Part shown: positions 1 through 64,000 of the stretch, one piece after another | Numbering within the stretch: the stretch's first letter is position 1 | Layout: every line of letters begins with the position of its first letter | Source: Paraphysomonas bandaiensis | Lineage: Eukaryota; Protista; Chrysophyceae | NCBI GenBank assembly: GCA_965644295.1 | Contig: CBFFRP010000219.1 | Span: 179,834 to 243,833, forward strand | Reading direction: 5' to 3' | DNA: 64,000 nucleotides | The notes under the pieces: generated by a model | What the model was told of the DNA's origin: nothing | The model's database searches: none | Seen by the model: the letters and a program-made list of their open reading frames with translations, nothing else | Program-made: the position numbers and the translations under genes

Positions 1-898
1 TTGCATCAGTACGAGATGAAATGATATGAATGAGTATAGGTTTCTGGCTGACATTCCAGCTGTTGATCTTGAGATGCAAGGTTTTACGTATTCTCAGGAA
101 CAGCATTTGCAGGTACTCGCACTATTGCCGGTGTTTCATGTAATAAATAGTTTTACATAGGGTGGCATGGCACCTTTGCGACAAAAAATTAGCCAAGAAC
201 AGCTTTCTCCAGATGTTATACGTGCAATTCAGAGAGACGTGTCAACTCCTGCTCAAGCCCAGAAAATTTTAGAGATTATTGAACAAGTCGTATCGTTTGT
301 GAGTGCGACTGGGGGGTCGTTGGTACAGTCTTTAAGCGAAGATGTTGGTGATATGTTGCTCGAGAAGTATATGAGAAGTGTGTTACTGATTGACGAAGTT
401 GTTGGCAGCAGAACGGTACTCCAACATGTAAGTTCATACTATGCTTATCACAGTTTTCTTACAATTTAGTAGACGGCATTGAAGCACTTGGAGTCTCTAT
501 GGGAGGTATTGTCAGATATCACTTGTTGTGATGCATTTAGTAAAGTTCATGCTGCATACAAAAAACCTATAAGCGAAAGGTAAATCACATGCGATGCTAC
601 TGTAAGTTTGTCAAGTGGTTTATGTTGCAGTGCAAGGGAGGACCTTATCAGTGCCTTTTCTAACCCATCCTTCAATTCGAGTAAAATTTTATCGGTACTG
701 AAGTCTTTTATACTGGAGTCGCTTCAGGAAAAAATAATGGCGGAAAACACACCTGTATTTGAATGTCTCGTGAACCTTGAGGTAGATGGTGTATTTCTAG
801 CTGATGCAGAATGGTTTGTAAATAGCTTTCCATATTCGATTACAATCGCTGAAGTTGTCGATGCATTTGATATTATCAAAGAAAGTCGTAAGATTTAA
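1..898 (+). CDS. 3' end of a multi-exon RNF213/mysterin-like gene (5' part outside window)
   Basis: Spliced exons read KISQEQLSPDVIRAIQRDV..AQKILEIIEQVVSFVSATGG..LKHLESLWEVLS..AFSKVHAAYKKPI..FVNSFPYSITIAEVVDAF. This follows the RNF213 C-terminal pattern as I recall it (QEPL..LGFLSTAGG..LKH..LW..F..Y..FPEEI). Stop at 896-898. Confidence 0.65.
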
Positions 899-1237
899 TA
901 CTTGAGTTAAGATAATTCATATTTGATCCACTTACTTGTGAGTAGTTTTCCGTACCAGCAAGCTAGATGCAGAACACAATTGTAAGGAAACGTATGGAAA
1001 TGACTTCGCAACAAGAATATTACTTGAGAGTTCAAATACTACATCTGATGCTTAATATGATTAGAAGTAGTGGTACCCAGTTCTTTCAGGGTTATTCACG
1101 TCGTATCATACACATAGCATTCTAGTCAGTTGCGCCAGCAGCGGTTAAGTATGATGTATATAAACCTCGTGCGACCACATTCATCATCACATATATGTAC
1201 GAATTTCAATACCTAGCAGCTGCTATTCTCTCAGCAT

Positions 1238-1530
1238 CCTTCTGTGGTAGGTGTACATTTGTTGTAGTCATTATTAATATATATAAAGATCCCATTTAAT
1301 ATTCTTTTTATTCTTAATCTTAATCAGGGAGCACCTATTTTTTCTTACAGTAATCAAGCCAAAGGTAGCTATACAATCTTGATACTTGGCTTTCAACAGC
1401 ATGAGGAGGAGCTATAATTTATCCGAAGGATAAGGAGTATCGTCCCTTGTCCAAGTTTAATATAGCGTTTTCAAAATTTTGAGCGCTGGACGGTATAGCC
1501 TCCTTATTACCTGGGTTTACATGTAACTAT
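1238..1530. repeat. Degenerate interspersed repeat, second copy at ~11888-12240 (possible old LINE remnant)
   Basis: Blocks ccttctgtggtag, aatcaggga, gctatacaatct, ggataaggagtatcgt and tatagcctccttattacc occur in the same order in both copies. No intact ORF. Confidence 0.6.
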
Positions 1531-1865
1531 ATAGTAATGAGCAAGGGGAAGGACCCCTATTTACCCTCTCTCCCCTTGTTTTTAGGTTTTTCATAGAATA
1601 AATCAAATTAAACATACACTTGAAAATTACCCTTTACTGGTGAATTCAAGGAAAGGAAATATATTGTAAATAATTTACTGACAGGGTATATTTAGGGTTA
1701 GAATTATATATTTTAAAGATATAGTAATAATAAATTTCATACTTATAAAAGGCCTCAACAAAGTCGGATAATAGTTTTCTCGTGAAAATTGGGATGAGAT
1801 TATAGTACAGAAAGTTATTCTAAAATCTAGCAATAGATTTGACGGCAATTGATTGTCCTGTTGAA

Positions 1866-2340
1866 CTTTCAACAAAGTCGGACTCGCACCTCTTCGTGGT
1901 GTACTGGGAGTACCGGATATATTTCTCGGGGACACTAACGTGAGCCACATATATAGTCTGCAGCCAATTTTCTGCTCAATGTACCCTTGTATGGTACAAG
2001 GGACACTAATAAGAGTCATTTGTGTAGACGTCTTTAGGCCTTGACGAATAGACAGGTATCCTGGAATGAGGTGCATCTAGGGTATTATACTGCCTGCTGA
2101 AGTCAAGCATTCGGGCTGTTTACCTTAAGGACTCAAAAATTCTAATGTGAGCAGATGTCAGATGTCAGGTATATCGACATTCTGCTTGCTCACTGCTGCG
2201 TTTGCTTTGAGTGCTAAAACAAACGTGGGTGCACCTTGGTGCTGTGGTGACGCAAAAACAGCTTGTAGTGTTAAACAGTTGGATATCAGAGTTAAGCACC
2301 AGTCAGTTAAATTGCAATGCTAAATTAGTTCTGACTCTTA
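1866..2340 (+). mobile_element. Diverged copy of the ribozyme-headed non-autonomous retroposon
   Basis: Colinear with 23876-24384: caacaaagtcggactcgcacctcttcgtggtg..agtaccgg..ctaacgtgagcc..gcctgctgaagtcaagca..accttaaggactca..gcaccttggtgc..ttctgactctta. Confidence 0.8.
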
Positions 2341-2827
2341 AAAAGCATTTTGTATTTTAGTCCTTCTATAGTAGCAGTTGTCTTTTTTTGGAATCTCATT
2401 GCATCAAAAGATGGATCTCTGACTGCGCTAAATATAAGCTAGTACTATTTTTTTACTTAACGTAGTGTTAGATCAAATTTAGTGAGTGTGCAGGCGACTT
2501 CAAGAAGTTTTAGTATTACAAGTATATGAACTAATGGTATGATAGAGTTATAGTTGTGAAACTGAAATATGTTGACGGCTAAGTGTCGTGTCTAGCTAAG
2601 ATCTGATTATATTGCTTGGTAGTTTACAGAATACAATTGTAGCGAATGTCAATAAATGATGAGATATGTTGATTATGGTTTTACTAATTGTGTGAGTTAA
2701 AGTTCAGCTACTAAAGCTTTTCACTATCCAAATATGAAATTCGGAAAGAGAAGGACGAAGTGGAAGCCGGCTTATGGTTCATTGGTAAAAATCCTCTATT
2801 GTTGTCTTTCTCGCTTTGCCGGCTGGA

Positions 2828-2936
2828 TTAGTAATTAAGGGAGCACCAGACCATCTACTATGAGCGGTATTATCTACTTAGTAGGTATTAATGGCAATTA
2901 TAATTACCGGGAACAAGTAGTTGTTACCAGGTCCTG
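2828..2936 (-). mobile_element. Eroded terminus of the cagggcctggtaacc hAT family
   Basis: Reverse complement of 29460-29630, ending gttaccaggtcctg. Confidence 0.6.
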
Positions 2937-3185
2937 GGCTGGATAGATCTATCGGCTCTATTTTCAGCTATAATTTCCCCACTGACTCATATTTCGACTG
3001 CAATACCACTAAACTAGGAACCCTCACTGAGGAGAGAAAAGGTTTAACAGTAACATTGTCAATATCTATTAATATTGTTACTGTTTTCAATTCTACCCTT
3101 TCGCTATTTCCACAATTATTTAAATAGTATACATGCTCTGTTTGTAACTTGAAGTTACAGAATGCGCTAACACTTTCATGAAATA

Positions 3186-5831
3186 TCATGGTCTACTGCT
3201 CGAATATACTTTTGGTCTGTTTTTAACACAAGATATCATGGCCACAACTCCAGCACCAAGTAAAGGTACGGTTGTATACTGAACCACTTTAGATTGAAAA
3301 TCGGATATTTTTTCACCCAGCTCGAGTTCTGTCGCAATACTTGCAAAGTGAATACTTTTCGCAAGTTGATGTAGAGTATTTATTAGCGCAATAACCTAGA
3401 ACACGATTCATGAATGTATAGTATTCGCAATTAATATATACGACTACCTCTTGACGCGACAAAAACTCCTTTAGTGGAACTTTTCCAAATTCTTCTTCTG
3501 GGGTAAGTAGAATTTTAATAGCTGTTCCAAGGCCAAGAATTTCCAGTTTTCCCCATACGCGACACTTTTCACATGTCACGCAGTCCATAATTCGACTGAT
3601 GTTACGAAATCTGAAACGATGTAAAAATGTAATCAAAATTCACATAATGTGTAGCGGTAAACAAAACCAGTCAAAAACACAGCAGTTCAGACAATGCTAG
3701 AAAGAGGATAATATTTGCGCTGTCTCACCTTTGTCTAAACTCTTCTCGAAGATCCAGAGGGTTCACTTCTTTCCAATACATTCCGTCGCTGCTGTATTTG
3801 TTTGAAGCCTAGAATGTCAACAAAATTATACCGAACCATCGCACAGATGTTAGCGGTCATGTTCACCACACTTATCCGGAAAGGGCTTGAAAGTAAGCGC
3901 TTACCTGGAATAACGCTGACTCGTCAAATCCAGTTCTACATTGAGCAGCTGCTTCCAATGCCTGGTAAGGCAATTGGCTATTACCCCACCCCTGCAGATC
4001 ATCCACGCCACTGCTCTTCCATACAGTCCTTGCTCCACCAGGATGCGGAGAATCAGAGGTCATACTTGTTTCCTTTAAGGAGGGAAGAGCCACAAGCTGC
4101 TTGATAAGATTTTCAACGACAGTCTTTTCCATGTCATCGCCAATAGAATAATCGTACTGAATAAGCACATCAGAAGCCTTGGCAACAGCCCTTGCAACGA
4201 ATAGAAACGCGAAATACAGGTTAGAAAGACGCTGAGGGTGAGCACCGACGGCCTTGATGAACATTGGAATATTGGGACCCCAGCGACCGGAACCACTGTA
4301 ATCATATTCTGTACAAGAATGATGTAGAAAGTGAATAAAGCGAAAAGAATATCATACAGATATTGTCCTAAGATTCCAGGGAAAATATAAACATATTAAA
4401 AATACATACCATCAGGAGGATAATAGTAGTCGCGCGCAATTTGTGTAGAAATCGAACTTTGGAGACCACTAATTAATCTAAACACAACAACATATTATGA
4501 GTGCCCCTTGTAATAAGTCAAGAGTGACGGTGTAGCAATGAAAATAGCGTTAAACAATATCCACGACCGCAATGAAAGATTACTATAACCTGTAAAATGT
4601 CCGTTTTTCAAGGCATGTGTCCGTATCACCTCCACCGAAACAGTTTTCCTCCTGAATTGCTCTCCACACAAGTCTAGCTGATGGGCCTGAGTAGCCTAGG
4701 TACATATTATACAAAGAAATCAAGGTATAAATCTCTCGACAAAATACCAGTAAACTTCTCAGGATTCTTTACAAGGTTAACATATACACTGGTATTAGAA
4801 TACGCAGTCTCTTCGGACATTTCTGTCCACTCCCAACGATCGGCCCACTGCTGAGCCGGGGTAACTATCAGATGTTTAATACACAAGAATAAATTAGAAA
4901 ACAAGACAGCAACCATGTAGCAGAACAACACACTATTTCAATAGCAATACGCAAAACAACAAACGAATACTCTGTTACAGATATAGCATAGATACCACGA
5001 GTTCCATGTGCAGACGAATTAAAAATTGCTACACTGATAGCTTCGTTTCAGATACCTTCTTGCCGCCAACTTTCGGTTGGTCCATAGGCGGCTTCAGATA
5101 TGCTACTCGTACTCTCTGGACTCACTTTTCCTAATCTGCCACTATTCGCTTTACCCCCTTCCTTGCCATGATCCCCCGCTAATGATATCCACCCGTACTC
5201 GTCATCATCACTGCGCCCTTCGCCCCCTGACCCGATAATTTTTTGCTGTTCTTCAAGCCATGCTTTTGGGATCTCATCCTCCTCGCAAGGGCAGATAGAA
5301 CATCCTTCATTGGTACACATTCCCCCATCGGTATCCCAGAATGGACAGGGCTTATCGAGATCAATTCGAAAATAGCGAAAAAATGGCCTACAGATAAAAA
5401 CATAATTTAATAAAAGAGAAAAATGTCTGACAGAATGGTATGCACGATGCAACACGATATGCACAATCTTGAAACAAGAAGCATGTCACAAACACAACAC
5501 CCATAAGAAGAGAGGTGCCTTATGTGCATGTATGTGTATGTACGTGTAGCAATAGAGGCACCTTTCAGTTATATTTTGCAGCAAAGGAATAAAAAAATTC
5601 GCCACTGCGTCATCGACAGTCTCATACTCACAATTGCAGTCTGTAATCTGTCCATCTAACTTCTTCGTCTGCGGCATACAGCATATGATGAGAGTGTGTC
5701 GGCAGGTGTTTCTATGCAGTTACCTCACACAGCTGACACTTTAAGAAATCATACACTCCTGAGCTGCCGGCACCACTCATGCACAGCACAAGAATCAACT
5801 GAGTAATGCTATAAAGATTAGGTCGTCGCAT
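3186..5831 (-). CDS. ERO1: ER oxidoreductin 1, multi-exon
   Basis: Signal peptide [20 protein letters not shown]; GQITDCNC; [16 protein letters not shown]; [14 protein letters not shown]; [15 protein letters not shown]; active site [17 protein letters not shown] (CxxCxxC); hydrophobic C-terminal stretch; TGA at 3186-3188. Confidence 0.95.
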
Positions 5832-5986
5832 GGTGTGTATTGGAAGTATATGGCGGGTGGAACAGAGTGCGTTGTGTCGTCATATCTAGAGCTGACTGCT
5901 GCGCTGCTGACACGTTGCGACGTACTTAACATACATACATACGGCTGTACGCCACTATACGGTCCAGTGCTGGATTCTTCTAGATT

Positions 5987-6075
5987 ATACCTGTAGAAAT
6001 ACCCTATAGGAATACCTGTAGAAATACCCTATAGGAATACCTGTAGAAATACCCTATAGGAATACCTGTAGAAAT
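5987..6075. repeat. Tandem repeat, 25-bp unit atacctgtagaaataccctatagga x3.5
   Basis: Identical units start at 5987, 6012, 6037 and 6062 (partial), with no spacers, between the divergent ERO1 and BIN4-like genes. Confidence 0.95.
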
Positions 6076-6388
6076 GACCTATTGGAGAAACACGGTGAAT
6101 TATATTGGGCTTTGGCTTGTCCGCTGACTGCACTTTTTATACAGGTTTTGAAACCCAGGGATTTTAGGAGCGAGTTTGTGTTTTTGGGGTATCTGACGAT
6201 GGAAAGAATTGGAGTATACTGGTATTGTAGTATCTGCCTGTTGCCCTCTTGTGAAGGAGGAGCGAGTCCATGTCCAATGCACGACATGCTACTACTTCTA
6301 CTTGTCGCGTTGTAATACGAAACACTCCAATCCCTGCAGCACTCTTGAGGTATAACGTGCCAGCTAAACAATTCGCGTGTCTGCAGCA

Positions 6389-7594
6389 ATGGATTCAGAG
6401 AGAAGCAGCGCTGGAGCATCCAGATACAAGCAGTCTCCCGCCCGAGTCAAAACACTTGACATACTTGCGAAAACCACCCCGCTGCAAGAGCAGTCCGTGA
6501 AGAACCTCATAAAATATTGCGAACTTGCGAGAGAGGAATGCGGTGAGGCCGCCACTATGACTGACGGTATTCAGTTTCTTGCCGCTCGGTATGAATGGGA
6601 TGTCGATTCAAGGGAATCTGATTTCAAGGAAGCATGGCTCGCGTCAGAATCACCTCTAAAGCCGAAAACTTCTGTTAGCAAGGAGCTGGGCAATTCTGTG
6701 GATATTGACGTGATGTCTGAGAATACTATTGACAGTAATAGGGTTAGTGCCCCGGTGTCATCAGTCGTAGAATGTGTAATTCAACGTGTTCTAGATATAC
6801 CTTACCTTAAAGAAAGATAGTTTCACGAAGAACACTCTCCTTTGCCAAGTGAACGACCCTGGACTGCAAGTATTAGGTGATACGGGGGCTATTGGGCGAC
6901 TCACAACAAGTGGTGACAAAAAGTCCATTACTGTTGACTTAAAAGGTAGATATTTGTATTTTGTCCTCTGTTGTATATATTAACAGTGATTTAATATTGT
7001 TTAGGGCGACAGTACACTGGGCAGTTGTATCCTGGTCCGACAGTTATGTTTATGAACACATCGCAAATAGGCGCTAAAACAAGTAGCTCTGACAACAAGG
7101 TGAGAATATTACTTTCATGATGTGGCGTATTTTATGGGGTTGGTTGGACGGGAATGATATACAGGTGACGGCAAAGATTGAAACTTTTACGAATGAATTC
7201 TGCCATTTAAAGTTCGATAGAGATCTAATGATAGATCTAGTTGGTACATATTCAGGTGATTACGTGGTTTCTTTTGCTTGGTGGATTGATATTGTTGGGC
7301 CCTTGAGGAAACACGCTATACTATGTAGAAAGTGTTTATTTTTTATACATTTCAGGTGACATGGAATATATACGTGGGCAAGATGATAGTGCTATGGACG
7401 CAAATTTGAGAACACCAAGTTCAACTCGTAAACGAAAGGGGAAAAATGAGGACGACGAAGGTAGTGATGAAGAGCAATCTACTTCCAAGAGAAAAGTGAA
7501 GTCGAAGAACAATAATCCCAAAATTTCCACGATTACTCAAAAAGTTAAGAAAGGAAAGGGGCCTACTAAGAAGAGAAAGAGCACAAAGAAGTAG
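6389..7594 (+). CDS. BIN4-like DNA-binding protein (topoisomerase VI accessory subunit), multi-exon
   Basis: Spliced core LLCQVNDPGLQVLGDTGAIGRL..ITVDLKGRQYTGQLYPGPT..AKIETFTNEF matches the recalled BIN4 motif (GDxGAxGR..DLKGxxY..AKIE..F); Lys-rich tail. Confidence 0.65.
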
Positions 7595-8080
7595 GTGTAG
7601 TATTGTGTAGTTGTGTCATAGCCAATATTCTTTAATGTGTATCAAGTCAAAGACGACCTTTGCATATTTGTGCGTAAAAAATATAACTATTAATAATAAG
7701 CTTTGAGCTAGTTGCGTATTCTGATGGGTATTTGCTGGCTTGTGTTTGACTTGCGACATTGTTGTGCTGTGCGTATGTGCAGCAAAGTAATAGTGTGCAT
7801 CTTACGATCTTACGTCCTGTCTAGAATCGTATAGTTGTTCCTGGTGGACAAAATAGGTGTAATTGCAGAAATATTTCTCACTGCAATTTGTAGATTTGTA
7901 GCAGCAGTATTGTACTTCGTCGTCATACTCGGACCACTAAGATAAAAACTAAAAACCATAGATTCATGTTGTCCCATTGAATGTTTTATTCTTGATATGG
8001 CAAGTCTGGGAGTTAATACATTTGATGTAGCCTACCAACGTATGGATTAAAAAAAATTATTTGTATAGGACAAATGCTTA

Positions 8081-8133
8081 ATTAGTCCTGACTCTTCAAC
8101 GCCTATTGCTAATAATAAGACATTCACTACTAC
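8081..8133 (+). mobile_element. 5'-truncated 3' tail of the retroposon family
   Basis: attagtcctgactcttcaacgcctattgctaataataagacattcactactact. Similar tails at ~10994-11153, 38446-38575 (-) and 44811-44915. Confidence 0.7.
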
Positions 8134-8326
8134 TGTGCTGTCATGTGGATGTTAATATAGTTTCTTCTACTGTAGTAATTCCTTAAATTGTTCCTCATTT
8201 GCTAATTTGGTTACCCTGGCATATGCGTGTAGCGAATTGAGTGAGAACGGAAAAGCACAGAGGAACAGAGGAATGTGGGCGCCAATCGCCAAAAAAATAT
8301 TGTCGAGTAAATGCTGATTGAATGTA

Positions 8327-9564
8327 CTAATACAATAGCTCTTTGTCTACTGGTGTTACCATACCTTTCCCATCTATAAAACACTGCAAGTTTTTTTCGA
8401 ATACATCCCACCCTAGTTTAAAATAATCTTCTGTATAATCCGCGTTGTGGGAGGTAATAAGCAACCTATCGTCTGGGACACTCCAGAGTGGTGAAGTTGT
8501 TGGAAGTGGTTCAGTAGCAAACACATCTAAAGCAGCGCATATGTGTTTATGTTCTGGCTGTGTGAGGGCAGAATACAATGCCTCTTCGTCCACAGCACTG
8601 CCCCTATCAAGGTAAAAGACAATTAATGATCATACTACTCAGACATACATACAACAGCAATAATAGATATAAGCGGAAATAGAATCAACATAATTATAAC
8701 AAAATATGTGACGTAACATCCACTCGTCATATACCTGCCGCAGGATATGAAAACTGACAGTGGTTTCATGACGGCAAATTGAGAGGAGCAATACTTATAA
8801 GTCTCAGGCGTCCCAGGCAGAGTGCACACTACAAAATCGGAATCTGCGAACAGATTTTGGCTATGTTCATATTGTTTATCTACTAGGTTATCTCCAATAT
8901 CCGTTTTGGTGGGGTTCCGACGGTACACCACAATTTTCATTCCGAATGACTCTTTTGCTATCTTTGCAGTCGATTTAGCGATATCCCCAAATCCTATAAA
9001 TCCCATTGTTTTTCCTTTTAACACATGCATTGGAAACTTTTCCCATTTCGAATCTCGTCTGTTTGTTTGTAATCGGCATATTTGTTTGTTGAAATATAGT
9101 GCTGCTGTAATGATATACTCAGCAAGACTTGAGGAAAAAGCCCCTCTACCGTTAGTTAGAATGACATCATTCCTATTCACTATATAGCCGGATATAAACG
9201 GAGCCAGTGCATCAACACCAGCATAAAAGCTGTGCACCCACTTCACATTAGATAGATGACTATACCACAAGTCGATAAGGACATTAATATCAGCAGGTTG
9301 GATCACGATAACACCATCTGACTTCTCGATATTACTCTCTTTGAACTTCTCTGCTGTGTCTGCAACAGTAAATTGTACATTGTCAATGGATGGAAGGTAC
9401 TTTAGAGCGGGATTGTCGGGTCCACATACCACTGCTATGTTTAAACCTCGATCAGCAACACGCGCTGATGAAGAGCTCGGCCCACAGACACAATTACGAA
9501 TATAGGAGACCCTGGGGGCGGATCTACGGCATCGGATCAAATGACTAAACTTGAGAAGCATCAT
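8327..9564 (-). CDS. D-isomer-specific 2-hydroxyacid dehydrogenase (one intron ~8605-8733)
   Basis: VKWVHSFYAGVD, LTNGRGAFSSSLAEY, NAD-binding GFIGFGDIA, VCTLPGTPET, spliced FISCGR/GSAVDEEAL, ALDVFATEPLP, ITSHNAD. Confidence 0.92.
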
Positions 9565-10257
9565 TTAGTGGATTAACAATCAAAGATCTGTCAATGACTC
9601 CGTATGTATACATGTATCGCTTATAGTTGTCAGTGTTATTCTTATATCTCGCTCGTATCATGTTGCCAGTATGGCATAGCAGTGCAGCAGCAGTAAAAAG
9701 CTGTTTATTTTATAGGATGAATATCTATAAATCAGGGTTTCTGAAATCATTACTCTGCAAAACCCAGATATTTCACCCAGCGAAGTGCCTTGAGAGAAGA
9801 AGATGCATACTGCACAGATCCCCACACTGCACCCTTCCTTGGAGAGTGATGACTTAAACAGATTCTACCAGCAGCCGCTCGTGCTGAGCCTCTAACTCTG
9901 TTCGAAGCAAGCTGATGCGAATGCGGTGTAGTATTCCGACACATTCACGACGACGAAATCCCGATATCTGGAGGTGGGAATGCACAGCCATGTTCTGGAC
10001 CATGAGCTCCACCTCTATGGCAGGAGGAGAGGGGTGTAGTTACTCAGTACGGTGGTGCAGGAGGAAGTGAGAATGAACCGCCCGGAGCCTCCGTCTGACG
10101 TTTAGATAGCTTACCGTCTCCGAGATACGGCACTGTATATGTGACAGTATTATCTGCTGGAAGAGAGCTGCGGACCTCTTCCTTCATCTTCTTGTGAACA
10201 AATGAGGTTCAGAGGGGGTTGGAGGGGTTGCCTCCCTGCATCTTTGTACCTCTGACT

Positions 10258-10625
10258 GGCCAACCTCATGGGCAGAATCAATCTTATCTATACATCTCTC
10301 TACATAGATAGCTTGTTCGCGAGCATTTCTATTACACAGCAAGCCGTGATTCACCTCGTCATACGTAATCGACACGTAATACTTGTTCAGCATTCTGTCC
10401 TTGTTAGGCACAGAGGGATCAGCAACTGACCCCTCTGCCAACACTGCCCTAGCCACACTAGTAGTGTCTGCAGACATTCAAATATCTCCCACCATTTATT
10501 CCTCGCCTCAATCTGCACGCTCAGTCGGGTAGACTTTTACGTCTTGGAAGTTCTCATAACGTTCTATATATAGTCCTGCTCAAGCTGAGTGTCGTCTGAT
10601 GTCGAGGAGATAAAATGAAGCACTT
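10258..10625 (-). pseudogene. Relic of a DUF4062/NWD-type (NACHT-WD40) N-terminal region
   Basis: Fragments in different frames: LHFISSTSDDTQLEQDYI* (cf. FxSSTFxDxxxER), ARNKWWEIFECLQTLL, NKYYVSITYDEVNHGLL..AIYVERCIDKID. Stop, frameshift and internal deletion; no NACHT domain visible. Confidence 0.45.
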
Positions 10626-11887
10626 CCTGCTAGATATATATTAGTCTGCACTTTGCTCCTCATTTTATGTGGGGTGAACATGAGATTTATTCTTCATATG
10701 ACACACGCAATGAGGAAGAATTCATTGTCGTGTGTGTGTTTTTTTTACCCATTATCGTAGTACAACAAAACTACTACAACAAAACAATTAAAATGCAACG
10801 CTGTATTTTGATTAGACACTTATTTTCAGACATTAAATTGTTTTTCGGCCTGAATTGGGTTCAACTTCAACTTCAATATTCGGTTTGAACAGAAGCTCTC
10901 TGCTATCTTAATAATGAATTTGACAGTCCTTTGTATGTGATTTAATTATATTACACAAGAGACAAGAGAAGCCACAATGATGAGCCAACTTTTGCGCACA
11001 AGTCTCGCAGCGTTAAGTAGTAGGATACCAGAGTTGCACTGGTTAGTAAATGGTAGATGCTTATTTAGCTTGACTAGTTCGTTCATCTAGCTACTAATCG
11101 GGTTCTGACTCTTGAACGCTTATTGCTAAATATACAGACATTTACTACTTCTAACTATCACACGTAAATCAACCCAGGCTTGCATGATAATTAATTGGTG
11201 ACATAATAATAATAGTTTCAATTATTAATTAAGCATTCTATTATTGGCAATTAATTGCCTTCAAATTAATTGCTAGATTTCAAATATAAGGTGTCTAGGT
11301 GTCATACGCTTGCGGATATCAGTCATAATAATTTGAGCTTTGCTAGATACAACCTCTCACGAACATTGGTAGTGCTACACAAATGCTTCATGCAACGATG
11401 TCGTGCTTTCTTACCTTTTCAGTTGCCCGAATGACCTCGTCTTCCTCATCATCCTCTTTCTCTTCATCGAGTTCACCTTCGTATGCAAGTACACAATTTA
11501 TTAAAAACATCGCACCTGTGATAATTCAGTGCACCTGTGACGGTCAAACACTCCAAGATATTTTCCATCCTTTGTTTGACGAAGAAGATCGTAATGACCT
11601 CAGTGCACGTGACCTATCTTCATACCCTGGAAATTCATATTATCCCACATCTGACGCTGAATATGATTAGGAGCAGTGGCACCCATTCCTTTCAGGGTTG
11701 GGATTATGTCGTCCTTATCAGGATTAAGTGCGTCAAATCATCATCCGCCCATCATTTGTGTCAGTTGCACTAGCAGAGGTAATACATATATGTTGTATAT
11801 AAATGTGTTGATGATACCAACGACATCAAGAAGTCTCGCGTAACTACAAATTTTTACACTCATTTTCACATATATTCACCTTCGTAA

Positions 11888-12240
11888 CCTTCTGTGGTAG
11901 AGGTACATTGGTTGTAGCTATTGTTAATTTGGGAAATTATTGTTATCAAATAATCTTTTATCATAGCCATTCCCCTGTATAGATTCCATTGATTTAAAAC
12001 AGTACTTTGATTTTTATTTCTTAATATTAATCAGGGAACGCTTTTTTCCTATTACAGCTAGCACGCTATACAATCTAGATATTAGGTTTTTAACATTATT
12101 ATGAGGATAAGTTAGAATTTAACCATGGGATAAGGAGTATCGTTTCTTGTTTAAATTTAAAAACATTTCGACCTCGTTCTACAATTTTGAGAGCGGGACG
12201 ATATAGCCTCCTTATTACCCGTGGTTAAATATAACTGTAT
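11888..12240. repeat. Second copy of the degenerate repeat at 1238-1530
   Basis: Same conserved blocks in the same order. Confidence 0.6.
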
Positions 12241-12544
12241 ATTAATTTCGTAGTTTGTAATGCCATTTGATTACACGATGCACATCGTATAAAGGGTGAT
12301 AGCACATATATGGTGGGTTTTACAACAGCCTTAACTGAGCTTGAATCTTATTTATTAGAACTTCAATGCAATTAAAAAAAGCTCATCACATATTCGCCAC
12401 AAATTTCCCAAGCTAACTATCACAAAACTTAACCGAACATAGTACCAACGAACTGTAACGAGGAGTTCCTATCACTCAGTTGTACTTGAAAAGAGTACAC
12501 TGTAAACTAGATACAAAAGTGACTACAAATAGTACAGCTTGTTC

Positions 12545-15500
12545 CTATAATATAAGAATAGAGTCATCATCAACGGCAATGTCCCGTTGCTTCATCACTA
12601 AAGATCTAAGAACAACCTCCCAAAAGGAAGCATCTTCATCTGAATCTGCCAAAAACTGCCACACCCTTTCTGATGTGGTTAGCTGTATTTCTTTGGACTG
12701 TACCATCACATCCGTGATGCTAGTTACATCAACTTCACCTTTCAGCTTACTCTGACCATTGTCAAGTCTGGCGTAGTACCTCAACTATATCATACACAAG
12801 GGTCAATTAAATATCGTATGGGTTATAGTGGAACGGGGTACCTTCTGTTCAGAGTCTAACACAAACCATCTACGCTTAAAAGCTTTATTAAACTGTCCTC
12901 TCTTGCTCAAATATCCCTCATGGCAAATCAAAATAGTAGACACCACGCTGGAGCAATGTGACGCTAGCAACTCAAGCCAAAGCTTAGCACCAGATGTGCT
13001 CTCGTGCTCAAAGACATTTTGCGGTCGCAAGTACCAAATGGATCCACTACCATCGTGTAGTTCGATCGTATGTAGAAGAGACACAGATGGAATAACCTGA
13101 TGGAAGAGATAAATGAAGCTATGAAATTTGTGATATACTCTAAGGTACCTTGGTTACATTCCCTAATGATATTATTGCAGTAAGGTATCCCGTAACGGTG
13201 TCGTAAAGTCTCAACTCTCCACTAGATCCTTCCATATGAGAGTACACTGCAAGTCGATTCGTCCCGGCACTTGATAGGCCACTTGGTGTCGGAGTTTGTG
13301 AGTCAACTATTACCACTGTATCCCGTTCAGAGTTTATGGCTACATTACTTGCCGCTGACGCAGTTGAAGTATTGACTGCAATTGTTTTCCCTCTTTGTAG
13401 GGAAGGAGACGAGCCGGAAGGCGCGTTAGTTGAAAGAATTCCGACATACTGGCATAGCATCATGCCGCATCGAATAATTCTGCCCGCTATGTTATGATTC
13501 GGTAATTGGAAATCAAGTGCTTTTCTCCTTGCTAGATGAGGAACAGGGATCATTTCCCATTCTGCAACGCCGTCTCGCTTCTTTCTTCCACAACTCGAAA
13601 AGTGTGTCACTGACGAGAGATGCGTAGGAGGTAAAAGAGCTTCAAAACTGTCCTCAACTTGAACTGAATCGATATCCTCTGTACGCGGCTCATCAGGGCC
13701 TGGGACAACATTGCTCACCTCTCTATGAACGAGAGGGTCTGTCGCAGCTACTCTTCCAAGGGCGTTATTCTTCCTCGTTTCTTTGTCGCTGGGGGCTGAC
13801 AGATCGCTTTTCTCGGGCAATACAACAGAGTGCTTACTGGTTAGTGAGTTGAGAATCACAGAGCGTTTGGCCGTCGAAACCTGCAGAAGCAATAACAAGT
13901 ACCTCAGATTCCAACTACTTTCATGCAAGGTATACACAAACCAGCAAAGCTTTCATCCATTTCGGCAGCATTTTCATAAGGTTGTCATCGTAATTCCCAT
14001 CATAGGCATGATAAATGTCATTGCTGAAGTCGACGTGAGTCCACCAATACTGTGGAAGCCATTGTGGAATGTCTCCTGATGAGCCACTGGTAGAGCGCCA
14101 TGGTGTTGGAACCCGTCCAGACCTGATGTAACGACTCCCTGATGACTCATCGCTCAGATCCGCGACAGTATCTTCGGGTTCGCGGGATTTGCTATCTGCA
14201 GTTGTTGGTTGGGACGTTGAATTTATCCGCAAAAAGCCCATCTAATGAAATAGATGTAAAGAAAAGTACAATATGATCACGTCATGACTACTCACTAGAC
14301 TCTTTGCTCGAGACCATCTGTCAGGTGTCGAGGAAGGCTGAGTGTCAGCATCATCACCATTAGTAGAAGGCAGCATTCCAGTGCGCAGGCCTGTCCTACT
14401 GGACAAGGATTCTCCTTCTGGAAGTGGTAGGCTAGAGTATGGTGCACCGGAATGAGTGTAGGTTCGAGGTTTGAAGAATGACGGGTGGAAGGTATCTGGA
14501 GAGTGAAGTAGAAGGGAAGGGGTACCCGCAGGGGTATTCAGCCAAGCTTGCCCCGAGACTTCACACTTATACAAAATATGAGTACTAGATACAATACACA
14601 TATATACACACACATTATGCGCATCAAGATAACACCACGACTTAACAATACTCACTTCATGTGAAATGTGTAACAGGGTGGACATCAACAGGGCTCGATA
14701 CCCTGAAGCCTGAACAAAATTCGGATATATTTGAAACTTAAGGTGATTAAACAGTTGTGACTGCATATCAGTAAATACATCGGGCCCTGGAACACCTTTT
14801 ATATCATTTTCTATTTGAACCTTCATGTCCCCTGGAATTGCCACTTGCATAGGAGCTCCATCGGCGATAAATTTACTACAGAGAAACTCCGACCATTTTT
14901 TGACAGCCTCCTGATCTTCATCACTCATACTTACACCACCAGCTTCCCCAGAACGCGATACCAGTGGTTGTGGAGAGAGAGGGTGCCCTCGTCGAAAATC
15001 CTCGGCGTATTCCCAACATAGCATGGACTCTTCAGCAAAATTGGACCTTAGGAACTGTCTGAAATGCCCTCTCATATAACTGTGGAATGCTTTAACAATA
15101 GAAAAATAAACCAACTCAAGATAAACTACCTGTTACGCAATGTTCCTTCGAATGATGCACTCTCGGTAAGTATCTTGACATCCCTTTTGGTGTGCTCTGC
15201 CTCTCCACGCGCACAATACTCGTCAGCCATGAAAATCACATCGTTCTCTCCACAAAGCACGGAACGTGAACGCAATGCATCCATCCAGAGTTGCATCTCT
15301 ATTCGCGACTTGGCGCGGAAGGCGTGTGTTCCTTTACTGATCACTACGAAAGAGTGGGATGATTCGTCGAGAAAACACACAGTGGTTGAGGGGGTAAGGG
15401 GAATGCAGGAACAAATATTGGTAGTATCTGACATGCGGGTCATCCAAAGAGAATCTTCAGTTAACTCTACCGCCATCTCTCTATACGCAAAATATATTAT

Positions 15501-16088
15501 ATAAAATGTGATGATATTGCATAATGTCATTTACCTCCATGATTCTTTAACTGATTGGTACTGCAACCGCCCATGCATGAGGGATATACTACGCACCTCT
15601 CGTAACAATGTTTCTGGTACTGACTCTTGGTATACGCTCTGTATCTGAACAGGGGGCTGAATAAATTCTGTACATAAGTCAGCCTGAAGGACAGGATTCG
15701 GCTTGCTCTCTTGGTGATGAAGACTATGTGTCATGTCCCCACTATAGTTAGACTGGAATGTCTCACATCTTCTGTCACTCAAAAGCAACCGTAGGTCACC
15801 ATCGTGATACAGCGCCTCTCTTTCCAGTACATCACATACAACCTCATCAGCATGAGGACGAAGACCAATCCTCGAACTTGCAAGGAATGGCTCGTGAAAC
15901 TTGACTATAATCGAGAAAAAAGGCACATCGGACCTCGGCACTCCCACTTTATCAAGAGCACGGACCGTTAAACTACCAAATGTCTCTACCGGACTAACAC
16001 GAAAACTCTTATAGTGCCCCCCATCCTGATGCCCGATATTCAAGTATAGCTTAATAACCCTCCCGCTGGTGTCGATATCAGTCTCCAT
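12545..16088 (-). CDS. Multi-exon signalling protein: ubiquitin-like (RA/FERM-N) domain, PH, RGS, further PH domain(s)
   Basis: IKLYLNIGHQDGGHYKSFRVSPVETF (ubiquitin-like); PH end HSFVVISKGTHAFRAKSRIEMQLWMDALR; RGS RGHFRQFLRSNFAEESMLCWEYAEDFR..KFIADGAPMQVAI..FQIYPNFVQ; terminal PH HEGYLSKRGQFNKAFKRRWFVLD..WQFLADSDEDASFWEVVLR. Exon boundaries approximate. Confidence 0.8.
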
Positions 16089-16743
16089 ATATATATATAT
16101 GTATATCTCGACTGTGCGTAATGATCTGATCGAATCCAAACCACTCACAATACGCTCATCAGGCTACTCAACGCCCCAGTCGCACACAGTTCTTTAGTGA
16201 CATACAATGTGTTTGGAGTGGGAGTGAATCAATCTGTTTAACCAGCAGGTGGTATCATATATCTACACACACACATATACACACCACTCTTGTATATGTA
16301 TGTATAGATGTACTCCTGATGTGCGCATACAGGTACAGCCATATCCTATGGCGATGTGTGCAGAATATGGAGCAGTATTTATCGTACGATTACAGTGCTG
16401 GTGCAGGTACAGCAGTACGTTTGCAGTCATGAGGTACAGCAGAGTACAGCAGTACAGTTGTAGTTGTGGGAAAAATATTCAGTTAGCATCTTCGTCTGCT
16501 GCCTGTCTGTCTGCTCTGTCCGACTCGCTCATACACACCCTCCGAGCAGCTCATCACTCTCTGCAGCACAATCGCCTGTAATATTAACATAAAACAGAAG
16601 TGAACTCTCTGTATAGTTTATCGGAAAGATTTGTGGTGTGGTTAACTGTTAGAGCCCGTCCCGTTACATCGAATGTTAGGCTCTGTACAGTCGCAGTGCT
16701 AACGAACTCAGTCGATCCGATCTCTGTTTAATTATCGATCAAA

Positions 16744-17879
16744 ATGGGAAATGCATTTGGTAATAAAATCATGCTGTTTTGTTCTAATGGTTCGACACTA
16801 ACATCTCGCACAGGCGGACTCACGCCGGTTATGCAGATTGATGTTAATTTCGCGTCTGCTGGTAGTAGTTGTGCATCTACTTCGATATGTCTTATTGTTA
16901 TCATTCGTAGATGGCAAAGAGATAGAAAATGCAACTGACGACACATCATATCACGTTTTAAGTCGGATGGAATCGTGCCTACCGGAGTTGGAAGGGTACC
17001 GTGGCTGTGGAGAGACTATCAGAGGCGCACTGTCGAATCCCAGTGATGATAATCTGCAGAGAAGAGCCTTTGAGGCTGTATGCCCTAATATCGAATTAAT
17101 ATCGCGCTTTCACAATATTTCAAGTGACATAGGTAGTGTACAAGTGTTTTTTTTGCCTATGTAATAGTATTCGTAGGGTCTACTATTAGAGATTTGGCAG
17201 CAGAATTGACCACAGCAGAAATGTTCCGTCAAAAGTCAGGTGTTGCCAAACTTTTGGGAGAATTAATATTAGTTTGCTTTAAATTTGATCAAATGAAGGT
17301 ACTTATATTTTTGAATACACAGTGTGGGGCTGGGGTAATGGTGTTGGCAGATGTTGAAACCTGAGCTTCAGAACGACTTCTCTTTTTATCGCCGCGCAAT
17401 TGGATCCCGGGCGCTTGCGGGTGTAAGTAGTCAACCTATCTCCGCTGATAGTGCCAATGTGGTATCTATGTGGCTTGCACAAAATTTACCTATGACTTCT
17501 TCCATCCTGCGTGAAACGAACGCGGATGTAGTTGCAAATCTGGCGAACCTCTGCTGTGGTATGATTATTCGTGATACATGTGGGGAGGCGCTCTCTAAGG
17601 TCCTACATATTATGGTCGCCTCCACTGTGGTCTACGATAGGATATCAGCCAGTGGAGCGTTTTGTTCTCAATCAAACGTTAAGGTATGACGGGTACATTT
17701 TAGTGAAGTACCCTTTGATTGAATGGCACACATGGCAGGTGCGAAAGGTCATCAAAGCCATTGGAATGTACGGTGGAAACGATAAGGCAGTGCTAGCAAA
17801 CAGTTTGAAGTACTCCACTACTCACTTTAACGATGCATCAACGCCTGCGAACATTAGATCAGATCTAGATAAGATGTGA
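16744..17879 (+). CDS. CYRI/FAM49 family Rac1-interacting protein, multi-exon
   Basis: N-terminal MG; LEGYRGCGETIRGALSNP; FKFDQMKMLKPELQNDFSFYRR; ANVVSMWLAQNLPM; MVASTVVYDRISASGAF; LANSLKYSTTHFNDASTP. Confidence 0.88.
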
Positions 17880-18621
17880 TATGTGCATAGTGTTTCGTAT
17901 ACGAAGATGCATATGTATGTATTTTAGTGATACGGACGGGATTGTTAGTAAGATTTTGGTACAAATTAGATTGTTGACAACATAGCACTAGGAGACCTTT
18001 CAGAGAATGGAATATATCGGATGAGATAAATACCTACCTATGGAAGTAGTCGTATAGGAATAAATTAACTTAAGTGGTTTTTCTAAATCTGAATTACTTA
18101 TTACGTTTCGATTATCCAGGTCATCTTGACAAGCAGAAAACCTTGTTCCCGAAGTTTGACCAACTTTTGCCCTAATTGTCCTTTATCTTTCGTCACTATA
18201 ACTAATACTTTGTTAGGTCATGGTCATAGACAATATACTCTGCGTTGTATTGACATCGACTGTGCGTAACACAGAGCTATGGTGAACCGGAAGGTCTGTA
18301 TCTCTTTAATATTACTTACTTACTAAACTGCTGTAGGGATAATATGTTGAAAAGAATATAGAGTATTGCTCATTTGAAAGCGATTAAAAGCTGCATTTTG
18401 AGGAAGAATTATGTCCATTAGTATAAGAAACATCTATTACATGAATTAATGACACGATGTGAAAAAGGAATTATGTTAGAGAAACTATTCGATTAGATCA
18501 TGTCCATCCAAGATCTGATGATATTGGTGGTAAAGAGTAAAGAGTATATAAATTCAGAGAATGACAATTAATGAAAAGATAAATATGTTGATCATTGAGT
18601 GAGTGCAAGTTCAGTTATTTA

Positions 18622-19362
18622 AGTGGTTGCACCTCCTTGGCGCTTGCAGTGACACATAAGCAGCTTTCGTAGCGCTAAATAGTAGGGTATCAGAGTTAAG
18701 CACTAATTAGTTAAATTGTTTAACTAGTTTAAACTTCATTAGTTCTGACTCTTACATCACCGGCCCGCACGAAACCTTCAGGCCCTCGACAACGACGCCG
18801 TCTCCGGAAACTCTACCTATGCCTGAGGCCCAAGCGGTGCAATGAGACAAAACGCCACATTCCATCTCTCCTCTCAGCACACACATCTAGCACTAGGTAC
18901 ACTCAGGACCTTAATACAGAACCCCGTACCTCCACACAGCCCGATGGAATCTCATCCCAAGGGGGGATCCCCTGATCACATCCGCCAGTGAGCCCTAGGA
19001 CGCACGAGCATGGCGAAACTCACAATCAACATTAAGAACGGAAGTGGTCGCACCTTGGTGCTTGCGGCGACGCACAAGCAGCTTCTGTATTGTGCATAGA
19101 TTCTGATCACATCCGACCATCACCAAAAATTTCACCAGGTTTTACATCAAAACCCAGGTTTTGGTATTACCTCGACTTAATAGTAGGATAATAGAATTTG
19201 TGCTGATTAGTTATGGGTAGCGGTCTACATAGTATGTCTAGCATTCAACTAGCCACTACATTGCTGCAGGTTCTTAACGCCTATTGCTAAATAATAAGAC
19301 TTTCAATATATGACTCTTACACGCCTATTGCCTGTTGCTAATAATTAGACATTCACCACTAC
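18622..19362 (+). mobile_element. Nested retroposon tails: a ~554-bp 3' piece (18757-19310) inserted into an older tail copy
   Basis: 11-bp duplication tgactcttaca at 18746-18756 and 19311-19321. The insert carries the shared core agaacggaagtggtcgcaccttggtgcttgcggcgacgcacaagcagc and ends taataagactttcaata. Confidence 0.75.
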
Positions 19363-21304
19363 CATTGTCAAACGTTGATAGTGAACAAGTGAAAAAAGAG
19401 AGCTAAATGTTTTCATTCATAATATTATTATGGTTTTTTGTGATTATCATGTTTTAAACCTCTGTACAGCTTTACAACAAATTGACAAAGCACTGCCTAT
19501 AACAATGACTATCAATATAATATTATTGACACCATGGCAGTGTAATACAGATGGCAATTAAAGTAGTGCTGATATAGCATATATTGTTAACTAAACGTAA
19601 ATATATATGAATGCTTGTATTGTATTAGTTGAAATGTAAGTCAATCGCTCCCGTACATGCAGAATACGTTATTTATTATGCATGATGACGTACAGTATAC
19701 TTACTGACTTAATTATTTACAGGGTAGCAAATGTTTTGCAGTGATAATCTTTATTATTACCTATTGCGAGTTATACTTTCAGCAACTTAATACTTTATCT
19801 TCCATTTACAATGACTCTGCTTACCTGGAAAGTTTACAAATATACAGACAAAATGCAGGATTTTTATCTCTTGGAGTGATTTTCATGAATGTCTATATTC
19901 TTTATCGTCAATTGCACAACATGTATTACACACTTCGAAATTTAATCAAGTGAAACTAAACATGTATGTATACATCACAGCAATTCCTCTAGTTGGCCAG
20001 ATGACGTATAGTACACATATGAATTTGTTCGAAATGATATCAAAGTATGCTAATTTTAACCAAATGCACAAATTGTGATACTCACTAATTAGAGTAATAT
20101 TAAGCAGTGGTTTTGTGCTGTTATATTTGTATAGATATTTCATATTTGAAATCCAGACGATAACAGTCAAATTAACAAGATTTACTGAAAATGAATTACT
20201 GGTAGTAAACAGTACTGCTATTATTGTTCGATTCCGCCTTCCGCTATAACCAGTATATTGTATATTGTGACAATGACGATAACCGTTGCCTCCAGTGAAA
20301 AACATGTCATCCATTGTATGACAGCTGAGCGAAGCCTACAACTCCAAAACTACGTCAAAATTAGCACTTCAGTTTAACTTGAAAACATAAATACTTACTA
20401 AATATTTAATCAAAATAATCTATAATCGATACGTTCTATACACATACACATCTATGTGACCTACGTTCACATGGACTTTAAACCCATTTAGTAATCGATA
20501 GAGATAGGAAATATCTTCTGACTATATCGTAAAGTTTCCAATATACGTTACTCAAGTATGAGGCGCCTTGCTATACCACTTCATAAATTACTTTTTTAAA
20601 ATAGCCATTGTACTACAACACAAGGCCTGGGAAATTTGCTCCCAAGATTTACTGTCGACGCCATCAGTACTGAAGTTCTTCGAATATATCCAGCTAAATA
20701 TACGCAATAGAACAGTGAGATCTAAAGAAATGGTTACATGTTGTAATGAAAGTGACGTGCTAAGTATTTTATTGATGCCCCAGTCGGACGGGTTATTTGA
20801 TCACTTTATTAGCTAGTGCCGCCAGAACTGTCAGGACTGTAATAGATAGCTGAGGGAATTTGACCGTTTAGCCAGAAGGCCTTTTTTTCTAGAAGTCAAA
20901 TAGATGGTCGGGTAATAGAACATATACGATGAATTCTGGAATACTGATTAGCATTTGAGAGAATTCTCTATTAAATATGATCCAGTTAGAAGCTCGTATG
21001 CAGGATTTGTAAGCATCAATAGATCTAAATCCGTGGACCGGGTAGTAAGGCCTGTAGGGGGAGATGAAGTCTTATTCTAATCAGTGGAAAAGGAATCACA
21101 AATTCACTCGAATGAAAAGTGGTGAGTACTGAATCTGGGATCACTAACTTCAATCAGGAATCAGTATGATGGTGCTCGAATATCATGCAGCTATGTCGCT
21201 CCAAGCTACGTACCGTATATGCACTCTATGCTGCCCGTATGTAGCTGTATTGTCTGAAATCTTTTTCCGTTTTTTGCAGAGGTGAAAAATTATGCACAAC
21301 TCTG

Positions 21305-21475
21305 GGGGTGGTTGTGCATATCGATTTCATCGATTTGTTCATCATTTATTTCATTGAAAAGTCATCGATTTTTCATTAAAAAGTCACTTTTTTTCACTTT
21401 TCACTGAAAAATCGATGACTTTTCAATGAAATAAACGATGAACAAATCGATGAAATCGATATGCACAACCACCCC
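21305..21475. mobile_element. PIF/Harbinger-like MITE (171 bp)
   Basis: ~70-bp near-perfect terminal inverted repeat ggggtggttgtgcatatcgatttcatcgatttgttcatc.., flanked by a 3-bp CTG duplication (21302-21304, 21476-21478). Confidence 0.8.
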
Positions 21476-21733
21476 CTGTTCAGAATACACTGTATTAGGA
21501 TTTTTATAACCCCTTTCCACCAATGAATACAGAATAATTGGAGGACTGAAGTCTTCAGTTTACGGTCCTGCGCCCTTATAAGATACTCACCAATAAAAAA
21601 GCAACACGACTGCTGTCGAAAACCATCTCGAACAAAGAAAGATGACCATTGAATGACACTGCGCCACGTTTCAATTCGTCGACCGGACTAGAGAGAGTTT
21701 ACTCCTCAGCTGAATCTGCATTATCTGTAAATC

Positions 21734-22628
21734 ATGTTTTTGTTCGACTGGTGGTACAATGTTCTTGCAGCCCTTGGTAATAAATGAGTGGTCATCTATG
21801 AGTTGGTTTAATTTGTAATATTATTGCAGGCCTTTATCACAAGAGTGCCAAGATACTCTTCCTAGGTCTGGATAATGCTGGAAAGACCACATTACTTCAC
21901 ATGCTAAAAGAAGGGAGAGTTGCTATTCACAATCCCACACTTCACCCCAGTATGAATTCAAACGTGATCGATTAATATCAACTTACGTAATTATTATAAT
22001 TTCAGATCAAGACGAGTTAATCATTGGAAAAATTAGATTCAAGACCTTTGACCTTGGGGGGCATGAAATTGGTAAATTATTATATGAAATTCTCATGGGT
22101 GGTAAAATATTCGTTGTTTTTACACAGCACGCAAACTCTGGCGCGATTACTTTGCCGCTGGTGTTGACGGCGTAGTGTTTATAGTTGATGCAGTGGATCG
22201 TGACCGCTTCCCTGAAGCAAAGCGCGAATTGGATGTAATAGTTTCATTTATTTTGAGACTGTTTTTGACGTGGATTAATTAGGCACTGCTCACCTCGGAG
22301 GAGCTTGCAAACGTTCCCTTTCTTATATTAGGAAATAAGATCGACCTCGGCCGGGCGGCCTCAGAGGAAGATCTCAGATATCAATTGGGACTGTTTGAGA
22401 CATACGGAAAGGAGGTTAGTGCAAAAAAAAAATCATGTATCGTGTAATAATTACTGCTGTCTGTAGACAAAAGGAGAAAGGGACGCCAATGTGCGGCCGA
22501 TTGAGCTATATATGTGCTCTGTTGTCAGAAAAATGGGATATGGTGACGGTATGTTGTTTCTAATATTGGTGAACCCATACTAACTACGTGTTATTGTAGG
22601 ATTTAAATGGCTGGCTCAGTTTCTCTAA
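21734..22628 (+). CDS. SAR1: Small GTPase Sar1 (7 exons, missed by the ORF track)
   Basis: [97 protein letters not shown], with six GT-AG introns. Confidence 0.96.
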
Positions 22629-22886
22629 CACCAGCAACCACTTAATCCTTCTTCGTGTTTCTCTAGACTTGCCGATAGACATTCTCGGAAGCCTATTACG
22701 ACTTCAACAACCTCTGAACGATGTGTGTTGTATTCTGTGCATCGCTTAGTATAGCTAGACATTAATCAGAAAAGAATTGCTCATAATAATACTCATTTTC
22801 TCCGAATTTATCTACTTTGCTTGTTGTAATAGCGTTGTATCGAGTATCGATCGACTAAACTCATTTGTACAATGAGGTCTATATAC

Positions 22887-23605
22887 TAGGGCTAGGAAAC
22901 AATATATTGCAATACTATTGCTAGAGAGCGTTCCATCGATAGTATTGATGGAGATTTTAAGCAGGCCCAACAATACAATTACAATATATTGCAATATATT
23001 AGTATGACTAATCAGTAAGTAAACACATCCGTAGATTTCATTTTTAGTGTTAGTCATTAAGATCACATGACAACCAAACCAACTGCTGCTTATAGCTACT
23101 AAAAATCCACCTCGTCCTCATCCTCTGAGCCATCATCGGTGACGTCAATATCACCATAGCCGGCCATAACTGTCGAATAGCTTTCATAAACAACAGCATA
23201 TTAAGTAGGATGGATACTTTTGCGCAACACTGATATAATATGCTTAGCTGTGCTGAACAGACGTTCCCATGTATTGGATGTACACACCAGGGCCTGGCAA
23301 CCGTTAATGACTCGTGGATCTGTACGTTTCTTAATTTTTTGAGCTGACTGAAGATTTTTAGTCGCATAGTCAACATCAGCTTCATCATCCTTTGTAATGT
23401 TGTAATCAATTTCTTGGCTATTTATATCCCTCTTGCACCCTACAGTTGAGAATCTACTCTTCTATGACTATCGTAATATTGATTGCAATATATTGTGAGC
23501 TACTTTAACAGAAACAATATTGATGGGGTTTTTGGCCGGTGACCAATCAATATATTGTACAGTGAATTGCAATTCAATATATTGTTTTCAATATATATAT
23601 GTTGT
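22887..23605. mobile_element. Eroded copy of the cagggatagggaac hAT-like MITE family (see 54642-55446)
   Basis: Begins tagggctaggaaacaatatattgcaatactattg. Shares agtatgactaatcagtaagtaaacacatccgtag, catcctctgagccatcatcggtgac and atgactatc.taatattgattgcaatatattg with the 54.6-kb copy. Contains an end of the other hAT family at ~23288. Confidence 0.7.
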
Positions 23606-23875
23606 TATGAAGATAATAATGCGCAAGTAAATTGACATCATTTGGGTTACTGCGAGCAAAAAAGTATGCGACAAGACAATATCACGCACTACGCACATAG
23701 GTGCGATCAGATAAACAATTATCACATTATCACCTTACAAACAGCCATACTGAATGTCAGGGCTGCGTAACAATTGATTGCAATTTAATTGCCAATTGTT
23801 GTGAATTGTAACTAGTTCATGAAAGTTATTATTCTTTGAGGCCAGGGGACGTTGGTGGTTAGTAGCTGTTATAAA

Positions 23876-23961
23876 CCCTCAACAATGTCGGACTCGCACC
23901 TTTTCGTGGTGTTCTGGGGGATAAGTACCGGAGTTATTTCTCTGGGAAACTATCGTGAGCC
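23876..23961 (+). ncRNA. Putative HDV-like self-cleaving ribozyme (Pr77/ingi type)
   Basis: P1 ccctcaac / gtt[ct]ggggg; P2 ctcgc (23893-97) / gtgag (23955-59); P3 acc / ggt around L3 ttttcgt; AGTA..GAA motif flanking P4 ccggag / ctctgg; J4/2 C23950-tatc (ctaac in the 1866 copy). Confidence 0.65.
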
Positions 23962-24384
23962 GCAAACATAGTCAGCAGATAATGCTCTGCCCACTCATAG
24001 CCAAATGCTTGTGTGGTTCAAGGGACACCAATAAGTGTCTCTTGTGTAGACGTCTTTGGGCCCTGACGAATAAACAGGTATCCGGAAATGGGGCCACCTC
24101 AAGGGCATCCGGGACAGGACCCACCTGAAGGGTAACCGGGGTATTGGGCTGCCTGCTGAAGTCAAGCATCCGGGATGTTCACCTTAAGGACTCAGAACGG
24201 AAGTGGTTGCACCTTGGTGCTTGCGGCGACGCACAAGCAGCTTTCGTAGCGTTAAATAGTAGGATAATAGCGTCTGTTCTGATCAGTTACAGGTAGAAGT
24301 CTAACTAGGTTGACTAGCATTCATCTAGCTACTAAGTTGGTGCAGATTCTTAACGCCTATTGCTAAATAATAAGACATTCAATA
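23876..24384 (+). mobile_element. Full-length 509-bp non-autonomous non-LTR retroposon (RIME/NARTc-like organisation)
   Basis: 13-bp target-site duplication tagctgttataaa (23863-23875, 24385-24397). The defined 5' end ccctcaac is shared with other copies, the 3' end aacgcctattgctaaataataagacattcaata is conserved, and no TE-like ORF is present. Confidence 0.88.
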
Positions 24385-24917
24385 TAGCTGTTATAAATTA
24401 TAAGTATTAAGCTATACTATGCACTGCATTGACTAAAGGATTAATCATTAGCATCATTCAAAATTCAAAGGAAAGTCTTTCATTTTTTTACACTTAAAAA
24501 TTATTTATTATTTTAAGACATTATACATATATCTTTCTATTTCTTATTTTAAAGATTTTATATATTTTATATTCTACGACTGTATCATAAAATAAATGCT
24601 AATGAAGAATCCAATTTACTATCAACATCTGTAATATCCTGTTTAGTATCTATATTATTATGTAATGTAATTACTTGACATTTCGAATATCTGCTACATC
24701 TGTATCATTACTTGTTATTTGACTTGTAAGTTTGCTACACTATTCTGTGCTGTAATATCTTGAGCTTGCAATGTTGTAATATTATATTGCAAGTTCGGAA
24801 TGTTGTTTGAAAAATTACAACTATATCTTGGAGAGCTTCTAGTTAAAATTTTTATTCAAAGAATATTTCCAAATCTGTAGATATCATTATTAAGAGAACA
24901 CTATTAAGCATTATATT

Positions 24918-24988
24918 GAAGGTCTTTTTATTTAGCAATAGGCGTTAAAAACTCGTTCCGATATAGTGGCTAGTTGAATGATAGATCT
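24918..24988 (-). mobile_element. Short 5'-truncated retroposon tail insertion
   Basis: Reverse complement of the family tail, flanked by the duplication actattaagcattatatt (24900-24917, 24989-25006). Nearly identical to 38051-38118. Confidence 0.8.
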
Positions 24989-25475
24989 ACTATTAAGCAT
25001 TATATTTTACATGAGTGATATCGTTATACGTTTAAAAATAAATTATACGCAATACCCAAAACCAAGAAAACTAACGTTCATAAAGAAATAGCATAAAGGG
25101 TGCACCGAGAACCCATTTAGCATTGAACCCATCGAAAACACACAAAAATATTGAATGAAGGATATGTTATCTAAGGACACAATCCATGGAGACCAGATTG
25201 GAATCTTTGGAATTGATGTGCCAAGAAAAGGCACAATAGTACAAACGTACAAACAATTTGATATGGAACACATTTCACAATGCAGAACATAGTAGCGACT
25301 AAGTCTACCGTGAACATCATGTAAATATATTTACCTAGTCAAAGCATATAAAACCCAATAATATAGATATTTATTAAATAAATGCATCAGCACATCTACA
25401 ACAGTTACAAATCTGCGACAAGAAGAATGAAATTCTACACTAATCGTATTTAGTATACAGGCAGCATTCGCATCA

Positions 25476-26412
25476 CTATCTCTTCTTGTACAAACATGGC
25501 TGGATTGAATATGACTCATCTATTTCCAAAATTCTATTCGACTTGACGCCTTCAAGCATAAAAAACATTACATTGCTACTGTCTCTATCAACGATGTCAA
25601 ATCCAGCTTTCTTTAATACTTTAATAAACTGTTGTAGTCCTTTTCCTTCTGTTTCCTTTCCTTCAAAGCGACTTCTCACTTCCGCAATTTTGATACGACC
25701 GCCAACACGAAGAATTCTATTAGCTTCGCGCAAAAAGTCACCGACATTTGTTCCCATTAAGCTTAAGCAAAACACAACAATGTCTACTGACTGGTCGTCC
25801 AGCGGTACGTGTGAGATATCGCATGCCGTGACGCGAGAATTAGTAGACACAAGGTCAAATGAATGAGTCGTATTCTTGATTGACTCAGCAAGGCGGGCGT
25901 CTCCACAACCCATATCGGCTACAACAGCTCCTTTGTGCTTCGATTTTATCCACCCTATGATGCTGTCTAGAGGATTCAGTGGCCAATGCTTTACTTGTTC
26001 TCTAAATCCCTCATGGTACTGCAAATAAATTAATACAGGAGAAAATATTGGTTGTCCGGATACATACAATATCGAATAAACTTGTGTTGCTTTGAAACTC
26101 ATTGAACGCTTCCCGCCCAGAGCACGTATAGAGACGCTCATTGATGGTCCGAAATCTCGCACCTTCCAGTTTTTTCTGAAACTTTTGTTGCAGTAGTGAC
26201 AACTTACTGTGCTTCCCAGAAGTGGTTGAGACAGGTGAATCTTTATTTACTTTGTTAGCAGGTGATCTCGATGAGTTTTGAGTGCTCTTCTCAAGTTTAC
26301 TTATAAACGCTTGCTTCTTTCCTTTCACCTCGTGAAGTTTTTTGTTTGTTTTAGACTTGCGACCAGATTTAGATTTCCCCATTCTCTTTATAGTTGTTTG
26401 GGCTCTACCCAT
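25476..26412 (-). CDS. RRP8: Ribosomal RNA-processing protein 8 (LSU rRNA m1A methyltransferase), one intron
   Basis: KKLEGARFRTINERLYT, YHEGFREQVKHWPLNPLD, VADMGCGDARLA, VFCLSLMGTN, IAEVRSRF, PCLYKKR. Confidence 0.95.
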
Positions 26413-26801
26413 ACCATGCCTCTCTCTGTGGGAGTCAGATGATGGTGATGGTTCAGACTCTTCTTCATACGAGTGTGTGTTGTCAGTGATACAGAGCGAG
26501 GTCACCCATCAACCAATCAGCTCCCGATATCGGTATACAATACAGAATACATCATGTATATGATCACAGTGTACGTACCTACCGTACCTGAGGAATGTTG
26601 GTATCTTCAAGAGATTTTCAGTGATCCTCTTGTCTCATTGGTTGGTATTGTGTGGTTGATATAGAACGACTGGGCTGCTCCATCTTGTTTCATTATCTCA
26701 AGCTGGCATTATTTCTAGCTATTCCATACAGCGGCAAAAGGTATGTATTATAATATGAGACTCCAGTCAGCGTTGTTCATATTGTTACCTTTATTTAGAA
26801 A

Positions 26802-27749
26802 ATGGGCGAACAGCTTACTCTTAGAGGAACTCTTAAAGGACACAACGGATGGGTGACATCCCTTGCCACCACCCCTGAGGACCCTGACATGATTCTCTCT
26901 GCCTCCAGAGACAAGAGCGTCATTGTCTGGACCCTCACCAGAGAGGAGGGAAAGTACGGGTTTGCCCGTCGTGCTCTCCGTGGACACAACCACTTCGTCT
27001 CCGATGTTGTGATCTCTTTTGATGGTCAGTTCGCTCTGACCGGCTCTTGGGACGCCACTCTTCGTCTTTGGGACATCAACAGCGGCCGCTGCACACGCCG
27101 CTTTGTCGGTCACTCCAAGGATGTTCTCTCTGTTGCCTTCAGCGCTGACAACCGTCAGATCGTGTCTGGATCCAGAGACCGCACTGTCAAGCTCTGGAAC
27201 ACACTTGGGGAATGCAAGTTTACCATTGTTGAGGAGGGCCACTCCGAGTGGGTCTCATGCGTCCGCTTCTCTCCTTCTCCTGCTGCCCCTGTCATCGTCT
27301 CCGCTGGCTGGGACAAGCTTGTGAAGGTGTGGTCTCTCAGCAACTGCAAGCTCCGCAACAACCTTGCTGGACATAATGGTTACCTCAACACTGTTACCGT
27401 TTCTCCCGATGGATCTCTTTGCGCTTCTGGTGGAAAGGATGGTATCGCTATGCTGTGGGACCTCACCGAGGGAAAGAGACTGTACTCTCTTGAGGCTGGT
27501 GATATCATCCACTCCCTTGTCTTTTCCCCTAACAGGTACTGGCTCTGTGCCGCCACCTCTGAGTCCATCAAGATCTGGGACTTGGAGTCCAAGCGCATGG
27601 TTGACGAGATCAAGCTCGACATGCCTCCCATGGGAAAGAACGCCGTTGTTCCTTACTGCACTTGCCTCGCCTGGTCCGCTGATGGCACTGACCTCTTTGC
27701 TGGCTACACTGATAACGTCATTCGTGTGTACCACGCCAGCAGCATGTAA
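26802..27749 (+). CDS. RACK1: Receptor for activated C kinase 1 (WD40 ribosomal protein)
   Basis: [54 protein letters not shown]. Intronless CDS with biased codon usage; probable 5'-UTR intron 26740-26799 (gtatgt..tttag). Confidence 0.98.
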
Positions 27750-28264
27750 ATCACTTTCAGTGATGTGGTTATGGCTTTCGTATGTTAGATAATAGCATTG
27801 TTATATACTACAACATGCCGCTGTAGACTGCCAGCACACAGCTGGAGGAAGGAATAATTTGCTTTTATTTAGTGTTCGGAGGCAGAATCTAATAATGCAG
27901 GAATAAGCTGGAACCTTGACTATAACTTTTTAGTATGTAATCGACGAAAATGCGATACCGTTGTTTATAAGTAGAGCAAAGATAGTTGTAGGGCTCCGTG
28001 CGCTACGATAAGATTCTAGCCACAACTTGTAGTGTGTAGAATAGTGCACACATCTAAGTACAGCTGTGCCAGCCATGCCCAGTAGATGTGAACTTTCAGT
28101 GTTGCTCTAAAGTATACATCATCCAAAACTTAATATCTCAAGCAATAATATTGTTTGTCAACTAATTAATTGATACTATACTACGTACCAGGGCTGCGTA
28201 ACGATTAATTGCTGCAGATTACTTTATGTCCCTTTTTATTTTATTGCATTGCAATTTAATTGAT

Positions 28265-29394
28265 GGGATATATTTTTCGACCTAGTCAATTTGGTGGAAT
28301 ATCCTAGTCACACCAAAATTGGTGTAAAAACCTAGTCATTAAATAATTAGATTTTTAACTTCACAATGACTAGGTTGACTAGGTGGAATTGAGTATTCAC
28401 CTAGTCAAACAGGGGAGCATACTATAGCCATAAATTAAAATTCTATATGCCTCACACTTCGTCTTCACAGTCGAATGCAAATTGGGCTGTTTCTGATTAC
28501 CAAGTCCGGTGTAGCTCCACAGCAATCTTCATTTCATGGGCATCGAACCCCACAATCTTCGGATGAGCAAGGATGTCATCTGGAGCATAAGAAAACTGAC
28601 ACTGCCAGCGAAGAATTTTTTATTTCTGTGGTTCGGCACCACGCGGTAATCCACGCACATACCATTCAGGTACTGTGGGTGGCGAACATACGAGTTCTTC
28701 CAGTCCCCTGGCTTAAGAGCCTCCACATCTATGGGGTCATCGTTGATAAGTGCCCTGGCTGCATTGCGAGGCCGGCCGCGTTTCCTTGCATGCCTGATAG
28801 TGCTCGCCATGTGCTTTACTTCAATGTCCCCTAAGGACATAATTAATATATGTAAGGGTGTGTAAGTGACATACACATACCTCGCAAGTGATGTACGGCT
28901 AGGGAGTGGGAGCAGTATAATGTAGTTTGGTGTGTGAGAGGTTGTAGCGTGTTGTTGTCACACTTGTGCATGATAATTCATATAGTTATACTATTAAATT
29001 AAGTGATGCTGATAGACCTCCCCAGAGTACAAGGTTTCATCAATGTTTCTGAAGGCGACTGAAGGACATCCATGGAGATTGTGTTGAGAAAGAATGGTGT
29101 ACAAGCCTACTTGAGCATTGGAGAGAGCGATGGAGTCCTGCCCATGCTGTTATATCTTACTATATTACTGCTCTTTAGCTTTGTGTTCGCCTGATTTATG
29201 TTGTATTGATTTTAATTCACCTTCTCTGACCTCATGCTTCTGTAATTCGTAGCTATATGCGAGTACAATTCATGACTAGGTTTAATACTATAATTGGCTA
29301 GGTTGAGTCATTTATTGCTTTGACTAGGTTATTACACCAATTTTGGTGTGACTAGGAAAGTCCACCGAATTGACTAGGTTGAATAATATATCCC
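28265..29394 (-). mobile_element. Internally deleted Mutator (MULE) element
   Basis: Long imperfect TIRs gggatatatt.ttc.acctagtcaatt.ggtgga..; 10-bp TSD tttaattgat (28255-28264, 29395-29404). Residual spliced transposase C-terminus YCSHSLAVHHLR/GDIEVKHM..RKRGRPR (SWIM end plus AT-hook). Confidence 0.85.
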
Positions 29395-29459
29395 TTTAAT
29401 TGATACTAAACTCCGTACTCAAGTAGCTACACAATAGCTGCCAACATAGCAGCTTGTTC

Positions 29460-31850
29460 CAGGGCCTGGTAACCATTAATGGCCCATTAATGGTAGTTCA
29501 GTTCCCGGCAATTATAATGGCATTAATGAAAAAAGTCCCGGCAATTATAATGATGGCCATTAATACCTACTAACTTAAAGTAGATAACACCACTCATATA
29601 ATAGATAGTGTTGTGCTCCCTGAATTACTAATTTTTAGTTGAATAGCAGACTACAAATTAACTACTTCTCGCTCTCTACTGGCACATCAGGATCTTCTTG
29701 CAGGGCTTCATGGAGGGTATAATCATCCCACAACATGTAATTGGCTCGTAGGAATAGCAACGATTCTAGACGATATGGATTCATGTTTCTACGCTCAGGT
29801 GTCATAATCAACTTTGCACGACTATAAAGAGCCTCTCAACAACATTAGAATATGTGCTTCAATATGAAGCAAGCAGCGGTAGTTGGACTCATAGGTGTAC
29901 CAAGTCGAGCTCTCTTGGTGACCTCGGCGCTGTCTAGAACACGCTGTGCAAAATCAGTTCCTTCACTCTCGTCCTCGTTATTTCTGTCGGGTACACCAAC
30001 CTCCATGGAGGAATCCAGTTGCAAATGTCTAACTGCTCTTCTCTCATTGCTTGTCAACTCTCTTTCATCGTTCCCTTGAATTTTAGCCACCGCCTTCTCA
30101 AAATTTGCACTGGCAACAATGCTTGCATTCGGGGAAAGGTATGGATGCAGCTCTGGAAATACTTGTAGCAGCATATCAAATAACTGGCGGGCTTGTTGGT
30201 ACAAATTGGTTCCATCTCTTTGTAAGGCCAGCGTAACACTTTGCAACTTTTCAAGTTGCGTCAAAAATAGTTTCAGATCTCGAAATTTAGCTGGAGTAAG
30301 AATCTTATCTTCCAGGGTGTTTGGGAAATTACATTCACCAAGAAAAGGATGCAGTTTTACGTATTTAACCAGCATGTTGTATGTTGAAGACCACCGAGTC
30401 ATATTTCTTCTTTCCGGCTTTTTATGTTTGTCCTCTGTGCAACAAGCAAACTTGCATTCTTCAGCGTCCTTAGATCCTTCATCAATAAATCGATTCTTTC
30501 AATAATGGTAGAGAGGCCTGTCTGGTCGCAGAAAATATTTGCAATTACCAAATTCAGTCGATGTGAGTAGCAACCAACCATTGGCTTCTCCATTAGTTCA
30601 GCCAGTTTGCGATTTACTGCAGAGTTATCACACACAAGACAATCGACATTGGCAAGAGTTTTATTGAATCATTGCAGTTGATTAATGACATAATCTCCGA
30701 TATCAGCCGCAGTAAATTCAATACCAGGTAAATCGTTTTCGTCCGGTTGCTCTTGAGGTCCGCAGCATAGTAACACTCGAGTAACCCCAGCTTCATTTTC
30801 CTTGGACCACATTGCGAATATTGCAATATAATGATCTGACGTGCCATCACATGTCCACCCATCAAAAACTAGACCAAATTTATCTGGTAACATAATACTC
30901 AACTTCCTTTCCACGAGTATATGTGTGCGTTGTAAATATTTCATCACCGTCTTCACTGAGATGGGTGCTAAATTGGTGTTCTTCCGAACATACTTATTCT
31001 CCACGATAGAAAATGGTTCGTCGTTCATAACTATCCATTCCAGCCACCGAAATAAGTTCCTTGAAGCAGGAGATACTTTCTTTCTTACAAAGGACAATAA
31101 ATCGCCCCCGTGAAGTCTTTCACATCCCAAAATTCTCTCGAGTTCCTCTCGCCAAGAAAAATCCGCATGTTTGGTGCTCTTGGTAATATGGTTCACACAA
31201 CTCGTGTAATCTCGCCTTATATCCTGTTTAAGGCGGTTATTGCACAAAGAACAAATATGATACAGAGGATTCTCTGAATCCACTCGGAAGAAGACTCTGT
31301 AAATTACATTGCCATCAATTTTTTCGGCCATCATCGTTGCTTAATATGCTGTTTGTATTGCATATATATGGTATAAATACAGAGTATATTACTTCGCTTA
31401 GTTGTGTACTGCTGTAGCTTCTTTCAACTTTGGGGAAAAATAGTGTTTTTATGAATGTTTTTAGGTGAAATATGCATATTTTCAATGATTATTTTAGAGC
31501 TTTTGGGTATATGGGTACGTTGATGCATATGGATATCGTCAGGACACTATTCTCCAACTGTGGAATGCATTAAGAAGATAGTGAACAGAGTTGCCACAGA
31601 GTGCCTGTAGAGTTGCATGAATATTGTTTAGAGTTTCTTCGGAGTATAGAGAAGATACTATATTCTATATTATCTTAATAGCACTCAGTTCTATATTATA
31701 TAGCAGTGCAGGTCATTAATGGGATACCATTAATGGCCCATTAATGGTAGTCCAGTTTCCCGCAATTATAATGGCATTAATTAAAAAAGTCCCGGCAATT
31801 ATAATGGCATTACCATTAATGCCATTACCATTAATGGTTACCAGGCCCTG
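29460..31850 (-). mobile_element. hAT DNA transposon, full length, transposase disrupted
   Basis: Perfect 23-bp TIR cagggcctggtaaccattaatgg; 8-bp TSD gcttgttc (29452-29459, 31851-31858); subterminal ccattaatgg repeats. Confidence 0.95.
29662..31334 (-). pseudogene. hAT transposase pseudogene
   Basis: BED finger CSLC..H..H, FDGWT, CDNSAVN, GCYSHRLNL, TRWSSTY, SNVVERLF/SRAKLIMT..LESLLFLRANYMLW. In-frame TGA at 30669-30671 and several frameshifts. Confidence 0.9.
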
Positions 31851-33546
31851 GCTTGTTCACCTGTTATTTTATCATGTGGTGTCGATATAGCGATATAGTA
31901 ATTCTATCCTTCACCGTCCGGGCCACCTTTTCGAAGCAGCGTTATGAAAATCATGCTCATCTTCCTCCTGTAATGCTATTGACATACATTTTGAACTTTT
32001 AACTAGCTAGATGTAAACTCACTCCAATTATAACTTGCCAGTGTCAAAGGGCGGTATTTATGTTATCAATTACTTGCAATTAATTGACGGTTACTTGAAG
32101 CAAGCTGTAGTCAATAATAATAGCTATTATGATTTGCTATTCCTAATTTAATTACAATTAATTGATACGCAGCCCTGCTGTCAGTGTCTGTAATCTATTG
32201 AAAGCTGTATTTTAAGGTCTAGGAATTGTAGGCATTTTAAAATAACACAGTAGGGTAGTAGTGAGAAATTTAAATGAACGATGAGAGATGTTGATCTCAA
32301 TTGTAATAAGTGATTAGCTTCACTATGTCTTGTTCTCTAGGCCTGACTGTGTCCGTAGGATTGCATTAAAAGAAAATTAAGCTCTGTTGAGTATAATTAT
32401 ACTGTTCAATATAGATAATTACATATTATGGAATACACTGTAGGTGAGTAAACGATAGGATTTCAATCGTTGTGTTATTATATTTTTTACTGTTTTTTGC
32501 AATACGACATGATAAGAGTGAAAGTCTAGTTCAAAATTACAACACGGCGCAACGTTTGATTGATGATGATCATGTCTTAGCATCCATACGCGGCATAAAG
32601 CAACTGCATGACACAACCATAAGGTTAAAAGATTATTCAGTAGAGCTAATATTGTTATGACTGATTTGCGCAAGAGTATAAATCCACGGCATTTAGAGCT
32701 ACTTATATATTAGCATAAATCGTCGCCTCTAAAATAAAATTAATTGCTACGCAGCCCTGTGATGTAGATACTGTAGCATTACTACGTCTACTTGTATATT
32801 TCTAAGAGGCGTAGCATAGCAGTTTACAATCAACTTCTGAATTTCGTCATTGGTGACAGTTTACTTTTTGACGCTACTTTAATACTTGGTTCTATTTTAT
32901 ATTTTGAACCGTTACGAGTTAAGGAGAGCGCATAATAAAGCGTTCTCTCCGTTTATTCAATGTGCATTATGTAAATAAACGAGTTATTAAATAGAAAACG
33001 AGAGGTTTATGTACGGAAGTTGCGCCTACTAAGGCTACACACAAGATTTTAAAAGAATAAGTGGTGAGTCATGCCTAATATAGTAAGAAACTACAAGAAT
33101 TCCCTCCGACTTTTCTAGTACAAGAGCGATTAAACTCCTGCTTCTCGAGTATCTCGATTTTGTAGTATGAATTAGAGGAGACTCTATGTTGTTGTCGCGT
33201 GAACTCAGATTGCTATATGTTGACTCCATTATCTACCGACCATATCATTACATTCGTATTCTATGCATATCTTAAATACGACCGTGCAGCTGCCGTCACA
33301 GGCGAGTAGATCGTAGTCGGAAATAACCAGAACATGAAAGTCGTTGGTCCGCATCTCGAGGATGCATGTTATATGGAGATCACTCTCCAGGGCTTATACA
33401 GCATAACAGAGCACTTGTGTCTATCATGGCTACATACGTCAAGTTAACCCCCAGTATTACCAGCAGTGAGCAAGTGACTGGAGTGTATATTCCACAAGAA
33501 GGATATATATTACGTAAATAATTAGATATCATCATCTACAGCAAGT

Positions 33547-33619
33547 GATTCCGTGGTGTAGGGGTTATCACATGTCGTTAACACCGACAAGGTCGCCGGT
33601 TCGATTCCGGCCGGAATCA
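33547..33619 (+). tRNA. tRNA-Val (anticodon AAC)
   Basis: Acceptor gattccg/cggaatc, anticodon arm tgtcg-ttaacac-cgaca, T-arm gccgg-ttcgatt-ccggc, T-run Pol III terminator at ~33624. Confidence 0.97.
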
Positions 33620-33944
33620 TTCCTTTTTTATGGTGTAGTTTGGAATATATCCTACCGGTATACTGCTGGTGGTGCTGCTAAACGTATCTTTTTTTTGAGT
33701 AGGACCTACAGCAGTGTACAAGTATACCACACTCTGTATTAGCAGGTGTATGTGTAGGTGACACTGTACAGCAGTATGTGGATCTACGGCAGTACAGTAC
33801 AGAGTACAGTGTATATAACGTAATGAACAGCGAGAGGATTCGACAGCAAGCGAGCAGAGACCGACAGACAGACAGACAGACAGACAGACAGATAGAGAGA
33901 AGCATAAACGACACAAGGGGGGCATATAGTATATACACACATCA

Positions 33945-36900
33945 ATGCTTCGGTCTCGTGCTGTTTCAAGTGTTCAGCTTGTTGAGACAGGCTTAACCAA
34001 ACTATTCAAAACTATCGATGAGAATGGAGACGGCGTCCTCACTCAGGAGGAGTTCGTCAATGGAATACTCAATATTCGTTACTTGGATGTCAGTGCGGTT
34101 GAGGCTGCGAGATTATACGAGAGTCTGGACACTGAGTGCACCGGATCAATAACTCTGCGCTGTTTGTATAAGGTACACAGCATCATGTTCTCATAGTATC
34201 TTAGTGTCATGTCGTTATAGTCGTCACTGCGGTGGCGGTGGTTGCGTCGTGTGGTGAAAGTATTCCTCGCATGCCAAGAATGCTCCTTTCAGATTCCTGA
34301 CGACTACGATTATTCAAAACCCACGTGTGAGAATTACAAGGGGAATCCTGGTGTGTGTATATAGCGAGCTATCTCCAGTTTGTTATGCGTGCTATTTAGG
34401 GGAATTTGTTGGTGACTTTGTTAAAATCCGGGAAGAGCGAGATTATACCTACCATAATAACTACACACCGTGTAGGCAACTCTGGCAGGTGAACATTAAT
34501 AATAAAATTGCACTGTATATTTAAGAATGACTGTGGACAGGATATGGCTGTGAAATCATGTCTGGGTAAAACAGAGGCTCAGTCTCGTCCCTGGGTTGTG
34601 TATACCTGTGGGCCAATGGGTGTCGGAAAGGGTCACGTACGTGATACTAATTCTTCTATATTTTGACTGGTAGTAATATTCATCTGCAGGTACTAAGTTG
34701 GCTGTCTGAGCAAGGCCTATTCCCGCTTGAGTTCATTGTTCATGTCGACCCGGATTTTTTCAAGAGAATTATGCCCGAGGTGTGTATGGAATGTGATCAG
34801 TTTGCATGTCACGCATATTTTTCCTTCTTTCTTTGATTTGTCACTGTCTTTTCTAGTGGACCAACTATCTTTCCCACGCTGCCTCCGCGGAAGTGAGTAG
34901 TGAAAAACATGGCGAGCAGATTGCTGCCGGGTCTGCCTGCCACCTAGAGAGCGCATTCCTGCAGGAGATCACTATGGAGGCCGCTATGAGCGAAAGACAG
35001 AACGTATGGGTGGATGGAAGCCTATCCGATGGTGCTTGGTTTTCGAAGGTCACTTGTTGAATATCAGGAATGCAAAGAGTTGTGACTTTTACAACAGGAG
35101 TTCGACGATATACGAAATCGATTTCCTCACTACCGAATCGCGATCATATATATTACAGCCTCTGAGGAAACTGTCAGAGCGCGTATAGCGAAAAGATCTG
35201 CAGGTAAGTCAAGTGGGTAGCTTTCGACTTAACCGTCTTTGGAGAAGTACAATGCACTCGTATTCTGTAGAGACTGACAACCGTACCCTGCAGAAACGGG
35301 CAGGAGCATACCAGAGAGTCAAATTGTGCGCAGTCTGCAAAGTCCCGAAGCATCGATTCGACTATTAGCACCTAAGACTGATCTGGTGGTGCGCATAACT
35401 AATGAATCTGCGATAACGCTAACATCTGTTGAGGATTACTCTGGAAATTGGTATCGAGGTTAGTATTGTGTAATGCATTGCCTACTCATCGACCTATATA
35501 TCTGATTTCATTAACTGTTACAGGTTTACAAAAACACTTCGGAGTTATATCGAAACAACATCCCGACTTTCCATTCTGGTTGGGGCCCTTATATTTCGAG
35601 AATACGTCGTTAGTTGGCCGCCCTTTTATCGAAATTCCGTCACCTTACACTCTTACATGTGATGAAAACGAAGAAATATTGACTGGTGTATTGGACAAGG
35701 AGGTGAAGATAAGGCTAAACTGTATTAGCATTAATGCGAACGTGTCGTGTTATCAAAACAGTAGCTTATGGTATTGTATGTAGGGAAATATGATGCAGAG
35801 CTGGAAGTCTGTATATTTTGTTCTCACAAGAGGCAAGTTGTCGTATTACAGCAAAGGCGACAAGGTAGATATGAGAATTCTTGGTCTATGACTTACTTTG
35901 TGTTTGCCTATACTCAGCAACTGAAAGGTGTATATATTATTTCCAAGGAATCGACTGTGTCCTGCATGAACCAACCGCGTGATAATAGCAGTCCTAGTGC
36001 GAATTCTTTTCTAGGGGGGCGTAGCTCGGGTGTATTCAGTTTCGCACGGAGTGCGACCAATGCCTTCAATCTCACTGGGATTAAGGCAGATGGATCGCGA
36101 TATAGTGTCAATATCAACGCGGCAGTACCAGAAGAAAAAACGAAATGGATCAGTGCCTTGGAGGTCTCTGCATCCATATGCACTGTGTCTTCATTAAGTT
36201 AATATTAATGGTTAGGCACAAATAAACCTTGCAAAGAAAAAGGAACTGATCGAGTTAGGATATTACGATAAGAGTCACGATTTGTTAAAGCTAACGGATG
36301 AAGCCACCTACAATTCCCCAGACTTGCGAATTGTCAACAAGAGCATACCAGATTTTGCTATCACTGCCTCCAAACTATGTGCTATTGGGCTGGAAAAAGG
36401 TGCGACCAATGTGTTCTCTTTACACCTGTATATGGATATGTATTCATACTATGCGTTATAATGCAGCGGAGAGAGACATCGCTGGTTTTCCTCGTGATGC
36501 AACACACTTTAGGTGGCTTTTTCCGGTGCAAGGTAATCGCTAGATGTTAGGAACATGTGCTGATATGTTGAGTTGTTAAATTTAACTGGCTACTTTTTTG
36601 AAGGGTTTGATCCTGATGATCTTGAGGATGACATCATGTCATCAGATCCTGACATTGCTCTTATAATTAATGGAGGAACGGTGTGCTATGATAAAACAGG
36701 CAAAGTGCTGGCAGTGCGTTCCCTTTCAGAGCAGCAGACACAGCACATGATGACTTTCAGTGCCCCTGAACCCCTTAAACCGGAGGACTGTGACAGGTGG
36801 GTAAATTGTATTGAACTACATGCGATACACTCTGAGGCTGAGTACGGTTACGTATTGTTTAGACTGCACGCTGGTGAGAGATGGATCCCTATTCAGCACT

Positions 36901-37067
36901 CTGATTGGAGGAAAGTCGGGGCGAAGTACCAGGCTTATATCCTTCCACTAGAGGAGCTCCCTTCAAGGAGGTTCCCTCCATCTGGAGCACATGCGTTTTT
37001 GTTCCGTGAGCCCTCCGACCCTCCAGATCCCAGAGATAGATATTTTTCTCCAGTTTTAGAATACTAA
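33945..37067 (+). CDS. Multi-exon EF-hand + zeta-toxin-like P-loop kinase + PH-like protein
   Basis: EF hands DENGDGVLTQEEF and DTECTGSIT; Walker A YTCGPMGVGKGH; VHVDPDFFK; CHLESAFLQE; NVWVDGSL; PH end INAAVPEEKTKWISALE. Exon structure approximate; could be two genes. Confidence 0.7.
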
Positions 37068-37664
37068 GCGCTGTCATAAGCTTTTTCATGGCGGGATGCA
37101 CTTTCTTCGACGCATCGATGAATTACTACGATGTGATCATATAGCACTACTTCTCTGATTTGCATATATATTATGTTGAATGAGAATGTCCTTATATCCT
37201 AAGAGTCGCGATTCTAGTACTGCCGGTAAAGTACTACTTCTTTAATTAAGAATCGAGCTTGGATTCTCAGAAACTGTATAATCACTGCACTTTTCGAAAA
37301 ACTGTTTCCATTTTCGTAATGTTGTAGTGGTGTTTCTTCTAGTGCTTCCAGAAAATGTACAATTCATGCAGTGTCGTTGTAGTATACTCGAGTCACGGTA
37401 TACCTAACGAAGAGTTATAGAAGCTGAAATGTCTTGCCTTTTAGGAAAAAATATACCAGAAGAGTTATATAAATTGAGATATAGCTACAATTATATACTC
37501 TTAAGTTATAATTTAGTTCATACCGTCTGAATTAAATTTTAGCTCTCTAGGATAAAATTATTTAATTCCCTTTACATTTCACATGTGTTCCAACCGTTTA
37601 TTACTTATTAGTCAACGTGAGCACAAACTAGCACTCTAAGCAGCAGAGTCTGTCAATTGTTGAA

Positions 37665-38234
37665 TTTCGCTGTTAGTAGTGAATGTCTGATTATTTAGAG
37701 TCAGAACTCTAATGTAGCAAAACAATTTAACCAACTAGTGCTTAACGCTGATATCCTACAAAAGTGCTTGTGCGTCACCGCAAGCACCAAGGTGCAACCA
37801 CTTTCGCCCTCTGTCCTTAAGGTGAACAGCCCAGATGCTTGATTTCAGTAGGCAGCCCAATACCCCGAATGCCCGGATGTTTTTGAGATGGGCCCACTCC
37901 CGGATGCTTGACTTCAGCAGGCAGTCCAATACCCCGGATGCCTGTTATTCGTCAGGGCCCAAAGATGTCTACATAAGTGGCACTACTTAGTGTCCTTCTT
38001 TGTACCACACAAGCATTCGGCTATGAGTGGGCAGAACTATATCTGCTGACGTAGTATTCAACTAGCCGCTATATCGGAACGAGTTTTTAACGCCTATTGC
38101 TAAATAAAAAGACATTCAATATCTGCTGACAATATATATGCGGCTCTTATCTTCGGTACTTATATATATGAATATCTTCGGTACTTACCCCCAGAACACC
38201 ACGAAAAAGGTGCGAGTCCGACTTTGTTGAGGGG
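37665..38234 (-). mobile_element. Reverse-oriented copy of the ribozyme-headed retroposon with a nested tail insertion
   Basis: Reverse complement begins cccctcaacaaagtcggactcgcacctttttcgtggtgttctgggggtaagtaccg. A 68-bp tail (38051-38118, + orientation) is flanked by the 12-bp duplication atatctgctgac. Confidence 0.8.
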
Positions 38235-38639
38235 AATTAATTTCACTTTCAAAACCATCAAGAAATTCTGCCTGAGGCGCTATTAGTGTCACTCATGATG
38301 TAGCTATATATATCAATTTTATAAGAATGCACAGATATGAAAAGACATTAATATAATAACAACAGGCAGTAAATTCACAATATACCACATAGTGAAAATA
38401 GTTGCCTTTAAACCAAATGCACCTTAGTGTAATAATTGAAAGTCACCGTGAATGTCTGCTTATTAGCAGTAGTCATGTAAGAGTCAGAATGTCAGAACTA
38501 ATTTAGCGAAACAATTAACTAACTAGTGCTTAATTCTGATATCCTACTATTTAGCGCTACGAAAGTGCTTGTGTGTGATCCAGCAAACTGCAAATCTTTT
38601 CAAGATGCGATTTGGTTTCCAAACCAGTCGTTTTCAGTA

Positions 38640-39094
38640 TGTAGTTTGGTGTGTGAGAGGTTGTAGCGTGTTGTTGTCACACTTGTGCATGATAATTCAT
38701 AGTGATGCTGATAGACCCTCCCAGAGTACAAGGTTTCATCAATGTTTCTGAAGGCGACTGAAGGACATCTATGGAGATTGTGTTGAGAAAGAATGGTGTA
38801 CAAAAGCCTACTTGAGCATTGGAGAGAGCGATGGAGTCCTGCCCATGCTGTTATATCTTACTATATTACTGCTCTTTAGCTTTGTGTTCGCCTGATCTAT
38901 GTTGTATTGATTATAATTCACCTTCTATGACCTCATGCTTCTGTAATTCGTAGCTATATGCGAGTACAATTCATGACTAGGTTTAATACTATAATTGGCT
39001 AGGTTGAGTCATTTATTGCTTTGACTAGGTTATTACACCAATTTTGGTGTGACTAGGAAAGTCCACCAAATTGACTAGGTTGAATAATATATCC
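38640..39094 (-). mobile_element. Second partial copy of the Mutator element (one TIR)
   Basis: Near-identical to 28921-29394, ending gttgaataatatatccc. Confidence 0.85.
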
Positions 39095-39588
39095 CCTTAT
39101 TTATTTATTTATTTCCCGGGTGCCTGTTTATTCGTCAGGGCCCAAAGACGTCTACACATGTGGCACTACTTAGTGTCCTTTGTACCACACTGAAAAAAGT
39201 CATATTCAATACAATTATAAGCTACAACGAGCACTATTTTATTGTATACACTTTTCAATTACACTTATCTCGTTCTCTTGTGACAGGTACGCTTGTCATG
39301 TGCTATTTGCACCAAAACAATGTAAGAGACATAATAATCTCGTGAACTGGAATGGGTATTACAGTTAGGTTTGAAGAGGGGACGACAAATAATTGGGTGT
39401 ATGCTAGCACAAATGCGACAATGATATATAATTACTGTTTCCACTACCTGTGATTTAGTTATTTCAAGTTGCAGTCGTTGTAACGTTGTAACTACCCAAA
39501 CCTCCTATCAAACTATAACATTGCATCAGATGCGTGTTAGATTTAGCAAAAACTAGCAAATGTAAAATACAATTATATCTGAATTGCG

Positions 39589-41763
39589 CTACTTTAGACG
39601 AGTTGATTCTATTACACGGAGGGTTTCTTGCGCAACTCTATCAGGATCACTTGGGACTGCAGCCACATTCCAAATGTAGTCGCCATCCCTGCCGTGCTGT
39701 AGGGCAAACTGCCATAGCTTGGCGTCATACCAAGGCACAGATGGGTATGGTGGTAGCAGCGGAGTAGTTTCTGCAAAACGCTGAGGGGCCACAAACAGCT
39801 CATGCGACTTTCCTTCTAGGACCTCCTTCCATATCTTCTTTCCTACCTGCACTATCATGAATTTAGTAGATGGCCATATACTGTGAAGGACGTCGAGAAT
39901 AAACCCCGAGCCTGAAACTAGCCAGAGACGACTTGGAGGAGAAATCCCTGCCAACGCAATAACTAGAACCTCTCTAAACATTTCAAACAGCGGGTCCCCC
40001 CTTTCACAGCGGAACCCAAAAGGTGAGGCATATCTGTTTTTCTCATCAGCTTTTACATATGCAGCCGCCTTCTCCTCAGCCTCCTTGAGAGTAGTGTATG
40101 TTTGCCCGAGATGAATATCCGCCCCCAGGCCTGCAGCCAAGCGAACCAGTGGAAGAGAACTGCCATCACTGGATCCATTCAAAAACACGACTGCCTTTTT
40201 ACCCCATAGTGCGGCGGTATATGCAAGAGCCACCTGGGCCATTCCCCCATCAGGACCAGCATACACAACCTCTTTGTGAGGGATTGTCCCAAGAAATTTA
40301 CCTAAAAGTCTCTGCTTAGTTCCACCCACACACTGTCCATCATCGAGTAATGTGAATGTCACTCCAGGTAGCGATGGATCTCGTATAGGACGAGGTGTCA
40401 TAGGAGGATTTGTCATCCGAGTGGCCCACTCCTTCAGCCCTTGTCTATTTAAAGAAGGGGCAGGCTGAAGTGACCGAGGTGCGACTTCCAAAGTGCTGCG
40501 AAACACCCACACGGTGCGCACAGAATTAGACATAACTCCAGTTAGCCCCAAGCAAAAAACCAGTTGTAGTGGACAGATATGTCTAACACGCTCCTTAAGA
40601 AATCTCTCAATGTTGCCCGCAGAGGTGTCTCCAATATGAATTGCTACGAATCCTCCCGGGCGCACGCACCGAGCAGAATGTTGGAACAAAGGCTCATAGA
40701 ACTCTGTTAGCCAGTCTTTATATCCAGGGTTGGAAGGAGTATACATTTCATAGTCAAAGAAAGGCGGAGAGGTAAAAACCAGATCATAGGAGTGATCACG
40801 GATTGCCTCAGCTCCTTTTTCGAAGGGCAAGGAGTTAATCTGGAAACCATTACTGAACTCAAGACGGGTTTGAGAGAATACCGTCGTCTGGTGACCACAG
40901 AGGCCCATAATTTTAGCATATCCTGGGCGGAGGCTACGATTGGGGTCAAAGGCAGTATATCGTGTTACACCAGCGGTCTCTGCACCTAATAGACGATCTC
41001 CCCATCCTGCACAAGGATCAAGGACTTGTGATGCACGGAAATACCGATATATTGCTTTGGCATAAGCCGGCATGAATGTAGTCGCCATCTTATACCCGTA
41101 CTTGCGGGCGAGAGACCACTTGGCCTCATTCGGATCTCCGGAACATGAAATTTCTGATTGAAAATTAGGGTTATCTCTCCACACCTCCCAAAAGCTGGGA
41201 AGGTCCACCACTTTATCTCCTCTGCGAAGCTTGAGGCGAGTGTTCAAAATCTGGTCTTCTTGAATGGCGCGGGTTATCTGCGAAGTATCCTCATTAGGTA
41301 GTGTGAATACCACGCGGTGGTCATTCTCATCCCCATAAGTCACTTGATTAGGCATCTCAGAGCGAAGCCTTTGAAGCAAATTAGCAACATCAACTTTAGA
41401 TTTTAACCGAGGGCATGCAGGTTGGTTCACTCTGAATTGCGCGTCTTCCTCCTCTAGTTTCTTCATTATAGATGAAGGCGACAACAGAGTTCCGTCCTGC
41501 GCTCCCTCATGGTCATCTCTCTTTCTCTTCTTCCCCCCCTCACCTTTACCAACCACTGAGGGTTTCGTCCACACAGACTCTCCGGTGCGCTCATTATACC
41601 AATAAGGCATACTGTGGGTCTTGGAGAACTTTTCCTCCCACACATCCTCTGACATGACAGGAGCCTCCCATCTGCTCTCCTTAGTATCATCATTATACCA
41701 GTAATATGCCTTCTTAGAAGAAGACCACACCTTAGACCACGAGGAAGAAGAATTCGCAGACAT
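39589..41763 (-). CDS. Intronless 724-aa fusion: WW-WW, NLS, amino (N4C/N6A-type) methyltransferase, fold-type-II PLP enzyme
   Basis: WW1 WSKVWSSSKKAYYWYNDDTKESRWEAP; WW2 WEEKFSKTHSMPYWYNERTGESVWTKP; KKRKR; SAM motif VLDPCAGWGDRL; catalytic DLVFTSPPFF; PLP lysine motif DDGQCVGGTKQR; VYAGPDGGMAQVALA; WLVSGSG; PYPSVPWYDAKLW; IWNVA. Confidence 0.88.
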   Translation of the reverse strand: MSANSSSSWSKVWSSSKKAYYWYNDDTKESRWEAPVMSEDVWEEKFSKTHSMPYWYNERTGESVWTKPSVVGKGEGGKKRKRDDHEGAQDGTLLSPSSIMKKLEEEDAQFRVNQPACPRLKSKVDVANLLQRLRSEMPNQVTYGDENDHRVVFTLPNEDTSQITRAIQEDQILNTRLKLRRGDKVVDLPSFWEVWRDNPNFQSEISCSGDPNEAKWSLARKYGYKMATTFMPAYAKAIYRYFRASQVLDPCAGWGDRLLGAETAGVTRYTAFDPNRSLRPGYAKIMGLCGHQTTVFSQTRLEFSNGFQINSLPFEKGAEAIRDHSYDLVFTSPPFFDYEMYTPSNPGYKDWLTEFYEPLFQHSARCVRPGGFVAIHIGDTSAGNIERFLKERVRHICPLQLVFCLGLTGVMSNSVRTVWVFRSTLEVAPRSLQPAPSLNRQGLKEWATRMTNPPMTPRPIRDPSLPGVTFTLLDDGQCVGGTKQRLLGKFLGTIPHKEVVYAGPDGGMAQVALAYTAALWGKKAVVFLNGSSDGSSLPLVRLAAGLGADIHLGQTYTTLKEAEEKAAAYVKADEKNRYASPFGFRCERGDPLFEMFREVLVIALAGISPPSRLWLVSGSGFILDVLHSIWPSTKFMIVQVGKKIWKEVLEGKSHELFVAPQRFAETTPLLPPYPSVPWYDAKLWQFALQHGRDGDYIWNVAAVPSDPDRVAQETLRVIESTRLK

Positions 41764-41801
41764 ACCCAACAAAACTTAATAATAACCAGATCTGTACACA
41801 G

Positions 41802-42157
41802 ATACATACATACATACATACATACATACATACATACATACATACATACATACATACATACATACATACATACATACATACATACATACATACATACATA
41901 CATACATACATACATACATACATACATACATACATACATACATACATACATACATACATACATACATACATACATACATACATACATACATACATACATA
42001 CATACATACATACATACATACATACATACATACATACATACATACATACATACATACATACATACATACATACATACATACATACATACATACATACATA
42101 CATACATACATACATACATACATACATACATACATACATACATACATAAGTACATAC

Positions 42158-42190
<33 letters not shown>

Positions 42191-42308
42191 CATACATACA
42201 TACATACATACATACATACATACATACATACATACATACATACATACATACATACATACATACATACATACATACATACATACATACATACATACATACA
42301 TACATACA

Positions 42309-42342
<34 letters not shown>

Positions 42343-42454
42343 CATACATACATACATACATACATACATACATACATACATACATACATACATACATACA
42401 TACACTCCTACCTGTACATACATACATACATACATACATACATACATACATACA

Positions 42455-42486
<32 letters not shown>

Positions 42487-42515
42487 CCTACCTACCTACC
42501 TACCTACCTACATAT
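41802..42515. repeat. (TACA)n microsatellite, ~700 bp, ending in (TACC)n
   Basis: Directly visible; the source of the spurious MYVC ORFs. Confidence 0.99.
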
Positions 42516-42638
42516 ATACATGCTTGTACATATCTGTGCATCTACGTGTAGGTGTGACGATGTATTTGCAGTGGGGTGGCTCATTGTCGTGCTGTGTCAG
42601 TATATAGTTATATATTATCATCTATATATATCCTAACT

Positions 42639-43592
42639 ATGAAAACTGCGATTGCGTGTCTGCTGATGACTGGCGGAGCCTCTGCTCACGGGATATTCTG
42701 GGTACGTCTCTGTGTCTCTCCCTGTATATATATATATATATGTATGTGTGTGTGGGCTAACAGGTGATGTGTAGTCTCCCACTAGCAGAGCCATTCTATC
42801 AGAGCAGTCCGGATACATGGAAGATGCTACAACTATCATATCCGAACCAATGCCAGATGTCGCTGAAGGCAGAGAGTATCCGGGCGGCCGTCCCTTTGCT
42901 GAGCCCGGTATGAGCAAGAGTAATATCGGCCCGTGTGGTATGGAGACATACGACAGTCTTATGACCAACTGGAATCATCCGGAGCATAGTTGGGGTGATA
43001 TACAGGCCGTCTATAATGCGGGTGACATCATTGACGTCGAATGGTGCGTTTCCAACATCGCGGACCATGGAGGCCTCTATTCATACAGGATTTGCCAAGA
43101 CGACGCTTTGGTGGCACGGTTCATCGATCCTGCCGTTACCCCCACTCAAGCTGAGATGGATCAGCTAGAGACCTGTTTTCAGGACGGAATTCTTAAATGT
43201 ACTGACGTGGAAGGACAAGACTGCCCGGTACATCCGGATTGCGTGGTAATGTGACTGTATTCCACTCGTACAAATAATTAATTGTTGCTGGTAGGGTACT
43301 GGGTGGGGCTGCGACAGTGAGTACGGCCAGCAGTGGTTCGCTTGTGGACCCAAGGACAGTGGCAGGTGCCAGGCGCGTGGTGTGGGAACGTGCAGGACTC
43401 ATGGAGGTTAGAAACGTCAAGCCAGTGCACAGGTGTATCTCACTTGCTCTTTTGACAGATGAAGGAACCATCTTACGGGACAAGGTGAAGCTCCCTAATT
43501 TCACATCCAACCATACCCTGCTTGGGTTCCGCTGGGATTGCGAGGACACAGGCCAGCTCTGGTTGCACTGTGCCGACATTCAACTTGTGTAA
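42639..43592 (+). CDS. Secreted AA13-like lytic polysaccharide monooxygenase (exons 42639-42701, 42775-43245, 43295-43406, 43459-43592)
   Basis: Signal peptide ending ASA, then His1 (HGIFWSPTSRA); GPCG; NWNHPEHSWG; WCVSNIADHGGLYSYRICQD; CFQDGILKCTDVEGQDC; KVKLPNFTSNHTLLGFRW; TGQLWLHCADI. Colinear with fungal AA13 as recalled. Confidence 0.88.
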
Positions 43593-44556
43593 ACTCGTAT
43601 GAATTACACTTCCCAGTATTATATTGGAAGAAAACAACTCGAAAGCAGTTTCTACTACTCTGCTTGATTTTGAAATACTATCTCAATCGTTGCCAAAGTT
43701 ATGGCTAACAAGACATAAGGGTAATGAATACGCCTCCTAAGGTTATGCCACATCCCTTTGCAGAATAATAAGTCATTGTCAAATTATTATTAGCAGATAT
43801 ATTTTAGTCGAGATAAACACAGCATATTACAGTTTTATATCATAATTTCCCTTTCAAAGGCTTTTCCTGGTGTTGTGACTCTAGTGATTGAAACTAGGTA
43901 ATGTGTCATGAGTTCTAATTCCAAGCAAGCCCTTCGTAGTTCGTATTTTCGATATACAATATACATGAGAGAGGAACACCTCTATTCTGTGGAGAGGGAA
44001 TGCGTGTCTTTCTATAAGTGCATATTAGGAGACTGTTATAGTTAGTGCACTTTTTCACGAGAGGCGGTGGCGGAGAGGTTATAAATTATATATACGAAAC
44101 ACGTTTAAGTAGGACCTTGAAAATTGGTTGGAGCGAAAGGACACCTGCATCAACCCGTGGCTTAACGAATTCGTGTTAGGTTTTACCCCTAGAACGCTCC
44201 ACAAACCTCACAATTAACTGATATACTAGTAGTTTCTTCTCAGGAAGTACTGAATAACTATTTATAGTGCCACAGCCACGGGTGGCACTTTTTAGTTCTG
44301 TATTTTACACGCCTATTTCTAATAATAGAGTACTATATATACCAGAGGTGCAAGCGATAAATACTTGGGGTACATCAACTTATCCTCCCTGGTGGCGCCA
44401 CATCTCTTTTTGTTTTTATAAACAAGATGATAGGTACCATCATCAGTGACATCATCACTGGACAATATCACGCATTGTGGTGACAGTAAAAATTTCGTCA
44501 CCAGGAGGGGTTGTTGTTATCATAAGTCATGAGGTATTTTGTATGCTTGTTCGTAT

Positions 44557-44702
44557 CAGGGCCTGGTAACCATTAAAATCTATTATATGAGTGGTGCTAT
44601 CTACTTTAAGTTAGTAGGTATTAATAGTTACCAGTATAATAATATTATAATTGCCGGGAACTGGACTACCATTAACGGGCCATTAATGGTTACCAGGCCC
44701 TG
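44557..44702. mobile_element. 146-bp MITE derived from the 29460-31850 hAT
   Basis: TIR cagggcctggtaaccattaa at both ends; 8-bp TSD gttcgtat (44549-44556, 44703-44710). Confidence 0.92.
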
Positions 44703-46121
44703 GTTCGTATAATGCGCCAAAAATTCAATTAGCTCACCAAATAAACCTCATACCCCCTGCAGTAAATGAGAGAGTATTCCGAGGTTGAGTTATATATATG
44801 TAGTGTTAATAGTAGGATATCTGAGCTAAGCACTAGTTTTAGTTAAATTGCAATGCTACAATTTAGTCCTGACTCTTACACGCCTATTGGCAATAATAAT
44901 ATGACATTCACTACTCTTAATTTTATTTGTTAAAGATCCGAGACAAAATACAACCGATTATTTTGTATCTCATATGTACAGTGGTAATTTGTACCAACAC
45001 CCTTCATTTTTCAAATTTGTCCCCCTTATATTTAATTTCACATCCCATAATGAGTAGAACGAGTAGAAAAATCTTTAATTAATATTGCTATTGAACTGAT
45101 ACAATAAAAGGTGCCTATACTCAAAGTTACATATTGTAACAAATTTTACAGTTTAGCTTTTACGCACTCGCTATTATTAGAATCAAGACACTGCTTTCAC
45201 AATCAGTCATTGCATAGTTACTTTCATATACGGTCTAATACACTCCAAAAGTACATAGCTGAAAGCTGAGTTACCCTCCAGATAGAAGCCAACAAGGGGC
45301 TATGAACATCAAGTAGGCCAAAGGGCGTTGTTGAAGGACTTTGTCAAACGGCTACAGGGCAAGGTTTTGATCCCAATCTAACACACTTTGTATAGCTTTT
45401 TTGTTAGAAATGCGAGGGTGCAATAACATAACATCTTCTCGGTTGTAGAGAGCTGACCGATCTACAACACAAAAAAAGCACAACTAAACAGTGTGTAAAT
45501 CATATGTACTGATATAATATTGAATATTGAGAAGGTACAAACAACTATATCAATTTACTGTCTTTATACCCAGTCTTCTTCGTCAGAGATGTGCATTGTG
45601 CGAATTGTCATATAGTCAACAACAAAGCTCTCCTTACGTGCATGGTGAATATGTATATACCATTCAATTGTGCACAATGTTGATGTGAATCATACACATG
45701 CGCATAAAACGTAAGTTTGTATGTACAACAACCTTCTTCTTGGAACTAAAATCAATTTATAGGTGTTTACGGTCGAGAAACGCTAAGTTTGATTTTAGAG
45801 TAAAATGAGACGCGAAGCAGATAGTTCTAACTTTGGTCTGGCGTGGGTAGAAATATATAGTCACTTAAATAAAGTATTCTAACTTAAGTAAAATATTGAA
45901 CTTGTCACATTGACTAGATGCACTTCAGCCTTTAAGCACAACTAACCTATGATACACTTTCGGAATGGCGAGATGAACATAATAAAAATACACTATTTTC
46001 CTACACAATATTACTTCTGTCACAACAAAGCAGTTATTACGTATATGACACAACTAACATACTATAACCATCAACTGATATATTATGAAAAAACGTATCT
46101 CATTCATAAAACACAGACAAC

Positions 46122-48046
46122 TTATAACTCTTCGATGCGCTCCATCGGCGGAACAACATGAACAATACTGTTATACATTTTCTTATGGCCACCATTGTCA
46201 TGCACAGACGTTGCCAATAATGGCTTCGACTGTCCACTATTATTCGAACCGCTATTAACTTCATGTTTTTCGTGTATAACGGATGCCACGTTTGACAGAC
46301 GTAAGTGTACATACAAGTATACGATTATAATAGCTGAGGACATTAGAGCGAAACTAATTGTCATAGCCACGGGTCCAAAGATACTCATTAGAGTTCCTAT
46401 GACAACAGGAACAAATGACTCTCCCACCGTACCACCCATTACAATCATAGAAGTCGATCCCGCATCTCTGCACACAAACAGTTAATACAGGGTTCATAAC
46501 ATCACAACTAATACGCACATGGTGAGACCGTAGTCGTTCGGCAAAGTGAGTATTAGTGGAAACATGCAGCTGACGGCGTATCCAATGATTCCAGAGACAA
46601 CACAAAGAGAAACCATGGAAGATGGCAAAATAACCAAACCCAATATCCCCGCGCCGACGAGAGTCAGTTGAGTGCGTAACATGGTGGTAGTAGACAAGCA
46701 AACGGCGAGAGGAATTGAAAGGATGCTACCTGCAGTCATTGTCGTGTAATACAAGGTCGCTACAAATGCAGCATCAGAGGGATCATCTGATAGTCCCCTC
46801 ATGATAACAAAAGTAGGAACCCACCCGGCGTAAGCGTAGTAGAGACCTACATAAGTAAACATCTGCACTGCGAGGAGACCTTTCACAGTAGCAGGGACCA
46901 GAGCAATAGTACTATCCGGAAACTCCGCGATCTTATCCACCATACGAGGTGTTGCAAAAGACAAAGTGCGATTGATTCCAGGACCTGAGGGTGACGCTGG
47001 CACACTGTATCTATCTCGATACAATAAACTATGTTCCCGCTGCAATAGGTTATGCTCCTGATCGATAAGAGTGTCGTGAACAAGGTCATCCAGTTCAGAC
47101 ATCGTGGCGATAGATTCAGCGGGGTCAAGATCCTCGATAACAGTTTCCAGCACAGCAAGTTCTTCTGATAACAAGTCAGTCGGACCAACTGGTGCATACG
47201 AGCATATCTCCTGGATAATTGTCTCAGAACGAGAGGCTGGAGCAGAAATCCGGGGCGAACTTCTGGGAGAAGATGCTGCGACAGGGGAGGAAATTCCGTT
47301 CACAGAATCCGCATACTGACTATTAACAGCAATATATTCCACAAACAGACCTAGTGCAGAGGTTGCACACAATAGCCCACACACCACAAACGTAAGGTCT
47401 AGCCCCAACGAGGAAATTATCACTGGACCAGTTATACCACCGACAGCGAACACAGCTGATTTTGCCTGTAGCCACGGCTATACGATGATACCAACATCTC
47501 CCGTAAGTCCATCGAAAACATATATCAATACAAACTAACCTGGACTCTTTGTCCCCACATCTCAGACAGAGATATCGTTCCAAATGTGTCGACACCGCCG
47601 AATCCCATACCTGCATAACAGTACATCTTCATGACTACGACATGAATGGATATCATCATACCCTGCATCATAAATAGAAGCTTGATTAATATAAATGACT
47701 CTGTTAGAGCAAGTGATACGGTGGCTATTCCTGATATCGCTATCGATAGAAACACTAACAGCTGCTTCGACAGTATCTGTTTACTGTCATATCTGTTCAG
47801 CACATAAGCAGACAGCATCCCTCCACAGAAATACCCCACTCCTCTATATGCGAATAACACCCCTAAGTCTGTATTAGGGACAGATAACTTGTGTGCGAGT
47901 ACAGGCAGAGCGGATCCGAGTACACCTATACAGGCGCCATACCCGACCATAGCTCCATACACTACACACGATGCACAGATACGAGGGATGTCTTGGATAG
48001 TTACCAGACATCCAGCAGCTTTAGGACCAATAGAAGAGACGGTCAT
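46122..48046 (-). CDS. Major facilitator superfamily transporter (MFSD4/FucP-like), multi-exon
   Basis: GACIGVLGSALPVLA, RGVGYFCGG, MFAVGGITGP, long central loop, MFTYVGLYYAYAGWVPTF, GGTVGESFVPVVIG; many hydrophobic helices. Confidence 0.85.
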
Positions 48047-49430
48047 GGGTTAGATTCTTTATTACACTGCTGCTATGATACTCTACATACACACATGCAT
48101 ATATATGATCATGACGCACCTCCACACACTGTGCATGTCCAATATACACTATGTGTACGTGTACGTGTACGTGTACGTGTACGTGTAGGTGTGTATTATC
48201 CAGAAGGAATTCTGAAGATTCAGTGTGAAAAAGTGGCATTTTTTTAATGATGTCTGAATGAATTCTGACAATATCTAGAAACAGAATACAGCACCAGCAG
48301 CAGACACGTATCTACACAGCAGGCAGGAGCAGTGCATGTATGTCCTTGTCAGCTCATGCATATACATATACAGGTGTGGGTACTGGAAATGATGTCCCAT
48401 TTCATCAATGAGGGCGTGCCCTGTGTCATGCTATGACTAAATAAGGCATAGAGCTTCAGCATAGTCTCAGTATATTCATATGTGCACAAGACATACATAG
48501 GTCATATATAATTACAAGAAGTCCCGCATAATCTCTGTGAACATGGGCCCAGACAGGACTATAGGGTAGTTCACACATAATGTCCCATACTGACAGCGTA
48601 ACTAATCACTGCGTGCGGCCCTCTAGTAGATGCTGCTGAGTGCTGCGACCGCACACCTTTACCCATGTACACATTGCTTAGTTCGGCGGTTCCCCACCCG
48701 GGTTCTCAATGCATATTCAGTGAGTGTGATAATGATGTAACTAGTTGGGTTCAGTAGGTATCTAGCAAATAACATATGGCACATAACATGAATGACTTAG
48801 TGTTATATGTGGTGTATCGGCGAGACCACAACATTATGACCACACTGACGGAAAAGAAGAATCACTCCCCAGCATACTGTCATCTGACATGTATATATGT
48901 TATATATATATAACATACACCTATGTACTAGTAACTAGTAGTACTAGTAACATCTCCTAATATAGTACTACTATATATCTATATATAATAATATTTAAAG
49001 GTGAGTATAAATATTGAAAGGGAATCACCCAAGTCACTGATATGCTATACATTATACATGTATACACGGTACATTAAGCAGTTCCTGTATGAGTCCCAGC
49101 ACACCGTTTCGGAGACTTGATTGGAGTGCAAGAAGCTTTACTTACTATATATGTATTTTACGGAACTCACAAGGCTAGTAAGTACTTCATATCCTATCAC
49201 CACGTTGTGGACACTTAATTCATTACATACTTACGTTAAACGCATAATATGTTCATTACTTACGTCTACAATATATATACAGCGTAGAAACACTTCAACA
49301 TATTACATCAAACAAATGTGATAGCAAATACATAGTACTATCCATAAAATTAGAAAATAAAGGCCGTAAAGCCGAGACACATAAGCAGAGTACCTAACAC
49401 CCTTCACAGAAAAAACTAGCATAGGAATAA

Positions 49431-50902
49431 TCAAATAGATTCATCACCATCTTTGTGAGATGACACTTCCCGGGCTCTTTTCGCACTGATCTTTCTCACA
49501 TGCACATAAAAAGCCTTCAGGTTTTTACCCATGACAGCAGCGTCTTTCTCAGGCTTCTTAATTGAGGATATAGCAGGTAGTCGGAAAGCGGAATTTTCAT
49601 GAGAGCAATCACTGGTTCGTTCTCTTGATGACGCTAAGGATGCGGCTGTGTTAGAGACAGAGTCGCTACTAGAATTGGTCAGCATCGTACTCTCTGTGTC
49701 AGGGCAGGCTTGGCGGGGTAGAGATACTTCTCCACTAATCTTCACACATAAGGAATACATCTGTGTGGGAGAAAGCGTTACTCCAAGCTGCTCCCGGATG
49801 GCGGTACGAGCAAAAGAGAGTGATACATAGCCGTCCGGCATATATAAGCACTTCACACCCGTCTGAAGTGCTGCCTCAGACAATTTCACCACAGCTTTTT
49901 CGTAAGCACGACAGTTATATTCCAGTGCAGTTTTAGCGAGGGCTTTCTCCCGCTGCTTCGCGACCACACGCTCCCTGCGCTTTTGTCGCTCTTGCGCTTG
50001 TGTAATACGGTCCCGGGCAGTCTGTTCATCTCGACGTCGGCGTTCTACCAGCATCTGATTGAACGAACACATGAACTCAGACGCAGACAGAATTCCGTTT
50101 CCTGCAAGGACGTATCAGTTAACTTTACAACGAATACTGTGGGACTCACCGTCACTATCAAAAACCTCAAAGAGAGAGTCTGCCTCTATCTTTGTTAGGT
50201 CGATGTTAAATACACGTTGCAGTTCACTGAAAAGATTACGATGAATTAATTTTGAGTGGCTGGTGCTAGTCATGTGTCTTACCGTTTAAATTCAGACTTT
50301 CGCAAAGCACCAGTGAAGGGTTTCATCTGATATCCAAAACGCATAGAATTCTGTCTACCAACAGCTTTGAGTAGCTCTGCCAATGCCCTCTGACGTGCAC
50401 GCTCCTCTGTCGACGCAATGAATGCATTCACAGATTGAATATGGGTTAGCTTTTGGCGTACAGTGTCCCATAACTGTGTGCCCCTAGTATCGTCAGATCC
50501 ACCAATACTTGCCGTTCGGGATCGTAACCCTTCCCGAACACTCATTTTCTTAAAGAATTCTAGTAGAAAGCCTTGATAATCGAATCGACCGCGCACATCG
50601 CGGAATCCTTCCAATAGAATATCACGATCTGACTGTGTCAGTGTAAAATCAATCGTATCATTCAATATTTCTGAAAGAGGAATAGAATCTGGACATCGCG
50701 GATTCTCTACTCTCCTCCAATCAGTCGATACGAATGCATGCTTCCATTCATACTTGCAGTTCATGGCTTCTTCTACTATAGAGTTCATTATGCTGTTGCA
50801 CTGTTTACTGTACCTCTGAGGCAGCATAGCCTCTACATATCGATCCGCAGAAGACACATCGTTCTCTGCATGATGTTTCTCTAGATCATTTATCCAAGAC
50901 AT
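49431..50902 (-). CDS. Hypothetical protein with degenerate EF-hand-like segments and a coiled coil (one intron)
   Basis: Two long ORFs joined by a GT-AG intron at ~50205-50282; FRDVRGRFDYQGFLLEFFK and FDSDGES..VKLTD-like loops. Confidence 0.6.
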
Positions 50903-52208
50903 CTCTGCGATATATCAGGGCCAGCGCCAGGGCGAGGATATAGGGGAGTTAGAGGGTATTAGCGTTAGTGTGTGTTATATATTGATACGTATATATGTAT
51001 GTACAGTATATAGAGCTATGGGCTGTAACGGATCAATAGCATACACATTAAGAGAAGATTGCTGCCCCACATATTCATCCTCAACACAGGGATATCTACG
51101 TTAACATACCCGACGGAATGGGGTGATCAAGACTAACAGCTCCTCTCGTATATTATCATATGAGATTACCTGTAGAGTAGTACACTGTCAGATGTATACA
51201 TACACACATATATACGTACGACAGTATAGGTATGTACGTATACAGGACAGCACAGACTCCCACACTGTACGCTTGTATTCAAGGCCTATAGGAATACGTC
51301 AGTTATCCTAACACCAGGGTATGTATTCCCCTGTATACAAAGAGTATTCTGCGTTGCACACTATGGACGTGTGTGCTGGACACATTGTGTCCATACAGTG
51401 CCATGTAGAGATAGATTCTAGGCACGAGTAAGTATATCTTGAGTGGCCCATTACGAGGCATAGATTGTGATGATTACAATACGCTGTATGACTGCCTTTT
51501 GCGGCGCCAATCAAAACCTAACTAGATCTACATAGCACATTAAAAGGGGATAAGGATGGCTAAGACCTAAGACATATATCGTTACACATACACATATCAT
51601 TGTCAGGTCTACAAATCCTTCAAAATCTATGCGTGTTAACAACGAGTCTCATGTATTCCTATTAGCTTAAATGAGGTGGCTGATTGTGTGAAGATTGCGA
51701 AAATTCTGAGTTAGATAGAAATGTGTGAGGGCCTACTCAATGGCCGCAGGGAATGGGATTCTGATTTATATCCTGAGGAACTGAGAGAAGATCATGGTTA
51801 ATAGCGTCTGTCTTGAATAGGTGGAATGATTTATCTAATTGGAAACATGATGCAAACTGCAATTAAAGAAACTTAACGAACTAAAGAAGCTGGATATTTA
51901 CCAAGTGTAGTATCCATATGCCAACAAAGAGCAAGGCTCATAAACTGTAGAATCAAGTCTTATCTTCTAATATACAGCATAGTTATTAAGTTAGTAATCA
52001 ATGGCTAAAAATCAATGAAATCCTCAATGTAAATGTAGTGACCTCAACATAAATATATTACTAACAGTGGTAGCCTTCATAAGCTCCTTAACTTCGAAAA
52101 CCGTCACATCGAATTCAAGGAAGAGTTCTTGAGCTACGAAACAACTTTAAAAATACTAGATCTGAAGTATTGGGTATGACACCAAATAGGAAATTAGAAA
52201 TTCTTTAT

Positions 52209-53321
52209 TTATAGTACAACAGATAGTGGAATACAATTCTCCCATATTCCTAGCTCCCCAGACCCAGTTTGATCCACCCATCCGCGAATCATACCGAGAG
52301 AGTTAAAGCGCATTACCGGCGTTCCAGCAGCATCGACAGCTACTAAGCCGCCAGTAAGCGGAGGAAGGGAGGAGATGACGTCCTGTGCAGCCTGACGTAG
52401 AAGAGATCTAGTGTACAGCATGCGACAGTGCAGATCATGGGCCACCACATGTCTCATGAATTCTTCACCTTTTCCAGTGCAGCTAACGGCACATGTTTGG
52501 TCATTAGCATAATTTCCAGCCCCATTTATTGGGCTATCTCCCATTCTACCAGAAAGTTTGTTTGTCATGCCGCCTGTACTTGTTCCTGCAGCTAAATGAC
52601 CTGTCCACGATAAACGTCAGTACTACTTCGTCAAGAACCACAAGTGTGCAACATATGAACACAGCAAAACGATATACGACCTTTGTAAAGACATACACAC
52701 CCCACAGTACCGAGGCTAGATTCGATGGGCGAATCAGTAGTTGATGATACGTTTGGTTTGATCAGATCGTGATCATTAAATGTACCTGAGACAGAATAAT
52801 CCTCATTAACATTCCTTCAAGACTATATTAACACCTTCTATCTCCTTCGCTAATTTCAACTGCTCGTATCGCGGGATTGTGTCGAAGTAGTTGGGGGGAA
52901 CAATATCAAAGTTGTGCTTTTTGGCAAGCCTCTCTGCTCCGTCACCAACCAAGCAAACATGACAAGTTTTTTCCATTACTGTCCTCGCCAGTGAAATTGG
53001 GTGCTTGATATGTTTTATCATTGACACCGCACCACACTTTAGGTCCGCACCACTCATAAGTGATGCTTCCATCTCATGTGTTTCATCTGCAGTATACACA
53101 GCACCATATCCTGCATTAAAATTAGGATCATCCTCAAACAGACACACAGCAAATTCAACAACATCAACCGCTCCTATTTCACTATTAGAAAGATTTTCCT
53201 TTGCATACTGAAACGTCTTATCGGCTATAACTCTCAGAGAGCTGTAGTACCTCTCAGGGTCAACACTTCGAGGAATAAGACCTGCCCCTCCGTGAAACAC
53301 AATCGTAAACTTATCCTCCAT
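52209..53321 (-). CDS. Isoaspartyl peptidase / L-asparaginase (type 2, Ntn hydrolase), multi-exon
   Basis: IVFHGGAG, FEDDPNFNAGYGAV, EMEASLMSG, GTVGCV, AAGTSTGGMTNKLSGRMGDSPINGAGNYA, SCTGKGEEFMR, FNSLGMIRG. Confidence 0.93.
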
Positions 53322-53483
53322 GATGCACGAGGCATTGCGTTTATTCTATGGGAGAATATAGAGTATCTTATCGCTATATACGCGACTAGAGGCACCTTCT
53401 GTTACAACACATGATCCTATCCACATCTGTTCCAGCCATATCCAGATACAGATACTCTCCACTGTGCATATGGTTTATGTATC

Positions 53484-53890
53484 ATGTATGGTATGTATGT
53501 ATGTATGTATGTATGTATGTATGTATGTATGTATGTATGTATGTATGTATGTATGTATGTATGTATGTATGTATGTATGTATGTATGTATGTATGTATGT
53601 ATGTATGTATGTATGTATGTATGTATGTATGTATGTATGTATGTATGTATGTATGTATGTATGTATGTATGTATGTATGTATGTATGTATGTATGTATGT
53701 ATGTATGTATGTATGTATGTATGTATGTATGTATGTATGTATGTATGTATGTATGTATGTATGTATGTATGTATGCATGTATGTATGTATGTATGTATGT
53801 ATGTATGTATGTATGTATGTATGTATGTATGTAGGTATGTATGTATGTATGTATGTATGTATGCATGTATGTATGTATGTATGTATGTAT
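53484..53890. repeat. (TATG)n microsatellite, ~400 bp
   Basis: Directly visible. Confidence 0.99.
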
Positions 53891-54008
53891 ATGAGTGTAT
53901 TGGTGGATGGGAGAGGGGTGGAGTGTGTGCGGTGTGTTTGTATCGAGGTGTTGTTGTTCTCATACATCCAGTGCAGTAGATTATTTCTAAAAATAAAAGT
54001 TATTAGCA

Positions 54009-54476
54009 ATGGTGAAACACGGCACTCAAAGAAAGAGAAGGTATGGCGTTAAAGTAACTCGTAGAGGTGCAAAGAATAAGAATCTAAAGATCAAGAATGC
54101 TGTAACTGACCCCATAGTAAAGTCAAAGTGGAATAGCAAAATATCTCCTAGAGAGAACTTTGCTGCACTAGGATTGGAACCAGATCCTAATAGTCATAAA
54201 AGTTCGGAGCATAAAACTGGTAAAGATGCTGCATTTTTAGGGTTTGCTACTTTACCAGAGACCCCCAATCCAGACCACAACCCGAAGAGAAACCCCATGT
54301 CCGAAGATGACCAGAGATATATTGTTAAGTGTGTGAAAAAGTATGGAGAGGACTTTCGCAAAATGTCATTCGACATTGTTGTAAATGATAGGCAATTGAC
54401 AGAACATAAGCTTTCAAAGATGTATGAGAAATTCACATCATTGGCTCCTGAGAGAAGAGTCGTCTCTTTAGAGTAG
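54009..54476 (+). CDS. NOP16: Nucleolar protein 16 (60S biogenesis)
   Basis: Basic N-terminus, WNSKISPRENFAALGL, MSEDDQRYIVKCVKKYGEDFRKMSFDIVVNDRQLT. Confidence 0.85.
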   Translation: MVKHGTQRKRRYGVKVTRRGAKNKNLKIKNAVTDPIVKSKWNSKISPRENFAALGLEPDPNSHKSSEHKTGKDAAFLGFATLPETPNPDHNPKRNPMSEDDQRYIVKCVKKYGEDFRKMSFDIVVNDRQLTEHKLSKMYEKFTSLAPERRVVSLE

Positions 54477-54641
54477 GACAAATGTAACCTTGCACCAGCA
54501 AGACATATATTTTGAATATGTAAGATACGAATGGAATAATAATAAATTAAAATATATTTTGTCTGTGGATAGATAGACTGTCTTTAATTTGTAACATTTC
54601 ATGAGACATTTGAAGTGTGAATACGTGTGGATATGTTGGAA

Positions 54642-55446
54642 CAGGGATAGGGAACAATATATTGCAATACTATTGTTAGGTAGCGTTCCATCAATAGTAT
54701 TGATGGATTTTTTAAACCGGCCCTACAATACTATTGCAATATATTGCAATATATTGTACAATATATTGCATCATATTAGTATGACTAATCAGTAAGTAAA
54801 CACATCCGTAGTTTTCATTTTTAGTACTTGCCATATTTTATAAGGTCTAAGGTCACTTGATAATCAAACCCACTACTCTTAACTAATTAAAAGTTTCCTC
54901 ATACTCATCCTCTGAGCCATCATCGGTGACATCATCATGACCATATTCATTCAATATTGATTGAAATATGCTTGCATTCAATATTGATTGAAATATGCTT
55001 GTTCGGGACACCTTCGACCGGACTCCAAAAACAGCGGTAAATGTCCCTACTTTTGTATGCACTCATCATTCAGTTGTCTCTTCTTATCACTATAGGATAT
55101 ATATACTATATTAAGAGAAGTACTGTACATACATGTGGAGAGGTGTAGAGTGCTGTTTGAGCTGGCGATACATAAAAAATAGAAAATAACATAAAAAATA
55201 GGCTTTTTTTCTTATTTTCCGGATATTTGTATACAGAGGCGTATATTTTGCACCATACAGTTAAGGATCTTCTCTTATATGACTATCATAATATTGATTG
55301 CAATATATTGCAATAGTATTGTGAGCTCTATTAACAGAAACACTATTGATGGAATATTTGACCAATCCACCAATCAATATATTTTACAATATATTGCAAT
55401 ATATTGTACAATATATTGCAATACAATATATTGTTCCCTATCCCTG
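54642..55446. mobile_element. 805-bp non-autonomous hAT-like element
   Basis: TIR cagggatagggaacaatatattg at both ends; 8-bp TSD tgttggaa (54634-54641, 55447-55454); subterminal caatatattg repeats. Confidence 0.92.
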
Positions 55447-58400
55447 TGTTGGAATACGTATGGTTCTCTAAGATAGTACTGTAGAATACGTTAAATACAA
55501 TGTGAAAAACAGTAATACGTAGTCAATAGTCAAAGGTGCTATATAGCTATAACTGTGAAACTGAAGTATTATATCATGACGATTCAAGATACGGAAGTTG
55601 AGCAGTGGTTGACATGAACGAAATAATTTATCATGTTGTTGACATGTGTTACATGACAACACACACAATTGTGTATACAATCATAATAAAGTAATCTATC
55701 TAGTTTGACTAACTTAAACTTCTCTTACAACGATCTTAATCATCTGAAAATGGTCATTAGTCAACATGGTAGCGAATGCGGAGGAGAGAAGGAGGATAGA
55801 GCTGATGTTCCATGGTTCGACGAGAGCAACGTTGAACAATGGATCGAAGACTTTGAGACGTTCCTTATGAGAAAGGAGCAGAGTGAGGTGGCTCTAGAAA
55901 GGCCACCAGAGGAAGAGGATTTCGGAATTCAACCCCTGAATAGTCTTGAGACCAAGTCCTACAAAGAAGCGGTGGACAAGTATTGGAAGGCGAATGCAAT
56001 TGCTTACTCATACTGCAGAGAGGCGGTGAAGCGATCTCCGAAGGCGCTGCAGAAGTTTCATCTGAAGCACAAGGAGTTCAAGGCAGCTGAAGGAAGAGTT
56101 AATAAGTTCAGCGCCAGAGAGATGGTTAGCACTCTTAAATCGTGTTTTGAAGGGGGAACACAAAACAAGATTAGTGCTCTGCTTGCTCAGTTTGGATCAT
56201 TCGAGATGAAGCCAGGGGAGACCGCGAAAGAGTATGTACTGCGTTTTGAGCTGCTTCTTCGTGAACTTCAGGCGCATAACCAAACGGTAACGGAAGAATC
56301 AAAAATTAGTAGGCTGAAGGAGGGAATTATCAGTGATGAATATGACGGTTTGAATTATGCCCTGTATTTAATGCCCGATGATGTACCATATGAATTGCTA
56401 TCCAAACGTATCGAACAGTTCGACGACACCAAGTATGGGAGGAAAATCATAGAGAAGAAGCGCAAGAGCACGGAGGAGCTGAATCATATTGAAAAGCCTC
56501 GAAAGAAAGAGAGAGTATCTACAAAGAGGAAGTGCACTTATTGCTCGAAGAAAGGTATAATACACAATCATAATACAGAACAATGTAGGAAGAAAAAGGG
56601 GGAAACGAAGGGACAAAGACCGGGCAGTAAGGAATATACAGGATGCAGAGTATGCAAATCCAAAAACCATCGCGCGAACGAATGTCCCCGAAATTCGACT
56701 GGAAAGACCAAGAAACCCCAGAAATCTGGGAAGGTTTTCACATTCGAGAATATCCGCAGAGGAGGAACCGAGTCTGACTCGGAGTCCGAAGCGAATATGC
56801 TTTATGACTGTGCTGTTGATATATATGATAAAAGTGACACATGTTGTATGATTGGTACTGCTGAACACTATACATACATAGATACATGCTGTTCATCATC
56901 AATGTTCTTAATGAATGATGTGACCATGCTTGACACTCATATGAATACATCAAAGGTGATAAACGGATCTAAGAAGGGATCAGAGATTCATATCACAAGT
57001 GTGGGTTCCCGTGGAGCATGGAGAGACATAGAAATTTCAGATCAGATCAATCGATGCCTGTGCTCCGGACGTAAGCTGAACGAAATGGGCTATCGATTCA
57101 CGGTGTGGTATGGGATCCAAATTTATGACTGTAATACCGGTGAGCTGGTACTGGAGGGACCCATGAAGAATGGAATGACTGCAGTTCCAACTCAGCAGCT
57201 GTTGGAGCTTCCAGATGTGTCTACACCGAGTAATTGTGAAGTAAATCTTAGCGATAGGACTGGTGAGGACGAGCTGGAACTGCTGCATCGGAGAATGGGC
57301 CATTTCAACAAAGGGGCTCTAACGGAGGCACATAGAAGGATGTTGTTCACTGGCTCAAATCTGCAGAGGAAGCACCTATCGAAGACTGCATTAAAAAAAT
57401 CTTGTCTCTGTAGCATATGTGCCAGATCAAAGATTACGAGAGTTTCGTTTCACACAAAGGAGGATACGGATGTCAAGCCGGACATATCGGCTGATGTGCA
57501 AGTATTTCTGAATACTCCCGCTCGAGGTGATGAGCGCTACGTGATCAAACTAACTCATCACCCGAGTAGGATGTTCTGGGTAAAAGGCGTAAACCAGCGT
57601 ACTAAAGAAGAAGTGATTCAGTTTTTTAGAGAGGTGTTCGAAGGAGAGATTAGGCAATATAAGCTGAGAGTGGACCACTACCACGCTGATGGAGCTGGAG
57701 AACTCATAAATCAAGAACTTAGGAGCTATTTGAGATCACAAGGCTGCTACAAACATACTTGGTCTTCAACAGATAGTCCGGAAATGAATGCAGTAGAGGA
57801 GCGAAAATTCAGGACTGCATCAGAGATGGCGTTGGCGATGTTGTTGCAGTCAGGCCTACCGGTTCCATTCTGGTTAGACGCGTATCATGCTGCTCGCTAT
57901 ACACTGATCAGACTCCCTACAAGGACGGACAGAGGATACATGTCCCCATATGAGTATGTCACGGGTCAGCCACCCAGTTTGAAATATTTTAGAGTATGGG
58001 GGTGCAAAACTTATATATTGACACCTAAGGCGGATAGGCGAAAGGACTGGGACGATAAATCAAAGATTGGATACCTAGTGGGATATTCGGAAGATAAAGT
58101 TGGATACCAGGTGTATCTCCCAGCAACCGATAAGGTAATTACGTGTGTACACATACTCACAGATGAGAGTATACCTTCCCGCACCGAAGAATATTACGCA
58201 GAAATCGACGCTCTCCGAGTACGAACAGCACCTAGACCAAAGACGGTGAATGATTATCAGCATCTCGTGAAGACTTTTCACATAGACGATGAAGACGGGC
58301 TGTTGTACAAGACCACCAGAGTGGTAGAAAGAAAGGGTGTCGTTGTTGGTTATCGGTCACTTGTAACTGCGGGGAGAACCCACATTGAGCAGAAGGTACC

Positions 58401-60926
58401 CATACATATAGAAGATGTTCAGGTAATGACAAGGAATACGCCTGGATACACGGGATATACGGGAACGAGGGACGCCTCTAGTACCACTGATGGACGGAGT
58501 ACGTCCACTATCCCAGCGCCTGAGAGCCATCAGGAGCAGCTAGTTAACCATGGTATTATTCAGGGAGCACCTGATGAAGATATGACTCAAGGAGTACTTG
58601 ATGAAGATGCAGCTCAGGGAGTACCTGAATATACTGATACTATAAATTCTAACAGTACTAATACCCTACAGAGAGTATCTAAAAGGGATGCAGAGAAACG
58701 TAAGCGTTTACGGAGGAGGCTAGCTAATGCTTCAGTGTTAGGAGAAATTAACATGATAGAGGTAATGGATGCCGATGTAAATGTCATGGATTCAGAGGAG
58801 AGTACTGAGAATAAACACGTCCATGAACCGAACAGTTTTCTAGAGGCGGAGAGGTCCCCTCAAGCGGACGAATGGAGAACAGCCAGACGAATAGAGAAGA
58901 AAGCTCTTTTACGAAGAGGCGTTTTGAAGATAGTACGTCGACCATCTGGGGTCAAATTAATCAGATGTAAGTATGTTCACAAACTCAAGCGTGACATACT
59001 AGGCAACATACAGAAGTATAAAGCTCGACTAGTCGCACTAGGAAATCTTCAGGAGAAAACTGAGGAGGAGCCATCTACATTTGCACCGGTCGTAAAAGGG
59101 ATAACTATCAGGCTCGTGATTGCAATTGCTTTTATGTTCCATATGCATGTACACCAGCTTGATGTCAGTTCTGCATTTTGTTATGCAAATTTAGATGAAG
59201 ATGTCTACATGTACCCACCTCCAGATGAGGAGCTCAGCAATGGATGGTGCTTTAAACTCATCAAAGCACTATATGGTTTACGAGCCTCACCGCGTCAGTG
59301 GAATCGCCACATCGATAAATTCATAAAGTCAATGCAGTTTAGATCATGCGTGTTAGATACCTGCTTATATTATCGTTGGCACCAAGGCAAACTTACGTTA
59401 TTACTCCTGTATGTAGATGACATCATTATCGCATCTGTGGATTTTGAATTCCTTGTTTTTGTCAAGAACAAGTTCTGCCAAACGTTTGAAATGAGGGACA
59501 TGGGAGAGTGCCAAAGTTTCCTAAATATTCGAATCACGAGAGGCGAAGACTGGTTCAAACTAGATCAATCGAAGTATGCGGAGAAAGTGATTCAGAAATT
59601 CAACCATGTCATGGGAAACAGTAGAAAGAATAAGGAAGCTCCGTTGCCATCAAATGCACAAGAACTACTAGCTGCAGAACGGGAACTTACATCAGAACAG
59701 GAGGAATGGGTCTCAAAATTTCCGTATCGTAGTATTATTGGAGCAATCCTGTATCTCGCACTCCACACAAGACCAGATCTCGCCTATGCAATCGGACTAC
59801 TATCGAGATACAGCAGTAATCCTACATACGCATCGTGTCGTTTAGCTATTCATTTATTGAAATATTTGAGAGGCACCACCAGCAAAGGAATCAAATTCAG
59901 TGGGAGTAAGTTTGATTTACATGTATTTAGTGATGCGGACTGGGCAGGTGATATACTAACGAGACGTTCAACTACCGGTTATATTGTATTCTTATGTGCT
60001 GGAGCAATCGCATGGCAGTCCAAACTGCAGACTACAGTTGCAACTTCCAGTATGGAGTCCGAGTATATGGCAGAATATGCGGCCATGCAAGAACTGGTGT
60101 GGCTACGGGGGGTGTTACGAGAGCTAGGACTCGCATTGACGAAGCCAACCCCATTCTTCATGGACAGCAAGAGTGCAAAAGATCTGTCAGAAAATCCAGT
60201 CTACCACAAAAGATCAAAACATATTCAGATAAAGTACCACTGGGTTCGGGAACACGTAAATGGAAGGTTTCCTACAGCCAGATTGATTCATGTATCGACT
60301 AAGGATATGGCGGCCGACATATTTACAAAAGCGTTATCTACAAAGCTCTTTAAACTCCATGAAGAAACTATCACAGGGGAAAAGAGGAGCATTTCAAATG
60401 AAGTTGAGAAGAATCAGAAGAAGCGGTTCAAGAAAGGTTAAGGGTGTGTTTTTAGTGGGTAAGAATCCCACATAACTGTGTTACAGCGAAGTGTGATGTT
60501 CACAGTATCTTTATGAAGATTTTCACATCCGTTTTATCCTAAGATGACTAGATGATATATATAGCTGCAGTATAACGACGATTACTCGTTTCTACATTGA
60601 GGAGGAGTGTTGGAATACGTATGGTTCTCTAAGATAGTACTGTAGAATACGTTAAATACAATGTGAAAAACAGTAATACGTAGTCAATAGTCAAAGGTGC
60701 TATATAGCTATAACTGTGAAACTGAAGTATTATATCATGACGATTCAAGATACGGAAGTTGAGCAGTGGTTGACATGAACGAAATAATTTATCATGTTGT
60801 TGACATGTGTTACATGACAACACACAAATTGTGTATACAATCATAATAAAGTAATCTATCTAGTTTGACTAACTTAAACTTCTCTTACAACGATCTTAAT
60901 CATCTGAAAATGGTCATTAGTCAATA
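55447..60926 (+). mobile_element. Full-length Ty1/Copia LTR retrotransposon
   Basis: LTRs 55447-55766 and 60608-60926 differ, as far as I can see, only by a 1-bp indel and terminal CA/TA. PBS tggtagcg at 55767; PPT gaggaggag before 60608. Confidence 0.97.
55750..60441 (+). CDS. Copia gag-pol polyprotein, uninterrupted
   Basis: Zinc knuckles CTYC..H..C and CRVCKSKNHRANEC; protease YIDTCCS; HRRMGH..CSIC; integrase ADV..HADGAGE..AVEERK; RT YKARLVA, QLDVSSAF, LYVDD; RNase H DADWAG, SMESEY, ADIFTK. First ATG (55750) lies inside the 5' LTR. Confidence 0.96.
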   Translation: MVISQHGSECGGEKEDRADVPWFDESNVEQWIEDFETFLMRKEQSEVALERPPEEEDFGIQPLNSLETKSYKEAVDKYWKANAIAYSYCREAVKRSPKALQKFHLKHKEFKAAEGRVNKFSAREMVSTLKSCFEGGTQNKISALLAQFGSFEMKPGETAKEYVLRFELLLRELQAHNQTVTEESKISRLKEGIISDEYDGLNYALYLMPDDVPYELLSKRIEQFDDTKYGRKIIEKKRKSTEELNHIEKPRKKERVSTKRKCTYCSKKGIIHNHNTEQCRKKKGETKGQRPGSKEYTGCRVCKSKNHRANECPRNSTGKTKKPQKSGKVFTFENIRRGGTESDSESEANMLYDCAVDIYDKSDTCCMIGTAEHYTYIDTCCSSSMFLMNDVTMLDTHMNTSKVINGSKKGSEIHITSVGSRGAWRDIEISDQINRCLCSGRKLNEMGYRFTVWYGIQIYDCNTGELVLEGPMKNGMTAVPTQQLLELPDVSTPSNCEVNLSDRTGEDELELLHRRMGHFNKGALTEAHRRMLFTGSNLQRKHLSKTALKKSCLCSICARSKITRVSFHTKEDTDVKPDISADVQVFLNTPARGDERYVIKLTHHPSRMFWVKGVNQRTKEEVIQFFREVFEGEIRQYKLRVDHYHADGAGELINQELRSYLRSQGCYKHTWSSTDSPEMNAVEERKFRTASEMALAMLLQSGLPVPFWLDAYHAARYTLIRLPTRTDRGYMSPYEYVTGQPPSLKYFRVWGCKTYILTPKADRRKDWDDKSKIGYLVGYSEDKVGYQVYLPATDKVITCVHILTDESIPSRTEEYYAEIDALRVRTAPRPKTVNDYQHLVKTFHIDDEDGLLYKTTRVVERKGVVVGYRSLVTAGRTHIEQKVPIHIEDVQVMTRNTPGYTGYTGTRDASSTTDGRSTSTIPAPESHQEQLVNHGIIQGAPDEDMTQGVLDEDAAQGVPEYTDTINSNSTNTLQRVSKRDAEKRKRLRRRLANASVLGEINMIEVMDADVNVMDSEESTENKHVHEPNSFLEAERSPQADEWRTARRIEKKALLRRGVLKIVRRPSGVKLIRCKYVHKLKRDILGNIQKYKARLVALGNLQEKTEEEPSTFAPVVKGITIRLVIAIAFMFHMHVHQLDVSSAFCYANLDEDVYMYPPPDEELSNGWCFKLIKALYGLRASPRQWNRHIDKFIKSMQFRSCVLDTCLYYRWHQGKLTLLLLYVDDIIIASVDFEFLVFVKNKFCQTFEMRDMGECQSFLNIRITRGEDWFKLDQSKYAEKVIQKFNHVMGNSRKNKEAPLPSNAQELLAAERELTSEQEEWVSKFPYRSIIGAILYLALHTRPDLAYAIGLLSRYSSNPTYASCRLAIHLLKYLRGTTSKGIKFSGSKFDLHVFSDADWAGDILTRRSTTGYIVFLCAGAIAWQSKLQTTVATSSMESEYMAEYAAMQELVWLRGVLRELGLALTKPTPFFMDSKSAKDLSENPVYHKRSKHIQIKYHWVREHVNGRFPTARLIHVSTKDMAADIFTKALSTKLFKLHEETITGEKRSISNEVEKNQKKRFKKG

Positions 60927-61207
60927 TGGCTCGTGGTGTCCGAGTTCTCTTCCTTCCACCATATTCATTTGACCTGAACCCTATTGAACGAGTTTTTCAT
61001 TTAGCTAAACATTATATTCGTAATCATTGGGGAGAAGTGTCCATGGACCATCCACTGAAAGAACAGTTTGAGGAAGCGTTATTCAACTGTGTGACACCTT
61101 CCATTGGCTGCCGTCTATATATCAAGATGCTGGGTTTACTATTAGCAACGCCGATATTGCCTGGGTTAAAGAATATGAAATTCCTGAGTAGTTATGGTAC
61201 TCCATAG
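60927..61207 (+). pseudogene. C-terminal fragment of a Tc1/mariner/IS630 DDE transposase
   Basis: VRVLFLPPYSFDLNPIERVF, cut off at its 5' side by the Copia 3' LTR. Confidence 0.8.
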
Positions 61208-61355
61208 CTATGTAATGCTAGTTTTACGTGGAAATAGGTTAATGGTTAATTTAGCTATGATGTATAACAGAAGTTGACATTATTTGCTAAGGTTTACTAT
61301 ATTCTCAACTGATAAGATGAAATTATAAACATTACATGATAAAGAACCTAAGTTG

Positions 61356-62228
61356 TGTTCGATGTGTTCAACACCATTCATTTACTACTATAGTCTACAA
61401 ACCACACACTCAGTGATCGTATCCTGTATAGTCACCCACTTCTACTTCAGTTTCATACTACACAATATAATGTACTAATTACATATATATCTTTCGATCC
61501 TTGCATATCTCACATAATACTGCACTCAATTGCAAGTATATAGAATCTTCAGATCTCAACACTCCCCCTCAATTGAGTGTTGTACTATGACGCCTCCCAG
61601 CTATTGAATGCCTGAGATAAAAAAATTCTTGACAGTAAAATAGACTCATCTCTAAGTCTAAACCTCTGTCTAAAAAACTCAGTACCTACTTGCGTCTTCT
61701 TTTATCCCTTGGTCCCTCATTAATCACTTCAGTGGAACTCTTAATTTTCTCTCCAAGATTTCTCTTTCTCTGCTCCATATATGATAAACCAACCAATGAC
61801 TTTGTATAAATATCTGCTGCTTGTTGCGATGTATGCACATGCACTAACTTAATCGTATTGAACTGATTGGGATCCACGTGCTCTCTCACCATGTGATACT
61901 TAATCTCAATGTGCTTCGACTTCTTGTGAAACACTGGGTTTTCGGCCAAATCCTGGGCACTCTGACTGTCGATGAAGAATGGTGTGGGTTTGATGAGCCT
62001 CAACTTAATCTCACCCGTCACCCCCCGAACCCATAGCACTTCTTGGAGACCCGAGTAAATACACTGATACTCAGACTGCATGCTTGACGTTGCCACTGTC
62101 GTCTGCAGTTTGGACTGCCAGACTATAGGCCCTCCCGCTGCAAACCCAACGTACCCCGACGTGGACTTCCTGGAGAGCTGGTCTCCCGCCCAATCCGCGT
62201 CAGTAAACATATGGAAGTCGAACCGTCT
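61356..62228 (-). mobile_element. Truncated second Copia element (RNase H, PPT, 3' LTR; left boundary uncertain)
   Basis: FTDADWAGDQLSRKSTSGY..WQSKLQTTVATSSMQSEY..ADIYTK, related to but distinct from the intact element. PPT gagggggag then tgttgag starting at 61561 on the minus strand. Confidence 0.85.
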
Positions 62229-62987
62229 TGCAATGGAACTCAGGTTGGGACCTGAGAGCCAAACTCTAAATAAGCTAAAACTCGCTTTAACAGAGAGAAT
62301 GCTGCTTATTATTAACCTATACTACTTCTGCAGTACTAAATGCTTCTCGGCACCCCAAGAAACTAAAGCACAACTCACCAGCTATGCAGTTCAGTACTAA
62401 ACAGAAAAAGTGACGAGCTACAACAACCAACAAAGAGAGAACAAGCTTAACTAAACACACACAGAGAGAGGGGGGGGGGTCTTCGACCCTAGCCGTGTTA
62501 ACCGTGACCATAAAAACTATTAATTTATACTGACCCTTACCCCTATGGTATCGCTGTGTATCACGTACAAGTGCTTCCAATATTGTACATTACATTTTTT
62601 TATACACTTTTTTACATAAAAAATGTCGTGTCACCTTTCACAATAAAAAATGCAAAAAAAATATTATTTTCACAAATTTTGCAACAGTATACACAACATT
62701 TTTTACAACATTTTTCTTAAAAAAAAACTTTTTTCTAAAAAATAAATATCAGAAATAAATATTTTCAACAAAAATGTCAAAAAAAATGCAATCAAAATAA
62801 AATAATACTATACATAATACCAAACGATAGACCGACCCTATTAACAAACGATAGACCAACCCTGACTTAAACACCGAACAATTACAACAGATAGACGGAA
62901 CAACAGACCTGTTTAACACTATATATAGACATGCCGTATTTTACTCCCTATTATCCTGTAAAAAAATATATACACCTATTATATATA

Positions 62988-63161
62988 ATGCCAAAGAAAC
63001 AAGCCCAAGTAAACAAACTGATTAATAAAGCTTTGAGAGCAACAGTAAACAAAGCAAAACAAGACGTAACCAAACACGCAGAGAACAAGCGTAAGGAGGT
63101 AGCCAAGAAGATAAACAAAAAGGCCACATCTGTGAAAAAAAGAATTAAGAAAAAGCTTTAA
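62988..63161 (+). CDS. Small Lys-rich basic protein, possibly viral
   Basis: MPKKQAQVNKLINKALRATVNKAK..KKRIKKKL; the ATG is embedded in TATTATATATAATG, identical to the next ORF. Confidence 0.5.
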   Translation: MPKKQAQVNKLINKALRATVNKAKQDVTKHAENKRKEVAKKINKKATSVKKRIKKKL

Positions 63162-63197
63162 TTTATTTAAATTATTATATAACACATATTATATATA

Positions 63198-63995
63198 ATG
63201 AATCTATTCCCTAGAAATAAATCTTTTATCTATAATTTTACATCTATGAATTCTAATACAGTCGGCGATACACCTGAAGATTGTACAATTATATTACCAC
63301 CATTACCATATTACCAGGAATGTGATTATTATGAAGTTGAATGTATCGGTTTTTATATAAACTATGAAAGCTTAGATATATCAGCAATTCCTTTTAATGG
63401 TTGTAATAATTTAAATTTCATTGCGGAAAACTTCGCGACAGAACGCAATTGTATTGATATTTGCGAAAATCAATTTCTTGTTTGTGGCACGCATTGTGAT
63501 AGAAACAGATCATATTCAATATGTTATAATAATAAATGTAAAGTAAAAAATACTAAAAAACCAACTACATACAGCTTTAGAACTGACACAGGCATAGTAA
63601 GAGATAAACCCTTTTGTGTATATGGTGACAAAGAGCCAAAAAAGATACGATTTCGTTTATATGATGAAAATTTAGAACCCTTGAAAAAAGAAGTTGTAAA
63701 TTATAATGGTAAAACACATTGGACAGTGTCTTTTTATTTTATACCAATGTACGAAAGTAATTTTAATGAGCACAAGTATAAGTTTTCGTTGTCATGTGAA
63801 GGAGAAGACGAGGAAAGTGAAGACGAAGAAAGTGAAGACGAAGAAAGCGAAGACGAAGAAAGTGAAGAAAAATGTGAAGACAAACGTGAGGAAATGAAGA
63901 AGATATTTAAACGTGTCGTAATTGAAACACTCGCTAAACATGTTAACAACACTGCAGGCAATTTTATTGTTGTGAAAAGGTCAGTAAATGGCTAA
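63198..63995 (+). CDS. Intronless AT-rich ORF, possible minor capsid (penton-like) protein of a Polinton-like virus/virophage
   Basis: Beta-rich pattern GDTPEDCTIILPPL..YEVECIGFYIN..KIRFRLYDENLEPL..WTVSFYFIP; acidic (EDEES)x4 tail; A/T-ending codons unlike the host genes. Confidence 0.5.
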   Translation: MNLFPRNKSFIYNFTSMNSNTVGDTPEDCTIILPPLPYYQECDYYEVECIGFYINYESLDISAIPFNGCNNLNFIAENFATERNCIDICENQFLVCGTHCDRNRSYSICYNNKCKVKNTKKPTTYSFRTDTGIVRDKPFCVYGDKEPKKIRFRLYDENLEPLKKEVVNYNGKTHWTVSFYFIPMYESNFNEHKYKFSLSCEGEDEESEDEESEDEESEDEESEEKCEDKREEMKKIFKRVVIETLAKHVNNTAGNFIVVKRSVNG

Positions 63996-64000
63996 AAAAC

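Follow-up and report, generated by a model that had tools for sequence, protein, structure and literature searches.

A virus-type SAM-dependent domain and PLP enzyme joined to two WW domains in a golden alga, and their possible role in aminopropylating nucleic-acid bases

A gene of the golden alga Paraphysomonas bandaiensis encodes two WW domains, a SAM-dependent transferase and a PLP enzyme in one chain, which raises the question of what the two catalytic domains do together and on which substrate. The window, the whole stretch of DNA that we analysed, is 64,000 nucleotides of contig CBFFRP010000219.1. The first-pass annotation read the gene as a fusion of two virus-derived enzymes, an amino-methyltransferase and a hypermodification-type PLP enzyme, with an added nuclear targeting module. 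Our analysis suggests that the protein likely attaches aminopropyl, and not methyl, groups to the bases of RNA or DNA; a base modification of this kind would not have been described before. The algal protein works like a phage hypermodification module with a PCIF1-like targeting part.

Domain anatomy and viral kinship

The gene is one intronless ORF of 724 amino acids on the minus strand (39589-41763), as first annotated. It has no internal stop, and a stop codon lies in frame 12 nt ahead of its ATG; the ORFs of the surrounding genes are split, which is the basis for calling the genome intron-rich. All domains and motifs below are on the minus strand. Pfam (PF00397, 41.1 bits against a cut-off of 26.9, two stretches) and the WW alignment place WW domain 1, with Pin1/PCIF1-like loop-1 spacing, at aa 7-36 (41656-41745) and WW domain 2 at aa 41-68 (41560-41643), so the pair annotated before is present. 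A predicted nuclear localisation signal, KKRKR, follows (41518-41532). The SAM-dependent domain (aa 92-428; 40480-41490) is an unpermuted class I Rossmann domain with an N-terminal subdomain, recognised by its phrog_12517/498 kinship and by AlphaFold. Its motif I, DPCAGWGDRL, includes the near-invariant Arg257 (40993-40995), and its motif IV, TSPPFF (40756-40773), is by sequence and family alignment the exocyclic-amine binding motif. The fold-type II PLP domain (aa 450-705; 39649-40416), assigned by PHROGs, HHalign and AlphaFold, contains Lys483 of GGTKQR (40315-40317), the predicted PLP aldimine lysine, along with SGSG (39904-39915), YDAK (39718-39729) and WNVA (39661-39672). Each motif named earlier is where it had been placed, give or take a few bases; motif I is at 40990-41019 and not at about 40993-41025. 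tblastn found no paralogue elsewhere in the 64-kb window.

The Pfam matches to N6_N4_Mtase and PALP are weak and under the cut-off (E 0.12 each; PALP 12.1 bits against 35), and the domains were identified by PHROGs and structure. The SAM domain matches phrog_12517 (E 6.3e-09) and phrog_498, and its AlphaFold model (pLDDT 95, pTM 0.93) has a class I Rossmann core with SPPF at a strand end (model residues 235-240, pLDDT 95). A class I Rossmann fold with [DNSH]PP[YFW] after strand 4 defines the N6A/N4C amino-methyltransferase clade, and the query has both. Its best fold matches (Z 14.6) are tied among many methyltransferases. TrmN/Trm11 is one of them (Z 14.5, rmsd 2.7-3.4, 175-179 aligned residues), a match of the common core that ties with unrelated methyltransferases, and neither Pfam nor NCBIfam gives a match to a TRM11/TrmN THUMP or family profile. 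ESM Atlas neighbours of the SAM domain are unnamed or auto-named viral clusters. In the full-length AlphaFold model (pTM 0.51) the arrangement of the domains is not fixed.

The PLP domain is complete, as proposed, with a phrog_7093 match over aa 480-701 (E 1.3e-13, profile positions 33-278 of 279) and a fold-type II model whose Z scores of 19.7-18.8 to ACC deaminase, TrpB, cysteine synthase and others are all tied. The ACC deaminase/D-cysteine desulfhydrase assignment was rejected on the same PALP score and on zero NCBIfam family matches; the likeness to cysteine desulfhydrase is a fold match (Z 19.7-19.5, 14-18% identity) that ties with all fold-type II enzymes. The two ordinary cellular families that had been named as alternatives, TRM11 and cysteine desulfhydrase, match at the fold level alone and are probably not the right assignments.

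Judged by sequence, the PLP domain is a member of the M6 gp52 hypermodification family, in agreement with the type assigned at first. M6 gp52 itself matches phrog_7093 (E 2.2e-159), and HHalign aligns the query family with it over 232 columns (probability 94.4), with Lys483 at Lys36. Across 122 rows, Lys483, Tyr679, Asp680 and Lys682 each have a frequency that rounds to 1.00. M6 gp52 and ViI gp226 are described, in the available part of the source, as PLP-dependent enzymes that decarboxylate amino-acid:base conjugates in DNA (PMC8989533). The query shares with them phrog_7093, a full-length alignment, the common lysine and the C-terminal YDxKxW...WN motifs at about 19% identity. However, in the pathway of these two enzymes a 5hmU kinase and an amino-acid:DNA transferase work first (PMC8989533 system), whereas the constant partner of the query family is a SAM-dependent domain. 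The algal protein probably falls outside the 5hmU pathway in its defined form. A search with five M6 proteins, an insensitive test, gave no match to a 5hmU kinase or amino-acid:DNA transferase beside the viral pairs at 80 loci. The same search also missed a thymidylate-synthase-like gene beside a locus that has no SAM domain (L087).

Other protists have the same architecture. With aa 100-724 as the query, 150 proteins were returned, 120 of which were listed and tallied. Among the matches listed are 21 full-length relatives at 46-56% identity; WW domains were detected in 19 of these, and GWGxR, SPPF, GG[ST]KQR and YDAK are all kept in the 21 checked. The WW-bearing relatives with a named source are from Mallomonas, Dinobryon and Hydrurales, and proteins with WW and SAM domain only or WW and PLP domain only both occur. 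The RACK1 encoded in the window is present in EukProt, and the named matches to it are ochrophytes at 79-82%. Among 208 proteins (near-copies included), 114 have the SAM domain before the PLP domain, 21 the reverse order, 41 the SAM domain only and 29 the PLP domain only. Salpingoeca has the reverse order, and Planoprotostelium and Didymoeca have the PLP domain.

We built quick IQ-TREE trees from rows thinned at 68% identity, with SH-aLRT as the only measure of support and no topology test. In the PLP tree (122 rows, rooted on M6 gp52, a long branch), all 91 eukaryote- or giant-virus-type rows form one 100-supported branch inside the phage rows. The query is in a 96-supported set of 25 rows: 14 WW proteins, two giant-virus loci and nine unlabelled rows, among which are Tgs1-type and PCIF1-type fusion proteins. 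In the SAM tree (100 rows), the query is in a 96-supported set of 36 where WW and giant-virus rows are intermixed. The trees, with the viral sister groups that had been expected, support a probable viral ancestry of both catalytic domains and are compatible with either direction of the last alga-virus transfer.

The two domains are also linked in viruses, as had been suspected. An alignment scan confirmed 451 of 479 stretches as viral PLP loci, and our counts are from the best 80 of the 451. There, the SAM domain is fused to the PLP domain at 16 loci, within 100 bp at 51, within 1 kb at five, further away at one and absent at seven. The pair is thus fused or near at 73 of these 80 best loci, and the SAM domain is present in 14 of their 16 sequence groups (60% identity). 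The PLP genes lie in ParB-terminase loci, in T4-like replication modules or in giant viruses. Both domain orders occur. The PLP domain is nested within the SAM domain of Erythrobacter phage ZS04 and of Pam4, and is the next gene in Microcystis phage Mae-JY30 and Mycobacterium smegmatis phage Vincenzo; the Erythrobacter phages R6L/ZS04, Mae-JY30 and Vincenzo are cultured phages that combine an Arg-type SAM domain (see below) with PLP, and HCTV-2 is an Arg-type phage that has no decarboxylase. The available part of the R6L paper describes ORF1 of that phage as a single CcrM-like domain. No third enzyme recurs across the 16 groups. On giant-virus and metagenome contigs both domains are found at only 10 of 85 loci. 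Dependence runs one way, with the PLP gene nearly always accompanied by the SAM domain and the SAM domain often alone.

The MTase-PLP fusion was probably not made in the alga, since it exists in tailed phages and in giant viruses, where on two contigs (L001, L002) it forms the end of a 2,288-aa protein, in the same order and at 48% identity. Since phages and giant viruses already have the two enzymes fused or side by side, what was added is the pair of WW domains. In the proposal of two viral enzymes fused and given a targeting module, the point to correct is the fusion step.

Motif I, decarboxylases and the proposed chemistry

Motif I sets the family apart from DNA methylases. Solved DNA amino-methyltransferases read GTGTT or GVGTT there (a serine variant also counts as G-T/V/S-G-T-T), and the query reads GWGDR, which HHalign aligns with GGSVR of phages. 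The arginine is present in 252 of 258 distinct family sequences. The amino-methyltransferase assignment made from SPPF stands for the Rossmann fold and the motif itself, but the motif I arginine and the phage neighbourhoods indicate that the domain is probably not a plain methyltransferase.

We give an even chance to the following chemistry. The SAM domain would transfer the acp (aminocarboxypropyl) arm of SAM, its motif I arginine holding the SAM carboxylate, and move it onto a base; the PLP enzyme would then decarboxylate the acp adduct to leave an aminopropyl base. We infer the acp transfer, the order of the steps and the target base as parts of the best explanation. A PLP domain of the M6 gp52 decarboxylase type would need a base-bound alpha-amino acid. 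A methyl group yields no alpha-amino acid and the acp arm does, which argues for acp transfer. Arg-type enzymes that stand alone would leave an acp-base.

The phages provide a second line of evidence. In phage ZRG1, an AdoMet decarboxylase (AdoMetDC) gene directly follows the ParB-SAM gene, whose motif reads GDTVF. P2559S, examined afterwards, is likewise Asp-type with an adjacent AdoMetDC, and both are cultured phages. Among 168 distinct ParB-type phage sequences, 53 are Asp-type with an AdoMetDC-like neighbour, eight are Asp-type alone, 33 are Arg-type with PLP and 65 are Arg-type alone (Pam4 is wrongly counted there). Two have neither residue, and seven, including four with AdoMetDC, were unparsed. 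A PLP gene is beside none of the 61 Asp-type and AdoMetDC beside none of the 98 Arg-type ParB sequences. All eight fixed differences between 61 Asp-type and 90 Arg-type sequences fall within columns 6-92, the cofactor-binding half. Of the AdoMetDC-like neighbours, 57 of 58 have an ESH motif, which we take to be the pyruvoyl site. Spermidine synthases have an aspartate in the corresponding motif I loop.

The replacement of the PLP gene by an AdoMetDC-like gene, together with loss of the arginine and gain of the aspartate, suggests acp/aminopropyl chemistry. The Asp type would use decarboxy-SAM and add the aminopropyl group directly, and the simplest reading suggested is that both types deliver this group. 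The pattern comes from one 100-supported clade. An analysis of 105 rows (fused rows and sequences more than 80% alike dropped) contains two independent pairs, so that significance is unreachable for what is a single evolutionary event. We looked for an independent second switch from arginine to aspartate at 80 loci of a second subfamily and found none; all 80 are Arg-type, with no decarboxylase within 3 kb. Neither decarboxylase was found in five whole phage genomes. Around another phage AdoMetDC (80 loci), 57 loci have an ordinary GSGTT methyltransferase and 11 an Arg-type family member. AdoMetDC may thus sit in methylase islands for other reasons, and the arginine and AdoMetDC are not mutually exclusive. 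Phage AdoMetDC homologues can also be arginine or ornithine decarboxylases, according to the portion of the source at hand (PMC9992855).

The strongest competing explanation, which is doubtful in our view though a serious contender, takes the SAM domain for a conventional methyltransferase of cytosine N4 or adenine N6 and has the PLP enzyme act on a different adduct, made by enzymes with genes elsewhere, the two being linked only as parts of a modification island. SPP[YF] marks N4C methyltransferases in the available text of PMC4738411, the best solved sequence relatives are TTHA0409, rotifer N4CMT and M.PvuII, and most family members have no decarboxylase neighbour. However, no third enzyme recurs across the 16 groups, several phages carry the PLP domain inside the SAM domain, and the switch from arginine to aspartate beside AdoMetDC is left unexplained.

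Less probable is a reverse order, in which the PLP enzyme decarboxylates free SAM or converts it in some other way and the SAM-fold domain then moves the aminopropyl group of decarboxy-SAM, or a decarboxylase that drains SAM as a counter-defence. PLP and AdoMetDC genes fill one slot, SAM-using PLP enzymes are described, and the step order of MccD/MccE is equally ambiguous in the text available. On the other hand, the arginine is kept with PLP and lost with AdoMetDC, suggesting different donors, and the characterised PLP family members work on polymer-bound adducts in the portions of the sources at hand.

For acp transfer followed by decarboxylation, the closest known logic is that of MccD and MccE. 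The accessible part of PMC10491745 describes MccD, of methyltransferase fold, as an acp transferase that aminopropylates microcin C together with MccE, a PLP decarboxylase. Both systems would use a methyltransferase-fold acp transfer from SAM and then PLP decarboxylation; unlike the proposed base target, the acceptor given there is the phosphate of a peptide-nucleotide. Specific homology between MccD and the SAM domain was not seen, and the fold search showed no special likeness to acp/aminopropyl transferases (MccD Z 12.2, rank 48; BpsA Z 12.5; both below Trm11/TrmN at Z 14.5). Tyw2 and discadenine synthase also place a SAM-derived acp on a purine-type base, Tyw2 with a Rossmann fold, but without a decarboxylation step, and their homology to the query was seen no further than the fold. 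Membership in the acp/aminopropyl transferases (the Tyw2, MccD and spermidine synthase class) is suggested by genomic context.

The SAM domain is homologous to the phage enzymes of ParB-terminase loci (HHalign probability 98.4). It resembles the unpermuted group 1 amino-methyltransferases in the available text of PMC4738411 in its unpermuted fold and the serine of its strand-4 motif; that text mentions neither a PLP or AdoMetDC partner, acp transfer nor a WW-fused ochrophyte form of this group. It derives eukaryotic clades of haptophytes, chlorophytes and chytrids from such loci. In the full-text literature, supplements aside, we found no description of the gene pair, of acp or aminopropyl transfer to phage DNA, of aminopropylated viral bases or of a WW-MTase-PLP protein. 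These neighbourhoods may already be noted in the survey that Iyer and colleagues published on DNA base-modification systems (NAR, 2013). The accessible parts of PMC7824862 and PMC13458397 do not treat the gene pair or aminopropylated bases.

If aminopropyl transfer is correct, a motif that is taken everywhere for the sign of a methyltransferase would stand for another chemistry in a family whose viral members number in the thousands; about 2,700 IMG/VR stretches fit one subfamily pattern and about 3,100 the other. Cationic hypermodification of bases would then have a further route, which needs two genes and SAM alone, and some phage SAM decarboxylases without a spermidine synthase would have a function. 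Each gene combination is present in several cultured phages, which makes the chemistry accessible without cloning.

WW domains and the substrate in the alga

The WW domains were annotated as Pin1/PCIF1-like, and their loop-1 serine and its spacing are as in Pin1 and PCIF1. The serine is at W+5 in 60 of 61 WW matches, with a basic residue within the next three positions in 45 of 61. Among structural (PDB) matches tandem Prp40 ranks first, with Ess1/Pin1 and PCIF1 among the others; the position of the Pin1 loop arginine is not conserved in the query. The WW pair and the basic signal may place the protein in the nucleus on a phospho-Ser-Pro scaffold, for example the RNA polymerase II tail. PCIF1 reaches this tail through its WW domain, as stated in the available text of PMC4738411.

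PCIF1/CAPAM shares with the query an N-terminal WW of similar type and an amino-methyltransferase fold, and PCIF1-type domains are fused to viral relatives of the query's PLP domain. Unlike PCIF1, the query has SPPF, two WW domains and an extra PLP domain, and the PCIF1 catalytic profile (PF12237) gives no Pfam match at E <= 1; the algal protein is an analogue and not a member.

We infer both the choice between RNA and DNA and the CTD binding as parts of the best explanation. The phage settings point to DNA as the substrate there. With the predicted placement on polymerase II, nascent RNA near the 5' end may be a slightly better guess in the alga, and we slightly favour it over DNA. Eukaryotic enzymes of the N6A/N4C clade have moved from DNA to RNA repeatedly, according to the part of PMC4738411 available. 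Giant-virus-type relatives are fused to PCIF1-type (5), Tgs1-type (13), VP39-type (1) and cap guanine-N7 (1) domains, and two to RNA polymerase Rpb3/11-like domains. They are also fused to glycosyltransferases, a peptidase and a helicase; such free fusion of unrelated domains in giant viruses counts against our best explanation.

The widest version, which we offer only tentatively and consider rather unlikely, is that the viral N4/N6 'DNA methylase' family consists of base aminoalkyl transferases, and that golden algae recruited one through its WW domains for a co-transcriptional, positively charged aminopropyl mark on mRNA. Its products would be acp- and aminopropyl-bases, formed from SAM with a PLP decarboxylase or from decarboxy-SAM. 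If either nucleic acid is aminopropylated, a cultured eukaryote would carry a nuclear mark on its RNA or DNA that has not been described.

That the enzyme has turned to a protein or small-molecule target in the alga, such as a residue of a WW-bound partner, is quite improbable. The [DNSH]PP[YFW] clade includes protein glutamine methyltransferases in the available text of PMC4738411, and Pfam recognises no nucleic-acid-binding domain outside the catalytic cores, but the viral relatives are in ParB-terminase or DNA replication loci or fused to cap-type enzymes, and the algal domains are about 48% identical to their giant-virus counterparts.

Assembly and expression of the gene

The 724-aa gene is real, and it is likely expressed. 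The 39589-41763 stretch is present, whole or in part, in 20 of 23 sequencing runs listed, and four poly(A) metatranscriptome runs from one marine sample contain 64-76% of its words. Over the compared region (39000-41800), run X11 (RNA by guess) covers 39473-41696 and run X5 (probably DNA) covers 39436-41758, each with one gap-free contig, and poly(A) RNA run X12 gives six pieces across 39474-41728. Misassembly, which had been raised at first, is unlikely because single gap-free contigs from two other runs span both catalytic domains.

A misassembly, contaminating viral contig or dead viral relic is very improbable and already largely refuted: the gene is intronless and lies between a long microsatellite and a dispersed repeat, but gap-free contigs and poly(A) RNA of other runs cover it, its GC3 (0.45) is near that of four host ORFs (0.39-0.42; RACK1 0.63), 21 relatives are intact, there are two complete MMETSP transcripts, and the L102/L103 orthologues sit among algal-type genes. 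The microsatellite is an (ATAC)n array of about 180 copies (41802-42521, no strand assigned), 38 bp upstream of the ATG. Six strain differences (two synonymous, four missense, none in motifs) were seen, too few for a selection test. Runs X11 and X12 both end at 39473-39474 and DNA run X3 continues, which is a weak hint of the 3' end.

Giant-virus relatives of the SAM and PLP domains

The giant-virus contig L002 encodes a 2,288-aa protein in which glycosyltransferase-like domains are joined to the MT and PLP domains, and a WW domain is present in a neighbouring ORF (features at L002:173-922 and 3015-9881). This neighbouring ORF indicates that WW domains of the sort found in the main gene also exist in giant viruses. 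The BFVD structure search with model md8e699788768 placed proteins of pithovirus origin among its top matches, along with an uncharacterised protein of salmon gill poxvirus. Where giant viruses carry the SAM domain as a stand-alone copy (L121:2465-6894 and L131:3192-7107), it is two genes away from what we take to be an A32-like packaging ATPase. This proximity echoes the terminase link in phages.

Genes accompanying the viral domains

Additional tailoring or reader genes adjoin the viral SAM-domain/PLP pair at L082:4814-5968, L092:4795-7376, L099:1778-4393, L071:6694-8886, and L510:39-818. They are of the Asp/Asn beta-hydroxylase, PAPS-reductase-like, Mom, GNAT, Nmad1, and ASCH kinds, and their presence suggests that an amino-acid-like side chain is further decorated. 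One member of the PLP family lacks the SAM domain (L087:3332-6675); it is preceded by a thymidylate-synthase-like gene and by two unassigned ORFs. This locus is possibly a 5hmU-type thymidine hypermodification system.

In a freshwater T4-like phage group (L350-L429), 57 of 80 loci have an AdoMet decarboxylase-like gene (AdoMetDC) next to a methylase of the ordinary N4/N6 type. An Asp-type subclade of phage SAM domains with the motif GDTQKG shows no AdoMetDC within 3 kb of its genes (L224, L228-L230, L232, L245, and L248). This subclade may draw on decarboxy-SAM of the host.

Surroundings of the main gene in the window

An (ATAC)n array of ~180 copies (41802-42521) ends 38 bp upstream of the ATG of the main gene, and a (TATG)n array of ~104 copies occupies 53476-53890. 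Both tetranucleotide arrays are long. Downstream of the gene is a dispersed repeat (39000-39190), which many contigs from all four runs fit partially.

ORF reading gave an exon at 42775-43254 (+) whose product looks like a lytic polysaccharide monooxygenase or a chitin-binding protein. It also gave transposon-like ORFs: an unbroken 1,583-aa ORF at 55690-60441 (+), by its look presumably a copia-type retrotransposon polyprotein; a second, apparently RNase H-like fragment at 61686-62321 (-); and two ORFs at 29845-31340 (-), which we similarly regard as parts of a hAT-like transposase.
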